IMG/VR virus record: IMGVR_UViG_2698536657_000004
Coordinates: 1-21,243 of that record
Direction: 5' to 3' (one strand)
Length of the DNA: 21,243 nt
DNA from: a virus
Lineage: Duplodnaviria > Heunggongvirae > Uroviricota > Caudoviricetes
Positions 1-21,243 of this stretch are shown piece by piece. The position numbers were made by a program, and so were the translations under genes. Positions within the stretch are counted from its first letter, which is position 1, and the number at the start of each line of letters is the position of its first letter. The notes under the pieces were generated by a model that was not told the DNA's origin, made no database searches, and saw only the letters and a program-made list of their open reading frames with translations.

Positions 1-16
1 CTGACTGAGAGTTTAC

Positions 17-544
17 TCACTTAGCCGCGTGTCCACTATTGCTGGGTAAGATCACATTACCCAGACCGGGAAAGACATTTCTCTCTAAGCTGCGCCAGAT
101 GTCTGCTGCATGGTCTTGTGAGATACCTGATGTCTTTACCTTCTCATCTAACCATTTCCGCGCTACGGCTTGGAGAGTGTGCTCAGTAGCACTCTTTAAT
201 GCCTTCGCCTTATCGTTGTTATGGATTTGGGGATCAACACCATTTGCCAGAAAGGAGAGATATTCATCACGTAAGGCTCTGGCTCTTGCAAGGGTAAGGT
301 GAGGATATGTCCCAAGGCTCATTTTGGTTCTTTTCTTGCTCACTGGTACTGCATACCTGAAATACCAATTTTTCTTGCCTCCTTTCGCCAAAGGAGCGAT
401 TCGTAGAATCAGACCATCACCGTCAAACAAGTTGATTTCTTTATCGGCTGGCTTGGTGCTTTTGATTTCAGTGTCAGTGAGCTTCTTAGCGATTTTTGCC
501 ATTTTGGGACCCTCGGTTTTTGGACCCTTCTTAGTGGGTCCCAT
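17..544 (-). pseudogene. P4-type tyrosine integrase, N-terminal arm-binding portion only (175 codons, then stop at 17-19)
   Basis: Translation shows the N-terminal DNA-binding region typical of P4/CP4-57-type integrases (NLFDGDGLILRIAPLAKGGKKNWYFRY...LGTYPHLTLARARALRDEY). Family members are about 400 aa and no catalytic domain is present in frame. Only 16 nt lie upstream of the stop, so frameshift versus true truncation cannot be resolved. Confidence 0.45.
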
Positions 545-597
545 TCAGGGTGCCATAACTCGTAGTTCTCAGCAATTCTCACTGGACGACAATAGAC

Positions 598-632
598 GTA
601 AAAAAGCCCGCAGAGCTTGTGCTGTGTGGGCT
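598..632 (-). terminator. Candidate rho-independent terminator (GC hairpin 606-632 then U6) downstream of the tmRNA 3'-end copy
   Basis: Minus strand reads agcccacacagcacaagctctgcgggc followed by tttttt; stem is short and imperfect. Confidence 0.35.
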
Positions 633-667
633 TAGTAGACTTCATTGAACTTCAAACAACTAAAAAG

Positions 668-693
668 TGGTGGAGCTGGCGGGAGTTGAACCC
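668..693 (-). other. att core: 26-nt copy of the 3' end of tmRNA (ssrA), reading GGGTTCAACTCCCGCCAGCTCCACCA on the minus strand
   Basis: Matches the remembered E. coli ssrA 3' terminus including CCA; identity stops abruptly upstream, so this is a partial copy, not a gene. It sits between the P4-type int fragment and the lambdoid int. Confidence 0.7.
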
Positions 694-827
694 AAACACC
701 GAATTTGCATAACAATATGAAAAACAAAAAATTTCAGATTATTTCTAAATGTTTTTATGTATTTCAGGTGTAGGTTTGTGTCTATTCTGTGTCCTACCTT
801 TGTACATATTTTGAAATATTTAAACGG

Positions 828-2000
828 CTAGATTACTTCTGAGATTGCTGTTTTTCCGTCATATTCTGATAAATATGAACCATAGTGTCTAAAAAGCATC
901 TCAGGTCCTTTATGTCCCATTTGACCGGCAAGCCAGAATAAATTTGCCCCTTGGCTGATATGCCTCGTGGCGAAGGTGTGTCTGGTTTGATATGGATTGC
1001 GGTAACGAACGCCAGCTTTTTTAAGTGTTGGGATCCAGGCTTTCTTGCGAATCGCTGCTGAATTAGCCCACGGCTTGCGTGTCTTTGGATCACTGAATAC
1101 AAAATCACTTCTCATCATCGTAAATGATTTCTGGGCCTGTAATGCCATTATGGCTTCACTGTTTAATTCAACTTTTCTGGTACCAGCTTTTGTTTTTGTT
1201 CCCTTTATCACGCCAACGACAGAGGCAACCTGTACGTGAACGGTATGACCAATAAAATCAATATCAGACCAGCGTAATGCACACAATTCTGAGCTTCGAA
1301 GGCCAGTATTGAATGCGAAACAAAAAAGGTTTCTCCATTCCTCATAGATGCAGGCGTTGTAGATAGCGGATGCTTCTGCTGGCGTGAAGGGATCTACTTC
1401 ATAATCGCCAGAATTGATTGCATGATTTACCGCATGGTATCTACTTGCGCTAACCAGCTTTACAGGATTTATTGTTATAAGTCCGTCAGTGACTGCTTCA
1501 TCAACTGCGCTTCTTAAAAATGACAGATTGTTTCTTATGGTCTTCAGTTTTGTCGTTCTTCTTGAAATCCATTTTTTTAATATTGCTGGTGTCAGATCTA
1601 CAACATGTAGCTTATGTAGTTCCGATAATGCGGATACGCATTTTTCATACCCATTTATTGTTGAAGGGGAGAGTTTTCTGTTTTTACAAATTTCCAGATA
1701 TTCATCAAGGTAATCTCTTACTGTTTTATTTTTCCTTACCATTCCAAATAATGCTAATTTTTTTGAGTTTGGAAAATGTTTTGAGAAATCAAAAGAGCCA
1801 TCGACAATCTGATTTTTTATTTCGCCGAGAAGTCGCTCAGCGTACTTAATTCCCTTTGCATTAGCCTCCAGTCTTGGTAAGGGTTCTCTGCAAAGAACCC
1901 CTTTATATGTGAAGGTTACAACTAGTGTAGAGCAATTCTTGTATTGACGAATTGTTATTCCTCTTGGGAGTGGTAAGGATCTTTGTTTTTTCTCGCCCAT
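828..2000 (-). CDS. int: Tyrosine recombinase (phage integrase), 390 aa
   Basis: C-terminal catalytic signature RNPYQTRHTFATRHISQGANLFWLAGQMGHKGPEMLFRHYGSYL (R, HxxR, Y); SD gagg 7 nt upstream of ATG at 2000; transcribed toward the att core as in lambda. Confidence 0.9.
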   Translation of the reverse strand: MGEKKQRSLPLPRGITIRQYKNCSTLVVTFTYKGVLCREPLPRLEANAKGIKYAERLLGEIKNQIVDGSFDFSKHFPNSKKLALFGMVRKNKTVRDYLDEYLEICKNRKLSPSTINGYEKCVSALSELHKLHVVDLTPAILKKWISRRTTKLKTIRNNLSFLRSAVDEAVTDGLITINPVKLVSASRYHAVNHAINSGDYEVDPFTPAEASAIYNACIYEEWRNLFCFAFNTGLRSSELCALRWSDIDFIGHTVHVQVASVVGVIKGTKTKAGTRKVELNSEAIMALQAQKSFTMMRSDFVFSDPKTRKPWANSAAIRKKAWIPTLKKAGVRYRNPYQTRHTFATRHISQGANLFWLAGQMGHKGPEMLFRHYGSYLSEYDGKTAISEVI

Positions 2001-2170
2001 TTTGAAACCTCAGTTAAATCAATCCATCGTTCTTTGGAGCCTTCCACATTTAAAACCTGAACCCCTTCCTTCCATACTCCACGTTGTAACCGTTTGTTAA
2101 CGGCATCCAGCGTTTCTCCCATATCTCGACACCATGTCGTTATGGGTACACAATCAATGTTGAGAGCCAT
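1955..2170 (-). CDS. xis: Excisionase-like small DNA-binding protein (71 aa)
   Basis: Small basic ORF immediately upstream of int, overlapping it by 46 nt; SD gaggt before ATG; assignment is by position and size. Confidence 0.55.
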   Translation of the reverse strand: MALNIDCVPITTWCRDMGETLDAVNKRLQRGVWKEGVQVLNVEGSKERWIDLTEVSKWARKNKDPYHSQEE

Positions 2171-2188
2171 AGTTACCTCATAAAACCT

Positions 2189-2323
2189 TCATCCACGGCA
2201 GTGGAACCACTCGTCAAACATTCGTTTCACAACGTCACGGCAGTAGAAGCCGTCAACATCACGGGTCAGGTCGTAGCGATTGCCGAATGTCTTGCGAACC
2301 CAGAACTCAAAAGCCGTATGCAT
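2189..2323 (-). CDS. Hypothetical small protein (44 aa, MHTAFEFWVRKTFGNRYDLTRDVDGFYCRDVVKRMFDEWFHCRG), below the 60-aa cutoff of the ORF track
   Basis: Hand translation of the minus strand; GGAGGTGA Shine-Dalgarno 6 nt upstream of the ATG at 2323; fills the gap between neighbouring genes. Confidence 0.3.
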   Translation of the reverse strand: MHTAFEFWVRKTFGNRYDLTRDVDGFYCRDVVKRMFDEWFHCRG

Positions 2324-2355
2324 GTATCACCTCCGTTGCATTGCGCGTAATTTTT

Positions 2356-2601
2356 TCAGGTGCTTTTCCTGCTCAGTTTCCGCCAGAATTTTGCAATTCT
2401 GCTGGTGGTCAATATGTTCGAACAGGCGGTGAACTCACCAATGCGTACCCGACCGGAGTGTCCGTCCATACGTCGAAAGAACACAGAGAGATCCGTACAG
2501 CGAGTAATCACTACAGGGTATCCGGCCCTGTCCGTGTATATTTGTCCGCGTTGAATAAGTGCGAACATACAGTTATCCCCAGTGGTAAATTGCAAATGCA
2601 T
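2356..2601 (-). CDS. Hypothetical protein (81 aa)
   Basis: Minus-strand ORF co-directional with the operon, starting 9 nt after the upstream gene's stop; weak SD; composition not strongly protein-like. Confidence 0.3.
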   Translation of the reverse strand: MHLQFTTGDNCMFALIQRGQIYTDRAGYPVVITRCTDLSVFFRRMDGHSGRVRIGEFTACSNILTTSRIAKFWRKLSRKST

Positions 2602-2610
2602 CAGGCCAGC

Positions 2611-3099
2611 TCATTTATCGTTCTCCAGTGGTGGCAAATCCGGCACTGTTACGCCAAACAATGCAGCCAGCGCACGATAGTTTTGCTCACTGTGATAGCG
2701 GCCTTTACAGCGAACCAGTTTTTCCGCAGCGGATTTGATTGCATCCAGTTCTGCTATGTGCTTCTGTGCGGCTTCCAGCTCAACACGCAGCTTCCCTACC
2801 GTTAGAGCAATTTCCTCGTTCTCCTGGTCGCGGCGTTTGATGTATTGCTGGTTTCTTTCCCGTTCATCCAGCAGCGCCTGCACTACTTCAGGGTTGAAAG
2901 CTGCGATATAACGAGCGTTGTTCTCTGCGTTTTTCTGTTCGTCGAATCCAGGCCAGTCGACAATATCTCCGTGATGATTATCTCCTGGTGTGTGTACGGC
3001 GTATGTGCCGTATTTGCCCGGCGAAATGAATGCGACCCATTCGCCCTGTGTTGCCAGTTGCGCCGCTTTACGCAGTGCCTGATAGTCAATTTTGCTCAT
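2611..3099 (-). CDS. Ead/Ea22-like lambdoid early-region protein (start placed at the internal ATG, MSKIDYQALRKAAQ...)
   Basis: N-terminal resemblance to Ea22-like proteins of lambdoid b/ea regions; central coiled-coil segment; GGAGTG SD upstream of the ATG at 3099; the track ORF begins at an upstream TTG. Confidence 0.65.
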   Translation of the reverse strand: MSKIDYQALRKAAQLATQGEWVAFISPGKYGTYAVHTPGDNHHGDIVDWPGFDEQKNAENNARYIAAFNPEVVQALLDERERNQQYIKRRDQENEEIALTVGKLRVELEAAQKHIAELDAIKSAAEKLVRCKGRYHSEQNYRALAALFGVTVPDLPPLENDK

Positions 3100-3103
3100 T
3101 TTT

Positions 3104-3370
3104 CTATTCACTCCGATATACAAGAATTACAATGTCACCTCTGGTGATGACGCGTGCTGGATCTCCTGGCTCCATACTGTCAATCCCGAAGGCTTCGGAA
3201 AAGGCATTCATTGCCTTCTGGCGTTGCTCCTGCTTACGGCGTTTATTCCATTTTTTCATGAACAACAGTGACAGCCACCGTCCGGCGCAGAACATGATGT
3301 AGAAATAACCAAGGAGCGCCAGGCCGACATTAAGAGCCGTATCTACGGTTAGTTGAGAGTCAGTTGCCAT
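3104..3370 (-). CDS. Hypothetical membrane protein (88 aa, one N-terminal TM helix then basic stretch)
   Basis: Hydrophobic segment LNVGLALLGYFYIMFCAGRWLSLLF followed by KKWNKRRKQEQRQK; ATG with weak SD. Confidence 0.45.
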   Translation of the reverse strand: MATDSQLTVDTALNVGLALLGYFYIMFCAGRWLSLLFMKKWNKRRKQEQRQKAMNAFSEAFGIDSMEPGDPARVITRGDIVILVYRSE

Positions 3371-3614
3371 CAGACTTTCTTACCTGTTTAAGTAATTGGT
3401 TGAACATAACACTCAGGGGATTGCTGTATCCAAACGGCAGATTGTTTACGCGATACAGAATCATTTTGTTTTCTGCTCCGGTTTTTACAATTAATCCTTT
3501 CCACAATAGCAGTGATAATTGATTACCGACGGAAACGGTACTTTTTCCAAGAGCGAGAGCTATATCCTGACGACTGCAATCCGGATTTTCCCGGATATAT
3601 TCAATAACGGTCAT
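3360..3614 (-). CDS. Small winged-helix DNA-binding protein (84 aa)
   Basis: HTH-like segment SRQDIALALGKSTVSVGNQLSLLLWKGLI; SD aagga 5 nt upstream of the ATG. Confidence 0.5.
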   Translation of the reverse strand: MTVIEYIRENPDCSRQDIALALGKSTVSVGNQLSLLLWKGLIVKTGAENKMILYRVNNLPFGYSNPLSVMFNQLLKQVRKSDGN

Positions 3615-3624
3615 TGGATTCCTT

Positions 3625-4206
3625 TTAGTTAATAGCGGTTTCTGATTGCATGCTGTGAGTATTCATTTCGTTAATCATTTCATTCAGAAGGAGTTCGAGT
3701 CCTTCTCGGCCCATACCTGAAAGAATGAAACCTTTATCTGGGCATGTAATGAGCATTTTCTGATAAAGAAACAGCGCTCTACCCATACCTTCTGCCTCGC
3801 CGTATTTTTGAATTAAATTCCATTCAATATACTGTTGTAAGGCAAAACGAATGGGACCGGGATATATCGTCATAAACCCATGCTTCCCGTTATATACTAC
3901 GGCGCGATCTGTTGTTCCGTGCTCATTCAGGATATCAATTGTGCCGTTCTTGTCTTCTTCTTCGTTGATGAATGTCGTCACATACAACCATCGCCACTGG
4001 GCAACCTTCATCTCAACCGGAAGTTTTCCCAGTAATCCTGCTTCGTCAGCTTGCGCGAGACACTGAAGGATACGTAAACCTCGCACATTAGGAGTATCGA
4101 ATTCTCCAGCATCCAGACGGCGGATTGCGTCGTGATAATCAATAGTCATACTGCCTGTTCGTATACCATTGGCTGTTGCTTCAGCCTGGAATTCAGCGTA
4201 TTGCAT
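3625..4206 (-). CDS. Hypothetical protein (193 aa), no recognisable domain
   Basis: Long ORF with SD gaggaa 8 nt upstream; start lies 6 nt after the upstream gene's stop. Confidence 0.6.
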   Translation of the reverse strand: MQYAEFQAEATANGIRTGSMTIDYHDAIRRLDAGEFDTPNVRGLRILQCLAQADEAGLLGKLPVEMKVAQWRWLYVTTFINEEEDKNGTIDILNEHGTTDRAVVYNGKHGFMTIYPGPIRFALQQYIEWNLIQKYGEAEGMGRALFLYQKMLITCPDKGFILSGMGREGLELLLNEMINEMNTHSMQSETAIN

Positions 4207-4211
4207 GAAAT

Positions 4212-4394
4212 TTATTCCTCATCTTCATCAGCTGGTGGAGTAACCTCATATCCTGCTTGCTTTACCATGAACAGGAATGTTGAAAAACTTCCTACAAGTT
4301 CATCGTCATGAACATGGCGAATAAATATTACTTTCCCGTTTTTGATGGTCAGCAATACTCTGGTTTGTTCGTGTTCTGCTGTTTTCTGATGCAT
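4212..4394 (-). CDS. Hypothetical small protein (60 aa)
   Basis: SD gggag 6 nt upstream of the ATG; tightly packed in the minus-strand operon. Confidence 0.45.
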   Translation of the reverse strand: MHQKTAEHEQTRVLLTIKNGKVIFIRHVHDDELVGSFSTFLFMVKQAGYEVTPPADEDEE

Positions 4395-4396
4395 TA

Positions 4397-4510
4397 TTAT
4401 CTCCCGTATGCTTTACGCAGAAACAAGCATGCAATATGCATGTAATTTTCACCGTATTGTGCAATAAGGCAGGCGGTCTTGTGTGATGCCATATTCTTTA
4501 TAAAAGTCAT
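4397..4510 (-). CDS. Hypothetical micro-protein (37 aa, MTFIKNMASHKTACLIAQYGENYMHIACLFLRKAYGR), below the ORF-track cutoff
   Basis: Perfect AGGAGG 7 nt upstream of the ATG; its stop overlaps the SD of the next gene. Confidence 0.25.
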   Translation of the reverse strand: MTFIKNMASHKTACLIAQYGENYMHIACLFLRKAYGR

Positions 4511-4592
4511 AATAAAACCTCCTGTGGATTAAGGGTGTGATAATCCCCGGCGATTAAGCCGTAATATATTATTCGGATATGACTTGTTTTAT

Positions 4593-4793
4593 TTAACTGG
4601 ATAGTTCTTTTTCAGCTGCTGCTTCAGCATAGCAACGTGCAAATTCAAGAACTTCATCACCTGTTCTTTTTATTGCGTCGTTGTCTGACATTTGTAATAC
4701 GACAACTGCGCATAATAAATCATGGATATTGTTTGCAAAGGAATCAGGTGCCAGGCATAAACCTTCATACTTATCATGGATATTGCCAGTCAT
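4593..4793 (-). CDS. Hypothetical small protein (66 aa)
   Basis: SD aaggag 8 nt upstream of the ATG at 4793. Confidence 0.45.
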   Translation of the reverse strand: MTGNIHDKYEGLCLAPDSFANNIHDLLCAVVVLQMSDNDAIKRTGDEVLEFARCYAEAAAEKELSS

Positions 4794-4798
4794 TGCTG

Positions 4799-5470
4799 CT
4801 ACTCCTTTGCCAGGGATTTACCGGTTAACAGCCACATCAGGTCACAGTTAAGTGCGCTGGCCAGAGGTACTATCTGATCGGCAGGAACTTCGCACACGCC
4901 GCATTCCCAGTCGTTTATGGGGTCGCTGTAGGTGTGAATCATGCGTGCCAGGTCTGCTTCTGTTAAGCCCAGTTTTTTACGAGCGCTTTTGATGCGCGCA
5001 CCAATACTTTCTTCCCGTGGTTCTGGCGCATTTACGCGAATAACAGACGCGCTATCTTTTTCATCCAGCAAAGAAAGCGGATCGCACCCAAGGACGTTTG
5101 CCAGGGGGATAAGCATGCTGATGGTTGGTTCGAATTCTCCGCTCTCCCATTGCAGGATGATCTCTTCATCGAGATCAAGCAGTCTGGCAAGTTCGGTGGT
5201 CGTTAAGCCGCAGGCTTCACGTTGGGCGCGGATTTTTCCAAAAAAGTGACCATACGAAACCATAGCTTTTGCCTCACATAGTTTTTCTGCAAAAATTGAT
5301 GCAGTTTCTTCTGTTTTTTGCAGAGAACGCATCAGGCATCTGATTGCATTATAAACCCTCTCACTTTCTGCTCCGTTTTCTGACATGTAGGAATAGATCA
5401 TTCCAAGCAGCGAACCGCCTTCTTGTATTTGTGCTGCAATTTCATCCATCACCTTAACTGCATGCTTCAT
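4799..5470 (-). CDS. Dual helix-turn-helix (XRE/Cro-C1 type) DNA-binding protein, first gene downstream of the leftward early promoter
   Basis: Two HTH segments (GLTTTELARLLDLDEEIILQWESGE and GLTEADLARMIHTYSDPINDWECG); start placed at ATG 5470 with AGGAGG 5 nt upstream; the track ORF extends to an upstream TTG. Confidence 0.65.
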   Translation of the reverse strand: MKHAVKVMDEIAAQIQEGGSLLGMIYSYMSENGAESERVYNAIRCLMRSLQKTEETASIFAEKLCEAKAMVSYGHFFGKIRAQREACGLTTTELARLLDLDEEIILQWESGEFEPTISMLIPLANVLGCDPLSLLDEKDSASVIRVNAPEPREESIGARIKSARKKLGLTEADLARMIHTYSDPINDWECGVCEVPADQIVPLASALNCDLMWLLTGKSLAKE

Positions 5471-5495
5471 ATGAGCCTCCTGTGGTTTTAATTTT

Positions 5496-5538
5496 ACAAT
5501 AGCCAAAGCGTTTAGTTATGTCAATCGCTATAGCTATG
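5496..5538 (-). promoter_or_regulatory. Candidate pL promoter with overlapping operator oL
   Basis: On the minus strand a perfect -35 TTGACA (5519-5524), 17-nt spacer and -10 TATTGT (5496-5501); adjacent palindrome GCTATAGC inside tcaatcgctatag, a 13-mer repeated at oR. Confidence 0.45.
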
Positions 5539-5599
5539 TGTTTTGGGCAGCAAAGAACAGATTATGCGAGAAATGAGACGATACGTAGGGAGTTGAGAT

Positions 5600-5633
5600 A
5601 CAGGAAAGTAGAGCAGCTGCGCAATACAGCTGC
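5600..5633 (-). terminator. Candidate terminator hairpin just downstream of cI
   Basis: Inverted repeat gcagctg/cagctgc (5613-5633) followed on the minus strand by a moderately U-rich tract. Confidence 0.3.
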
Positions 5634-5646
5634 CGGTGATGTTGAC

Positions 5647-6351
5647 TTATCCGACCCTGTTATACTGGATTGACTGATGAATGAGAACTTTCCCCATTAT
5701 GAATAGATGTTCTTCAGCTGATTCACTTATAAACCATTCCTTGTAGGCCGGATTGTCTGATATAACAGCAAGTTGCATCCCTTGCATTTGTAGGCGTTTG
5801 ATATGGAAGGTGTGCCCAAAAATAAAAATATAGATACCGTCAGTTTCAAAATTTCTGACGGATACGTCGACAAATACCTGATCTCCTGCACACAGAGTAG
5901 GAGCCATGCTGTCGCCATCAACTGTTATCATCTTTATGATATTTGCTGGCCTGCTACAGAACAGGCGTCTTGCAGCATCATGTGAAAATTCTATGGCATG
6001 GACCGTTTCTGCAAAATCTGACACAAGGAATGTTCCCGGCCCTGCGCTGGCTGCTATATCCAGGACCTCAACACGAAAAACATCCTTATCATTTTCCAGT
6101 GGGGAATATGATACCTGTGGTGTCGGATTGCAGGATGTGCTTTCTTCTGGGGTCATAGGACCAACACCGTACGATAGCCACTCGGGGCGCACGTTCAGGA
6201 TATTGGCTATCTCCACAACTTTCCTGGAGCCTGTGGCACCATTAACCAGTTTATTGACGCTCGATTGAGCCATGCCAACCTCTCTGGCCAGTTTTCCCTG
6301 CGAGTATCCGCGGATAGTCATAGCTAACTGTAGCCTGTCTGAAAAGCTCAT
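5647..6351 (-). CDS. cI: CI-type prophage repressor (N-terminal HTH plus C-terminal LexA-like S24 autopeptidase domain)
   Basis: HTH segment QGKLAREVGMAQSSVNKLVNG; S24 motifs GDSMAPTL and HIKRL; start placed at ATG 6351 with AAGGAGG 4 nt upstream; diverges from cro. Confidence 0.85.
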   Translation of the reverse strand: MSFSDRLQLAMTIRGYSQGKLAREVGMAQSSVNKLVNGATGSRKVVEIANILNVRPEWLSYGVGPMTPEESTSCNPTPQVSYSPLENDKDVFRVEVLDIAASAGPGTFLVSDFAETVHAIEFSHDAARRLFCSRPANIIKMITVDGDSMAPTLCAGDQVFVDVSVRNFETDGIYIFIFGHTFHIKRLQMQGMQLAVISDNPAYKEWFISESAEEHLFIMGKVLIHQSIQYNRVG

Positions 6352-6376
6352 AAGTCCTCCTTTTTCTGCCCTTTTA

Positions 6377-6449
6377 GTGTATCGCCTTAGCGATATATAC
6401 ACAAACCGCTTTTTCGTACATTGCAATCGCTTAAATCAATCGCTATAGT
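6377..6449. promoter_or_regulatory. Immunity region oR with candidate pR (rightward) and pRM (leftward)
   Basis: pR: -35 TTGCAA (6421-6426), 17-nt spacer, -10 TATAGT (6444-6449). Palindrome TATCGCcttaGCGATA at 6380-6395. Direct repeats caatcgc inside the pR spacer. The 13-mer tcaatcgctatag is shared with oL. Confidence 0.5.
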
Positions 6450-6474
6450 GAATAAAATCAGGTTGGAGGTCGAT

Positions 6475-6738
6475 ATGAAAAATGAAGGTATAGCCAAGGC
6501 TGTCGATATTGCGGGAAGCCAGATTGCTCTGGCCAGGCGTTGCGGTCGCGCGCAGTCAACAATTTGCGACTGGCTGAATGGGAAGAAAAAAATTTCTCCT
6601 GAATTTGTTCCGTCTCTGGTTAAGGCGGTTGATGGGAAAGTCCAGGCGTATGAATTTCGTCCTGATCTACCGGAGCTTTTCCCACACCCAGGCTTAGCGC
6701 ACACAGAAGATGGAGTGTACGAAGGAGATAAACAGTGA
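6475..6738 (+). CDS. cro: Cro-like repressor of the YdaS HTH family (87 aa)
   Basis: Translation matches the remembered YdaS-type motif pattern; GGAGG 5 nt upstream of ATG 6475; divergent from cI. Confidence 0.8.
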   Translation: MKNEGIAKAVDIAGSQIALARRCGRAQSTICDWLNGKKKISPEFVPSLVKAVDGKVQAYEFRPDLPELFPHPGLAHTEDGVYEGDKQ

Positions 6739-7442
6739 ATACAACAATTTTTACCGACAAAGCATCCATGACCAGCATTGAGATTGCCGAGCTGGTAGGT
6801 AGCCGCCATGACAGTGTGAAGAGAGCAATTGAACGTATTGCTGAACGATGTGTTACCCAACTTCCACCAATGGTGGAAGTTGAGAATAAACAATCACTTA
6901 GTCCTAATAAATATACTAAGGCGTACATCTTCGAAGGCGAACAAGGCAAACGCGACAGCATCATTGTTGTCGCACAGCTTTGCCCTGAATTCACCGCTCG
7001 CCTGGTAGACCGCTGGCGCGAACTGGAAGAACAAATCCGCAGACCAATGAGCCAGATCGAAATGGTTGCTGCAATGGCGCTTGAAGCCGTTCGCCAACAA
7101 AGACGTCTTGAGCAGGTGGAAGAGAAAGTCACCCACGTTACTGAAACCGTCGAGCAAATCAAAAGAGGCACCATACGCGATGGTTATGCAGGCTATCGTC
7201 AGCTGGTGGCGAAAACGGGTATGTCAGATGCGAAATGCCGCAATCTGGTGAACGCATATCAGATCCCTACCGACACCCATGAATTTATGACACCAGATGG
7301 TTTGTTGTCGCGTCGCGCGATTGTTGCAGTAGAACCTTTCATGGCTGCTTTCCGTCACATGATGAGTGAAGCAGAACCACGAGGTACTCGCTGGTATCAC
7401 CCGAAAATGGGACTGTTCCAGGCGCTGGGCTGGCAGGTGTGA
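6735..7442 (+). CDS. Rha-family phage regulatory protein with C-terminal extension (235 aa)
   Basis: N-terminal segment SMTSIEIAELVGSRHDSVKRAIERI typical of Rha domains; GTG start overlapping the cro stop (GTGA), SD aggag 7 nt upstream. Confidence 0.7.
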   Translation: MNTTIFTDKASMTSIEIAELVGSRHDSVKRAIERIAERCVTQLPPMVEVENKQSLSPNKYTKAYIFEGEQGKRDSIIVVAQLCPEFTARLVDRWRELEEQIRRPMSQIEMVAAMALEAVRQQRRLEQVEEKVTHVTETVEQIKRGTIRDGYAGYRQLVAKTGMSDAKCRNLVNAYQIPTDTHEFMTPDGLLSRRAIVAVEPFMAAFRHMMSEAEPRGTRWYHPKMGLFQALGWQV

Positions 7443-7461
7443 TTATGCTCACAGGTAACAC

Positions 7462-7632
7462 ATGCAAGTACTCAATCGCTGGTTCCGTGATGGAAGAGGG
7501 CGTCGCGTCCACGTTATACGCTGGGAGCCTGAAACACAGCGGGTTATTTACCTGCGTGATGGTTATCCGGATGAGTGCTTCAGTCCGTTGTGGCTGTTTC
7601 GTCGTGATTTTGTTGAGTGCGAAGCGCCGTAA
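7462..7632 (+). CDS. Hypothetical small protein (56 aa, MQVLNRWFRDGRGRRVHVIRWEPETQRVIYLRDGYPDECFSPLWLFRRDFVECEAP), below the ORF-track cutoff
   Basis: Hand translation in a different frame from the long track ORF 7439-8287; protein-like composition; ends upstream of a terminator. Confidence 0.4.
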   Translation: MQVLNRWFRDGRGRRVHVIRWEPETQRVIYLRDGYPDECFSPLWLFRRDFVECEAP

Positions 7633-7732
7633 GGCCTGTGCTGTTTACAATATTGATTTCCGGCGGTACACTTTTCTTATAGTGGCAAAATCCACTATCG
7701 GGAGTGAGACCCCGGAATTGATCGAGGCGACA

Positions 7733-7758
7733 AACGACGCGCCAGCGTCTTTTTTGTT
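7733..7758 (+). terminator. Rho-independent terminator (tR1-like) in the rightward early operon
   Basis: Hairpin gacgc-gcca-gcgtc (7736-7749) followed by ttttttg. Confidence 0.6.
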
Positions 7759-7783
7759 GTCAGTGCCTGCGCACACCAGAATT

Positions 7784-7924
7784 ATGGTGGGCTGGGCAGG
7801 GGAACCGAAAGGTTCGCCGGTTTCCTTGATCGCCGGTAGTCTCAACCCTGTCCAGTCCGCCACCAGCGAGATTGAGACCTCCTGTGGTGGATATTGTCAT
7901 TCACCGATCAAGGAGGCTGCCATT
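7784..7924 (+). ncRNA. Candidate structured cis-regulatory 5' leader, copy A, upstream of the second Rha gene
   Basis: 141 nt, aligns without gaps to copy B; nested helices; GAACC-GAAA-GGUUC hairpin at 7802-7815; CCUCC (7878-7882) complementary to the downstream SD GGAGG (7912-7916). Confidence 0.45.
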
Positions 7925-8287
7925 ATGGCTACGATCCCCGCACACCCATACCTCAAAATCGAGGTCGTCAACGGCAGAGCCGTTATATTCTCCCTGTATG
8001 TCGCCTGTCACTTTAAGCGCATGCATAAGAATATCGTCGATCGAATCGAATATCTCAACTGCTCACGCGAATTTCTTACCCGCAACTTTATACCTGGCAC
8101 TTATCGCGCCTATGGCGATTCAGTGCGCGGTTATTACATCACCCGTGATGGTCTGATGATGCTACAGCTAGGGTTAAGTCTGCGCACCATGCGGTACTAC
8201 GAGAGCTGCATTAAAGCACTACATGAGGTTGAAACCTTCCAGGGCCACTCTGCTTTCCGTCGTAATCAACGGGAGGTGCATCAATGA
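7925..8287 (+). CDS. Rha-family phage regulatory protein, divergent paralog (120 aa)
   Basis: Rha-domain start pattern MATIPAHPYLKIEVVNGRAVIFSLYVACHFKRMHKNIVDRI; AAGGAGG 8 nt upstream of ATG 7925; the track ORF extends upstream in frame, alternative start ATG 7784. Confidence 0.55.
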   Translation: MATIPAHPYLKIEVVNGRAVIFSLYVACHFKRMHKNIVDRIEYLNCSREFLTRNFIPGTYRAYGDSVRGYYITRDGLMMLQLGLSLRTMRYYESCIKALHEVETFQGHSAFRRNQREVHQ

Positions 8288-8442
8288 AGCGCCACCAGCA
8301 TATTGATTCTGCAATTCCGGAACGTTACACTGTGAAGGCACCTTATAAAGCGGGTGCCGGGATTGGCGTCCTGAAATTGATTACTGAGCAAAACCGCGCT
8401 CATGCGGTTTTTTCGTACCATGAGCATTGCTACGCCCAAATT

Positions 8443-8583
8443 ATGGTGGGGCGTACAGGGCCGACTTCGGTCGGGCCGGGTTCGGTAGTCTCCGGTAACG
8501 CCAACCCTGTACGTCTCACCACCTCTGTGATTGGCGTCCCATGTGGTGAGTTTTCTAAAAAACTGACTACCGGGGCTGTCACC
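8443..8583 (+). ncRNA. Candidate structured cis-regulatory 5' leader, copy B, upstream of the third Rha gene
   Basis: Same length and conserved blocks as copy A; hairpin here is CCGAC-UUCG-GUCGG (8461-8474); GUCCC (8536-8540) complementary to GGGGC (8572-8576) at the ribosome-binding region. Confidence 0.45.
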
Positions 8584-9147
8584 ATGACTACTCTCCCAAC
8601 CCTCGTTCAACCTGAAATTGCCATTGTTAATGGGCAGGCTGTTACAACTTCATTGGCTGTTGCCGACTTCTTCTCCAAACGTCATGACGATGTTCTGAAA
8701 AAGATCCGTATCTTGGATTGTTCGTCAGAGTTTTGTGCCCGCAATTTTGCGGAGACATCGATTTCGCTAAATCAACCGAATGGTGGTACACGCAAACTTC
8801 CCTGCTACCAAATAACCCGCGACGGTTTTGCGTTTCTTGCTATGGGCTTCACTGGTAAACGTGCAGCCCGGTTTAAAGAGGCATACATCAATGCTTTTAA
8901 CCAGATGGAGAGAAGCTTATCAGGAGCTGGCGCGGCTGACATGTCATCTGTCGCACAAAATGCCAGAGGCGTATACCTGCATTTGCGTGAAATCCATCAA
9001 ATCTGGAAAAGCCAGCTTTATCCCATGCTTAAGGCCGTTGAATCTCCGCTGGCTAGCAAACTGTACGACCGTGTAGGTGATGCTGTTTTTGGGGCCGCAC
9101 TTGTTGATTCCAGACTGAACGGTTCTGACAAGGAGGTGCGCCCATGA
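8584..9147 (+). CDS. Rha-family phage regulatory protein (187 aa)
   Basis: Canonical Rha-domain pattern IAIVNGQAVTTSLAVADFFSKRHDDVLKKIRIL...YQITRDGFAFLAMGFTGKRAARFKEAYINAFNQME; start placed at ATG 8584, alternative in-frame ATG 8443. Confidence 0.65.
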   Translation: MTTLPTLVQPEIAIVNGQAVTTSLAVADFFSKRHDDVLKKIRILDCSSEFCARNFAETSISLNQPNGGTRKLPCYQITRDGFAFLAMGFTGKRAARFKEAYINAFNQMERSLSGAGAADMSSVAQNARGVYLHLREIHQIWKSQLYPMLKAVESPLASKLYDRVGDAVFGAALVDSRLNGSDKEVRP

Positions 9148-9368
9148 TTCGCCGCGTCGTTAATTTCCTGTATCACCGATACAACCGTTGCCCCCGTGTG
9201 GGGCAGTGGTTCACCACCAGCAACGGACACGTTCTGCGGGTTTGCCTGGTTAATACAGAAAGCCAGAAGGTTGTCTGTCAGGTTCAGGGGCGTACTCATA
9301 CCCTGAGTTATCCGCTGGTGGCGTTTCAGTCCGGAAAAATGTTTAAGCGTCTGGGAGGTGCCGTGTGA
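9144..9368 (+). CDS. Hypothetical protein (74 aa)
   Basis: AAGGAGG 7 nt upstream; ATG overlaps the upstream stop (ATGA). Confidence 0.6.
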   Translation: MIRRVVNFLYHRYNRCPRVGQWFTTSNGHVLRVCLVNTESQKVVCQVQGRTHTLSYPLVAFQSGKMFKRLGGAV

Positions 9369-9691
9369 TTTGTAAATTAACGCCTGAAAAAAAAGCGCTC
9401 AATAAGAGTTCAAGGCTGCTTTTATCTTATTTGCAAAATGCTTCAGGTGAGCAGGGTTTTGTGGAAATTTCTCTTCTGGAATTGTCCGCAGCTCTTGGCT
9501 TATGCCGTAACACAATCACAAACGCTACGGCATTACTCGAAGATCTTGGCGTTGTCACTGTTTCCAGGGGGAGAAGGAATAAAACGAAAAGTGGAAAGGA
9601 AAGTGCAGGGAAAAATATTTACAGGTTGATCCAGTCAGCGACCAATAATAAGGACTACGCCATAGTCATGCCGCGTAAGGAGGTCGTATGA
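9365..9691 (+). CDS. Helix-turn-helix DNA-binding protein (108 aa), possibly replication-associated
   Basis: HTH segment LLELSAALGLCRNTITNATALLEDLGVV; GTG start overlapping the upstream stop (GTGA) with SD gggagg; sits directly upstream of the replication genes. Confidence 0.6.
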   Translation: MICKLTPEKKALNKSSRLLLSYLQNASGEQGFVEISLLELSAALGLCRNTITNATALLEDLGVVTVSRGRRNKTKSGKESAGKNIYRLIQSATNNKDYAIVMPRKEVV

Positions 9692-10680
9692 GTCGTTACG
9701 CTCCTACACCGGAGGTTATGGCTATTGGTCAAATTAATATTTCCGGCAATGTCACACCGCCATCCTGGTGGAAACATATCCAGCTACCCAGTGGGCGTCC
9801 AGATGCGACTGCCATTGCGCTGCTTTCAGAGATTGTTTACTGGTATCGCCCGACAGAAGTCAGGGATGAGCATACAGGGGCTTTACTGGGATATCGCAAG
9901 CGTTTTCAGAGTGACAAGCTGCAAAGAAGCTATCAGGCGTTTGCTGAGCAGTTTGGCTTTGGGAAAAGGGAAACCGCAGATGCGCTGAAGCGTCTTCGTG
10001 ATGCCGGGTTTATTACTCTGGATTTACGCACGGTGGAAATGCTCGATGGGGTGAAATGCAGCAATATTTTGTTTGTCGGGATCAACCCACAGGCAATTGC
10101 TGCCATCACCACACCTTCTTCTGTTTCGCCAGAAAGTAACAGCAATAATGCAATCAGCGATACAGCTATTACGTTAAAACGGAACACCCCCCAACGTCAT
10201 AACGGAACAGGGGATACGCCGAATGTTGATACAAATACAGAGATTACTACAGAGATTACAACGGAGACTAAAAACACTATTGGCGCATCCGCTGACGCGT
10301 CTGCACCAGCGCGTTCTGCCAGACAGGAATATTCACCGGAATTTGAGCAGGCCTGGCAGGAATACCCCAAACGTGCTGGTGGTAATTCCAAGTCAGCAGC
10401 TTTCAAAGCCTGGAAAGCCCGAATCAGGGAAGATGTGACACCAGAAACCATGCTCAACGGTGTGAAACGCTATGCCGCCTGGGTGCGTGTCTCAGGAAAT
10501 ATCGGCACCCAGTTTGTGAAGCAGGCGTCGACGTTCTTTGGCCCCGATAGACACTTTGACGAATCCTGGCAACAGCCTGCCGTTCCCGGAGGTGGGCGGC
10601 AAAGACAGGTCGATGTTCTGTCTGGCCTTGGTGCCATGTCTGACAAATTCGGTAAATCCAGCGACAAACTGACATTCTGA
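9688..10680 (+). CDS. Replication initiation / replisome-organizer protein (lambda O-like), 330 aa
   Basis: N-terminal DNA-binding region and C-terminal conserved phage block EFEQAWQEYPKRAGGNSKSAAFKAWKARI; internal TEITTEITTETK repeat; AAGGAGG upstream of ATG; immediately precedes helicase loader and helicase. Confidence 0.75.
   Translation: MSRYAPTPEVMAIGQINISGNVTPPSWWKHIQLPSGRPDATAIALLSEIVYWYRPTEVRDEHTGALLGYRKRFQSDKLQRSYQAFAEQFGFGKRETADALKRLRDAGFITLDLRTVEMLDGVKCSNILFVGINPQAIAAITTPSSVSPESNSNNAISDTAITLKRNTPQRHNGTGDTPNVDTNTEITTEITTETKNTIGASADASAPARSARQEYSPEFEQAWQEYPKRAGGNSKSAAFKAWKARIREDVTPETMLNGVKRYAAWVRVSGNIGTQFVKQASTFFGPDRHFDESWQQPAVPGGGRQRQVDVLSGLGAMSDKFGKSSDKLTF
10237..10271 (+). repeat. 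Three tandem 12-bp direct repeats (tacagagattac, third degenerate) inside the O-like gene; candidate origin iterons
   Basis: Directly visible repeat; lambda places its ori iterons inside O. Confidence 0.3.
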
Positions 10681-10690
10681 GGTGACCACG

Positions 10691-11569
10691 ATGATGGCGG
10701 CTAACCAGCGTGAAAAACAAACAAGACTACAGGCGCGAATGGATGAACTACGGTCTGAGATGGCGTTTGCGAAGTCAGGGGAAAAACCATGGCCTTATCG
10801 TTCATGCCTGATACGAGAAGGACGTGGATATTGCGAAAAACATGGCGAATATCACACGCATACTCTTGTGTGGGGTGATCGTAATGGCGAGGACAGAGAG
10901 AAAGTCTCACGTTGCCCAGATTGTCTGAGTGCTGAAATAAACGATGTGATGATGGAGTTGTCGTCCCTGAAGGCGGAAGAACTGACTGATAACGCCGGAA
11001 TTGCCCTGCGTTTTCGGGACTGCGAGTTTGATAATTATCTGGAGGTTAATCCTGACGCAGCCAGAAATCTTGCGGCCTGTCGCCGTTATGCGGAGAACTG
11101 GCCGGATATGCTGGAGAACGGTACCAGTCTTGTTATGACCGGCAGTTGCGGCACCGGGAAAAATCATCTGGCGGTATCAATGACAAAACATATCATCCGC
11201 AACTATCTCGCCAGTGTTGAGATTACTGACGTGATGCGTCTTACCCGCGCGGTGAAAAACTGCTGGCGGAATGACAGTGAAAAAACAGCGGATGACGTCA
11301 TTGAGCATTATGCGTCACTGGATTTGCTGATTATCGACGAAGTCGGTGTTCAGTTTGGCAGTGTGGCTGAAATGGCCATTTTGCAGGAAATCATCAATGC
11401 CCGCTACGAAAGTATCTTGCCCACCATTCTGATTAGTAACCTTTCACCGGAAGAGTTGTGGGCGTTCATCAGTCCCCGAATTGCCGACAGGATCACCGAT
11501 GGCGGGCGCAACTGGTTGTCGTTTAACTGGGCCAGCTACCGTTCTCGTATCGGAGGTGTGGCCGCATGA
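10691..11569 (+). CDS. DnaC/IstB-like AAA+ helicase loader with N-terminal Cys/His cluster
   Basis: Walker A GSCGTGKNHLAVS, Walker B LLIIDEVG; N-terminal C-x9-C-x2-H-x3-H...C-x2-C; SD gaggtga 5 nt upstream of ATG 10691. Confidence 0.85.
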   Translation: MMAANQREKQTRLQARMDELRSEMAFAKSGEKPWPYRSCLIREGRGYCEKHGEYHTHTLVWGDRNGEDREKVSRCPDCLSAEINDVMMELSSLKAEELTDNAGIALRFRDCEFDNYLEVNPDAARNLAACRRYAENWPDMLENGTSLVMTGSCGTGKNHLAVSMTKHIIRNYLASVEITDVMRLTRAVKNCWRNDSEKTADDVIEHYASLDLLIIDEVGVQFGSVAEMAILQEIINARYESILPTILISNLSPEELWAFISPRIADRITDGGRNWLSFNWASYRSRIGGVAA

Positions 11570-12966
11570 CCAGCCAGAACACCCCGGCATGGCGTAACGA
11601 TGACCTGGAAGGTGCAGTGATTGGCGCGTTTTTTCTGCGTGGGGCTGATCCGGAAGTGATGGATATTCTGGCCACGCTTCCGGCGGATGTCTTTTTCGTG
11701 CGTCAGTACCGGGATATTTACACGGGGATCTGCAGACAGGCCCGTGTATCCGGCGTCATTGACCCCGTGCTGTTGTGCAATGAGATGCCGGAGCTTGCCC
11801 CGGTGATTACCGACACCGGTCGTAAAACCTGGGTGAAGTCTTCACTGGAGCACTATGTTGCAGCGCTGCGGCGAAATGCCGCACTGCGCGATGCAGAAAA
11901 AACACTGACCGAAGCATTACAGAATTTACGTGATGCGCATACCTGTGAAGCAGCCGAGGATGCCCTGAAGGATGCGCAGAACATGATGGCCACACTGTCG
12001 ACAGGAAAGGGCGTCATTCAGCCGGTTCACATTGATGATGTCCTTCCGGAAGTGGTCAACCGTGTTGAATTCCGCAGTCAGGGACTGGAGAAATCCAGGG
12101 CGCTGATGACTGGTATTGATGAACTGGACGCAAAAACGGGAGGTATGGAACCAGGCGACCTGGTATTCATTGCGGCTCGTCCTTCGATAGGGAAAACCGA
12201 ACTTGCGCTGGACATCATCGACAAGGTGACTGAGCAGGGGCATGGCGTGCTTCTGTTCACCATGGAGATGGCGAACATCCAGATTGGTGAACGTATGGTG
12301 TCTGCTGCCGGGGGAATGCCGGTATCCCGTCTTAAATCTGTTGCCCGTTTTGAAGATGAAGACTGGGCGCGTTTCTCTCAGGGAGTGGGACGAATGACGG
12401 GGCGTAATATCTGGATGGTGGACCAGGCAAACCTGACCATTGATGAGATATGTGCAACCACGAGGCACCACCGGATGAAACACCCGGAAACGGCGCTGGT
12501 GGTGGTCGATTACCTCGGCCTGATTAAAACCCGTAGTACCGGACGTCACGACCTTGCCGTGGGGGAAATCTCAAAGGGACTTAAAAGCCTGGCAAAATCC
12601 GGCGGTTTCCCGCTGATAGCGCTGAGCCAGCTCTCTCGCGGCGTGGAATCCAGACCCAATAAACGCCCCATGAACTCGGACCTGAAAAACTCCGGGGAAA
12701 TAGAGGCGGATGCAGACATCATTCTGATGCTTTACAGGGATGAGGTGTACAACCCGGACACACAGGCGAGAGGCATAGCAGAAATCAACATCACGAAACA
12801 GCGTAATGGCACGCTGGGTACCATTTACCGGCGTTTTCATAACGGGCATTTTCTGCCTGTGGACCAGGAGAGTGCCCGGGTTCTCTCCACTCCCATGACG
12901 CCGGGCAATCCGCGCAGATACAGCAATAACCGCATGCCGGGCAGTAAAAATGGGCGTTTATTTTGA
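11566..12966 (+). CDS. DnaB-family replicative helicase (466 aa)
   Basis: Walker A ARPSIGKTELALD; DnaB-like C-terminal blocks (LSQLSRGVESRPNKRPMNSDLKNSGEIEADADIILMLYRDEVYNP); ATG overlaps the upstream stop (ATGA) with SD ggaggtg. Confidence 0.85.
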   Translation: MTSQNTPAWRNDDLEGAVIGAFFLRGADPEVMDILATLPADVFFVRQYRDIYTGICRQARVSGVIDPVLLCNEMPELAPVITDTGRKTWVKSSLEHYVAALRRNAALRDAEKTLTEALQNLRDAHTCEAAEDALKDAQNMMATLSTGKGVIQPVHIDDVLPEVVNRVEFRSQGLEKSRALMTGIDELDAKTGGMEPGDLVFIAARPSIGKTELALDIIDKVTEQGHGVLLFTMEMANIQIGERMVSAAGGMPVSRLKSVARFEDEDWARFSQGVGRMTGRNIWMVDQANLTIDEICATTRHHRMKHPETALVVVDYLGLIKTRSTGRHDLAVGEISKGLKSLAKSGGFPLIALSQLSRGVESRPNKRPMNSDLKNSGEIEADADIILMLYRDEVYNPDTQARGIAEINITKQRNGTLGTIYRRFHNGHFLPVDQESARVLSTPMTPGNPRRYSNNRMPGSKNGRLF

Positions 12967-13220
12967 ACAACAGAACAATCACTGTTTCACCGGAACAACT
13001 TCGTCGGCAGGCGCAGGAGATGCTTCGTTGTGCTGAACAGATGGAAAAAACGAGCGTGGCAAAAGATACGCTCCGCAAGCAGCTTACTCCGGCGCTTCGT
13101 GATCTGCTGCAGGCAAAACACCGCACACAAAAGGCGGTGGATGAGCTGGTGGATTGCGTGGCGGAACTGGAAGGCCAGGTAAGCCAGTTTGAAACACTGG
13201 TGAAGGAGTTTACTGCGTGA
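12963..13220 (+). CDS. Hypothetical small helical protein (85 aa)
   Basis: Protein-like charged helical composition; start codon uncertain (TTG overlapping the upstream stop, or a downstream ATG). Confidence 0.45.
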   Translation: MNNRTITVSPEQLRRQAQEMLRCAEQMEKTSVAKDTLRKQLTPALRDLLQAKHRTQKAVDELVDCVAELEGQVSQFETLVKEFTA

Positions 13221-13266
13221 TGGCTGAATTTTTTTCTCCTGTGTTCATGCAATATCGGTTGCTGAG

Positions 13267-14262
13267 GTGAACGTGAGAGCACTGCTGACCCCTGAAATTG
13301 CCCCGCGTATGGGGATCGTATTGTTCAGACCCGGTTCAGAGCTGATGCCCCTGTTTATGCAGGGGCGTGTTCTGCTGGAGCCTGAGCCGGAACGTTATTC
13401 ATCTTTCGCCAGTGGTGCTGTTCCGGCGGCATCACAACCGCTGGCGGATGATCCTGCTGTACGGGCCGTGTTCCGCAATGAGGCAGTGATCCGTCGTGCT
13501 GGTGGCGTGGAATGTCTTGAAAGCTGGTTACTTCGTGAAAAGGGCTGTCAGTGGCCTCATTCCGACTGGCACAGCGAGAACATGACCACAATGCGACACG
13601 CTCCGGGCGCAATCCGTCTGTGCTGGCACTGCGATAACCAGTTGCGCGATCAGTTCACGGAACGGCTGGAATCAATGGCAACGGATAACTGTGCCCGCTG
13701 GGTGTTGTCTGTAGTCCGTCGGGATCTCGGTTTTGATGATAACCATGCCGTGACAATGCCGGAACTGTGCTGGTGGCTGATTCGTAATGACCTGGCGGAT
13801 GCCTTACCTGAAAGCGCAGCCCGTAAGGCGCTGAGATTACCGAAACCTGTTGTGCCGTCTGTCACCCGGGAAAGTGACCTTGTGCCTTCGGTTCCTGCCA
13901 CCAGCATCATCCAGGATAAAGCGAAAAAGGTGCTGGCGCTGAAAGTGGATCCGGAGTCGCCGGAGTCTTTTATGTTACGCCCAAAACGTCGCCGCTGGGT
14001 TAATGAAAAGTACACGCGCTGGGTCAAGACACAGCCGTGTGCATGTTGTGGAAAGCCTGCTGATGATCCCCACCACCTGATAGGCCACGGTCAGGGTGGA
14101 ATGGGGACAAAAGCGCATGACCTCTTTGTGTTGCCTTTGTGCAGAAAACACCACGACGAACTGCATGCGGATACTGTGGCATTTGAAGAGAAGTATGGCT
14201 CCCAACTGGAGCTGATATTTCGTTTTATCGATCGCGCGCTGGCGATTGGTGTGCTGTCCTGA
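13267..14262 (+). CDS. Nin-region protein with C-terminal HNH-like Cys/His motif (DUF968-like)
   Basis: C-terminal CACCGKPADDPHHLIGHGQGGMGTKAHDLFVLPLCRKHHDELH; located between replication genes and Q; start codon uncertain (GTG, poor SD). Confidence 0.6.
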   Translation: MNVRALLTPEIAPRMGIVLFRPGSELMPLFMQGRVLLEPEPERYSSFASGAVPAASQPLADDPAVRAVFRNEAVIRRAGGVECLESWLLREKGCQWPHSDWHSENMTTMRHAPGAIRLCWHCDNQLRDQFTERLESMATDNCARWVLSVVRRDLGFDDNHAVTMPELCWWLIRNDLADALPESAARKALRLPKPVVPSVTRESDLVPSVPATSIIQDKAKKVLALKVDPESPESFMLRPKRRRWVNEKYTRWVKTQPCACCGKPADDPHHLIGHGQGGMGTKAHDLFVLPLCRKHHDELHADTVAFEEKYGSQLELIFRFIDRALAIGVLS

Positions 14263-14279
14263 TTTTGTGGAGAAAGTTA

Positions 14280-14672
14280 ATGCGTGATATTCAGATGGTT
14301 CTTGAGCGCTGGGGAGCGTGGGCGGCAAGTGGTAACGCCGGGGTGGACTATTCTCCGATAGCAGCCGGATTCAAAGGTCTTTTACCATCTACAACTAAAC
14401 CTCGCCCGGCCTGCAGCGATGATGACGGTCTTATTATCGAAAACTGCCTTACGCGCCTGAAGAAGAAAAAACCGGACGAGTATTCGCTGCTGGTGGCGCA
14501 TTATCTGCTGCGCATATCAAAAAGGCAGATTGCCAGAACAAGAAAGAAGAGCGAAAAGGCAATACGAATTGAGATGCGGATTGCTGAAGGATTTATTGAT
14601 GGATGTCTGTCGATGCTGGGTGTAAGGCTGGAGATGGACGACTGGCTGCCCAAAAAAGTAAGAAATGATTAG
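14280..14672 (+). CDS. Q: Late-gene antiterminator Q (short Q family)
   Basis: N-terminal MRDIQMVLERWGAWAASG matches remembered short Q proteins; SD ggagaaag upstream of ATG 14280; followed by a strong terminator and the late-region genes. Confidence 0.65.
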   Translation: MRDIQMVLERWGAWAASGNAGVDYSPIAAGFKGLLPSTTKPRPACSDDDGLIIENCLTRLKKKKPDEYSLLVAHYLLRISKRQIARTRKKSEKAIRIEMRIAEGFIDGCLSMLGVRLEMDDWLPKKVRND

Positions 14673-14730
14673 CGCGGTCCGCAAAAAGTATGTCAGTATG
14701 TTAAGAGTGGTTACTTTGCCACACAACTTA

Positions 14731-14756
14731 AACCCGCCGATGAGCGGGTTTTTTGT
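14731..14756 (+). terminator. Rho-independent terminator about 60 nt downstream of Q (candidate tR')
   Basis: Hairpin aacccgc-cgatga-gcgggtt followed by T-run. Confidence 0.65.
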
Positions 14757-14876
14757 ACTCTGATGTTGGCAGTACAGTAAACGCGCTGGTGGCGGTGAAT
14801 ACCTGTCTTTCAGCTTGCTGGTGTTTTCGACAAGAGTTATTGGTGTGTCACGTTAACCGGAAAAGGTAAAAAAGAC

Positions 14877-15074
14877 ATGCTGAAACAGCAGGATATGACA
14901 GAAACCGCCAGAGTGGTGTTTAATGAATTAAGCGTCACCGAACCGGCGACAGTCGGGGAGATTGCGCAGAATACTTACCTTTCACGCGAACGCTGCCAGT
15001 TAATACTGACCCAGCTTGTTATGGCGGGTCTGGCAGACTATCAGTTCGGTTGTTACAGACGCCTTCAGTCCTGA
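14877..15074 (+). CDS. Hypothetical small protein (65 aa), winged-helix-like
   Basis: ORF with its own terminator overlapping the stop codon; weak SD. Confidence 0.45.
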   Translation: MLKQQDMTETARVVFNELSVTEPATVGEIAQNTYLSRERCQLILTQLVMAGLADYQFGCYRRLQS

Positions 15075-15086
15075 AGGCTTTTTTAT
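15061..15086 (+). terminator. Rho-independent terminator
   Basis: Perfect hairpin gccttcag-tc-ctgaaggc followed by tttttt. Confidence 0.65.
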
Positions 15087-15224
15087 TTGTGGTAAATGGG
15101 CGGCTGGTGGGTGTTAGGGGCACTCACCAGCCATCTGCTCATGCGTCTGGATCACAAGCAAACCTCAGGCCCACTGCTTTGCGCGAAAGCAGAATGAGCC
15201 TATCAGAGACAGGCTTAATGATCC

Positions 15225-21243: not shown

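Follow-up and report, generated by a model that had tools for sequence, protein, structure and literature searches.

The tmRNA gene, ssrA, is a hot spot of integration at which leftover intA genes of older elements are found beside newer prophages (PMC11597368). In O111 strains of Escherichia coli it was described in 2007 as the site of integration of Stx phages (Ogura et al., PMC2323221). The Islander work of Hudson, Lau and Williams in 2015 set out the tDNA-plus-fragment principle and catalogued tandem occupancy of tRNA and tmRNA genes, among which the tmRNA gene was the most enriched target (PMC4383910). Tandem prophages with one common att site have been referred to as the 'traditional view' (PMC8112680). 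The DNA analyzed here, a stretch of 21,243 nucleotides from IMG/VR record IMGVR_UViG_2698536657_000004 (the window), is the int-proximal (right-hand) end of a lambda-like prophage, and the features described below were located at positions 1-2170. It resembles the Islander tandem islands in having an intact tDNA, as judged from relatives, a displaced 3' fragment of it in the same orientation, an integrase gene between them and more than one element per gene. It also recalls CP4-57 of E. coli K-12, where a P4-type integrase gene, intA, lies directly 3' of ssrA in the same orientation and a similar terminator hairpin for ssrA comes from the element. The reading that we favor, with a probability of about 90%, is that positions 1-830 are the int-proximal junction of a lambdoid prophage inserted in the 3' end of ssrA beside an island with an integrase gene split by IS3, and that the three arrived in the order island, IS3, phage.

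The 26-mer TGGTGGAGCTGGCGGGAGTTGAACCC was found at positions 668-693 with no mismatches and as a single copy in the whole window. No further copy was detected in the window when up to three mismatches were allowed, and none appeared in 100 shuffles. Its reverse complement is the last 26 nt of K-12 ssrA, GGGTTCAACTCCCGCCAGCTCCACCA, with 26 of 26 positions aligned. Identity with K-12 ssrA starts at GGGTTC, ends at CCA and stops exactly at 693/694, at the phage arm; on the 5' side of the 26-mer (in the ssrA sense), phage sequence stands in place of ssrA. The alignment bore out the preliminary description of this DNA, in which the block had been recognized as a minus-strand copy of the tmRNA 3' terminus lying between two integrase genes, both of which are indeed on the minus strand. 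ARAGORN and Rfam found no tmRNA gene in the window. At a permissive threshold, the Rfam tmRNA model matched over 13 nt only (E = 0.051), which does not indicate an RNA gene. Because the identity ends at 693/694 and the window holds no tmRNA gene, the 26-mer is a fragment rather than a gene. It represents 26 of 363 nt, far too short for a tmRNA, and contains part of the T-stem, the T-loop, the 3' strand of the acceptor and ACCA. The core/flank junctions fall exactly at both ends of the 26-mer in eight loci with three different flanks, which are described below and, as judged from these alignments, the 26-mer is the core of the int-proximal att site of the prophage. Elements integrated in a tDNA have, according to the Islander signature, a 3'-end fragment of the target at one end and an integrase gene inside the element beside att. 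Both are present here, with 134 bp between the end of the gene for the 390-aa Int and the core.

This gene, at positions 828-2000 on the minus strand, encodes a complete lambda-type (heterobivalent) tyrosine integrase that reads toward the core, as had been noticed from the open reading frame. Pfam recognized all three domains, Arm-DNA-bind_2 (residues 12-80), a SAM-like domain and Phage_integrase (residues 206-373), and the protein was assigned to the integrase family phrog_1. As in lambda Int, an N-terminal arm-binding domain is followed by a C-terminal catalytic domain with the R-K-H-R-H-Y set. Alignment to the integrase of Tn1549 placed the catalytic residues at R235, K269, R340, H363 and Y373 and showed Y337 in place of the first His. 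The domains and catalytic residues are intact. An excisionase gene of 71 codons (positions 1955-2170, minus strand; phrog_2917, E = 1.9e-36), whose counterpart in E. coli O111:H8 strain 8E carries the same annotation, overlaps the start of int, so that the cognate excisionase lies beside the integrase. The orientation of int toward att, the overlap of xis with the start of int and the two AT-rich arms with repeated phased motifs are all reminiscent of the lambda Int/Xis/attP system. Unlike lambda, the phage in the window has an arm-binding domain of the Arm-DNA-bind_2 type and a target at the 3' end of tmRNA instead of an intergenic attB. Two further differences from lambda are suggested by the sequences, namely a Tyr that appears to replace the first His of HxxR and a candidate arm motif, RGAC, with 11-bp phasing.

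The int-proximal arm of the phage attachment site is the AT-rich stretch of 134 bp at positions 694-827 (minus strand), as previously described. It is identical in the eight loci that have an identical Int, with the core included, except that 5 bp of the core are missing from one locus (L013). Among relatives, the arm was 88% conserved on average. Alignments of the int-proximal arm across four relatives and of the far arm across six showed islands of invariance amid variable sequence. Two short direct repeats had been proposed as integrase arm sites, tgtgtc (777-782 and 788-793) and tttcag (732-737 and 762-767). The second pair was not conserved in relatives and was rejected. The first pair held up better: tgtgtc is the complement of GACACA, which belongs to both of two RGAC sites, and is thus a reasonable candidate. 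These sites, GGACACAGAAT (794-784) and AGACACAAACC (783-773), are 11 bp apart and occupy positions 773-794 on the minus strand.

The strand with the sense of ssrA has two RGAC motifs in the int-proximal arm and six in the far arm of strain 8E, where they are located at +10, +21, +50, +61, +72 and +83 from the end of tmRNA. Over both arms, there are eight on this strand and none on the opposite strand. Five pairs of neighbors are exactly 11 bp apart, where 0.016 were expected, and five such pairs were reached in none of 20,000 shuffles; the motif was picked post hoc, after viewing the sequence. The GAC columns were invariant in 24 of 24 cases, as compared with 80 of 186 other arm columns. The RGAC motifs are candidate arm-type Int sites, although Xis or another protein could be the one that binds them. 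In an unbiased search for repeated k-mers, the reconstructed attP gave mostly A/T-rich words of low complexity, which were uninformative. Separately, an invariant block of 20 bp (821-802) was observed adjoining the int stop.

The far end of the prophage lies outside the window, and the presence of an intact ssrA at that end was deduced from relatives. The closest complete genome was that of the O111:H8 strain 8E (NZ_CP077465.1), which is 94% identical to positions 54-2394 of the window; no complete E. coli genome had a higher identity over the region. It has the P4-type integrase gene, core, Int and Xis in the same order as the window. In 8E, a Stx1a prophage extends for about 36 kb to an annotated, intact ssrA in the same orientation, beyond which is smpB. 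The two ends of this prophage share the 30 bp GGGTTCAACTCCCGCCAGCTCCACCACTTT, which consist of the 26 nt of ssrA and 4 nt more (CTTT, positions 664-667 of the window). Its far arm contains a terminator hairpin of its own, at which transcription of ssrA would now end. The 8E prophage and the window have the same int-proximal arm, with the RGAC motifs conserved. They differ in that the island integrase of 8E is intact (409 aa, with no IS3) and in that 8E carries stx1a, while no stx open reading frame was seen in the 21-kb window. In the more distant phage PhiR12_1, with an int gene 73% identical at the DNA level, the record starts and ends in the same ssrA block. An intact target at the other end, the remaining feature of the Islander signature, is therefore seen in both relatives. 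A far arm of the 8E type was found beside ssrA in 572 of 5,426 complete E. coli genomes, including O157:H7. By comparison with these sequences, the prophage in the window would have an intact ssrA at its far end.

On the other side of the core, an open reading frame of 175 codons runs from its first in-frame ATG at position 544 to position 17 on the minus strand. The start annotated in homologues corresponds to position 502 and leaves 161 codons. Of the 175 codons, 14 are upstream of that start, 150 belong to the integrase and the last 11 are encoded by IS3. The 150 integrase codons, at positions 55-502 on the minus strand, are the 5' portion of the P4-type integrase gene of an island, as identified by Pfam and by homologues, and the stop codon, at 17-19, is inside IS3. 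Pfam detected Arm-DNA-bind_3 and the first 39 positions of Phage_int_M in this open reading frame, but no catalytic domain. A P4-type integrase combines Arm-DNA-bind_3/DUF4102, Phage_int_M and a catalytic domain in one protein; the frame in the window falls short of this and is a disrupted gene. All three domains are present in the full-length homologue WP_001341819.1 (409 aa), which was found in 8E and in one of the eight loci (L009). The preliminary description had called the gene P4/CP4-57-like. The first half of the name is right, but CP4-57 itself is not involved: the 409-aa homologue is only 48% identical to K-12 IntA, so the island integrase is a relative of CP4-57 IntA and not the same element. 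The island also differs from CP4-57 in its cargo, in its IS3-split integrase and in the flank that follows CCA, CTTTTTAG... as opposed to AAAATTCTCC... in CP4-57.

The interruption is due to IS3. The reverse complement of positions 1-54 is the IS3 terminal repeat, TGATCTTACCCAGCAATAGTGGACACGCGGCTAAG... / TGATCTTACCCAGCAATAGTGGACACGCGG..., as recognized from IS3 copies in E. coli and from another locus, L014; it is the left terminal inverted repeat, on the minus strand, and the rest of the insertion sequence lies beyond the start of the window. Of 5426 E. coli genomes, 3945 had a match to bases 1-60 alone; the median number of copies in a genome was four, and some copies were on plasmids. In strain ETEC1720, the match to the IS3 end adjoins an annotated IS3 transposase. 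When the window was compared by megablast with the 5,426 complete E. coli genomes, it aligned only from base 54 on, and homology to the full-length integrase gene ends at position 55. L014 continues from the same IS3 end into orfA/orfB (HTH_Tnp_1, rve), and beyond these it has the 168-aa C-terminal catalytic piece of the integrase that the window lacks. It reads gggtaATG[IS3]ATGtccc, where the uninterrupted L009 reads gggtaatgtccc. Comparison of these two loci identified ATG at positions 55-57 (minus strand) as one copy of the 3-bp target duplication. IS3 insertions have a terminal repeat and a 3-bp duplication; the duplication was seen in L014, and one end of the IS is in the window. Given the ATG duplication and the C-terminal part found past IS3 in L014, the island int was split by canonical IS3 transposition rather than frameshifted. 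The integrase gene had been described as stopping after 175 codons, and a frameshift had been considered. The 175-codon frame exists, but it is not the result of a simple stop in frame, since IS3 cuts the gene at position 55, where homology stops. A frameshift was consequently rejected.

The exact 390-aa Int protein was found in 182 blocks of a protein-position index, and eight loci with an identical Int (L006-L013) were taken from them for examination. Among these loci and the window, the sequence after CCA fell into three unrelated classes. In the class that starts with CTTTTTAG..., which includes L009 and the window, a gene for the 409-aa P4-type integrase follows. The class that starts with AAAATTCTCC..., represented by L007, continues with a CP4-57-type integrase gene of 387 codons. 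The class that starts with ATCATGATTGG... has no integrase gene and leads to csiD-gabDTP or to a gene for a 1,524-aa protein. In the converse comparison, from the core on, the reverse complement of positions 693..1 matched L014 with no mismatches in 693 nt, including the IS3 junction. In L014, the IS3-broken island directly follows an intact smpB-ssrA and there is no phage; the same was observed in L015, L017 and L018. In L016, a P2/186-like prophage precedes the chimeric int'::IS3. Every contig in which the 161-aa product was found was either phage-free or carried a P2-like phage. In both comparisons, the breaks are exactly at the ends of the 26-mer, as site-specific recombination in that block predicts. 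Since a prior island with an IS3-split integrase followed ssrA, the two integrase genes belong to two separate elements, which supports the earlier proposal of a lambdoid phage inserted beside an older occupant of the ssrA site: the phage occurs without the island, the island occurs without the phage, and both break at the ends of the core.

Some deposited phage records imply instead one composite element that carries both integrase genes. The record of phi467 (LN997803.1), for instance, includes the 409-aa 'CP4-57 integrase' and neighboring island genes. However, this record merely runs past the core into the island, and the two parts also occur separately and break precisely where the 26-bp core begins and ends, which makes a composite element highly improbable, the least probable of the alternatives that we weighed.

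The arrangement in the window is a phage next to an island remnant. The phage has both of the properties that Islander strictly requires of each member of a tandem array, an integrase of its own and a fragment of its own. The island has neither in full: its integrase gene is split, and a distal ssrA fragment (which would be a third fragment) was not found in L014, where the native flank resumes about 485 nt in, beside IS3 and a pseudogene. The boundaries of the island have decayed and it is thus not strictly an array member with its own fragment; in these two respects, the broken integrase and the distal fragment not found in L014, the window departs from the strict Islander rule. The cargo of the island includes HEF_HK/Response_reg_2 genes.

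The events that produced the junction can be proposed as follows. The attP of the phage would have contained a copy of 26-30 bp of the 3' end of ssrA between the AT-rich int-proximal arm and a second arm. Following the lambda paradigm, Int and host bending proteins would recombine attP with ssrA, and Int would bridge arm and core sites, as is also suggested by the principle of tDNA integration (PMC4383910). The symmetric T-stem-loop GGGTTCAACTCCC is the probable place of strand exchange within the shared block, although the position of the crossover within the 26 bp is conjectural. At the far end, ssrA would be made whole again by recombination, its downstream sequence and terminator now coming from the phage, and the original 26-nt 3' end, together with all that followed ssrA, would be displaced to the int-proximal end. 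The prior occupant on the 3' side of ssrA would have been a remnant of about 9 kb of a P4-type island, its integrase gene already split by IS3. The 26-mer would then be a non-functional leftover of ssrA as well as the att core for excision by Int and Xis.

The geometry alone leaves the order of insertion unfixed, and the displaced copy retains the whole 26-bp core, a possible secondary target. The phage could thus have entered ssrA first and the P4-type island could have been inserted later in the displaced copy of the core. We consider this sequence of events very unlikely. The integrase gene of the island has been inactivated, and strains in which the island directly follows an intact ssrA without a phage have the same IS3 insertion at the same site, with no mismatches in 693 nt, so the data point toward an IS3-split island in phage-free ancestors. 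The frequencies point in the same direction. The ssrA-island junction is widespread: a 151-nt junction query was covered to 80% or more in 951 of the 5426 genomes, and core plus flank were matched in 716. The junction of phage arm, core and island of the type present in the window was found in four of the 5426 complete genomes, so that roughly 700-950 genomes with the island junction stand against 4 with that of the phage. Furthermore, in strains that lack the island, the same phage adjoins other flanks. The exact 54-nt junction pattern was absent from the GTDB representative genomes, and the product of the 175-codon frame is not on record. Because an island whose integrase is split cannot integrate on its own, and because phage-free strains carry the very same IS3 insertion, the most economical order is island, IS3 and phage. 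Parsimony (the shared IS3 insertion and the frequencies) thus makes it most likely that the island came first, was then interrupted by IS3, and that the phage was finally inserted between ssrA and the island.

This order is compatible with more than one place of integration. The array could have been assembled elsewhere, with the whole smpB-ssrA-prophage-island region arriving ready-made by homologous recombination or generalized transduction. The same junction is present with 93-96% identity in four unrelated complete genomes, the prophage is a mosaic of which at most 65% of the length is found together in any one genome, and the conserved flanks (ssrA upstream, the island downstream) could support recombination. 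We regard such an arrival as possible but rather unlikely, clearly more probable than the reverse order or a composite element. It would alter only the place of integration and not the nature of the junction, which we continue to read as that of a phage inserted between ssrA and an IS3-split island.

The insertion of the phage also separated ssrA from its terminator. The flank between the core and the end of the terminator is 65 nt long and closes with a hairpin at 634-601. This hairpin, with its T run, is an intrinsic terminator supplied by the island (601-634, minus strand), as indicated by its fold, a terminator-like site at 618-604 and alignment to the hairpin located 3' of ssrA in K-12. 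In phage-free strains, the same hairpin sequence is directly 3' of an intact ssrA, and positions 601-634 are, on this comparison, the former ssrA terminator, now orphaned. On the minus strand, positions 601-693 are directly 3' of int and comprise the 26-nt tmRNA end, some 35 nt of conserved flank and the terminator. In the Salmonella regulatory small RNA IsrM, a degenerate copy of the ssrA fragment precedes a 3'-terminal segment of roughly 70 nt that is almost identical to the flank and terminator (about 600-670). With Rfam at a permissive threshold, the match to IsrM was partial and far below the gathering score, and no RNA gene was indicated. In view of the near identity of the 3' part of IsrM to the flank and terminator, it is conceivable, if distinctly improbable, that the junction at 601-693 may be transcribed, as the 3'UTR of int or alone, as an IsrM-like RNA or a retro-regulator of int; or, more modestly and with the same reservation, that the 2+2+4 array of RGAC motifs may be an undescribed arm-site code of ssrA-targeting integrases of the Arm-DNA-bind_2 type.

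The arrangement found here is already known. It is an ordinary, well-documented type of junction in E. coli that involves no new mechanism, and what this analysis adds is small: an order of events and a candidate code of phased RGAC arm sites for an integrase family. For annotation, the 26-mer marks the true boundary of the prophage, and the fragment of a P4-type integrase gene is, like IS3, part of the island and not of the phage. The phi467 record, which crosses this boundary, shows that annotation can readily fuse the two elements into one. The locus is a clean natural example of the successive use of one tmRNA gene, and it offers a candidate arm-site motif for the widespread family of ssrA-targeting integrases of Stx-type phages.

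A partial match to the Rfam family of the Salmonella sRNA IsrM was found across the ssrA fragment, the displaced copy of the last 26 nt of the tmRNA gene (window 600-733, minus strand; 59.6 bits against a gathering score of 376, E = 6.8e-16). The island flank and the terminator that follow the fragment are near-identical to the final ~70 nt of IsrM and, within IsrM itself, a degenerate version of the ssrA 3′ terminus stands ahead of this flank/terminator-like part. IsrM appears to end, on its 3′ side, in a decayed att junction from the island family to which the P4-type remnant in the window belongs. On the other side of the core, just past the int stop codon, there is a 20-bp block, AAATATTTCAAAATATGTAC (window 802-821, minus strand), that shows no variation among the four int-proximal arms compared, one of which comes from a locus only ~80% identical to the window overall. 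This block could be a host-factor site or a signal at the 3′ end of int.

The deposited record of phage phi467 (LN997803.1, positions 1-2600) runs beyond the ssrA core into the neighboring island and includes a 409-aa "CP4-57 integrase", a 138-aa ORF and a response-regulator gene, all of them island genes. The prophage call behind this record seems to have been extended too far. At the phage-free locus L014, where the island directly follows an intact ssrA, the cargo of the remnant (12530-16486) consists of a 138-aa ORF, a HEF_HK/HATPase_c protein (572 aa) and a Response_reg_2 protein (582 aa), and is bordered by a second IS3 and an alpha-amylase C-terminal pseudogene. The HEF_HK/HATPase_c and Response_reg_2 genes form a conserved pair.

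Within the prophage, the isrK sRNA and a C4 antisense RNA occur as a pair repeated in tandem ~659 bp apart (window 7679-7867 and 8338-8526), every Rfam match scoring above the gathering score. Each copy lies inside or adjoins one of two Rha/ASH-type ORFs (7439-8287 and 8284-9147), an arrangement that looks like a duplicated antirepressor control module similar to P1/P7 c4. Further along, window 16324-20372 has the layout of the late region of Stx phages without a stx gene: tRNA-Met/Arg/Arg (16324-16573), a 167-aa ORF that matches the phrog_632 "tellurite resistance" moron (17266-17769), the STnc100 sRNA (17996-18208) and a 651-aa ORF located where relatives carry a SASA/NanS-p esterase (18417-20372).

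At L013 (11300-11340), which has the same phage with an identical Int, the displaced core carries a 5-bp deletion, GGGTTCAACTCCCGCCAGC-----CCAATC, a change that would probably keep the prophage from excising. At L016 (1-9835), a P2/186-like prophage encoding a GPA replication protein, a CI repressor and an Int separates ssrA from the same IS3-split island. The ssrA identity of this prophage upstream of the core is at least 19 nt longer than that of the lambdoid phage, which indicates that a second, unrelated phage family uses ssrA with a longer att block.

Follow-up and report, generated by a model that had tools for sequence, protein, structure and literature searches.

A probable leftward early operon of a Chi-rich lambdoid prophage carries independently shuffled accessory genes

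The window analysed here, a stretch of 21,243 nucleotides, has a lambdoid organisation that runs from int-xis through an early-left operon and cI/cro to replication genes, Q and lysis genes. The ORFs named in the initial annotation were all found on the minus strand at the positions given there (Table 1), and its description of the early-left interval as an accessory region of poorly characterised proteins proved correct. One correction concerns the gene adjacent to cI, which encodes a tandem HTH protein and occupies the N position. Purifying selection was detected in all ten minus-strand genes from xis to cI when they were compared with homologs from other loci (dN/dS 0.06-0.57), the 37-aa and 44-aa ORFs being also within this range, and Shine-Dalgarno (SD) sequences were recognisable for most of the minus-strand early-left ORFs.

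Table 1. Genes and sequence features of the early-left region and its flanks in the 21,243-nt window.
Feature	Positions	Strand	Evidence or remark
Integrase	828-2000	-	Phage_integrase + Arm-DNA-bind_2; distal end of leftward operon
xis	1955-2170	-	distal end of leftward operon
p44, 44-aa protein	2189-2323	-	PHROG_3871, E=2e-29
DUF4222 protein, 81 aa	2356-2601	-	PF13973, E=3e-12; Chi site inside at 2401-2408 (+)
Ea22-family protein, 162 aa	2611-3099 (ORF 2611-3123)	-	likely true ATG 3099
DUF4752, 88-aa single-pass membrane protein	3104-3370	-	PF15944, E=4e-39, 132.9 bits vs cut-off 27; PHROG_667
wHTH84, 84-aa winged-helix DNA-binding protein	3360-3614	-	PHROG_1687 'MarR family', E=1.6e-22; optional cargo
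p193, 193-aa acidic protein	3625-4206	-	PHROG_1515; predicted alpha/beta fold
p60, 60-aa acidic protein	4212-4394	-	PHROG_340, E=1e-20
p37, 37-aa basic protein	4397-4510	-	conserved small gene; strong SD CAGGAGG
p66, 66-aa acidic protein	4593-4793	-	PHROG_4587, E=1e-35
Tandem-HTH regulator, 223 aa	4799-5470	-	first pL gene; two HTH_3/HTH_19 domains; ATG 5470
Candidate pL promoter	5496-5537	-	-35 TTGACA, 17-nt spacer, -10 TATTGT
Operator-like palindromes ATCGC-N4-GCGAT at pL	5524-5537 and 5499-5512		sequence reading
cI-type repressor	5647-6351	-	Peptidase_S24, E=2.5e-17, + HTH_3; likely ATG 6351, SD present
Chi sites, 19 (GCTGGTGG)	2401-18635	13 on +, 6 on -	motif count

The candidate pL promoter was the top promoter match between 1900 and 6800, with 10 of 12 positions matching, in a scan whose overall yield was at chance (9 found, 9.1 expected); within the early-left cluster the same scan detected no internal promoter above chance. 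The 18-mer and the palindrome present at pL were repeated at 6381-6394 and 6431-6452, where the cI/cro promoters lie, and copies with 0-1 mismatch were confined to these two promoter regions in the whole window. Judged by their sequence, the palindromes would be bound by cI, which would thereby control pL. Since the cluster lies downstream of a candidate sigma-70 promoter flanked by operator-like palindromes, its expression is expected after derepression and not in the lysogen.

The absence of an N homolog, already pointed out in the initial annotation, was borne out by Pfam, PHROGs and NCBIfam, which gave no match to the N family among the int-cI products or in the rest of the window. A hairpin-plus-U-tract scan, which addresses the intrinsic type of terminator, found none on the minus strand from 5600 to 600 and returned 12 matches, which represent about 8 separate sites, on the plus strand to the right of 6400. 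In lambda, the first pL gene encodes the arginine-rich N protein, nut sites carry boxA and boxB, and terminators lie inside the operon, whereas here the first gene encodes a tandem-HTH protein behind a leader of about 25 nt, and neither a boxA sequence nor an intrinsic terminator was found in the early-left region. HK022 relies instead on put RNA, a structured cis-acting RNA located just downstream of pL and pR, but in the window pL and the first gene lie too close together to hold one. The only gap, the 82-nt space between p66 and p37 (4511-4592), was considered as the site of a put-like or other structured RNA, which found no support: the segment was not significantly structured (folding z = -1.8) and gave no Rfam match at E<=1. 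As the operon contains no intrinsic terminator, an antiterminator would not be needed, and the pL operon is probably N-independent.

The tandem-HTH regulator, whose SD sequence (CAGGAGG) lies 7 nt 5' of the ATG, matched PHROG_4836 'CII-like regulator' (E=2e-52) and had a dN/dS of about 0.1. Its match covers the C-terminal part of that profile, while p66 also matches the N-terminal part; p66 (dN/dS 0.1-0.3) accompanies p193 throughout the Escherichia relatives. The p37 protein shares 86-100% identity with its relatives and 73% with that of phiP27 (dN/dS 0.06), and has homologs in CharmingMan and Klebsiella P18-100. The p60 gene, which contains a Chi site at 4231-4238 (+) that is preserved in phiP27 (L07), occurs together with p193 in all Escherichia relatives as well as in four distant operons (L004, L005, L090 and L092). 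PADLOC returned no match for DUF4752 (88 aa), p193, p60, p66 or p37, and its matches for the regulators of the window were generic wHTH/HTH only.

The p193 protein aligned with PHROG_1515 over nearly its full length (E=1.9e-90; residues 1-191 on profile positions 12-201 of 203). This was its sole profile match, since nothing was found in Pfam, NCBIfam, PADLOC or the PDB. Likewise, a Pfam scan of all 43 members of the p193 family yielded zero families and a PDB search with a profile built from these 43 members gave nothing significant, as did sequence-to-PDB searches with p193, DUF4752, wHTH84 and p60. The fold of p193 was predicted confidently (pLDDT 94) and had no match in the PDB or BFVD. 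The p193 family conserves the motifs LDxGxYD and WRW and a C-terminal His. A fixed small 5' partner of p193 in every context was rejected, as the upstream genes vary (ParE-like, TM protein or unrelated), though p60-like genes recur in the same operons.

A canonical MarR protein is one that matches Pfam MarR or MarR_2 above the gathering score and combines, in about 140 aa, a dimerisation region with a winged helix-turn-helix (wHTH). Since wHTH84 has 84 aa, covers only the C-terminal half of PHROG_1687 (positions 69-153) and matches MarR_2 below threshold (18.6 bits vs a cut-off of 27), as it does HTH_24 and Crp, we regard it as a wHTH protein and not as a canonical MarR; its dN/dS was about 0.23. 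In other phages p193 has a neighbour of about 275 aa, of which wHTH84 might have been a remnant; this possibility was discarded, because the neighbours in question proved to be Ant proteins or PHROG_200 lipoprotein/protease. DUF4752 has one hydrophobic segment (residues 12-30, KD19 = 1.68) followed by a K/R-rich stretch, KKWNKRRKQEQRQK. It is drawn from the exo-xis-type accessory gene pool, and in other phages it resembles exo-xis genes in lying between an Orf73/TraR-like gene and Ea22. The Ea22-like protein matched Pfam Ead_Ea22 (PF13935, E=6e-32, 111.5 bits vs a cut-off of 27) over residues 10-125, as well as PHROG_250 and PHROG_368; C-terminal domains vary between members of the Ead/Ea22 family, and a prolysogenic role of Ea22 is established in lambda and Phi24B only (PMC7093339). 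The DUF4222 gene adjoins a p193 homolog in three satellite-like elements and is one gene apart from it in a fourth (L007), and p44 is kept in phiP27, CharmingMan and Klebsiella P18-100 (dN/dS 0.15-0.23). In the literature searched, we found no experimental study of DUF4752, DUF4222, p44 or wHTH84; DUF4752 appeared in no paper and DUF4222 in incidental mentions only.

The 19 Chi sites of the window, a number reached in none of 100 shuffles, compare with 0.92 +/- 0.99 expected and correspond to 0.89 sites per kb across 21.2 kb. This extreme Chi richness had been missed in the initial annotation. As stated there, no Red, RecT or Erf recombinase was found among the int-cI products (Pfam, PHROGs and NCBIfam) or in the rest of the window. 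The same databases revealed no strand-annealing protein, exonuclease, SSB or RecBCD inhibitor in the minus-strand genes of 2189-5506, and no Gam-family match among the int-cI products or elsewhere in the window, which is a 21-kb part of the prophage that includes the early-left interval occupied by known Rec modules. According to Zheng et al. (2025; PMC12315714), 68 of 314 lambdoid phages of Enterobacterales have no Rec module, 62 of these 68 carry 8 or more actively oriented Chi sites and no more than 6 in the opposite, inactive orientation, and the type phage, LLS, also has no N. The 13/6 split of the window falls within the same limits. Given that the window fits this Chi-rich, Rec-less lambdoid class, its missing recombination genes pose no puzzle that needs an unknown module; through the many Chi sites, host RecBCD and RecA would supply recombination. 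Relatives bearing p193 are also Chi-rich with a strand bias: phiP27 (12/5), Stx1_14040 (8/2), CharmingMan (24/2), Klebsiella P18-100 (13/2) and phi467 (9/5).

With the lambdoids of the 'No Rec module, abundant Chi' type, of which LLS is the functional type (Zheng, Casjens, Davidson, Amundsen and Smith, Genome Res 2025, PMC12315714; earlier Bobay et al., 2013, PMC3784561), the window shares the lambdoid layout, an early-left region devoid of strand-annealing protein, exonuclease, SSB and anti-RecBCD genes, the lack of N and, as far as its partial genome tells, abundant Chi sites that favour the strand read in the late-transcription direction. The early-left regions of LLS and ST64B contain yfbR/yfdQ/yfdP-type genes, whereas the window has an HTH-p66-p37-p60-p193 block and exo-xis-type cargo. 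Its closest relatives are the yecE long-tailed Stx phages. These yecE/ompW phages (LC5678xx; Nakamura et al., PMC11333237, PMC8112680) and the Stx2e phage phiP27 (L06-L10), also a closest relative, present the same order, cI-HTH regulator-p66-p37-p60-p193, with 68-100% protein identity, and share with the window a Rha/Ant-rich right arm, DnaC/DnaB, Q, and a late region with tRNA and nanS-p. At about 91% DNA identity, the window differs from them in its integrase, its xis, the cargo left of p193, and a TerB-domain gene at the position of stx. Coverage of at least 80% of 2000-5600 was found in 2 of 5,426 complete E. coli genomes.

Two further systems are informative. The exo-xis region of lambda and Phi24B (orf60a, orf63, orf61, orf73, ea22, ea8.5) consists, like the interval studied here, of small non-essential early genes transcribed from pL, extends from the recombination position to xis, and includes an Ea22-family protein, which is the only lambda exo-xis gene found in the window. 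P4-like and PICI-like satellites, with the arrangement int-AlpA-Ash/AntA-small ORFs-DUF927 primase-helicase, contain homologs of p193 (E 1e-18 to 1e-28), of DUF4222 and, once, of p60. In these satellites the p193 homolog is directly 5' of the primase gene, whereas the replication genes of the window are of the DnaC/DnaB type and lie in the arm opposite the pL operon. P4 itself has no detectable p193 homolog, and tblastn found no homology between p193 and a P4 gene upstream of alpha.

With a probability of about 0.7, we interpret the interval 2189-5524 as the leftward early (pL) operon of a lambdoid prophage that is related to the yecE long-tailed Stx phages and phiP27 and belongs to the Rec-less, N-less, Chi-rich class. 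Upon inactivation of the LexA-like cI repressor, transcription would start at the promoter at 5524-5496 and proceed through eleven closely spaced genes into xis and int. The operon would consist of two parts, a co-inherited promoter-proximal block (HTH regulator, p66, p37, p60 and p193) and a shuffled exo-xis-like cargo (wHTH84, DUF4752, Ea22, DUF4222 and p44).

The initial annotation had suggested that the membrane protein, the small regulator and the 193-aa protein constitute a compact unit for superinfection exclusion or host modulation. Across related loci, the three assort independently. In 89 related loci that hold p193, the p66, p37 and p60 genes were upstream of it in every case, whereas about 55 had wHTH84 and about 48 had DUF4752, both being replaced by a PHROG_200 'lipoprotein/serine protease' gene in about 30. 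Conversely, 36 of 76 DUF4752 loci had neither wHTH84 nor p193, and showed the order TraR/Orf73-like zinc-finger gene, DUF4752, Ea22 gene. The small early-left genes are thus independently shuffled accessory genes and not a dedicated three-gene exclusion system. What survives of the host-modulation proposal concerns single genes, any of which could well influence the physiology of the host or the decision between lysis and lysogeny, in the way that Ea22 and other exo-xis genes do in lambda and Phi24B. By analogy, each product would most likely act alone as a small early factor tuning that decision or host physiology. Because 7 of the 10 early-left proteins have no experimentally studied relative, this view extrapolates from the exo-xis genes of lambda and Phi24B, and the functions of the individual proteins of the operon are to be read as putative. 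That p66, p37, p60 and p193 are so tightly co-inherited may indicate that they function together.

Other interpretations centre on p193. We consider it unlikely that p193, possibly together with p60, p37 and p66, is a factor in conflict or cooperation between mobile elements, which would act on a phage or satellite resident in the same cell by binding its repressor or another of its regulators, or by helping an antirepressor to bind them. Such a role would agree with the location of a gene for an antirepressor (Ant, Bro-N or ORF6N) right after the p193 homolog, or one small gene further on, in distant phages (L004, L005, L006, L090 and phi467), and with p193 homologs inside AlpA/Ash/AntA/ORF6N early operons of satellite-like elements (L007, L092, L093, L094 and L180). 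Moreover, p60 has weak similarity to antirepressor PHROGs in their C-terminal parts, and p193, p60 and p66 are all acidic (pI 4.4-5.2), with no catalytic-looking motif. However, adjacency is the sole support for this role and may be coincidental, because antirepressor genes are very common in such operons; in the window no Ant gene adjoins p193, and in structure comparisons its fold was unlike any known antirepressor.

It is also improbable that p193 and its block provide a cryptic DNA-transaction function in place of the missing Rec module, either as a modulator of RecBCD/Chi recombination or as a replication-initiation accessory. [quoted passage not shown] Five satellite-like loci have the p193 homolog directly 5' of the gene for the DUF927 primase-helicase, or with DUF4222 alone in between, often with translational coupling. 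All six p193-bearing phage genomes checked were Chi-rich and had no annotated recombinase, but this association may reflect shared ancestry among six genomes whose Rec status was taken from annotation. Against a stand-in for Rec, the early-left regions of Rec-less phages have no universal gene of unknown function (PMC12315714), the p193 family occurs in just 36 of 50,697 phage records, and its fold is unlike those of SSAPs, exonucleases, SSB and Gam.

Finally, early membrane proteins elsewhere are able to exclude superinfecting phages, T4 Imm and Sp being examples, and DUF4752 is membrane-anchored. Nevertheless, a single exclusion or defence system made of DUF4752, wHTH84 and p193 is highly improbable: the three genes are contiguous (junctions of 11 nt and 10 nt) and wHTH84 weakly matches a 'Ren-like exclusion protein' PHROG (E=2e-4), but a generic MarR-type PHROG matches it better, no other match to a catalogued defence or exclusion family was obtained with PADLOC or PHROGs, and the members, which assort independently, have no promoter of their own above chance within an operon predicted to be under cI control.

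As it stands, the interpretation of the interval as the pL operon of a Rec-less, Chi-rich lambdoid prophage matters little: a phage class known from papers of 2013 and 2025 gains one more mosaic early-left operon, and the three-gene exclusion module that had been suggested does not exist as a unit. The locus may serve as a worked example that, in a lambdoid prophage without a Rec module, Chi sites should be counted before a hidden system is sought. The one lead worth keeping is the p193 family, which combines a confident but unmatched fold with purifying selection and is common to Chi-rich phages and satellite primase operons. We regard as a long shot the broader proposal that p193 is the first member of a family of early proteins with a new structure, found only in temperate phages of Enterobacterales that are Rec-less and Chi-rich and in P4-like satellites, in which its gene is coupled to that of the primase-helicase, and that with p60, p37, p66 and DUF4222 it could be either a DNA-replication/recombination accessory, channelling RecBCD/Chi-dependent recombination or replication restart, or a factor for phage-satellite manipulation. 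Whether Rec-less phages have genes for recombination-related proteins that have escaped recognition is a gap that Zheng et al. (PMC12315714) explicitly left; p193 would fill it if its target turned out to be RecBCD, replication initiation or helper-satellite signalling.

A lambdoid prophage is represented in the window by its left half. Its early-left genes form a typical mosaic of early accessory genes that assort independently, placed behind a probably repressor-controlled promoter. All the ORFs named in the initial annotation exist and its domain calls were correct. The Ea22 and DUF4752 families were matched by profile, and the 84-aa protein (wHTH84) is a generic winged helix, with every Pfam match to winged-helix families being sub-threshold. 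Hydropathy of the DUF4752 protein supported one transmembrane segment followed by a K/R-rich stretch. Each of the ten genes, the 37- and 44-aa ORFs among them, had a dN/dS between 0.06 and 0.57 when compared with homologs from 89 loci, and therefore they are genuine genes. Successive parts of PHROG_4836 were matched by p66 (N-terminal part, positions 24-71) and by the tandem-HTH protein (C-terminal part, positions 75-194), so the two form a single protein in some phages; in phiP27, the 121-aa L08 (comparison locus L003, 3254-3619) ends in the p66 domain.

Features of the window, and coordinates of the p193 homologs in satellite-like comparison loci (each in its own locus)
Feature	Coordinates	Strand	Match
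P4-type integrase fragment, N-terminal	17-544	-	Arm-DNA-bind_3
Prophage integrase	828-2000	-	
xis	1955-2170	-	
p44	2189-2323	-	
DUF4222 protein	2356-2601	-	
Ea22-family protein	2611-3099/3123	-	PF13935, 111 bits
DUF4752 protein	3104-3370	-	PF15944, 133 bits
wHTH84, 84-aa winged-helix protein	3360-3614	-	PHROG_1687, E=1.6e-22
p193, 193-aa protein	3625-4206	-	
p60	4212-4394	-	
p37	4397-4510	-	
p66	4593-4793	-	
Tandem-HTH regulator	4799-5470	-	
cI repressor, S24-type	5647-6351	-	
YdaS-type Cro		+	
Rha/Ash proteins (three)		+	
Replication genes, DnaC-like and DnaB		+	
DUF968 protein		+	
Q		+	
Methylase		+	
tRNAs (three; Met/Arg/Arg)		+	
TerB-domain protein	17266-17769	+	
NanS-p esterase		+	
p193 homolog, satellite-like locus L007	5001-6011		
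p193 homolog, satellite-like locus L092	5001-5642		
p193 homologs, satellite-like loci L093/L094	5001-5666		
p193 homolog, satellite-like locus L180	2559-3215		

Eighty viral contigs carrying the p193 gene were scored for the presence of every window protein. Among these loci, p60, p37 and p66 always accompanied p193, whereas wHTH84 and DUF4752 were found in about 55 and about 48, respectively. A 275-aa PHROG_200 gene ('lipoprotein/serine protease') replaced both of them in about 30 p193 loci. Reciprocally, with DUF4752 as the starting gene, both wHTH84 and p193 were absent from 36 of the 76 loci with sufficient upstream sequence; in such a locus DUF4752 is flanked by a TraR/Orf73-like zinc-finger gene on one side and an Ea22 gene on the other, with a DUF551 gene coming next, which makes an exo-xis-type assortment. 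The compact exclusion system of DUF4752, wHTH84 and p193 that had been proposed is thus not supported, since the module fails co-occurrence in both directions. This pattern divides the region into a co-inherited promoter-proximal block (the regulator, p66, p37, p60 and p193) versus a shuffled cargo (wHTH84, DUF4752, Ea22, DUF4222 and p44).

Within 1900-6800, the top sigma-70 match (TTGACA - 17 nt - TATTGT) occupies minus-strand positions 5524-5496; downstream of it come CAGGAGG and then the HTH gene, whose ATG is at 5470. This promoter match is overlapped by a 14-bp palindrome (ATCGC-N4-GCGAT) and by an 18-mer, both of which recur at the divergent cI/cro promoters, and copies with 0 or 1 mismatch occur in the window only at these two places. 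From these motifs we infer that 5524-5496 is a cI-controlled pL. A hairpin-plus-U-tract scan detected no intrinsic terminator across minus-strand positions 5600-600. On the plus strand it gave 12 matches right of 6400, corresponding to about 8 distinct sites, and several of these lie downstream of Q and the tRNAs. BoxA was absent, the pL leader of about 25 nt is too short for a nut or put site, and the sole intergenic gap showed no significant structure (z = -1.8) and no Rfam match. In the simplest reading, as far as intrinsic termination is concerned, transcription of the operon would continue into xis and int with no N-type antiterminator.

As had been claimed, recombination genes and an N homolog are missing: no match to Red, RecT, Erf, Gam, Abc2 or N families was obtained anywhere in the window. 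Chi octamers, recognized by host RecBCD, numbered 19 against 0.92 ± 0.99 expected (0.89 per kb), with 13 on the plus strand, in the direction of late transcription, and 6 on the other. This is exactly the situation described by Zheng et al. (2025; PMC12315714), who found no Rec module in 68 of 314 Enterobacterales lambdoid phages, and who counted, in 62 of these 68, 8 or more Chi in the active orientation but no more than 6 in the other. Growth of their type phage LLS, which has no N homolog, improves with RecBCD, and they found no gene of unknown function that all Rec-less phages share in the early-left region; Bobay et al. (2013; PMC3784561) had earlier reached a similar conclusion. Chi richness and strand bias also mark the relatives that share the p193 block (phiP27, 12/5; Stx1_14040, 8/2; CharmingMan, 24/2; Klebsiella P18-100, 13/2; phi467, 9/5). 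Therefore, the headline feature of the initial annotation, the lack of Rec and N genes, is already known from a class of Chi-rich lambdoid phages that has been described. One Chi (4231-4238) lies antisense to p60, where it coincides with the codons of the conserved 'PPA' motif. The site is retained in phiP27 L07 (4266-4273 of locus L174), although the two proteins are only 53% identical; this retention could reflect selection for Chi or for the peptide.

The closest relatives, at about 91% DNA identity, are long-tailed Stx1/Stx2 phages at yecE or in the ompW prophage, in which the genes from cI through p193 follow the same order; phiP27 comes next (68% for p193). Coverage of 2000-5600 reached 80% or more in just 2 of 5,426 complete E. 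coli genomes, so the exact gene combination is a rare mosaic. The late region (16324-20372) has the Stx-phage layout (Q, methylase, tRNA-Met/Arg/Arg, then NanS-p esterase), the stx position being occupied by the TerB-domain protein and sRNA STnc100 (17996-18208). An Ash/Rha antirepressor-type cassette is duplicated in tandem at 7439-9147, both copies with an isrK sRNA (7679-7755; 8338-8414) and a C4 antisense RNA (7780-7867; 8439-8526), resembling the P1/P7 immI or Gifsy IsrK control region. At the left end, the P4-type integrase fragment directly adjoins the prophage's own integrase, suggesting insertion beside, or into, another integrative element; O111:H8 and other E. coli genomes share this arrangement (about 94% identity).

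Distant p193 homologs fall into two context groups, temperate-phage early-left operons and satellite-like islands. In the phage group, an Ant, Bro-N or ORF6N antirepressor gene usually follows directly or one gene off. The five P4-like or PICI-like islands (L007, L092, L093, L094 and L180) are arranged as int - AlpA - Ash/AntA/ORF6N - small ORFs, with the p193 homolog immediately upstream of a DUF927 primase-helicase gene and, in 4 of 5, a DUF4222 gene adjoining it or one gene off; the L007 homolog is fused to an additional 125-aa C-terminal domain. Several distant operons again contain p60-like and p37-like genes. These associations suggest that p193 might act between mobile elements, or as a replication/recombination accessory, both speculative roles that rank well below the ordinary reading of a mosaic of accessory genes.

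Within that mosaic, p193 is the only component still opaque, with no match in Pfam, NCBIfam, PADLOC or PDB. Just 102 relatives were recovered when 1.84 billion representative proteins were searched with a profile, and only 36 of 50,697 phage records encode a family member. An alignment of 43 sequences showed conserved LDxGxYD, WRW, Y105, R120, E128, Y148 and LSxxG motifs and a nearly invariant C-terminal His, which is missing from the window copy and its closest sub-lineage (...MQSETAIN versus ...MPEAPVTH in the family; 3625-3650). Homologs in Klebsiella phage records (MF695815, MK416014, MN166823 and others) are labelled '2-polyprenylphenol hydrolase / flavodoxin oxidoreductase', which no profile or fold result supports and which looks like a propagated misannotation. 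The PHROG_1515 family, to which p193 belongs, is the one modest lead.

Follow-up and report, generated by a model that had tools for sequence, protein, structure and literature searches.

A hairpin and tandem helix-turn-helix protein in the place of antiterminator N: a candidate XRE-family early leader regulator of an N-less lambdoid prophage

The regulation of Stx phages has mostly been inferred from the N-dependent cascade of lambda, which is missing from Eru7-type phages. Eru7-type prophages are reported as the Stx-phage type with the widest spread in Western Europe (PMC8951638), and differences in early regions govern both the efficiency of induction and the output of Stx2 (bioRxiv 10.1101/2024.03.06.583675). 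In the closest described systems, phiP27 and the Eru7-type, long-tailed Stx phages of O145:H28 (LC5678xx), a gene directly downstream of cI encodes a helix-turn-helix (HTH) protein that is annotated as 'unknown' in phiP27 (L10) and as 'transcriptional regulator' next to cI in the O145:H28 phages; the Eru papers do not discuss these proteins, and a functional study of any family member was not found in the literature. The 'Clade VIII CI' of PMC8951638, described with an additional HTH, may or may not correspond to this protein. A regulator design of related interest is that of SinR and SinI in Bacillus subtilis, in which an XRE HTH regulator carries a helical oligomerisation module and a small neighbouring protein repeats this module on its own. 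The window analysed here, a 21,243-nucleotide stretch of caudoviricete DNA from a lambda-like E. coli prophage (IMG/VR record IMGVR_UViG_2698536657_000004), encodes a protein of the same family as L10 and its Eru7-type counterparts, in the same cI-downstream position, with an HTH part 57–91% identical to theirs, and it has a backbone of cro, Rha, Ash/Rha, O-like, DnaC, DnaB and Q genes in common with those phages. Unlike these proteins, the window protein has a different N-terminal hairpin (type 0), and it carries two HTH domains where phiP27 L10 has one.

A total of 152 homologues were found, and the family belongs to prophages of E. coli, Shigella and Salmonella (phiP27 L10; PHROG 4836/4739; Eru7-type Stx phages); a scan of species-representative genomes returned generic XRE proteins only. 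The family architecture, a helical hairpin followed by one, two or three HTH domains, is a new point of this analysis. In every locus examined the gene follows cI immediately and in the same orientation, and in five other immunity types the order is cI, a terminator or hairpin, a promoter and then the HTH gene, with the promoter sharing motifs with the cI-cro region of its own locus; the layout from cI to the HTH gene is also present in Salmonella prophages. Of the counter-case named in the preliminary description, a repressor paralog that is common and unconnected with early transcription, one half applies: members of the family are frequent in E. coli prophages, but the gene is always the pL leader gene.

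In the window, the gene occupies 4799–5470 on the minus strand (stop codon 4799–4801) within an open reading frame that spans 4799–5506, and its true start is the ATG at 5470, which has AGGAGG 5 nt before it. A leader of about 19 nt separates it from the candidate pL (TTGACA-17-TATTGT, 5496–5524, minus strand; -35 at 5524–5519, -10 at 5501–5496), which agrees with the consensus at 10 of 12 positions and is the top sigma-70 site in 3500–8500. Two oL-type operator palindromes, at 5499–5512 and 5524–5537, overlap the -10 element and the edge of the -35 element, and match ATCGC-N4-GCGAT with two mismatches and one, respectively. The same palindrome recurs as oR-type operators in the cI-cro intergenic region, at 6381–6394 (perfect) and 6439–6452, and an 18-nt stretch is common to 5516–5533 and 6431–6448. 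At no more than two mismatches the palindrome occurs in the window only at the flanks of pL and in the cI-cro intergenic region; at no more than three there are 17 matches against 7.2 expected, a count that none of 100 shuffles reached. Because pL is flanked by the palindrome of the cI-cro operators, the tandem-HTH gene leads a CI-controlled leftward early operon and holds the topological place of N, and its description as the first gene after the candidate pL stands.

The adjoining cI-type repressor (234 aa, 5647–6351, minus strand) has an HTH domain and an S24 domain (HTH_3; Peptidase_S24, 2e-17; PHROG 4), and beyond it lies a cro-like gene with a YdaS-type HTH (6475–6738, plus strand; Pfam YdaS_toxin, 1.7e-15). 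The slot downstream of cI is a known hotspot for exclusion and immunity genes, as in lambda rexAB and BTP1 bstA. Given its constant position there, the tandem-HTH gene might be such a 'moron', expressed in the lysogen as an exclusion or immunity gene or as a second repressor against other phages; the hairpin that follows the cI stop codon (5612–5634, minus strand; dG -15 kcal/mol, z -2.9) is a weak terminator candidate without a clean U-tract, so some read-through from pRM is conceivable. This reading is nevertheless very unlikely, as the operators and pL sit between cI and the gene and not beyond the gene, relatives have canonical terminators at the equivalent position, and PADLOC gave generic HTH matches only. 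The hairpin at 5612–5634 is a candidate for the element that would keep cI transcription separate from pL. The second repressor suggested earlier, if taken as one that keeps up the lysogenic state, is unlikely as well, the gene lying behind the CI operators and, in relatives, also behind a terminator.

The Shine-Dalgarno context CCACAGGAGG occurs in three exact copies, all on the minus strand: before the tandem-HTH gene (5476–5485), before a 37-codon open reading frame that is annotated in Stx1_499 (4397–4510, minus strand; copy at 4518–4527) and at 7878–7887. Duplication of this context before the 37-codon frame had been pointed out earlier and is real in the window, but it is not kept even in same-immunity relatives, the closest of which have CAACAGGAGG at the ribosome-binding site; other immunity types have unrelated sites. 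A role of the duplication as a regulatory signal was rejected since the exact 10-mer is not kept in relatives, and CCACAGGAGG carries nothing demonstrable beyond a strong Shine-Dalgarno sequence. The plus-strand CCUCCUGUGG (7878–7887) belongs to the C4/ant module and is conserved with it; its trans-pairing with the pL ribosome-binding sites was likewise rejected, because the pL sites are not conserved.

The 223-aa product is matched twice by Pfam HTH_3 (residues 80–131 and 157–219; E 2e-16; 60 bits against a gathering cut-off of 23), and also by HTH_19 (E 2e-14) and PHROG 4836/4739 (E 1e-52), so that the two XRE-type HTH domains first read from the sequence are borne out by profile search. Peptidase_S24, present in the neighbouring gene at 5647–6351, was absent from it in the Pfam scan. 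In the AF2 model, an N-terminal helical hairpin (residues 2–70, 5261–5467, minus strand; helices 2–32 and 37–70) precedes two independent HTH domains, HTH1 (residues 74–134, 5069–5251, minus strand; Pfam and AF2) and HTH2 (residues 156–216, 4823–5005, minus strand; Pfam HTH_19), between which runs a linker predicted to be disordered (residues 138–152, 5015–5059, minus strand; pLDDT <50). Foldseek and AF2 both confirm the HTH fold; fold searches with the whole protein matched single HTH domains only, and NCBIfam and PADLOC gave only generic matches below threshold. The best structural matches of the HTH domains are the DNA-binding domains of P22 C2, 434 cI and 434 Cro, HTH2 in particular being 434 cI/P22 C2-like (434 cI, PDB sequence match with E 6e-6; P22 C2, Foldseek TM 0.9, rmsd 0.8 Å, 33% identity). 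On present evidence, the protein still looks like an ordinary member of the XRE regulators that has a few unusual traits.

The whole protein has a pI of 4.8 and a net charge of -12, and is neither small, basic nor arginine-rich. The strongly acidic HTH1 (pI 4.2, net -7), an anomaly that is another new point of this analysis, has the recognition helix LDEEIILQWE, with D-E-E at the three base-reading positions. Its charge of -6.9 per 60 aa compares with a mean of +3.2 (sd 2.9, minimum -4.2) in 58 background XRE domains, none of which is at or below -5 per 60 aa; at the first four recognition-helix positions, 48 of the 58 have no acidic residue and none has two or more. HTH1 is the sole HTH of single-HTH members such as phiP27 L10, and no E. 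coli family member, single-HTH ones included, departs from the acidic motif LDLDEEII(I/L)QWESGE. HTH2 is near neutral, with Y-S-D...D at the recognition positions and a net charge (-0.9) at the 5th percentile of the same 58 domains. Full-length Salmonella homologues (33–35% identity) have normal, basic HTH domains. Sequence-specific DNA binding by the E. coli branch therefore appears doubtful, because HTH1 is acidic and HTH2 has Asp at recognition positions. Neither a repeat scan nor the conservation profile of the Rha 5' region gave any convincing binding site for the conserved HTH pair, and CAATATCCATGAT was discarded as its motif (14 matches against 7.2 expected, two exact copies encoding a repeated NIHD peptide).

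Such helices could belong to an HTH-fold decoy or antirepressor: in the E. coli branch the HTH domains would have ceased to read DNA, and their acidic faces would instead dock onto the basic surface with which another protein contacts DNA. Possible partners include an XRE-type repressor (the CI of the phage itself or of a co-resident prophage), LexA, and a host nucleoid or transcription factor; a decoy would fix the phage on the lytic course shortly after pL has opened, with the hairpins perhaps setting oligomerisation or partner specificity. A precedent exists in TP901-1 MOR, an HTH protein that blocks the DNA-binding domain of CI. Consistent with a decoy, the HTH1 charge and its three acidic recognition residues fall outside the background range, the acidic motif is invariant in E. 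coli members, the whole protein and a small neighbouring partner (66 aa, see below) are both acidic, and the hairpin has diverged further than cI, as expected of an interaction surface under diversifying pressure. On the other side, both the fold and the basic IGxRIxxxR motif of helix 1 show full conservation, the Salmonella homologues resemble ordinary DNA binders, and a decoy specific for CI is hard to picture, since the HTH pair is kept across immunity types in which the CI HTH domains differ. Taken together, we regard a decoy as a possible but somewhat unlikely reading. The antirepressor-type regulator proposed in the preliminary description is likewise possible and gains some weight from the acidic recognition helices. 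A bolder version, in which the hairpin and HTH proteins of E. coli form a new decoy class whose DNA-mimicking helices capture either the DNA-binding surface of XRE-type repressors or a host factor that binds DNA or RNA, with the hairpins as a SinI/SinR-like switch, is more speculative and distinctly unlikely. If it were true, decoys would steer Stx-type prophages without N into the lytic cycle and so into releasing toxin, and a specificity switch made of the hypervariable hairpin and the 66-aa protein would insulate the many prophages that share an STEC host from each other.

The place of the gene also raises the question of antitermination. No N homologue came up when all early ORFs were scanned with PHROG and Pfam, an arginine-rich-motif scan gave nothing in the early region (the top ORFs being out-of-frame ones in the late region), and tblastn with lambda N gave no match better than E 0.3. 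Matches resembling boxA are at chance level (14 against 13.5 expected), no boxB-like hairpin (5–7 bp stem, G-purine pentaloop) was found in either early transcription unit, and Rfam found no nut- or put-like RNA. Early leftward transcription consequently cannot be lambda-N-like, as had been suspected, because neither N nor nut sites are present in the early region by these searches; the counter-case, that an N homolog and nut sites would be found elsewhere in that region, came out empty. Moreover, no strong minus-strand terminator was found between pL and int, so that early leftward transcription probably needs no antitermination.

In the rightward operon, two strong IsrK terminators lie upstream of the replication genes and Q, and Q is the only antiterminator found. 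A functional analogue of N, either a processive antiterminator or a Rho antagonist, could carry transcription past the IsrK terminators to these genes, and the tandem-HTH gene occupies the N position. Against this, the protein is acidic and has no arginine-rich motif, nut- or put-like elements are missing, and the IsrK genes have promoter-like sites of their own. To our knowledge, the XRE fold includes no antiterminator. In Gifsy-1, the terminator of IsrK is reported to let some transcription pass without any such factor (PMC4825925). An N analogue is for these reasons extremely unlikely. The proposed tie between the protein and read-through of the terminator at 7733–7758 found no backing either: no link was seen, and the terminator (7736–7749) belongs to the IsrK sRNA gene.

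The N-terminal hairpin has a history of its own. It is hypervariable, with six sequence types that track cI type in 46 loci, and it can be as little as 51% identical where the neighbouring cI is 94% identical, so it diverges faster. By blastn against five other immunity types, homology (80–92% nt) starts at 5224–5233 in all of them, which puts the left-hand mosaic boundary of this module within the tandem-HTH gene, around residues 80–83; the right junction lies at about 6676–6736, at the end of the cro-like gene. Thus, as judged from these alignments, an immunity-module junction lies within the tandem-HTH gene at about residue 80, which is a new point: the hairpin goes with the immunity module, and the HTH pair is 77–97% identical across five immunity types. 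The 1:1 association of hairpin and CI in the 46 loci follows from linkage, and strict cognate specificity between them is weakened by CI proteins that are 94% identical and occur with hairpins only 51% identical. Remote homologues of the hairpin are limited to 6 among 1.8 billion representative proteins. A single superfamily for all hairpin types was rejected, as type 0 gave no hhalign match to any other type; types 3/4 together with the 66-aa protein gave a weak signal against types 1/2/5 (probability 50%).

This 66-aa protein (pI 4.4) is encoded next after the tandem-HTH gene (4593–4793, minus strand; PHROG 4587) and is modelled by AF2 as a helical hairpin, for which a fold search gave no match. 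It matches the N-terminus of PHROG 4836 weakly, is 48% identical to the P0015 N-terminus over 44 aa (E 3e-8), and is 36–48% identical to the regulator hairpin of type 3/4 relatives. By sequence comparison, it is a free-standing hairpin homologous to the hairpins of other family members, again a new point. With the hairpin of its own window it has no detectable similarity (hhalign probability <1%, BLASTP E 0.28), both being predicted helical hairpins. The gene is found in 31 of the 46 loci; in at least one further locus (L038) the protein forms the C-terminal half of a 121-aa protein, as it probably does too in the N5/N1-type loci L040 and L047.

A further reading sees the protein as a CII-like establishment factor, an early activator of cI and/or int transcription after infection that stands in for the missing cII and cIII. 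PHROG 4836 bears the label 'CII-like regulator' and the phage ASU11 homologue is annotated 'putative CII repressor', labels that are annotation only; Pfam and PHROG detect no cII or cIII homologue in the early operons, expression from pL would be early, and the HTH pair would suit a target in the conserved Rha 5' end, just right of cro. The protein has no Pfam Phage_CII match, however, neither CII-type direct repeats nor a candidate pRE was found, the acidity of the recognition helices speaks against DNA binding, and phages such as P2 establish lysogeny without CII. We therefore consider such a factor rather unlikely.

The reading that we prefer, at a probability of roughly 0.4, is an XRE-family early leader regulator that acts on initiation as a hairpin-mediated dimer and is not an antiterminator. 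The gene is the leader of a CI-repressed leftward operon in an N-less lambdoid prophage of the phiP27/'Eru7' type, and would be silent in the lysogen and expressed right after infection or induction. We infer dimerisation, DNA binding, and a regulatory role together with its direction as follows. The product consists of three parts, the long hairpin, which probably serves for dimerisation, and two HTH domains joined by a flexible linker, and the dimer might present up to four HTH modules and act on transcription initiation, no antiterminator being needed on the left side, where N, nut sites and strong leftward terminators are all missing. The targets cannot be the immunity operators, because the HTH pair is near-identical while cI, cro and operators all differ; they must be sought in DNA or partners common to all immunity types, in the left arm, the Rha/IsrK-C4 region or the host. 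One, two or three HTH repeats in the family are as expected for a reader of repeated sites. The free hairpin of 66 aa could plausibly modulate the oligomeric state of the regulator, in the manner of SinI and SinR, an analogy drawn from relatives because the 66-aa protein and the hairpin of the window have no detectable similarity. Knowing whether the partner is DNA or a protein would fill a gap on the choice between lysogeny and the toxin-releasing lytic cycle in non-lambdoid Stx phages, and the same knowledge would explain why, inside the immunity region, divergence of the N-terminal module has so far outpaced that of cI next to it.

Among known systems, the likeness to lambda N, P22 gp24 and phage 21 N is one of map position only, as the first gene of pL; unlike these, the window protein is an acidic, folded protein of 223 aa without arginine-rich motif, sequence similarity or nut sites. 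With the DNA-binding domains of 434 cI, P22 C2 and DicA, it has the XRE/Cro-CI fold and the IGxRIxxxR and WE..EP motifs in common, whereas it lacks an S24 or C-terminal dimerisation domain, carries a tandem HTH behind an N-terminal hairpin, has acidic recognition helices, and is encoded behind the operators instead of regulating them from a divergent position; the DicA model (NCBIfam NF007257) scores 65.9 bits, below its cut-off of 101. Wmk of Wolbachia prophage WO is also phage-encoded with two XRE HTH domains (NCBIfam match), and membership of that group was rejected at 40.7 bits against a cut-off of 300, with only one HTH aligned and no hairpin. As for SinR and SinI, a small adjoining protein copies a module of the regulator, as seen in the sequences of type 3/4 relatives; the module is N-terminal here and C-terminal in SinR/SinI, and between the free hairpin of the window and the regulator's own, which have no detectable similarity, a heteromer would be a prediction of this analogy.

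Within the minus-strand open reading frame (ORF) at 4799-5506, translation that starts from the ATG at 5470, which follows an AGGAGG after 5 nt, gives a 223-aa protein that Pfam HTH_3 matches twice, at residues 80-131 and 157-219 (E 2e-16, 60 bits, cut-off 23), with HTH_19 as a further match. The dual helix-turn-helix (HTH) protein that the preliminary description had placed in the position of antiterminator N, and for which it had proposed a profile search, is thereby borne out. An AlphaFold2 model built from a 13-sequence alignment (mean pLDDT 75.6, pTM 0.34) predicts that residues 2-32 and 37-70 form the two helices of a long hairpin, which is followed by HTH1 at 74-134, a linker at 138-152 that is disordered, and HTH2 at 156-216, a beads-on-a-string layout for which such a pTM is as expected. 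Foldseek searches of the PDB and BFVD returned only single XRE domains, those of P22 C2, 434 cI and 434 Cro, or other generic phage HTH proteins, which include tandem ones.

The minus-strand site TTGACA (5524-5519)-17-TATTGT (5501-5496) is the best sigma-70-like site within 3500-8500, and a leader of about 19 nt lies between this candidate leftward promoter (pL), with its -10 hexamer TATTGT, and the tandem-HTH gene. Allowing up to 2 mismatches, the operator-type palindrome ATCGC-N4-GCGAT occurs at only 4 sites in 21 kb, two of which (5524-5537 and 5499-5512) flank the promoter, while the other two, 6381-6394 (perfect) and 6439-6452, lie in the cI-cro intergenic region, which also has an 18-nt stretch in common with the candidate pL region; the placing of the gene as the first after pL is upheld by these features. 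The cI-type repressor gene (HTH and S24; 5647-6351, minus strand) is followed after its stop by a hairpin at 5612-5634 (dG -15 kcal/mol, z -2.9), and beyond the YdaS-type cro (6475-6738, plus strand) come, in order, Rha, two Ash/Rha ORFs, an O-like protein, DnaC, DnaB, DUF968/HNH and Q (14265-14672). Five other immunity types have the same order of cI, terminator (often canonical), strong promoter and HTH gene, and in each the promoter bears motifs also present in the cI-cro region of the same phage. With this layout, the tandem-HTH gene would be silenced in the lysogen and turned on at once upon derepression. An exclusion gene expressed in the lysogen is a quite improbable reading.

That early leftward control is unlike that of lambda, as had been suggested, is supported from several sides. 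Among the early ORFs on both sides, no match to an N family was found in Pfam or PHROGs, a scan of all ORFs of at least 40 aa gave no arginine-rich N-terminus in the early region, and tblastn with N query sequences returned no match. The proposed search of the prophage for nut sites found boxA-like nonamers no commoner than chance (14 versus 13.5 expected) and no boxB-like hairpin in either early transcription unit, and the Rfam scan contained no nut- or put-type RNA. Since no strong minus-strand terminator lies between pL and int, leftward early transcription seems to proceed without need for antitermination. The tandem-HTH protein is not an analogue of N in any mechanistic sense, and its action as an antiterminator is most improbable. 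Llarena et al. (PMC8044961) noted the absence of N, cII and cIII from Eru1 phages, so that N-less Stx phages are already known in principle.

The terminator at which read-through was to be assayed (7736-7749, cited as 7733-7758) is that of an IsrK sRNA gene, and the analysis brought up no link between it and the tandem-HTH protein. The rightward early operon has, between its Rha gene and its replication genes, two tandem IsrK and C4 modules (7679-7867 and 8338-8526), with plus-strand Rfam matches to isrK at 7679-7755 (61 bits) and 8338-8414 (59 bits) and to C4 antisense RNA at 7780-7867 (83 bits) and 8439-8526 (82 bits); they make up a duplicated antirepressor control layer of the immI-like kind (P1/P7, Gifsy-1). 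A promoter-like TTTACA-17-TACACT (7644-7672, plus strand) stops 7 nt short of the IsrK 5' end, a homologous stretch precedes the second isrK, and a 56-aa ORF beginning MQVLNRWFRDGRGRR is found at 7462-7632 (plus strand) between the Rha gene and isrK. The Pfam Phage_ASH matches (7673-7948 and 8326-8604, plus strand) of ORFs 7439-8287 and 8284-9147 coincide exactly with the isrK and C4 RNA genes, and the 'Ash domain' and PGAP 'ash family protein' calls in relatives may be translated non-coding RNA genes, the true Rha-type ORFs probably beginning after C4, e.g. at ATG 7925 with a Shine-Dalgarno sequence at 7911-7917.

The ribosome-binding context CCACAGGAGG, reported as duplicated before the tandem-HTH gene and a 37-codon ORF, is present in the window in three exact copies, all on the minus strand. 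Its duplication is not a conserved feature, since the nearest relatives have CAACAGGAGG before the HTH gene, other immunity types have an unrelated sequence there, and the third copy is part of the C4/ant module. There, at 7878-7887, the plus-strand RNA reads CCUCCUGUGG, an anti-Shine-Dalgarno-like element 11 nt past C4 and about 25 nt before the Shine-Dalgarno sequence of the Rha-type ORF. In the window this element is exactly complementary to the ribosome-binding sites that precede the tandem-HTH gene and the 37-codon ORF. Some relatives keep it, read on the opposite strand, as CCAC[AC]GGAGG, with one exact copy (L035), CCACCGGAGG in about 10 loci and CCAAAGGAGG in others. The element probably sequesters the ant ribosome-binding site, and its complementarity to the pL ribosome-binding sites is likely coincidental.

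The family, as defined by 152 homologues, consists of a helical N-terminal module of about 70 aa followed by HTH repeats, numbering one (136-148 aa), two in the majority (213-265 aa) or three in Salmonella (304 aa). All loci examined have the gene on the cI strand, 97-190 nt downstream of cI, whether in E. coli or in Salmonella, with S24 or non-S24 repressors, YdaS-type or P22-type cro, and Rha or KilA-N neighbours. A one-genome-per-species scan returned generic XRE proteins alone, and the family appears to be confined to prophages of enteric bacteria. One IMG/VR locus (L017) has the gene split into a 147-aa product and a separate HTH2 ORF, and two others (L010, L046) encode 154-aa products without the hairpin; such forms may reflect frameshifts or occur naturally as single-domain variants.

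Across 46 loci, six N-terminal sequence types (types 0-5, the window protein being type 0) pair with five cI types with zero exceptions, and the HTH pair is common to all six. In every blastn comparison the left boundary of the immunity segment, within which homology is lost, falls at 5224-5233 (about residue 80); the right boundary, at about 6676-6736, is the end of cro, so that the immunity module comprises the hairpin, pL/oL, cI, oR and cro. The association of hairpin and cI is largely a matter of linkage. Hairpins diverge where CI is nearly identical: one pair of loci has CI 94% identical yet hairpins just 51% identical, and others 93% versus 77% and 97% versus 88%. No other element of the region evolves as fast as the hairpin. 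Residues 1-72 match separate small PHROG families of unknown function, and a search of 1.8 billion representative proteins gave the type 0 hairpin only a few remote homologues, among which are free-standing proteins of 81-140 aa.

The next gene (4593-4793), kept in 31 of the 46 loci, encodes a 66-aa protein of pI 4.4 with a predicted helical-hairpin fold. This protein shares 48% identity over 44 residues (E 3e-8) with the N-terminal hairpin of type 3 members, whereas no sequence similarity is detectable between it and the type 0 hairpin of the window protein. In at least one further locus, L038, it forms the C-terminal half of a protein of 121 aa, and downstream DNA in L040 and L047 (N5/N1-type) begins a similar ORF. 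A regulator beside a free hairpin recalls SinR/SinI, by analogy only. The 66-aa gene also contains an exact 13-nt direct repeat, CAATATCCATGAT (minus strand, 4719-4731 and 4773-4785), which encodes N-I-H-D twice and may have arisen by duplication within the gene or be a site embedded in it; a related palindromic copy lies at 4431-4442 within the 37-codon ORF.

The tandem-HTH protein is acidic (pI 4.8, net charge -12), most of all in HTH1 (pI 4.2, net charge -7), whose recognition helix, L-D-E-E-I-I-L-Q-W-E, has D-E-E where P22 C2 has S-N-V and 434 cI has Q-Q-S; HTH2 has pI 5.6 and the helix Y-S-D-P-I-N-D-W-E. Against a background of 58 XRE domains from unrelated loci returned by the one-genome-per-species scan, with a net charge per 60 aa of +3.2 on average (sd 2.9, minimum -4.2), HTH1 stands at -6.9 and HTH2 at -0.9, and acidic residues in the first four recognition-helix positions number three in HTH1 and one in HTH2, versus none in 48, one in 10 and two or more in 0 of the 58. 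The acidic motif is invariant across all E. coli members, single-HTH ones included; the full-length Salmonella homologues have ordinary basic HTH domains (pI 9.2-9.9). Mainly because of this anomaly, DNA binding is not to be assumed. The charge data favor an HTH-fold protein-binding decoy or antirepressor, for which MOR of TP901-1 is a precedent, and this reading is possible, if rather unlikely. The most economical reading, at a probability of about 0.4, is an early XRE-family regulator that would act on transcription initiation, with the hairpin as its putative dimerisation part. As the HTH pair is common to phages with different operators, its targets would be shared by all of them rather than being the immunity operators, and lying behind CI operators the gene could not maintain lysogeny. 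The top PHROG families are 4836 ('CII-like regulator') and 4739 (unknown), each at E ~1e-52, and a CII-like establishment factor, as a special case of the initiation regulator, is decidedly unlikely. Computation identified no binding sites or partners of the protein.

Downstream of Q and a DNA methylase are three tRNA genes (16324-16570), the sRNA STnc100 (17996-18208, 157 bits) and a 651-aa ORF (18417-20372), all on the plus strand; no ORF of Stx subunit A size lies between the tRNAs and STnc100, and the prophage looks like an stx-negative relative of Stx phages. Just outside its integrase gene (828-2000) is a 175-aa ORF (17-544, minus strand) that by eye looks like the N-terminal portion of an integrase of the P4 type; another integrative element, once inserted at this site, may have left it behind. 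Stx1a prophages integrated at yecE in E. coli O145 and other STEC strains share 94-95% identity with the window over 2.5 kb. The long-tailed Stx phages of O145:H28 belong to the type that Fagerlund et al. (PMC8951638) call 'Eru7' and report to be more widespread in Western Europe than any other, and the tandem-HTH gene is not discussed in that paper or in the O145:H28 work. The C-terminal two-thirds of the protein are 77-91% identical to a cI-adjacent 'transcriptional regulator' of these Stx1a/Stx2a phages, and 57% identical to L10 of phiP27 (138 aa, 'unknown'). The tandem-HTH protein represents a very well-known kind of protein in a new architecture, and its family, though unstudied, is common in medically relevant prophages.

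Follow-up and report, generated by a model that had tools for sequence, protein, structure and literature searches.

A probable pair of tandem isrK-C4 RNA-controlled Rha cassettes in the early right operon of a lambdoid prophage

Background

Phages P1 and P7 carry the immI operon (c4-icd-ant1/2), which in P1 runs from a promoter through the short sites a1 and b1, the C4 antisense RNA and a second pair of sites, a2 and b2, to a ribosome-binding site. The P1 cargo, Ant1, is an ANT/KilAC protein, and ant expression requires that the small icd open reading frame be translated. P1 and P7 reportedly differ in C4 specificity, as do the two cassettes described here. In satellite phage P4, the RNA ends transcription of the replication operon prematurely rather than blocking the translation of an anti-repressor. 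The P4 immunity region (seqA - CI RNA - seqC) and the anti-immunity region of phage N15 (CA RNA - antA) can be likened to the present cassettes through the descriptions in PMC3632133, where P4 seqA and CI RNA are structural homologues of IsrK and C4, and where similar RNA-based systems are given for P1, P7 and N15. The isrK-orf45-anrP locus of the Salmonella prophage Gifsy-1 is a single unit situated after the Q gene. Its operon is driven by the isrK promoter, and expression of AnrP induces Gifsy-1 (PMC4825925).

The locus reported here links P1 c4 and Salmonella IsrK, which are still separate entries in a 2025 review (PMC12197685). It is found in the window, i.e. the whole stretch of 21,243 nt that was analysed. 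With a probability of about three in four, it consists of a Rha gene translationally coupled with cro, Rha1, followed by two tandem RNA-controlled cassettes of the P1 immI/Gifsy-1 isrK type. The kind of system is known; its arrangement is new.

The locus and its three Rha proteins

A cI-like repressor with HTH and S24 peptidase domains is encoded on the minus strand (5647-6351; Pfam Peptidase_S24 2.5e-17, HTH_3); its 234 amino acids equal the length called for the repressor in identical loci. Divergent from it is a cro-like HTH gene of the YdaS_toxin/HTH_3 family on the plus strand (6475-6738; Pfam YdaS_toxin 1.7e-15), called as an 87-amino-acid protein in L004-L007, with a PR-like promoter placed at 6421-6449 by the promoter scan. 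O-like, DnaC-like and DnaB-like replication genes are found 3′ of the Rha genes. The position given in an earlier note on this DNA, directly after cro, is borne out by these gene matches around the array.

The window is also Stx-phage-like in other respects. It carries a Q gene, a methylase, three tRNAs and a NanS-p-like esterase, and its DNA identity to Stx-phage records is 85-90%.

The three Rha genes listed in the earlier note are all present as open reading frames on the plus strand, and their products all exceed the gathering score of Pfam PF09669 Phage_pRha (29.9 bits), Rha1 and Rha2 only narrowly. Rha1 (6735-7442, 235 amino acids), a Rha/Ant-like protein whose GTG start overlaps the cro stop, scores 35.8 bits and matches PHROG 63 'anti-repressor Ant' at 4e-44. 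Rha2 (7925-8287, 120 amino acids) consists of the Rha domain only and scores 31.0 bits. Rha3 (8584-9147, 187 amino acids) has a Rha domain plus a C-terminal domain and scores 97.0 bits, with matches to PHROG 821 (6e-103) and PHROG 63 (4e-17). Against the NCBIfam profile TIGR02681 phage_pRha (curated cut-off 45.95 bits), Rha3 is the sole protein to pass, at 90.6 bits; Rha2 stays below at 38.1 bits, and the search of Rha1 with this profile gave no match. The outcome named in the earlier note as refuting its view, a lack of HMM support for Rha domains in the first or second protein, did not occur with Pfam.

The second gene had been described as highly diverged, but the real outlier, as judged by sequence comparison, is the first. 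In BLASTP, Rha2 and Rha3 share 36% identity over 109 amino acids (E 2e-19) and Rha1 and Rha3 share 29% over 93 amino acids (E 1e-4), while Rha1 and Rha2 give no match. What stands of the proposed tandem Rha paralogs is a row of three Rha-domain genes. These are not three equivalent paralogues: Rha1 is distant and cro-coupled, and Rha2 and Rha3 are the cargo of two RNA cassettes. Rha1 itself has no RNA leader, the region 6300-6735 giving no Rfam match at E values up to 1.

RNA cassettes between the Rha genes

The spacers between the Rha genes measure 480 and 300 nt, and each contains an isrK-like RNA and a C4 antisense RNA. Their content was overlooked in the earlier note.

Between Rha1 and cassette 1 there is a small DUF4222 gene of 56 amino acids (7462-7632, plus strand; PHROG 1343 3e-32); PF13973 is on record for the identical copy in L004. 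The promoter of cassette 1 (7644-7672, plus strand; TTTACA-17-TACACT, found by promoter scan) lines up with P1c4 of P1 and with the isrK promoter of Gifsy-1, and its -10 element ends 7 nt 5′ of the isrK start. The isrK-like leader 1 (7679-7755, plus strand; Rfam isrK 61.4 bits) displays the sites a1 (GTGAGAC, 7704-7710) and b1 (TGATCGAGG, 7719-7727), which align with P1 a1/b1, and an intrinsic terminator at 7736-7755 (terminator scan). The C4 antisense RNA 1 (7780-7867, plus strand; Rfam C4 83.4 bits, full length) carries a loop segment b′ (TTTCCTTGATCG, 7821-7832) and a linker segment a′ (GTCTCAA, 7839-7845). Its downstream targets (7872-7916, plus strand) are a2 (TTGAGAC, 7872-7878) and b2 (CGATCAAGGAGG, 7905-7916). 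Rha2 has b2 as its Shine-Dalgarno sequence; the site contains AAGGAGG, lies 9 nt before the ATG at 7925 and forms 12 contiguous pairs with loop b′.

Cassette 2 has the same parts. Its promoter, read from the sequence (8303-8331, plus strand; TTGATT-17-TACACT), is weak, with 8 of 12 consensus positions where the scan threshold is 9, but it aligns with the promoters of cassette 1, P1 and Gifsy-1. The isrK-like leader 2 (8338-8414, plus strand; Rfam isrK 59.4 bits) contains a1 (TTGGCGT, 8363-8369), b1 (TGATTACTGAG, 8378-8388) and a terminator (8392-8414), for which the scan gave a terminator-like site at 8385-8414. It is followed by the C4 antisense RNA 2 (8439-8526, plus strand; Rfam C4 82.3 bits), with loop b′ (GTTCGGTAGTCT, 8480-8491) and linker a′ (ACGCCAA, 8498-8504), and by the targets (8531-8575, plus strand) a2 (TTGGCGT, 8531-8537) and b2 (TGACTACCGGGG, 8564-8575). 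Here b2 lies over the Rha3 ribosome-binding region, 9 nt before the ATG at 8584, and pairs with loop b′ over 10 contiguous positions. The array ends with an open reading frame of 74 amino acids (9144-9368, plus strand; PHROG 1153 5.5e-43), the start of which overlaps the Rha3 stop in a context that is a repeat (D3) of that at the Rha2 stop.

All four RNA matches, two to C4 (RF01695, gathering score 45) and two to isrK (RF01394, gathering score 50), are above the Rfam gathering scores, full length and on the plus strand, and both C4 matches span model positions 1-87. Matches to c4-a1b1, below threshold, overlap both leaders (39.7 bits in leader 1). The C4 RNA displays a long closing stem around two hairpins that is kept by compensatory changes: in 22 diverse sequences, 11 of the 27 pairs of the consensus fold have compensatory double changes, with 1 broken cell. 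Of the features that bear on a release of C4 from its leader transcript by RNase P, as in immI-type control, the tRNA-like closing stem and a 3′ CCACC are visible. Leaders 1 and 2 fold more stably than shuffled sequence (z = -5.5 and -4.4).

In both cassettes the unpaired C4 segments a′ and b′ are complementary to the leader pair a1/b1 and to the downstream pair a2/b2. The two cassettes carry distinct codes without cross-pairing. The b′:b2 duplex energy is -16.4 kcal/mol within cassette 1 vs -5.2 across cassettes, and -15.3 vs -7.5 for cassette 2; for a′:a2 the corresponding values are -9.1 vs -2.8 and -10.5 vs -0.5 kcal/mol. The regulatory or interference role suggested in the earlier note is plausible. 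The note missed this defining feature of the locus, two antisense RNAs with differing specificities.

Between prophages that are otherwise nearly identical, the RNA segments bearing the code and the sites they target are exchanged together. When the window, L006 and L003 are compared, b1, b′ and b2 change together, and the b2 site of cassette 1 co-varies in L006 and L003. The 143 cassettes yielded 70 distinct codes, over which the longest Watson-Crick run of b′ averages 8.4 with its own b2 and 4.6 with those of others. Not one of 10,000 permutations reached the observed self-complementarity, for both elements and at both sites, a result that overstates independence because the cassettes share ancestry and were retrieved with a C4 pattern. 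The placement of b2 over the ribosome-binding site was found in all 23 distinct loops first looked at.

Comparison with P1 immI and Gifsy-1

Between the promoter and the first start codon, the P1/P7 immI leader and the window cassettes are homologous at the DNA level, the mean column identity being 70%. The order of elements is the same and colinear, the inferred a1, b1, a2 and b2 of the window cassettes coincide with those in the P1 annotation, and b2 overlaps the Shine-Dalgarno sequence in both. The window differs in its cargo, which is a Rha-domain protein, and in having two tandem units, which lie in a lambdoid prophage's early right operon. No icd-like coupling open reading frame was found between C4 and the Rha start, the first one after b2 being the Rha gene, and no repressor operator was found at the cassette promoter, unlike P1 immI.

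By Rfam and alignment, the Gifsy-1 locus (PMC4825925) has the same isrK and C4 leader, and its a-type code, ACGCCAA/TTGGCGT, is that of cassette 2. AnrP equals Rha3 in length (187 amino acids) but is an ORF6N protein unrelated to it. The window has two units, placed 3′ of cro and 5′ of the replication genes, vs one in Gifsy-1. The separate orf45 of Gifsy-1 terminates where anrP begins (ATGA), whereas the frames opened by the C4 ATGs of the window (7784 and 8443) continue in phase into Rha2 and Rha3.

Proposed mechanism

Each cassette would be transcribed from its own sigma-70 promoter into a 77-nt isrK-like leader that carries the decoys a1/b1 and leads to an intrinsic terminator. Read-through transcripts would contain the 88-nt tRNA-like C4 RNA, then a2 and b2, the latter on the Shine-Dalgarno sequence, and then the Rha gene. 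By analogy with the experiments on P1/P7 and Gifsy-1, constitutive C4 in the lysogen would pair with b2 and block translation of Rha2 and Rha3; the short isrK RNA, which bears a copy of the target, could titrate C4 and thereby free translation; and the Rha proteins would be anti-repressor-type effectors driving the prophage to lytic growth. Because the codes differ, each cassette would be regulated independently and would silence only incoming cassettes of the same code. More speculatively, the two isrK terminators might serve as tR1-like checkpoints for transcription running from PR towards the replication genes.

It is conceivable, if rather unlikely, that control follows Gifsy-1 more closely, with a full-length leader that is translationally inactive, a short isrK RNA that is a trans activator of Rha translation, and no role for C4 as a free-standing repressor. 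The minimum-free-energy fold of leader 1 pairs b1 in cis with the C4 loop. The same b1-C4 helix is backed in Gifsy-1 by compensatory mutations, and IsrK in trans raises anrP translation ~140-fold (PMC4825925). The P1 annotation, on the other hand, has repression exerted by processed C4 on a2/b2, as do Citron and Schuster (1990) as cited in PMC7313666 and PMC3632133, and a processed species of ~80 nt, STnc1160, is found in Gifsy-1 (PMC4825925, PMC7067206). The two models are compatible, since isrK can act via C4 titration.

Doubtful, although it deserves weighing, is the view that the Rha proteins are DNA-binding transcription regulators, e.g. lysis-lysogeny activators, and not repressor-binding anti-repressors. 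Rha2 is a bare 120-amino-acid domain without a partner-binding extension. The cI-like repressor has its own S24 self-cleavage domain, so an anti-repressor is not obviously needed. A point against the anti-repressor reading is that none of the three Rha proteins is homologous to an experimentally characterised anti-repressor: PF03374, matched by P1 Ant1, is matched by none of them, and BLASTP gave E 0.41 for Ant1 vs Rha1 and E 0.19 for AnrP vs Rha3. Against a DNA-binding role, the same leader slot elsewhere holds proven or annotated anti-repressors and derepressors (including PMC4825925), and Rha1 and Rha3 match PHROG 63, although the PHROG 'anti-repressor' labels are annotations only. By analogy with the occupants of that slot, an anti-repressor function may be inferred for the Rha proteins.

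Leader: RNA or protein

Leader evolution is that of an RNA, not of a protein. At first, second and third codon positions, the Rha2 coding sequence (19 distinct copies) has 0.30/0.27/0.73 substitutions per site and the leader 0.84/0.89/0.69; the excess at third positions is present in Rha coding sequence and absent from the leader. By this codon-position test, PF10554 Phage_ASH does not evolve as coding sequence here, and the pipeline-annotated 'Ash-Rha' open reading frames of 282 and 287 amino acids are translated RNA leader.

The chances are small that the long open reading frames (7439-8287, 282 amino acids, and 8284-9147, 287 amino acids) are true two-domain Ash-Rha genes or, in a weaker form, that ribosomes on PR transcripts traverse the leader, melt the isrK terminator and bypass C4 control, the peptide itself being irrelevant. 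Pfam Phage_ASH does score 49.2 and 39.3 bits on the N-terminal parts, and gene callers and PGAP annotate open reading frames of this kind. Of 80 distinct leaders, 59 lack stop codons in the frame of the Rha gene, vs 28 and 3 for the two remaining frames, and the ATG at 8284, which has a strong ribosome-binding site and is preceded by GGGAGGTG, overlaps the Rha2 stop. The equivalent orf45 of Gifsy-1 is translated and coupled to anrP (PMC4825925). Yet the Ash match (7673-7948 and 8326-8604) coincides exactly with the stretch that begins at the -10 element, takes in isrK and C4 and finishes at the Shine-Dalgarno sequence, and leader substitutions lack the codon periodicity of the Rha coding sequence. 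In 22 of the 80 leaders, and likewise in Gifsy-1 (PMC4825925), C4 ATG and cargo are in different frames, the short Rha start has a conserved Shine-Dalgarno sequence and ATG in all cassettes, and the open reading frame at 7439-8287 overlaps the conserved DUF4222 gene in a different frame.

This represents an annotation problem: translated RNA leader underlies the label 'Ash family protein', the Ash domain of Pfam and the N-terminal portions of two PHROG profiles. The 'Rha/Ash domain' proteins beside cI in Shiga-toxin phages of the Eru6/7/9 types are the same genes in the same position as here; Ash is treated there as a protein domain with function unknown (PMC8951638), whereas in the window the Ash region is the isrK-C4 leader without coding signature.

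Least probable by far is the view of the earlier note that the locus holds simple Rha paralogues, transcription regulators that occupy the cII position and are co-expressed from PR, with functionless spacers between them: all three do pass Pfam pRha and are co-oriented with cro, and PGAP labels their homologues 'Rha family transcriptional regulator', but the RNA matches, the co-variation of targets and the support for the C4 fold contradict it, the spacers containing four RNAs at Rfam threshold, two promoters and two terminators, the C4 loops co-varying with their targets, and Rha1-Rha2 similarity being undetectable.

Distribution and cargo

The array had been termed unusual. It is a minority arrangement but not a unique one: a cassette directly followed by a second leader is found in 88 of 5,426 complete E. 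coli genomes (~1.6%), and the same configuration in ~11 of 140 leader-carrying viral contigs. Parts of a 961-nt probe comprising cassette 1 and the second leader match in 1,217 of the same 5,426 genomes. Copy-number variation among related prophages, for which the earlier note had proposed a comparison, is present. E. coli relatives have, 3′ of Rha1, one (L002) or two (L001, L003) RNA-led units, and the viral contig L061 has three in a row.

In other cassettes the same slot is occupied by P22_AR_N, Bro-N, KilA-N and ORF6N proteins, the last including Gifsy-1 AnrP. P4-type (epsilon-type) 'Derepression' proteins also occur among the sampled cassettes as cargo of a leader of the window type.

Implications

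It may be speculated, with considerably less confidence than attaches to the cassettes themselves, that the tandem units form an RNA-coded immunity array. Resident C4 RNAs would silence in trans the anti-repressor or derepressor cassettes of incoming phages and satellites that carry the same two-part (a, b) code, and stacked codes would widen the range of intruders unable to switch the prophage on. If this reading is true, the at least 70 codes re-assorted on conserved cargo would amount to a barcode-like, rapidly evolving layer in the conflicts among phages and between phages and satellites. For the prophage itself, which resembles Shiga-toxin phages, in which the control of induction determines toxin release, the locus offers a concrete and testable mechanism in place of 'three regulators'.

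Rha genes and their neighbourhood

Three consecutive open reading frames with a Rha domain are found at 6735–7442 (Rha1), 7925–8287 (Rha2) and 8584–9147 (Rha3), as the earlier note had described. All three score above the Pfam Phage_pRha gathering score of 29.9 bits (35.8, 31.0 and 97.0 bits, respectively), and the claim of three Rha-domain genes in a row therefore stands. With the stricter NCBIfam pRha model (cut-off 45.95 bits), Rha3 scores 90.6 bits and Rha2 38.1 bits, and Rha1 has no match. In pairwise protein comparisons, Rha2 and Rha3 display 36% identity (E 2e-19) and are clear paralogues. Between Rha1 and Rha3 the relationship is only distant (E 1e-4), and between Rha1 and Rha2 no similarity was detected. 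It is thus Rha1 that stands apart, and not Rha2, which had been thought highly diverged.

The proposed genomic context is also borne out. A cI-like HTH/S24 repressor gene (5647–6351, minus strand) and a divergent cro-like HTH gene (6475–6738) precede the Rha genes, and O-like, DnaC-like and DnaB-like replication genes are found downstream. Rha1, which matches PHROG 63, 'anti-repressor Ant' (4e-44), would be expressed together with cro and has no RNA gate. The replication initiator is split into two overlapping open reading frames, 9365–9691 (the HTH N-terminal part) and 9688–10680 (330 amino acids, no Pfam match). An Escherichia coli relative (L001) has one 303-amino-acid gene at the equivalent position, and the two-frame form is identical in four other comparison loci (L004–L007).

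RNA elements and promoters

The suggestion that the array has diversified regulatory or interference functions is right in part. The locus appears to be an RNA-controlled anti-repressor-type switch, and its RNAs had been overlooked. Directly 5′ of Rha2 and Rha3, on the plus strand, there are four Rfam hits that exceed their gathering scores. These are an isrK element (7679–7755) and a C4 antisense RNA (7780–7867) in cassette 1, and the same pair in cassette 2 (isrK, 8338–8414; C4, 8439–8526). Upstream of Rha1, no comparable Rfam match was found at E values up to 1.

A sigma-70-like promoter opens each unit, with a distance of 7 nt between the end of its −10 element and the isrK match. That of cassette 1, TTTACA-17-TACACT (7644–7672), was detected by a promoter scan; that of cassette 2, TTGATT-17-TACACT (8303–8331), was read from the sequence and is weaker, with 8 of 12 consensus positions. 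In both cassettes, isrK has at its 3′ end a hairpin and T-run that resemble an intrinsic terminator. The cI-cro operator palindrome TATCGC-N4-GCGATA was sought at the cassette promoters and is absent there, which is compatible with constitutive RNA synthesis. The C4 fold is well supported by sequence comparison: among 22 sequences, 11 of the 27 pairs show compensatory double changes, with one broken cell. The variable C4 positions are the unpaired loop and linker.

Pairing and specificity of the two codes

The unpaired C4 segments, a′ in the linker and b′ in the loop, together form a code that is complementary to sites in the leader (a1, b1) and downstream (a2, b2). In cassette 1, loop b′ UUUCCUUGAUCG (7821–7832, 12 nt) pairs at 12 of 12 positions with CGAUCAAGGAGG (7905–7916), the Shine-Dalgarno sequence 9 nt 5′ of the ATG at 7925, and has a second predicted partner, UGAUCGAGG, within the leader. 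For linker a′ GUCUCAA, the leader offers GUGAGAC and the downstream region UUGAGAC as complements. The geometry is repeated in cassette 2, with other sequences. Its b′ GUUCGGUAGUCU pairs with GACUACCGGG immediately 5′ of the ATG at 8584, and its a′ ACGCCAA is complementary to UUGGCGU at two positions.

Computed on unpaired C4 segments only, duplex energies for b′:b2 are −16.4 (cassette 1) and −15.3 kcal/mol (cassette 2) within a cassette versus −5.2 and −7.5 kcal/mol between cassettes. For a′:a2 they are −9.1 and −10.5 versus −2.8 and −0.5 kcal/mol. As self and cross energies are well apart, the two cassettes should not cross-regulate. A cross-pairing value of −19.5 kcal/mol proved spurious; it arose from stem bases in the calculation and is gone when unpaired segments only are used. 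Dozens of extra C4 targets from a G-U-tolerant scan of the whole window, including one at 6781 within Rha1, were not accepted and are considered chance matches.

Covariation among cassettes

In L006, a near-identical prophage, the Rha2 protein is unchanged but the code differs: b1, b′ and b2 are TGTTACAGG, CCTGTAACG and TGTTACAGG there versus TGATCGAGG, CCTTGATCG and CGATCAAGG in the window. An E. coli relative (L003) displays a third code at these sites. Among 143 cassettes sampled from related loci and two viral-contig scans, 114 leaders and 70 (a′, b′) combinations are distinct. The mean longest Watson-Crick run of b′ is 8.4 with its own b2 versus 4.6 with those of other cassettes, and 7.1 versus 4.4 with b1; for the a′ sites the values are ∼6.0 versus 4.1–4.2. 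The observed own-pairing means were reached in none of 10,000 permutations of a sample that was retrieved by C4 pattern and whose members share descent. The b loops are non-identical in 10 of 10 distinct arrays, but as the chance of two leaders sharing a loop is only 0.036, this is not proof of anything.

Gene starts and the Ash domain

Longer open reading frames, 7439–8287 and 8284–9147, are predicted by gene callers and PGAP and labelled Ash plus Rha or 'ash family protein'. The Pfam Phage_ASH matches, nt 7673–7948 and 8326–8604, cover exactly the region that begins at the −10 element, includes isrK and C4 and ends at the start codon, and PHROG 995 and 821 have ∼100–143 additional N-terminal positions before the Rha part. 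In 19 distinct 120-amino-acid cassettes, substitutions per site by codon position are 0.30/0.27/0.73 in the Rha coding sequence and 0.84/0.89/0.69 in the leader read in the Rha frame; the 181–187-amino-acid family has a similar pattern. The short start retains a Shine-Dalgarno sequence and ATG with all 23 distinct loops first examined. The long frames were rejected as genes on these grounds, and the sequence comparisons lead to 7925 and 8584 as the true starts. Phage_ASH, the N-terminal 100–143 positions of PHROG 995 and 821 and the 'ash family protein' of PGAP would then all be translated isrK-C4 leader. The same correspondence of Ash and leader is seen in L001 (3494–4081), where PGAP calls the cassette 1 homologue a pseudogene 'missing N-terminus'.

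In 59 of 80 distinct leaders there is no stop codon in the cargo frame, yet no coding signature is present. In addition, an ATG at 8284 overlaps the Rha2 stop, is situated 3′ of a strong ribosome-binding site and begins a frame that passes through all of leader 2 into Rha3. Read-through translation of PR-derived transcripts is a possible source of both features. The end of Rha2 (8272–8290) is repeated at the end of Rha3 (9132–9150): GGAGGTGC, followed by a stop-overlapping ATG.

Relation to P1 and Gifsy-1

The P1 record is annotated in the order promoter P1c4, a1, b1, c4, a2, b2, icd and ant1. From promoter to first start codon, P1, the two window cassettes and the isrK locus of Salmonella Gifsy-1 can be aligned at 70% mean column identity, and the P1-annotated sites coincide with the independently inferred window segments. 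Gifsy-1 has isrK, C4 and the Rfam 'c4-a1b1' element immediately 5′ of STM2616/AnrP. Its locus has been characterized experimentally, and AnrP expression leads to Gifsy-1 induction (PMC4825925). P1 Ant, according to the P1 record, antagonises the C1 repressor. Some lambdoid prophages have been described as carrying an 'IsrK-C4 immunity system', a relative of the P4, P1, P7 and N15 systems (PMC3632133).

Cargo and protein function

Of the sampled cassettes in which a cargo protein is called, about half (63) encode a Rha-domain protein. In the same sample, the leader also precedes P22_AR_N, Bro-N, KilA-N and ORF6N proteins (Gifsy-1 AnrP is of the ORF6N kind), P4-type 'Derepression' proteins, SymE toxin and various small proteins. 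Examples are a SymE_toxin cargo in locus L021 and a Derepression-family, P4-epsilon-like cargo in L047. Through the Derepression and SymE cargo, one RNA family links prophage cassettes with satellite immunity.

The position of Rha2 and Rha3 makes it most likely that they are anti-repressor-type effectors held untranslated by their own C4 RNAs. Sequence comparisons show no homology of the two proteins to P1 Ant or AnrP, and the structure searches gave neither a solved structure nor a confident model. A homologue search with Rha2 yielded only 25 close enterobacterial relatives, so that the alignment is too shallow for a good model. With an alignment of 8 sequences, AlphaFold2 modelled Rha2 at a pLDDT of 63, and Foldseek found nothing in the PDB below E = 1. 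PDB sequence searches with Rha1 and Rha3 also found nothing. Residues ∼125–175 in the C-terminal part of Rha3 (…IHQIWKSQLYPMLK…) look similar by eye to the C-terminal end of the Bro-N cargo in locus L106 (…INEIWRAQLMPALEK…). This suggests a shared C-terminal domain that may be shuffled among different N-terminal domains.

Other features of the prophage

The first gene leftward of cI (4799–5506, minus strand) encodes a double-HTH protein that matches PHROG 4836, 'CII-like regulator'. Just upstream, at 5496–5538, there are sequences similar to cI-cro operator half-sites and what looks like a strong promoter, TTGACA-17-TATTGT. Downstream of the Q gene and a DNA methylase gene are three tRNA genes (anticodons CAT, TCG and TCT; 16324–16573), an order also found in Shiga-toxin phages. 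The interval 17266–17769, which we take to be the position where stx would sit, encodes a TerB-domain protein and has no other open reading frame of at least 90 amino acids. A full-length match to the STnc100 sRNA family (157 bits, 17996–18208) is situated just 5′ of a NanS-p-like sialate esterase gene (18417–20372). Two integrase sequences lie side by side on the minus strand, a truncated fragment (Arm-DNA-bind_3, 17–544) and a complete tyrosine integrase (828–2000); the pair may represent the prophage end beside a remnant of another element.

Distribution and significance

The leader is found at 201 places in 198 phage records, and members of its family also occur in Pseudomonas, other Enterobacterales and some Betaproteobacteria. 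At least two units within 2 kb are present in ∼11 of 140 leader-bearing IMG/VR contigs. One viral contig (L061; 9710–11209, minus strand) has three cassettes with a 656-nt period, each with a 120-amino-acid Rha-only cargo and all with different loops; L111, L048, L038 and L097 are listed beside it. The 120-amino-acid Rha-only unit appears to be a stackable module. Among 5,426 complete E. coli genomes, a cassette followed directly by a second leader is found in 88, any part of the probe is matched in 1,217, and the exact Rha trio was not found above ∼90% identity. The exact 287-amino-acid open reading frame is present in 75 indexed assembly blocks, with identical architecture in the four loci examined.

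Rha and Ash proteins adjoin cI in Stx phages, where the function of Ash is given as unknown (PMC8951638). In the open-access literature searched, no account was found of tandem units with differing codes or of the 'Ash domain' as an RNA leader. The locus probably belongs to an already known class of RNA-controlled anti-repressor switches; what is new is the arrangement. It is distinguished by two orthogonal tandem units within the early right operon of a prophage that is lambdoid and resembles Stx phages, by Rha-domain genes that, unlike ant1 of P1, are gated directly without an icd-like open reading frame, and by an ungated Rha/Ant-like gene upstream. The value of the locus is in its combinatorial RNA code, in the correction of annotation and in a mechanism that is directly testable.

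Follow-up and report, generated by a model that had tools for sequence, protein, structure and literature searches.

The second and third Rha-family genes of the window (the whole 21,243-nt stretch of DNA analysed) are each preceded by a 141-nt segment of similar sequence. These segments raise the question of whether they work as RNA, and as which kind, or extend the protein encoded downstream. The two segments (7784-7924 in copy A and 8443-8583 in copy B) can indeed be aligned without gaps, as a sequence-only reading had proposed, with 82/141 identical positions; about 20,000 random pairs of 141-mers from the window showed 35.4 ± 5.3 identical positions, with a maximum of 62. The likeness between the copies reaches further upstream, and the module is 288 nt long. 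The sequence-only reading did not recognise an RNA family here and suggested an Rfam search, which found a known one. Covariance models identified both copies as C4 antisense RNA (RF01695; 83.4 bits for copy A and 82.3 bits for copy B against a gathering score of 45), full-length over model positions 1-87 of 87. Upstream of each C4 match, and stopping 24 nt 5′ of it, was a match to isrK (RF01394; 61.4 bits in A and 59.4 bits in B, gathering score 50). The family c4-a1b1 (RF03163), which represents the a1 and b1 targets of C4 and shares clan CL00128, overlapped the 5′ part of both isrK matches. Its matches of 39.7 and 21.3 bits were below the gathering score of 46.7, and isrK is therefore the better model here. 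What had been read as two “structured leaders” is a known phage unit present twice, a C4 antisense RNA with its IsrK-type partner. This unit is well known from phages P1, P7, P4 and Gifsy-1, so the finding is real yet not new. The homologous modules are a1b1-c4-a2b2 in P1/P7, seqA-CI-seqC in P4 and IsrK-orf45/STnc1160-anrP in Gifsy-1, and each copy in the window is very probably one IsrK-C4 immunity module of a lambdoid prophage.

Both modules have the same order of parts: a promoter-like site, an isrK-type element (with a1, b1 and a predicted intrinsic terminator), C4, and the leader of the Rha gene (a2, spacer hairpin and b2). They lie in the early operon, between a cro-like gene and the replication genes; the prophage encodes a CI-like repressor at 5647-6351. 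The parts of module A are as follows.

7644..7672, + strand: promoter-like site A, TTTACA-17-TACACT (9/12 consensus match; putative function)
7679..7755, + strand: isrK/seqA-type element A (RF01394)
7679-7698, + strand: 5′ hairpin of isrK A
7704-7711, + strand: a1 of isrK A, GUGAGACC, presented by the second hairpin and complementary to a′
7719-7728, + strand: b1 of isrK A, UGAUCGAGGC, complementary to b′
7736-7749, + strand: predicted intrinsic terminator of isrK A (terminator scan), with U-run 7750-7755
7780..7867, + strand: C4 antisense RNA gene A (RF01695, fold and covariation)
7785-7801 with 7846-7862, + strand: closing stem of C4 A
7802-7815, + strand: hairpin 1 of C4 A, GAAA loop
7816-7837, + strand: hairpin 2 of C4 A, with b′ loop UUUCCUUGAUCG at 7821-7832
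7838-7845, + strand: single strand a′ of C4 A, AGUCUCAA
7862-7865, + strand: tRNA-like tail ACCA of C4 A
7872..7878, + strand: a2 target A, UUGAGAC, complementary to a′ (7 bp, -9.1 kcal/mol)
7878..7882, + strand: cis anti-SD segment A, CCUCC, pairing with GGAGG 7912-7916 (minimum-energy fold, moderate covariation)
7884..7904, + strand: spacer hairpin A between a2 and b2 (leader folds); its 5′ GUGGU can alternatively pair with the 3′ strand of the C4 stem
7905..7918, + strand: b2 target A, CGAUCAAGGAGGCU, covering the Shine-Dalgarno sequence (SD) of the gene starting at 7925
7925..8287, + strand: second Rha-family gene, 120 aa from the internal AUG (Pfam Phage_pRha 29.8 bits, borderline to the cut-off of 29.9)

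Module B comprises the following parts.

8305..8333, + strand: promoter-like site B, TTGATT-17-TACACT (8/12 by eye, under the scan threshold; putative)
8338..8414, + strand: isrK/seqA-type element B (RF01394 and fold)
8338-8357, + strand: 5′ hairpin of isrK B
8362-8370, + strand: a1 of isrK B, AUUGGCGUC, presented by a hairpin and complementary to copy-B a′ (-10.5 kcal/mol)
8378-8390, + strand: b1 of isrK B, complementary to copy-B b′ (-15.7 kcal/mol)
~8390-8411, + strand: predicted terminator hairpin and U-run of isrK B (model fold)
8439..8526, + strand: C4 antisense RNA gene B (RF01695 and fold)
8444-8460 with 8505-8521, + strand: closing stem of C4 B
8461-8474, + strand: hairpin 1 of C4 B, UUCG loop
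8475-8496, + strand: hairpin 2 of C4 B, with b′ loop GUUCGGUAGUCU at 8480-8491
8497-8504, + strand: a′ of C4 B, AACGCCAA
8531..8537, + strand: a2 target B, UUGGCGU (-10.5 kcal/mol with a′)
8536-8540, + strand: cis anti-SD segment B, GUCCC
8564..8576, + strand: b2 target B, UGACUACCGGGGC, covering the weak SD of the gene starting at 8584
8584..9147, + strand: third Rha-family gene, 187 aa from the internal AUG (Pfam Phage_pRha 96.3 bits, NCBIfam TIGR02681 89.8 bits)

The start predicted for promoter-like site A, near 7679, coincides with the beginning of the isrK match, and the -10 element TACACT of both modules is kept in the flanks of homologs. In module B, the terminator scan flagged 8385-8402 as terminator-like, and the stem there is not the hairpin of the model. 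The C4 AUG at 7784 and a longer ORF (7439-8287) share the frame of the second Rha gene. The third is nested in frame in an ORF (8284-9147) whose AUG overlaps the preceding stop codon (AUGA) and whose 5′ part contains promoter-like site B.

The 88-nt C4 cores fold into the same three-helix shape (-49.4 kcal/mol in A and -47.7 kcal/mol in B; z = -7.3 and -6.0 against dinucleotide shuffles), in which a closing stem of 17 bp encloses two hairpins. Covariation was expressed in counts of alignment cells. In 63 distinct homologs including both copies, 1701/1701 cells were paired and 15 of the 27 base pairs had changed on both sides in a compensatory manner; none of 500 shuffles did as well, and slid controls were 31-49% paired. 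The closing stem is followed on its 3′ side by A/G-C-C, both C’s of which are invariant in the 63 homologs. The helices CAGGG/CCCUG (7797-7801 with 7846-7850, likewise in copy B) and CCGG/CCGG (7817-7820 with 7833-7836) had been read exactly right. For hairpin 1, the 5-bp stem capped by GAAA or UUCG was confirmed, but the statement that every base differs between the copies was not: only 8/10 stem bases differ, and the loop-closing pair is C-G in both. The outer helix, GGUGG with CCACC at 7860-7864, had been placed 3 nt out of register. GGUGG at 7786-7790 pairs with CCGCC at 7857-7861, and the corresponding partner in copy B is UCACC at 8516-8520. In this Rfam register 100% of the cells were paired in the 63 homologs, while sliding all 3′ partners of the whole fold by +3 gave 49%. 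The broader proposal of selection at the RNA level is borne out, since the fold is fully compensated in homologs and third codon positions are no more than slightly more variable than the other two.

Loop b′ of C4 hairpin 2 has complementarity to the SD and the 7-9 nt that precede it, and a′ is complementary to a2; the complementarity of a′/b′ to a1/b1 is weaker than that to a2/b2. Both pairings covary over about 45 loop variants, with compensatory changes in 10/12 pairs of b′-b2 (up to five pair types per position) and in 5/7 pairs of a′-a2. The paired fractions of 79% for b′-b2 and 92% for a′-a2 are underestimates, because the MAFFT alignment has the a2/b2 columns of one sequence class displaced by a base. 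The predicted b′-b2 duplex ends 1-7 nt 5′ of the start codon in 73 of 74 loci. In a set of 49 distinct b′ loops (43 once spurious pattern matches were removed), b′ paired with its own leader at -18.6 kcal/mol and with foreign leaders at -12.6 kcal/mol, the own target being better than 94% of the foreign ones. The same comparison for the upstream elements gave -15.1 against -12.7 kcal/mol for b′ and -11.2 against -8.4 kcal/mol for a′. Duplex prediction between the whole C4 and the whole flank ignored intramolecular structure and returned meaningless long pairings, and loop-only queries were used instead. The main partner of the SD region is the C4 hairpin-2 loop, aided by the pairing of single-stranded a′ with a2. 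The sequence-only reading, which described a leader with an anti-SD helix, missed this strongly covarying interaction; its cis helix is partly supported, as discussed below.

The a′/b′ sequences differ between the two copies in the window. The b′ of copy A forms a duplex of 13-14 bp with its own b2 (-21.6 kcal/mol, against -10.0 kcal/mol on the copy-B leader), and the loop alone gives -16.4 kcal/mol on leader A and -5.2 kcal/mol on leader B. The b′ of copy B forms a 10-bp duplex including two G-U pairs with its own b2, with -15.3 kcal/mol for the loop only and -18.7 kcal/mol with flanks; on leader A the loop alone gives -12.3 kcal/mol. Given the different a′/b′, the two modules are probably separate locks on two successive Rha-family genes of the early operon. 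The short copy-B duplex is a weaker point of the immunity-module reading. Sites of similar energy occur by chance across the window, such as 6780-6793. A window-wide scan for extra targets returned this site in the first Rha gene (for b′ of B) and 16221-16227 and 16242-16255 in ORF 15225-16283 (for a′/b′ of A). We judged them to be chance matches because they contain several G-U pairs, are in coding sequence and are distant from any RBS.

An “IsrK-C4 immunity system” has been described for P4, P1, P7, N15 and lambdoid prophages (PMC3632133). According to the account of Citron & Schuster (1990) in PMC12197685, the RBS of ant in P1/P7 is blocked by c4, an antisense RNA that also sets heteroimmunity. 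The immI region of P1/P7 (a1 b1 - c4 - a2 b2 - icd - ant) resembles the window in Rfam family, in the three-helix fold, in the location of b′ in the hairpin-2 loop and of a′ in the next single strand, and in having a1/b1 upstream and a2/b2 downstream with b2 on the RBS. Copy A and the P1-like Icd even have identical first codons (MATIP). As in the heteroimmunity of P1/P7, in the description given by PMC12197685, specificity would come from few a′/b′ bases. Unlike P1/P7, the window has two tandem modules with different a′/b′, which are located in a lambdoid early operon and would control a Rha-family gene directly, with no icd-ant pair. In P4 (seqA - CI RNA - seqC), the C4 and isrK models match at CI and seqA, and an annotated ORF (the old “cI protein”), itself matched by Phage_ASH, contains the RNA gene, as in the window. 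However, descriptions of P4 have CI act on transcription termination in the replication operon, and the controlled genes differ. In Gifsy-1 of Salmonella (IsrK - orf45/STnc1160 - AnrP), the isrK-type RNA is transcribed from a promoter of its own up to a leaky terminator, for which the window has candidate counterparts. As in the window, a conserved structured segment beginning at an AUG comes next, and then an antirepressor-like gene. The authors reported that nucleotides are conserved while the peptide is not, and that translation of the ORF is required (PMC4825925). The Gifsy-1 orf45 ends at a stop codon, whereas in the window no stop separates this frame from the Rha gene. In the published Gifsy-1 model there is no pairing of the C4 loop with the SD, and one module is described. 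The same part order was found in P1-like Punavirus (upstream of icd), P4, an Stx2 phage, whose GenBank record annotates both RNAs, and E. coli prophages. Tandem arrays comprise two modules in the window and three in an E. coli O121 prophage. A literature search on tandem or “C4-like” modules returned plant C4 papers only.

Based on the experiments in P1/P7, P4 and Gifsy-1, the following steps may be proposed for this prophage. C4 would be excised from a longer transcript as an RNA of ~77 nt, with RNase P, whose substrates include C4 (review, PMC11143913), forming its 5′ end. It would bind a2/b2 and keep ribosomes off the Rha start codon, and the untranslated Rha message would then be liable to early termination. 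The isrK-type RNA, with its look-alike a1/b1, would compete for C4 and turn expression on. The short cis anti-SD helix may additionally shut the SD in the free leader. Against this immunity-module reading, the downstream genes belong to the Rha family, for which an antirepressor role is putative, and the second Rha gene is short and at the Pfam cut-off. Phage_pRha has been placed in the Bro network (PMC10111431). In addition, the Gifsy-1 study explains control by alternative cis structures and an upstream ORF, not by C4 on the RBS (PMC4825925).

It is possible, though less likely than not, that the logic described for Gifsy-1 and P4 dominates here, an explanation that overlaps the immunity-module reading. 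The cis pairing of isrK a1/b1 with a′/b′, together with the anti-SD helix, would silence the read-through transcript, and Rha would be made only when ribosomes begin upstream (at the C4 AUG or the long-ORF start) and traverse the module. The short IsrK RNA would be the activator, and C4 would chiefly promote termination. In Gifsy-1, orf45-anrP is activated by IsrK, and anrP expression needs orf45 translation, in a scheme with structures A and B (PMC4825925). The caveat of the sequence-only reading that both copies are open in frame from an ATG was well placed, since this frame stays open across the family. Stop codons in the AUG frame occurred in 1 sequence for C4 (21.7 ± 2.8 expected) and in 3 for the leader (21.6 ± 3.2 expected); in the other two frames they were as frequent as expected in both parts. 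The stop-to-stop ORF through the module had a median of 248 codons in the C4-AUG frame against 66 and 43 in the other frames, and overlapping junctions of the AUGA/GUGA type were seen at the start of 58/96 and at the end of 64/96 module ORFs. The anti-SD helix is also consistent with this explanation. Both leaders form it in their minimum-energy folds (z = -2.5 and -3.6). In 77 homologs 80% of its cells were paired, whereas shuffles gave 72% and slid registers 37-61%; cells changed on both sides numbered 43, and 13 in the shuffles. The pairing stands with moderate covariation, but not in the same register as had been stated, the segments being one base apart (7878-7882 and 8536-8540). As the free leader closes its own SD in cis, C4 binding may not be the sole or main block. 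On the other hand, the downstream AUG is out of frame with the C4 AUG in 19/74 homologs, so that not every member can make a fused product. Inspection of both copies by eye showed nothing SD-like upstream of the C4 AUG. The b′-b2 covariation shows contact of C4 with the SD region itself.

The open frame also leads us to suggest, tentatively, that the RNA genes are embedded in a translatable frame on purpose, so that ribosomes coming in from the upstream gene while lytic transcription is under way override the lock. Across the family, one long ORF in the C4-AUG frame spans promoter, isrK, terminator, C4 and leader; its peptide would be free to vary and its stops excluded. The incoming ribosomes would open up the terminator, the C4 fold and the anti-SD helix, and a transcript begun at the internal isrK promoter would remain locked. 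The nested eta/kil genes of P4 are a single-case precedent for an embedded frame. For single cases this idea has partly been reported already, as with orf45 in Gifsy-1 (PMC4825925).

The sequence-only reading had proposed two exclusive folds in a leader of no recognised family. Taken as a novel leader acting in cis, which switches between these folds to expose or hide the SD, it would resemble a riboswitch or thermosensor and involve no RNA acting in trans. The anti-SD helix described above agrees with it, as does the alternative helix between CCACC and GUGGUG (3′ strand of the C4 stem with GUGGU), which was 92% paired; the support for this alternative fold comes from a single covarying pair (AU:70 / GC:7). 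For the spacer hairpin between a2 and b2, pair counting was abandoned because its arms occupy different alignment columns in each sequence class. A leader of this kind is improbable: the core belongs to a curated family whose founding members are described as trans-acting antisense RNAs (PMC12197685, PMC3632133), and the loops covary with distant targets on both sides, which a pure cis fold does not require. A conserved unpaired core resembling a ligand pocket was not seen, the unpaired parts being the most variable columns of the alignment.

Finally, the conservation might be that of a protein, an N-terminal “Ash” domain of Rha proteins. Pfam Phage_ASH (PF10554) scored 38.1 and 39.3 bits (cut-off 26) over the translated isrK and C4 DNA, PGAP annotates an “ash family protein” and long Rha CDSs on this DNA, and the frame is open. 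We rejected the match as protein evidence, because Phage_ASH covers residues 22-85 of the historical “cI gene product” ORF of P4, the stretch with the CI RNA gene, while genuine P4 epsilon belongs to another family (PF25738). The protein explanation is highly improbable, given that none of the 27 base pairs is lost in 63 sequences, that the encoded amino acids show no conservation (entropy 0.72, 0.71 and 0.83 at the three codon positions), that strand swaps in hairpin 1 change the peptide radically exactly at the stem (EPKGS / PTSVG / QPSGW / ASKDA), and that the frame relation to the downstream gene varies. Protein-level conservation is absent here, and the openness of the frame alone is conserved.

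The element is already known as the standard RNA-based immunity/antirepressor lock of P1/P4-type phages and many lambdoid prophages. A real structured RNA with compensatory changes was recoverable from sequence alone, and a check against Rfam is needed before a new family is claimed. Genome annotation pipelines give this RNA region the label “ash family protein” or take it to extend Rha proteins at the N-terminus. If the embedded-frame suggestion is true, tandem arrays would join Rha/Bro genes in series, coupled by translation but each under its own lock. The tandem modules with different a′/b′ look like natural sets of non-cross-reacting antisense switches and may be of interest for the design of RNA regulators.

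The two 141-nt copies preceding the second and third Rha genes (copy A, 7784-7924, upstream of Rha2; copy B, 8443-8583, upstream of Rha3) belong to an RNA family that has been described before and whose mechanism is known. An Rfam scan of the window matched both cores to C4 antisense RNA (RF01695; 83.4 and 82.3 bits, gathering score 45) and placed, 24 nt upstream of each, a match to isrK (RF01394; 61.4 and 59.4 bits, gathering score 50). With looser settings, RF03163 ("a1, b1 targets of C4 antisense RNA") was also matched, below its threshold, at the 5′ portion of both isrK hits. These matches, together with the published P1/P7, Gifsy-1 and IsrK-C4 systems, overturn the view of the sequence-only reading that no known RNA family is involved. 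According to Citron & Schuster (1990), as summarized in PMC12197685, the c4 antisense RNA of P1/P7 occludes the site at which ribosomes bind the antirepressor message and sets heteroimmunity. The IsrK-orf45-anrP locus of Gifsy-1 has been described (PMC4825925), and an "IsrK-C4 immunity system" has been named as common to P4, P1, P7, N15 and some lambdoid prophages (PMC3632133). The same order of parts as in the window was found immediately 5′ of icd in a P1-like Punavirus, at the CI RNA and seqA of phage P4, and in an Stx2 phage annotated in GenBank with "isrK Hfq binding RNA" and then "C4 antisense RNA". It is also shared by E. coli prophages, and related DNA was present in 1442 of 5426 complete genomes (87 with at least 80% query coverage).

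The repeat reported by the sequence-only reading is genuine and was accurately described. In a gapless alignment, 82 of the 141 positions are identical, compared with 35.4 ± 5.3 (maximum 62) for random pairs of 141-mers from the window. The likeness continues upstream of the copies, giving a whole module of about 288 nt. Both 88-nt cores have the same fold, two hairpins within one long closing stem, with energies of -49.4 (A) and -47.7 (B) kcal/mol (z = -7.3 and -6.0 against dinucleotide shuffles). Two helices, CAGGG/CCCUG and CCGG/CCGG, had been placed exactly right, as had the tetraloop hairpin, in which the stem sequence swaps from one copy to the other. For the outermost helix the GGUGG strand was correct but its partner was off by 3 nt: by the Rfam register and homolog pairing, the partner of GGUGG is CCGCC 7857-7861 (in copy B, UCACC) rather than CCACC.

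Homologs were collected from viral contigs by a DNA pattern anchored solely on hairpin 2, which yielded 120 matching stretches. The 63 distinct C4 sequences aligned without gaps, and all 1701 of 1701 pair cells were standard pairs. Both-sided changes occurred in 15 of the 27 pairs, matched by none of 500 shuffles, and pairing fell to 31-49% when partners were slid. The search pattern itself constrained part of helix 3, but hand-added P1-like and Stx-phage members also show compensation in it (GCUGG/CCAGU).

The unpaired parts of C4, namely the hairpin-2 loop (b′) and the single strand after hairpin 2 (a′), are complementary to flanking RNA.

Copy A, b′-b2: loop UUUCCUUGAUCG at 7821-7832 with CGAUCAAGGAGGCU at 7905-7918; b2 is the Shine-Dalgarno (SD) sequence and the bases preceding it
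Copy A, a′-a2: GUCUCAA with UUGAGAC at 7872-7878
Copy B, b′-b2: GUUCGGUAGUCU with GACUACCGGG, within 8564-8576
Copy B, a′-a2: ACGCCAA with UUGGCGU at 8531-8537

Across 77 homologs, compensatory changes were seen in 10 of the 12 pairs of the b′-b2 helix and 5 of the 7 of the a′-a2 helix. For 49 distinct b′ loops (43 once spurious pattern matches were dropped), mean binding was -18.6 kcal/mol with the own leader versus -12.6 kcal/mol with foreign leaders, the own target being better than 94% of foreign ones. In 73 of 74 loci, the predicted b′-b2 duplex stops 1-7 nt short of the start codon. The a1/b1 sites in isrK also covary with a′/b′, more weakly. This matches the logic of a′/b′ against a2/b2 and a1/b1 in the Rfam C4 and c4-a1b1 families and in P1/P7. 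In one homolog (L107, 207-360) the b′ loop carries a one-base change (UUUCCUUGUUCA versus ...GAUCA in close relatives) and b2 and b1 retain the old sequence, which could reflect either a mutation of the immunity-escape type or an error in sequencing. Positions 6780-6793 in the first Rha gene (6735-7442) offer a 12-bp complement to the copy-B b′ with three G-U pairs, which outscores the loop-only cognate b2 of copy B (-18.2 vs -15.3 kcal/mol); it is probably due to chance, because it lies 45 nt inside coding sequence, away from any ribosome-binding site.

A helix in cis between the SD region and an upstream segment, also proposed earlier (CCUCC 7878-7882 with GGAGG 7912-7916 in A; GUCCC 8536-8540 with GGGGC 8572-8576 in B), forms in the minimum-energy fold of each leader taken alone. 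In homologs, 80% of its cells are paired, compared with 72% for shuffled and 37-61% for slid versions, and 43 double-change cells were counted against 13 expected, statistics that are confounded, since b′ pairs with the same SD columns and a2 includes the first columns of the anti-SD segment. The helix is probably real. The suggested alternative pairing of CCACC with GUGGUG can form, but its covariation hangs on one pair (A-U in 70 sequences, G-C in 7); the C4 3′ strand is paired with the downstream GUGGU in 92% of cells versus 91% in shuffles, the sequence being highly conserved. Alternative structures of this type have been shown by experiment at the Gifsy-1 locus (PMC4825925).

The prophage is of lambdoid type, and its early operon, which contains both modules, is arranged as follows.

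5647-6351, minus strand: S24-peptidase CI-like repressor
6475-6738: cro/YdaS-like gene
6735-7442: first Rha gene, without a module
7462-7632: DUF4222 gene (Pfam E = 4.6e-14)
After DUF4222: module A and Rha2
After module A and Rha2: module B and Rha3
After Rha3: small HTH proteins and a DnaC/IstB-like loader

The DUF4222 gene lies wholly within the 5′ part of a long ORF (7439-8287), in another frame. Farther downstream, at 17996-18208 and 16324-16570, this prophage has a high-scoring match to the STnc100 sRNA (157 bits) and three tRNA genes.

Modules A and B are probably separate locks, judging from their sequences, since a′ and b′ both differ between them and each loop favors its own leader (A loop: -16.4 kcal/mol with leader A, -5.2 with leader B; B loop: -15.3 with leader B, -12.3 with leader A). 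The 115 locus-strands with at least one module held seven tandem arrays, and b′ differed between modules in all seven. A prophage of E. coli O121 (NZ_CP119441.1; L124, 815-2315) has a tandem run of three isrK-C4 modules spaced by 656 nt; their a′/b′ pairs all differ, and each module lies inside a 219-286-aa ORF annotated as an ash or Rha family protein. Rha2 (7925-7939) and the P1-like Icd (L122, 2697-2711) have their first codons in common, AUG GCU ACN AUC CC (MATIP), and many homologs with unrelated gene bodies start likewise. The mobile cassette thus seems to include the start of the controlled gene.

By homology, C4 would be excised from the transcript, with its 5′ end formed by RNase P; a review lists C4 among RNase P substrates (PMC11143913). 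An A/G-C-C follows the C4 stem, and both C's are invariant in the 63 homologs. Besides the C4 fold, its covarying complementarities and the open frame, a predicted terminator and promoter-like motifs were observed. C4 bound to a2/b2 would block initiation at the Rha AUG, and the lack of translation would then favor premature termination, as Biere, Citron and Schuster (1992) reportedly described. An isrK-type RNA would titrate C4 via a1/b1.

Pfam Phage_ASH (PF10554) matches the window at 7784-7950 and 8326-8604. The same profile matches residues 22-85 of the old "cI gene product" ORF of P4 (L125, 8168-8584, minus strand), a stretch containing the CI RNA gene (Rfam C4 match, L125 8420-8507), and the true P4 epsilon (derepression) protein belongs to a different family, PF25738. 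The Ash match was therefore rejected as independent protein evidence, and "ash family protein" or "Ash domain" labels on prophage Rha/Bro genes accordingly mark the RNA gene. A survey of P4 satellites took PF10554 as the epsilon profile (PMC8628076).

The evidence on coding is mixed. Arguing against a conserved protein, the spacing between the C4 AUG, at the 5′ end of each copy, and the gene AUG varies: 49 of 74 loci have 138 nt, but others have 137, 139, 140 or 141 nt, leaving the gene AUG out of frame in 19 of 74. Column variability at codon positions 1, 2 and 3 is 0.72, 0.71 and 0.83, only a slight third-position excess, and the hairpin-1 stem swaps give unrelated peptides. For translation, stops in the AUG frame were found in 1 of 58 distinct C4 sequences (21.7 ± 2.8 expected from column shuffles) and 3 of 61 leaders (21.6 ± 3.2 expected), and the median length of the ORF that spans the module is 248 codons, versus 66 and 43 in the other frames, counts that are not independent events because the sequences are related. 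The depletion is confined to the AUG frame, the other two frames having stops as expected (about 100 modules); this contrast within the same data is difficult to account for unless an open frame is selected. Of 96 such module ORFs, 58 have an AUGA/GUGA/UUGA junction at the start and 64 an AUGA/GUGA junction at the end; the window's own ORFs, 7439-8287 and 8284-9147, adjoin their neighbors in this manner via 4-nt overlaps (AUGA/GUGA). Elsewhere too, long ORFs in the frame of the C4 AUG enclose isrK and C4 genes (L124, 761-2933; L070, 3596-4889), and the long ORF of L070 overlaps a 75-aa gene in a different frame. The earlier proposal of selection on RNA rather than protein thus holds for the RNA, with all pair cells kept and a weak codon pattern, but the open AUG frame also seems to be selected. 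In Gifsy-1, anrP expression requires translation of orf45 (PMC4825925), and the open frame in the window modules and their homologs fits this requirement. Translation through the RNA genes may be a conserved, integral part of the switch.
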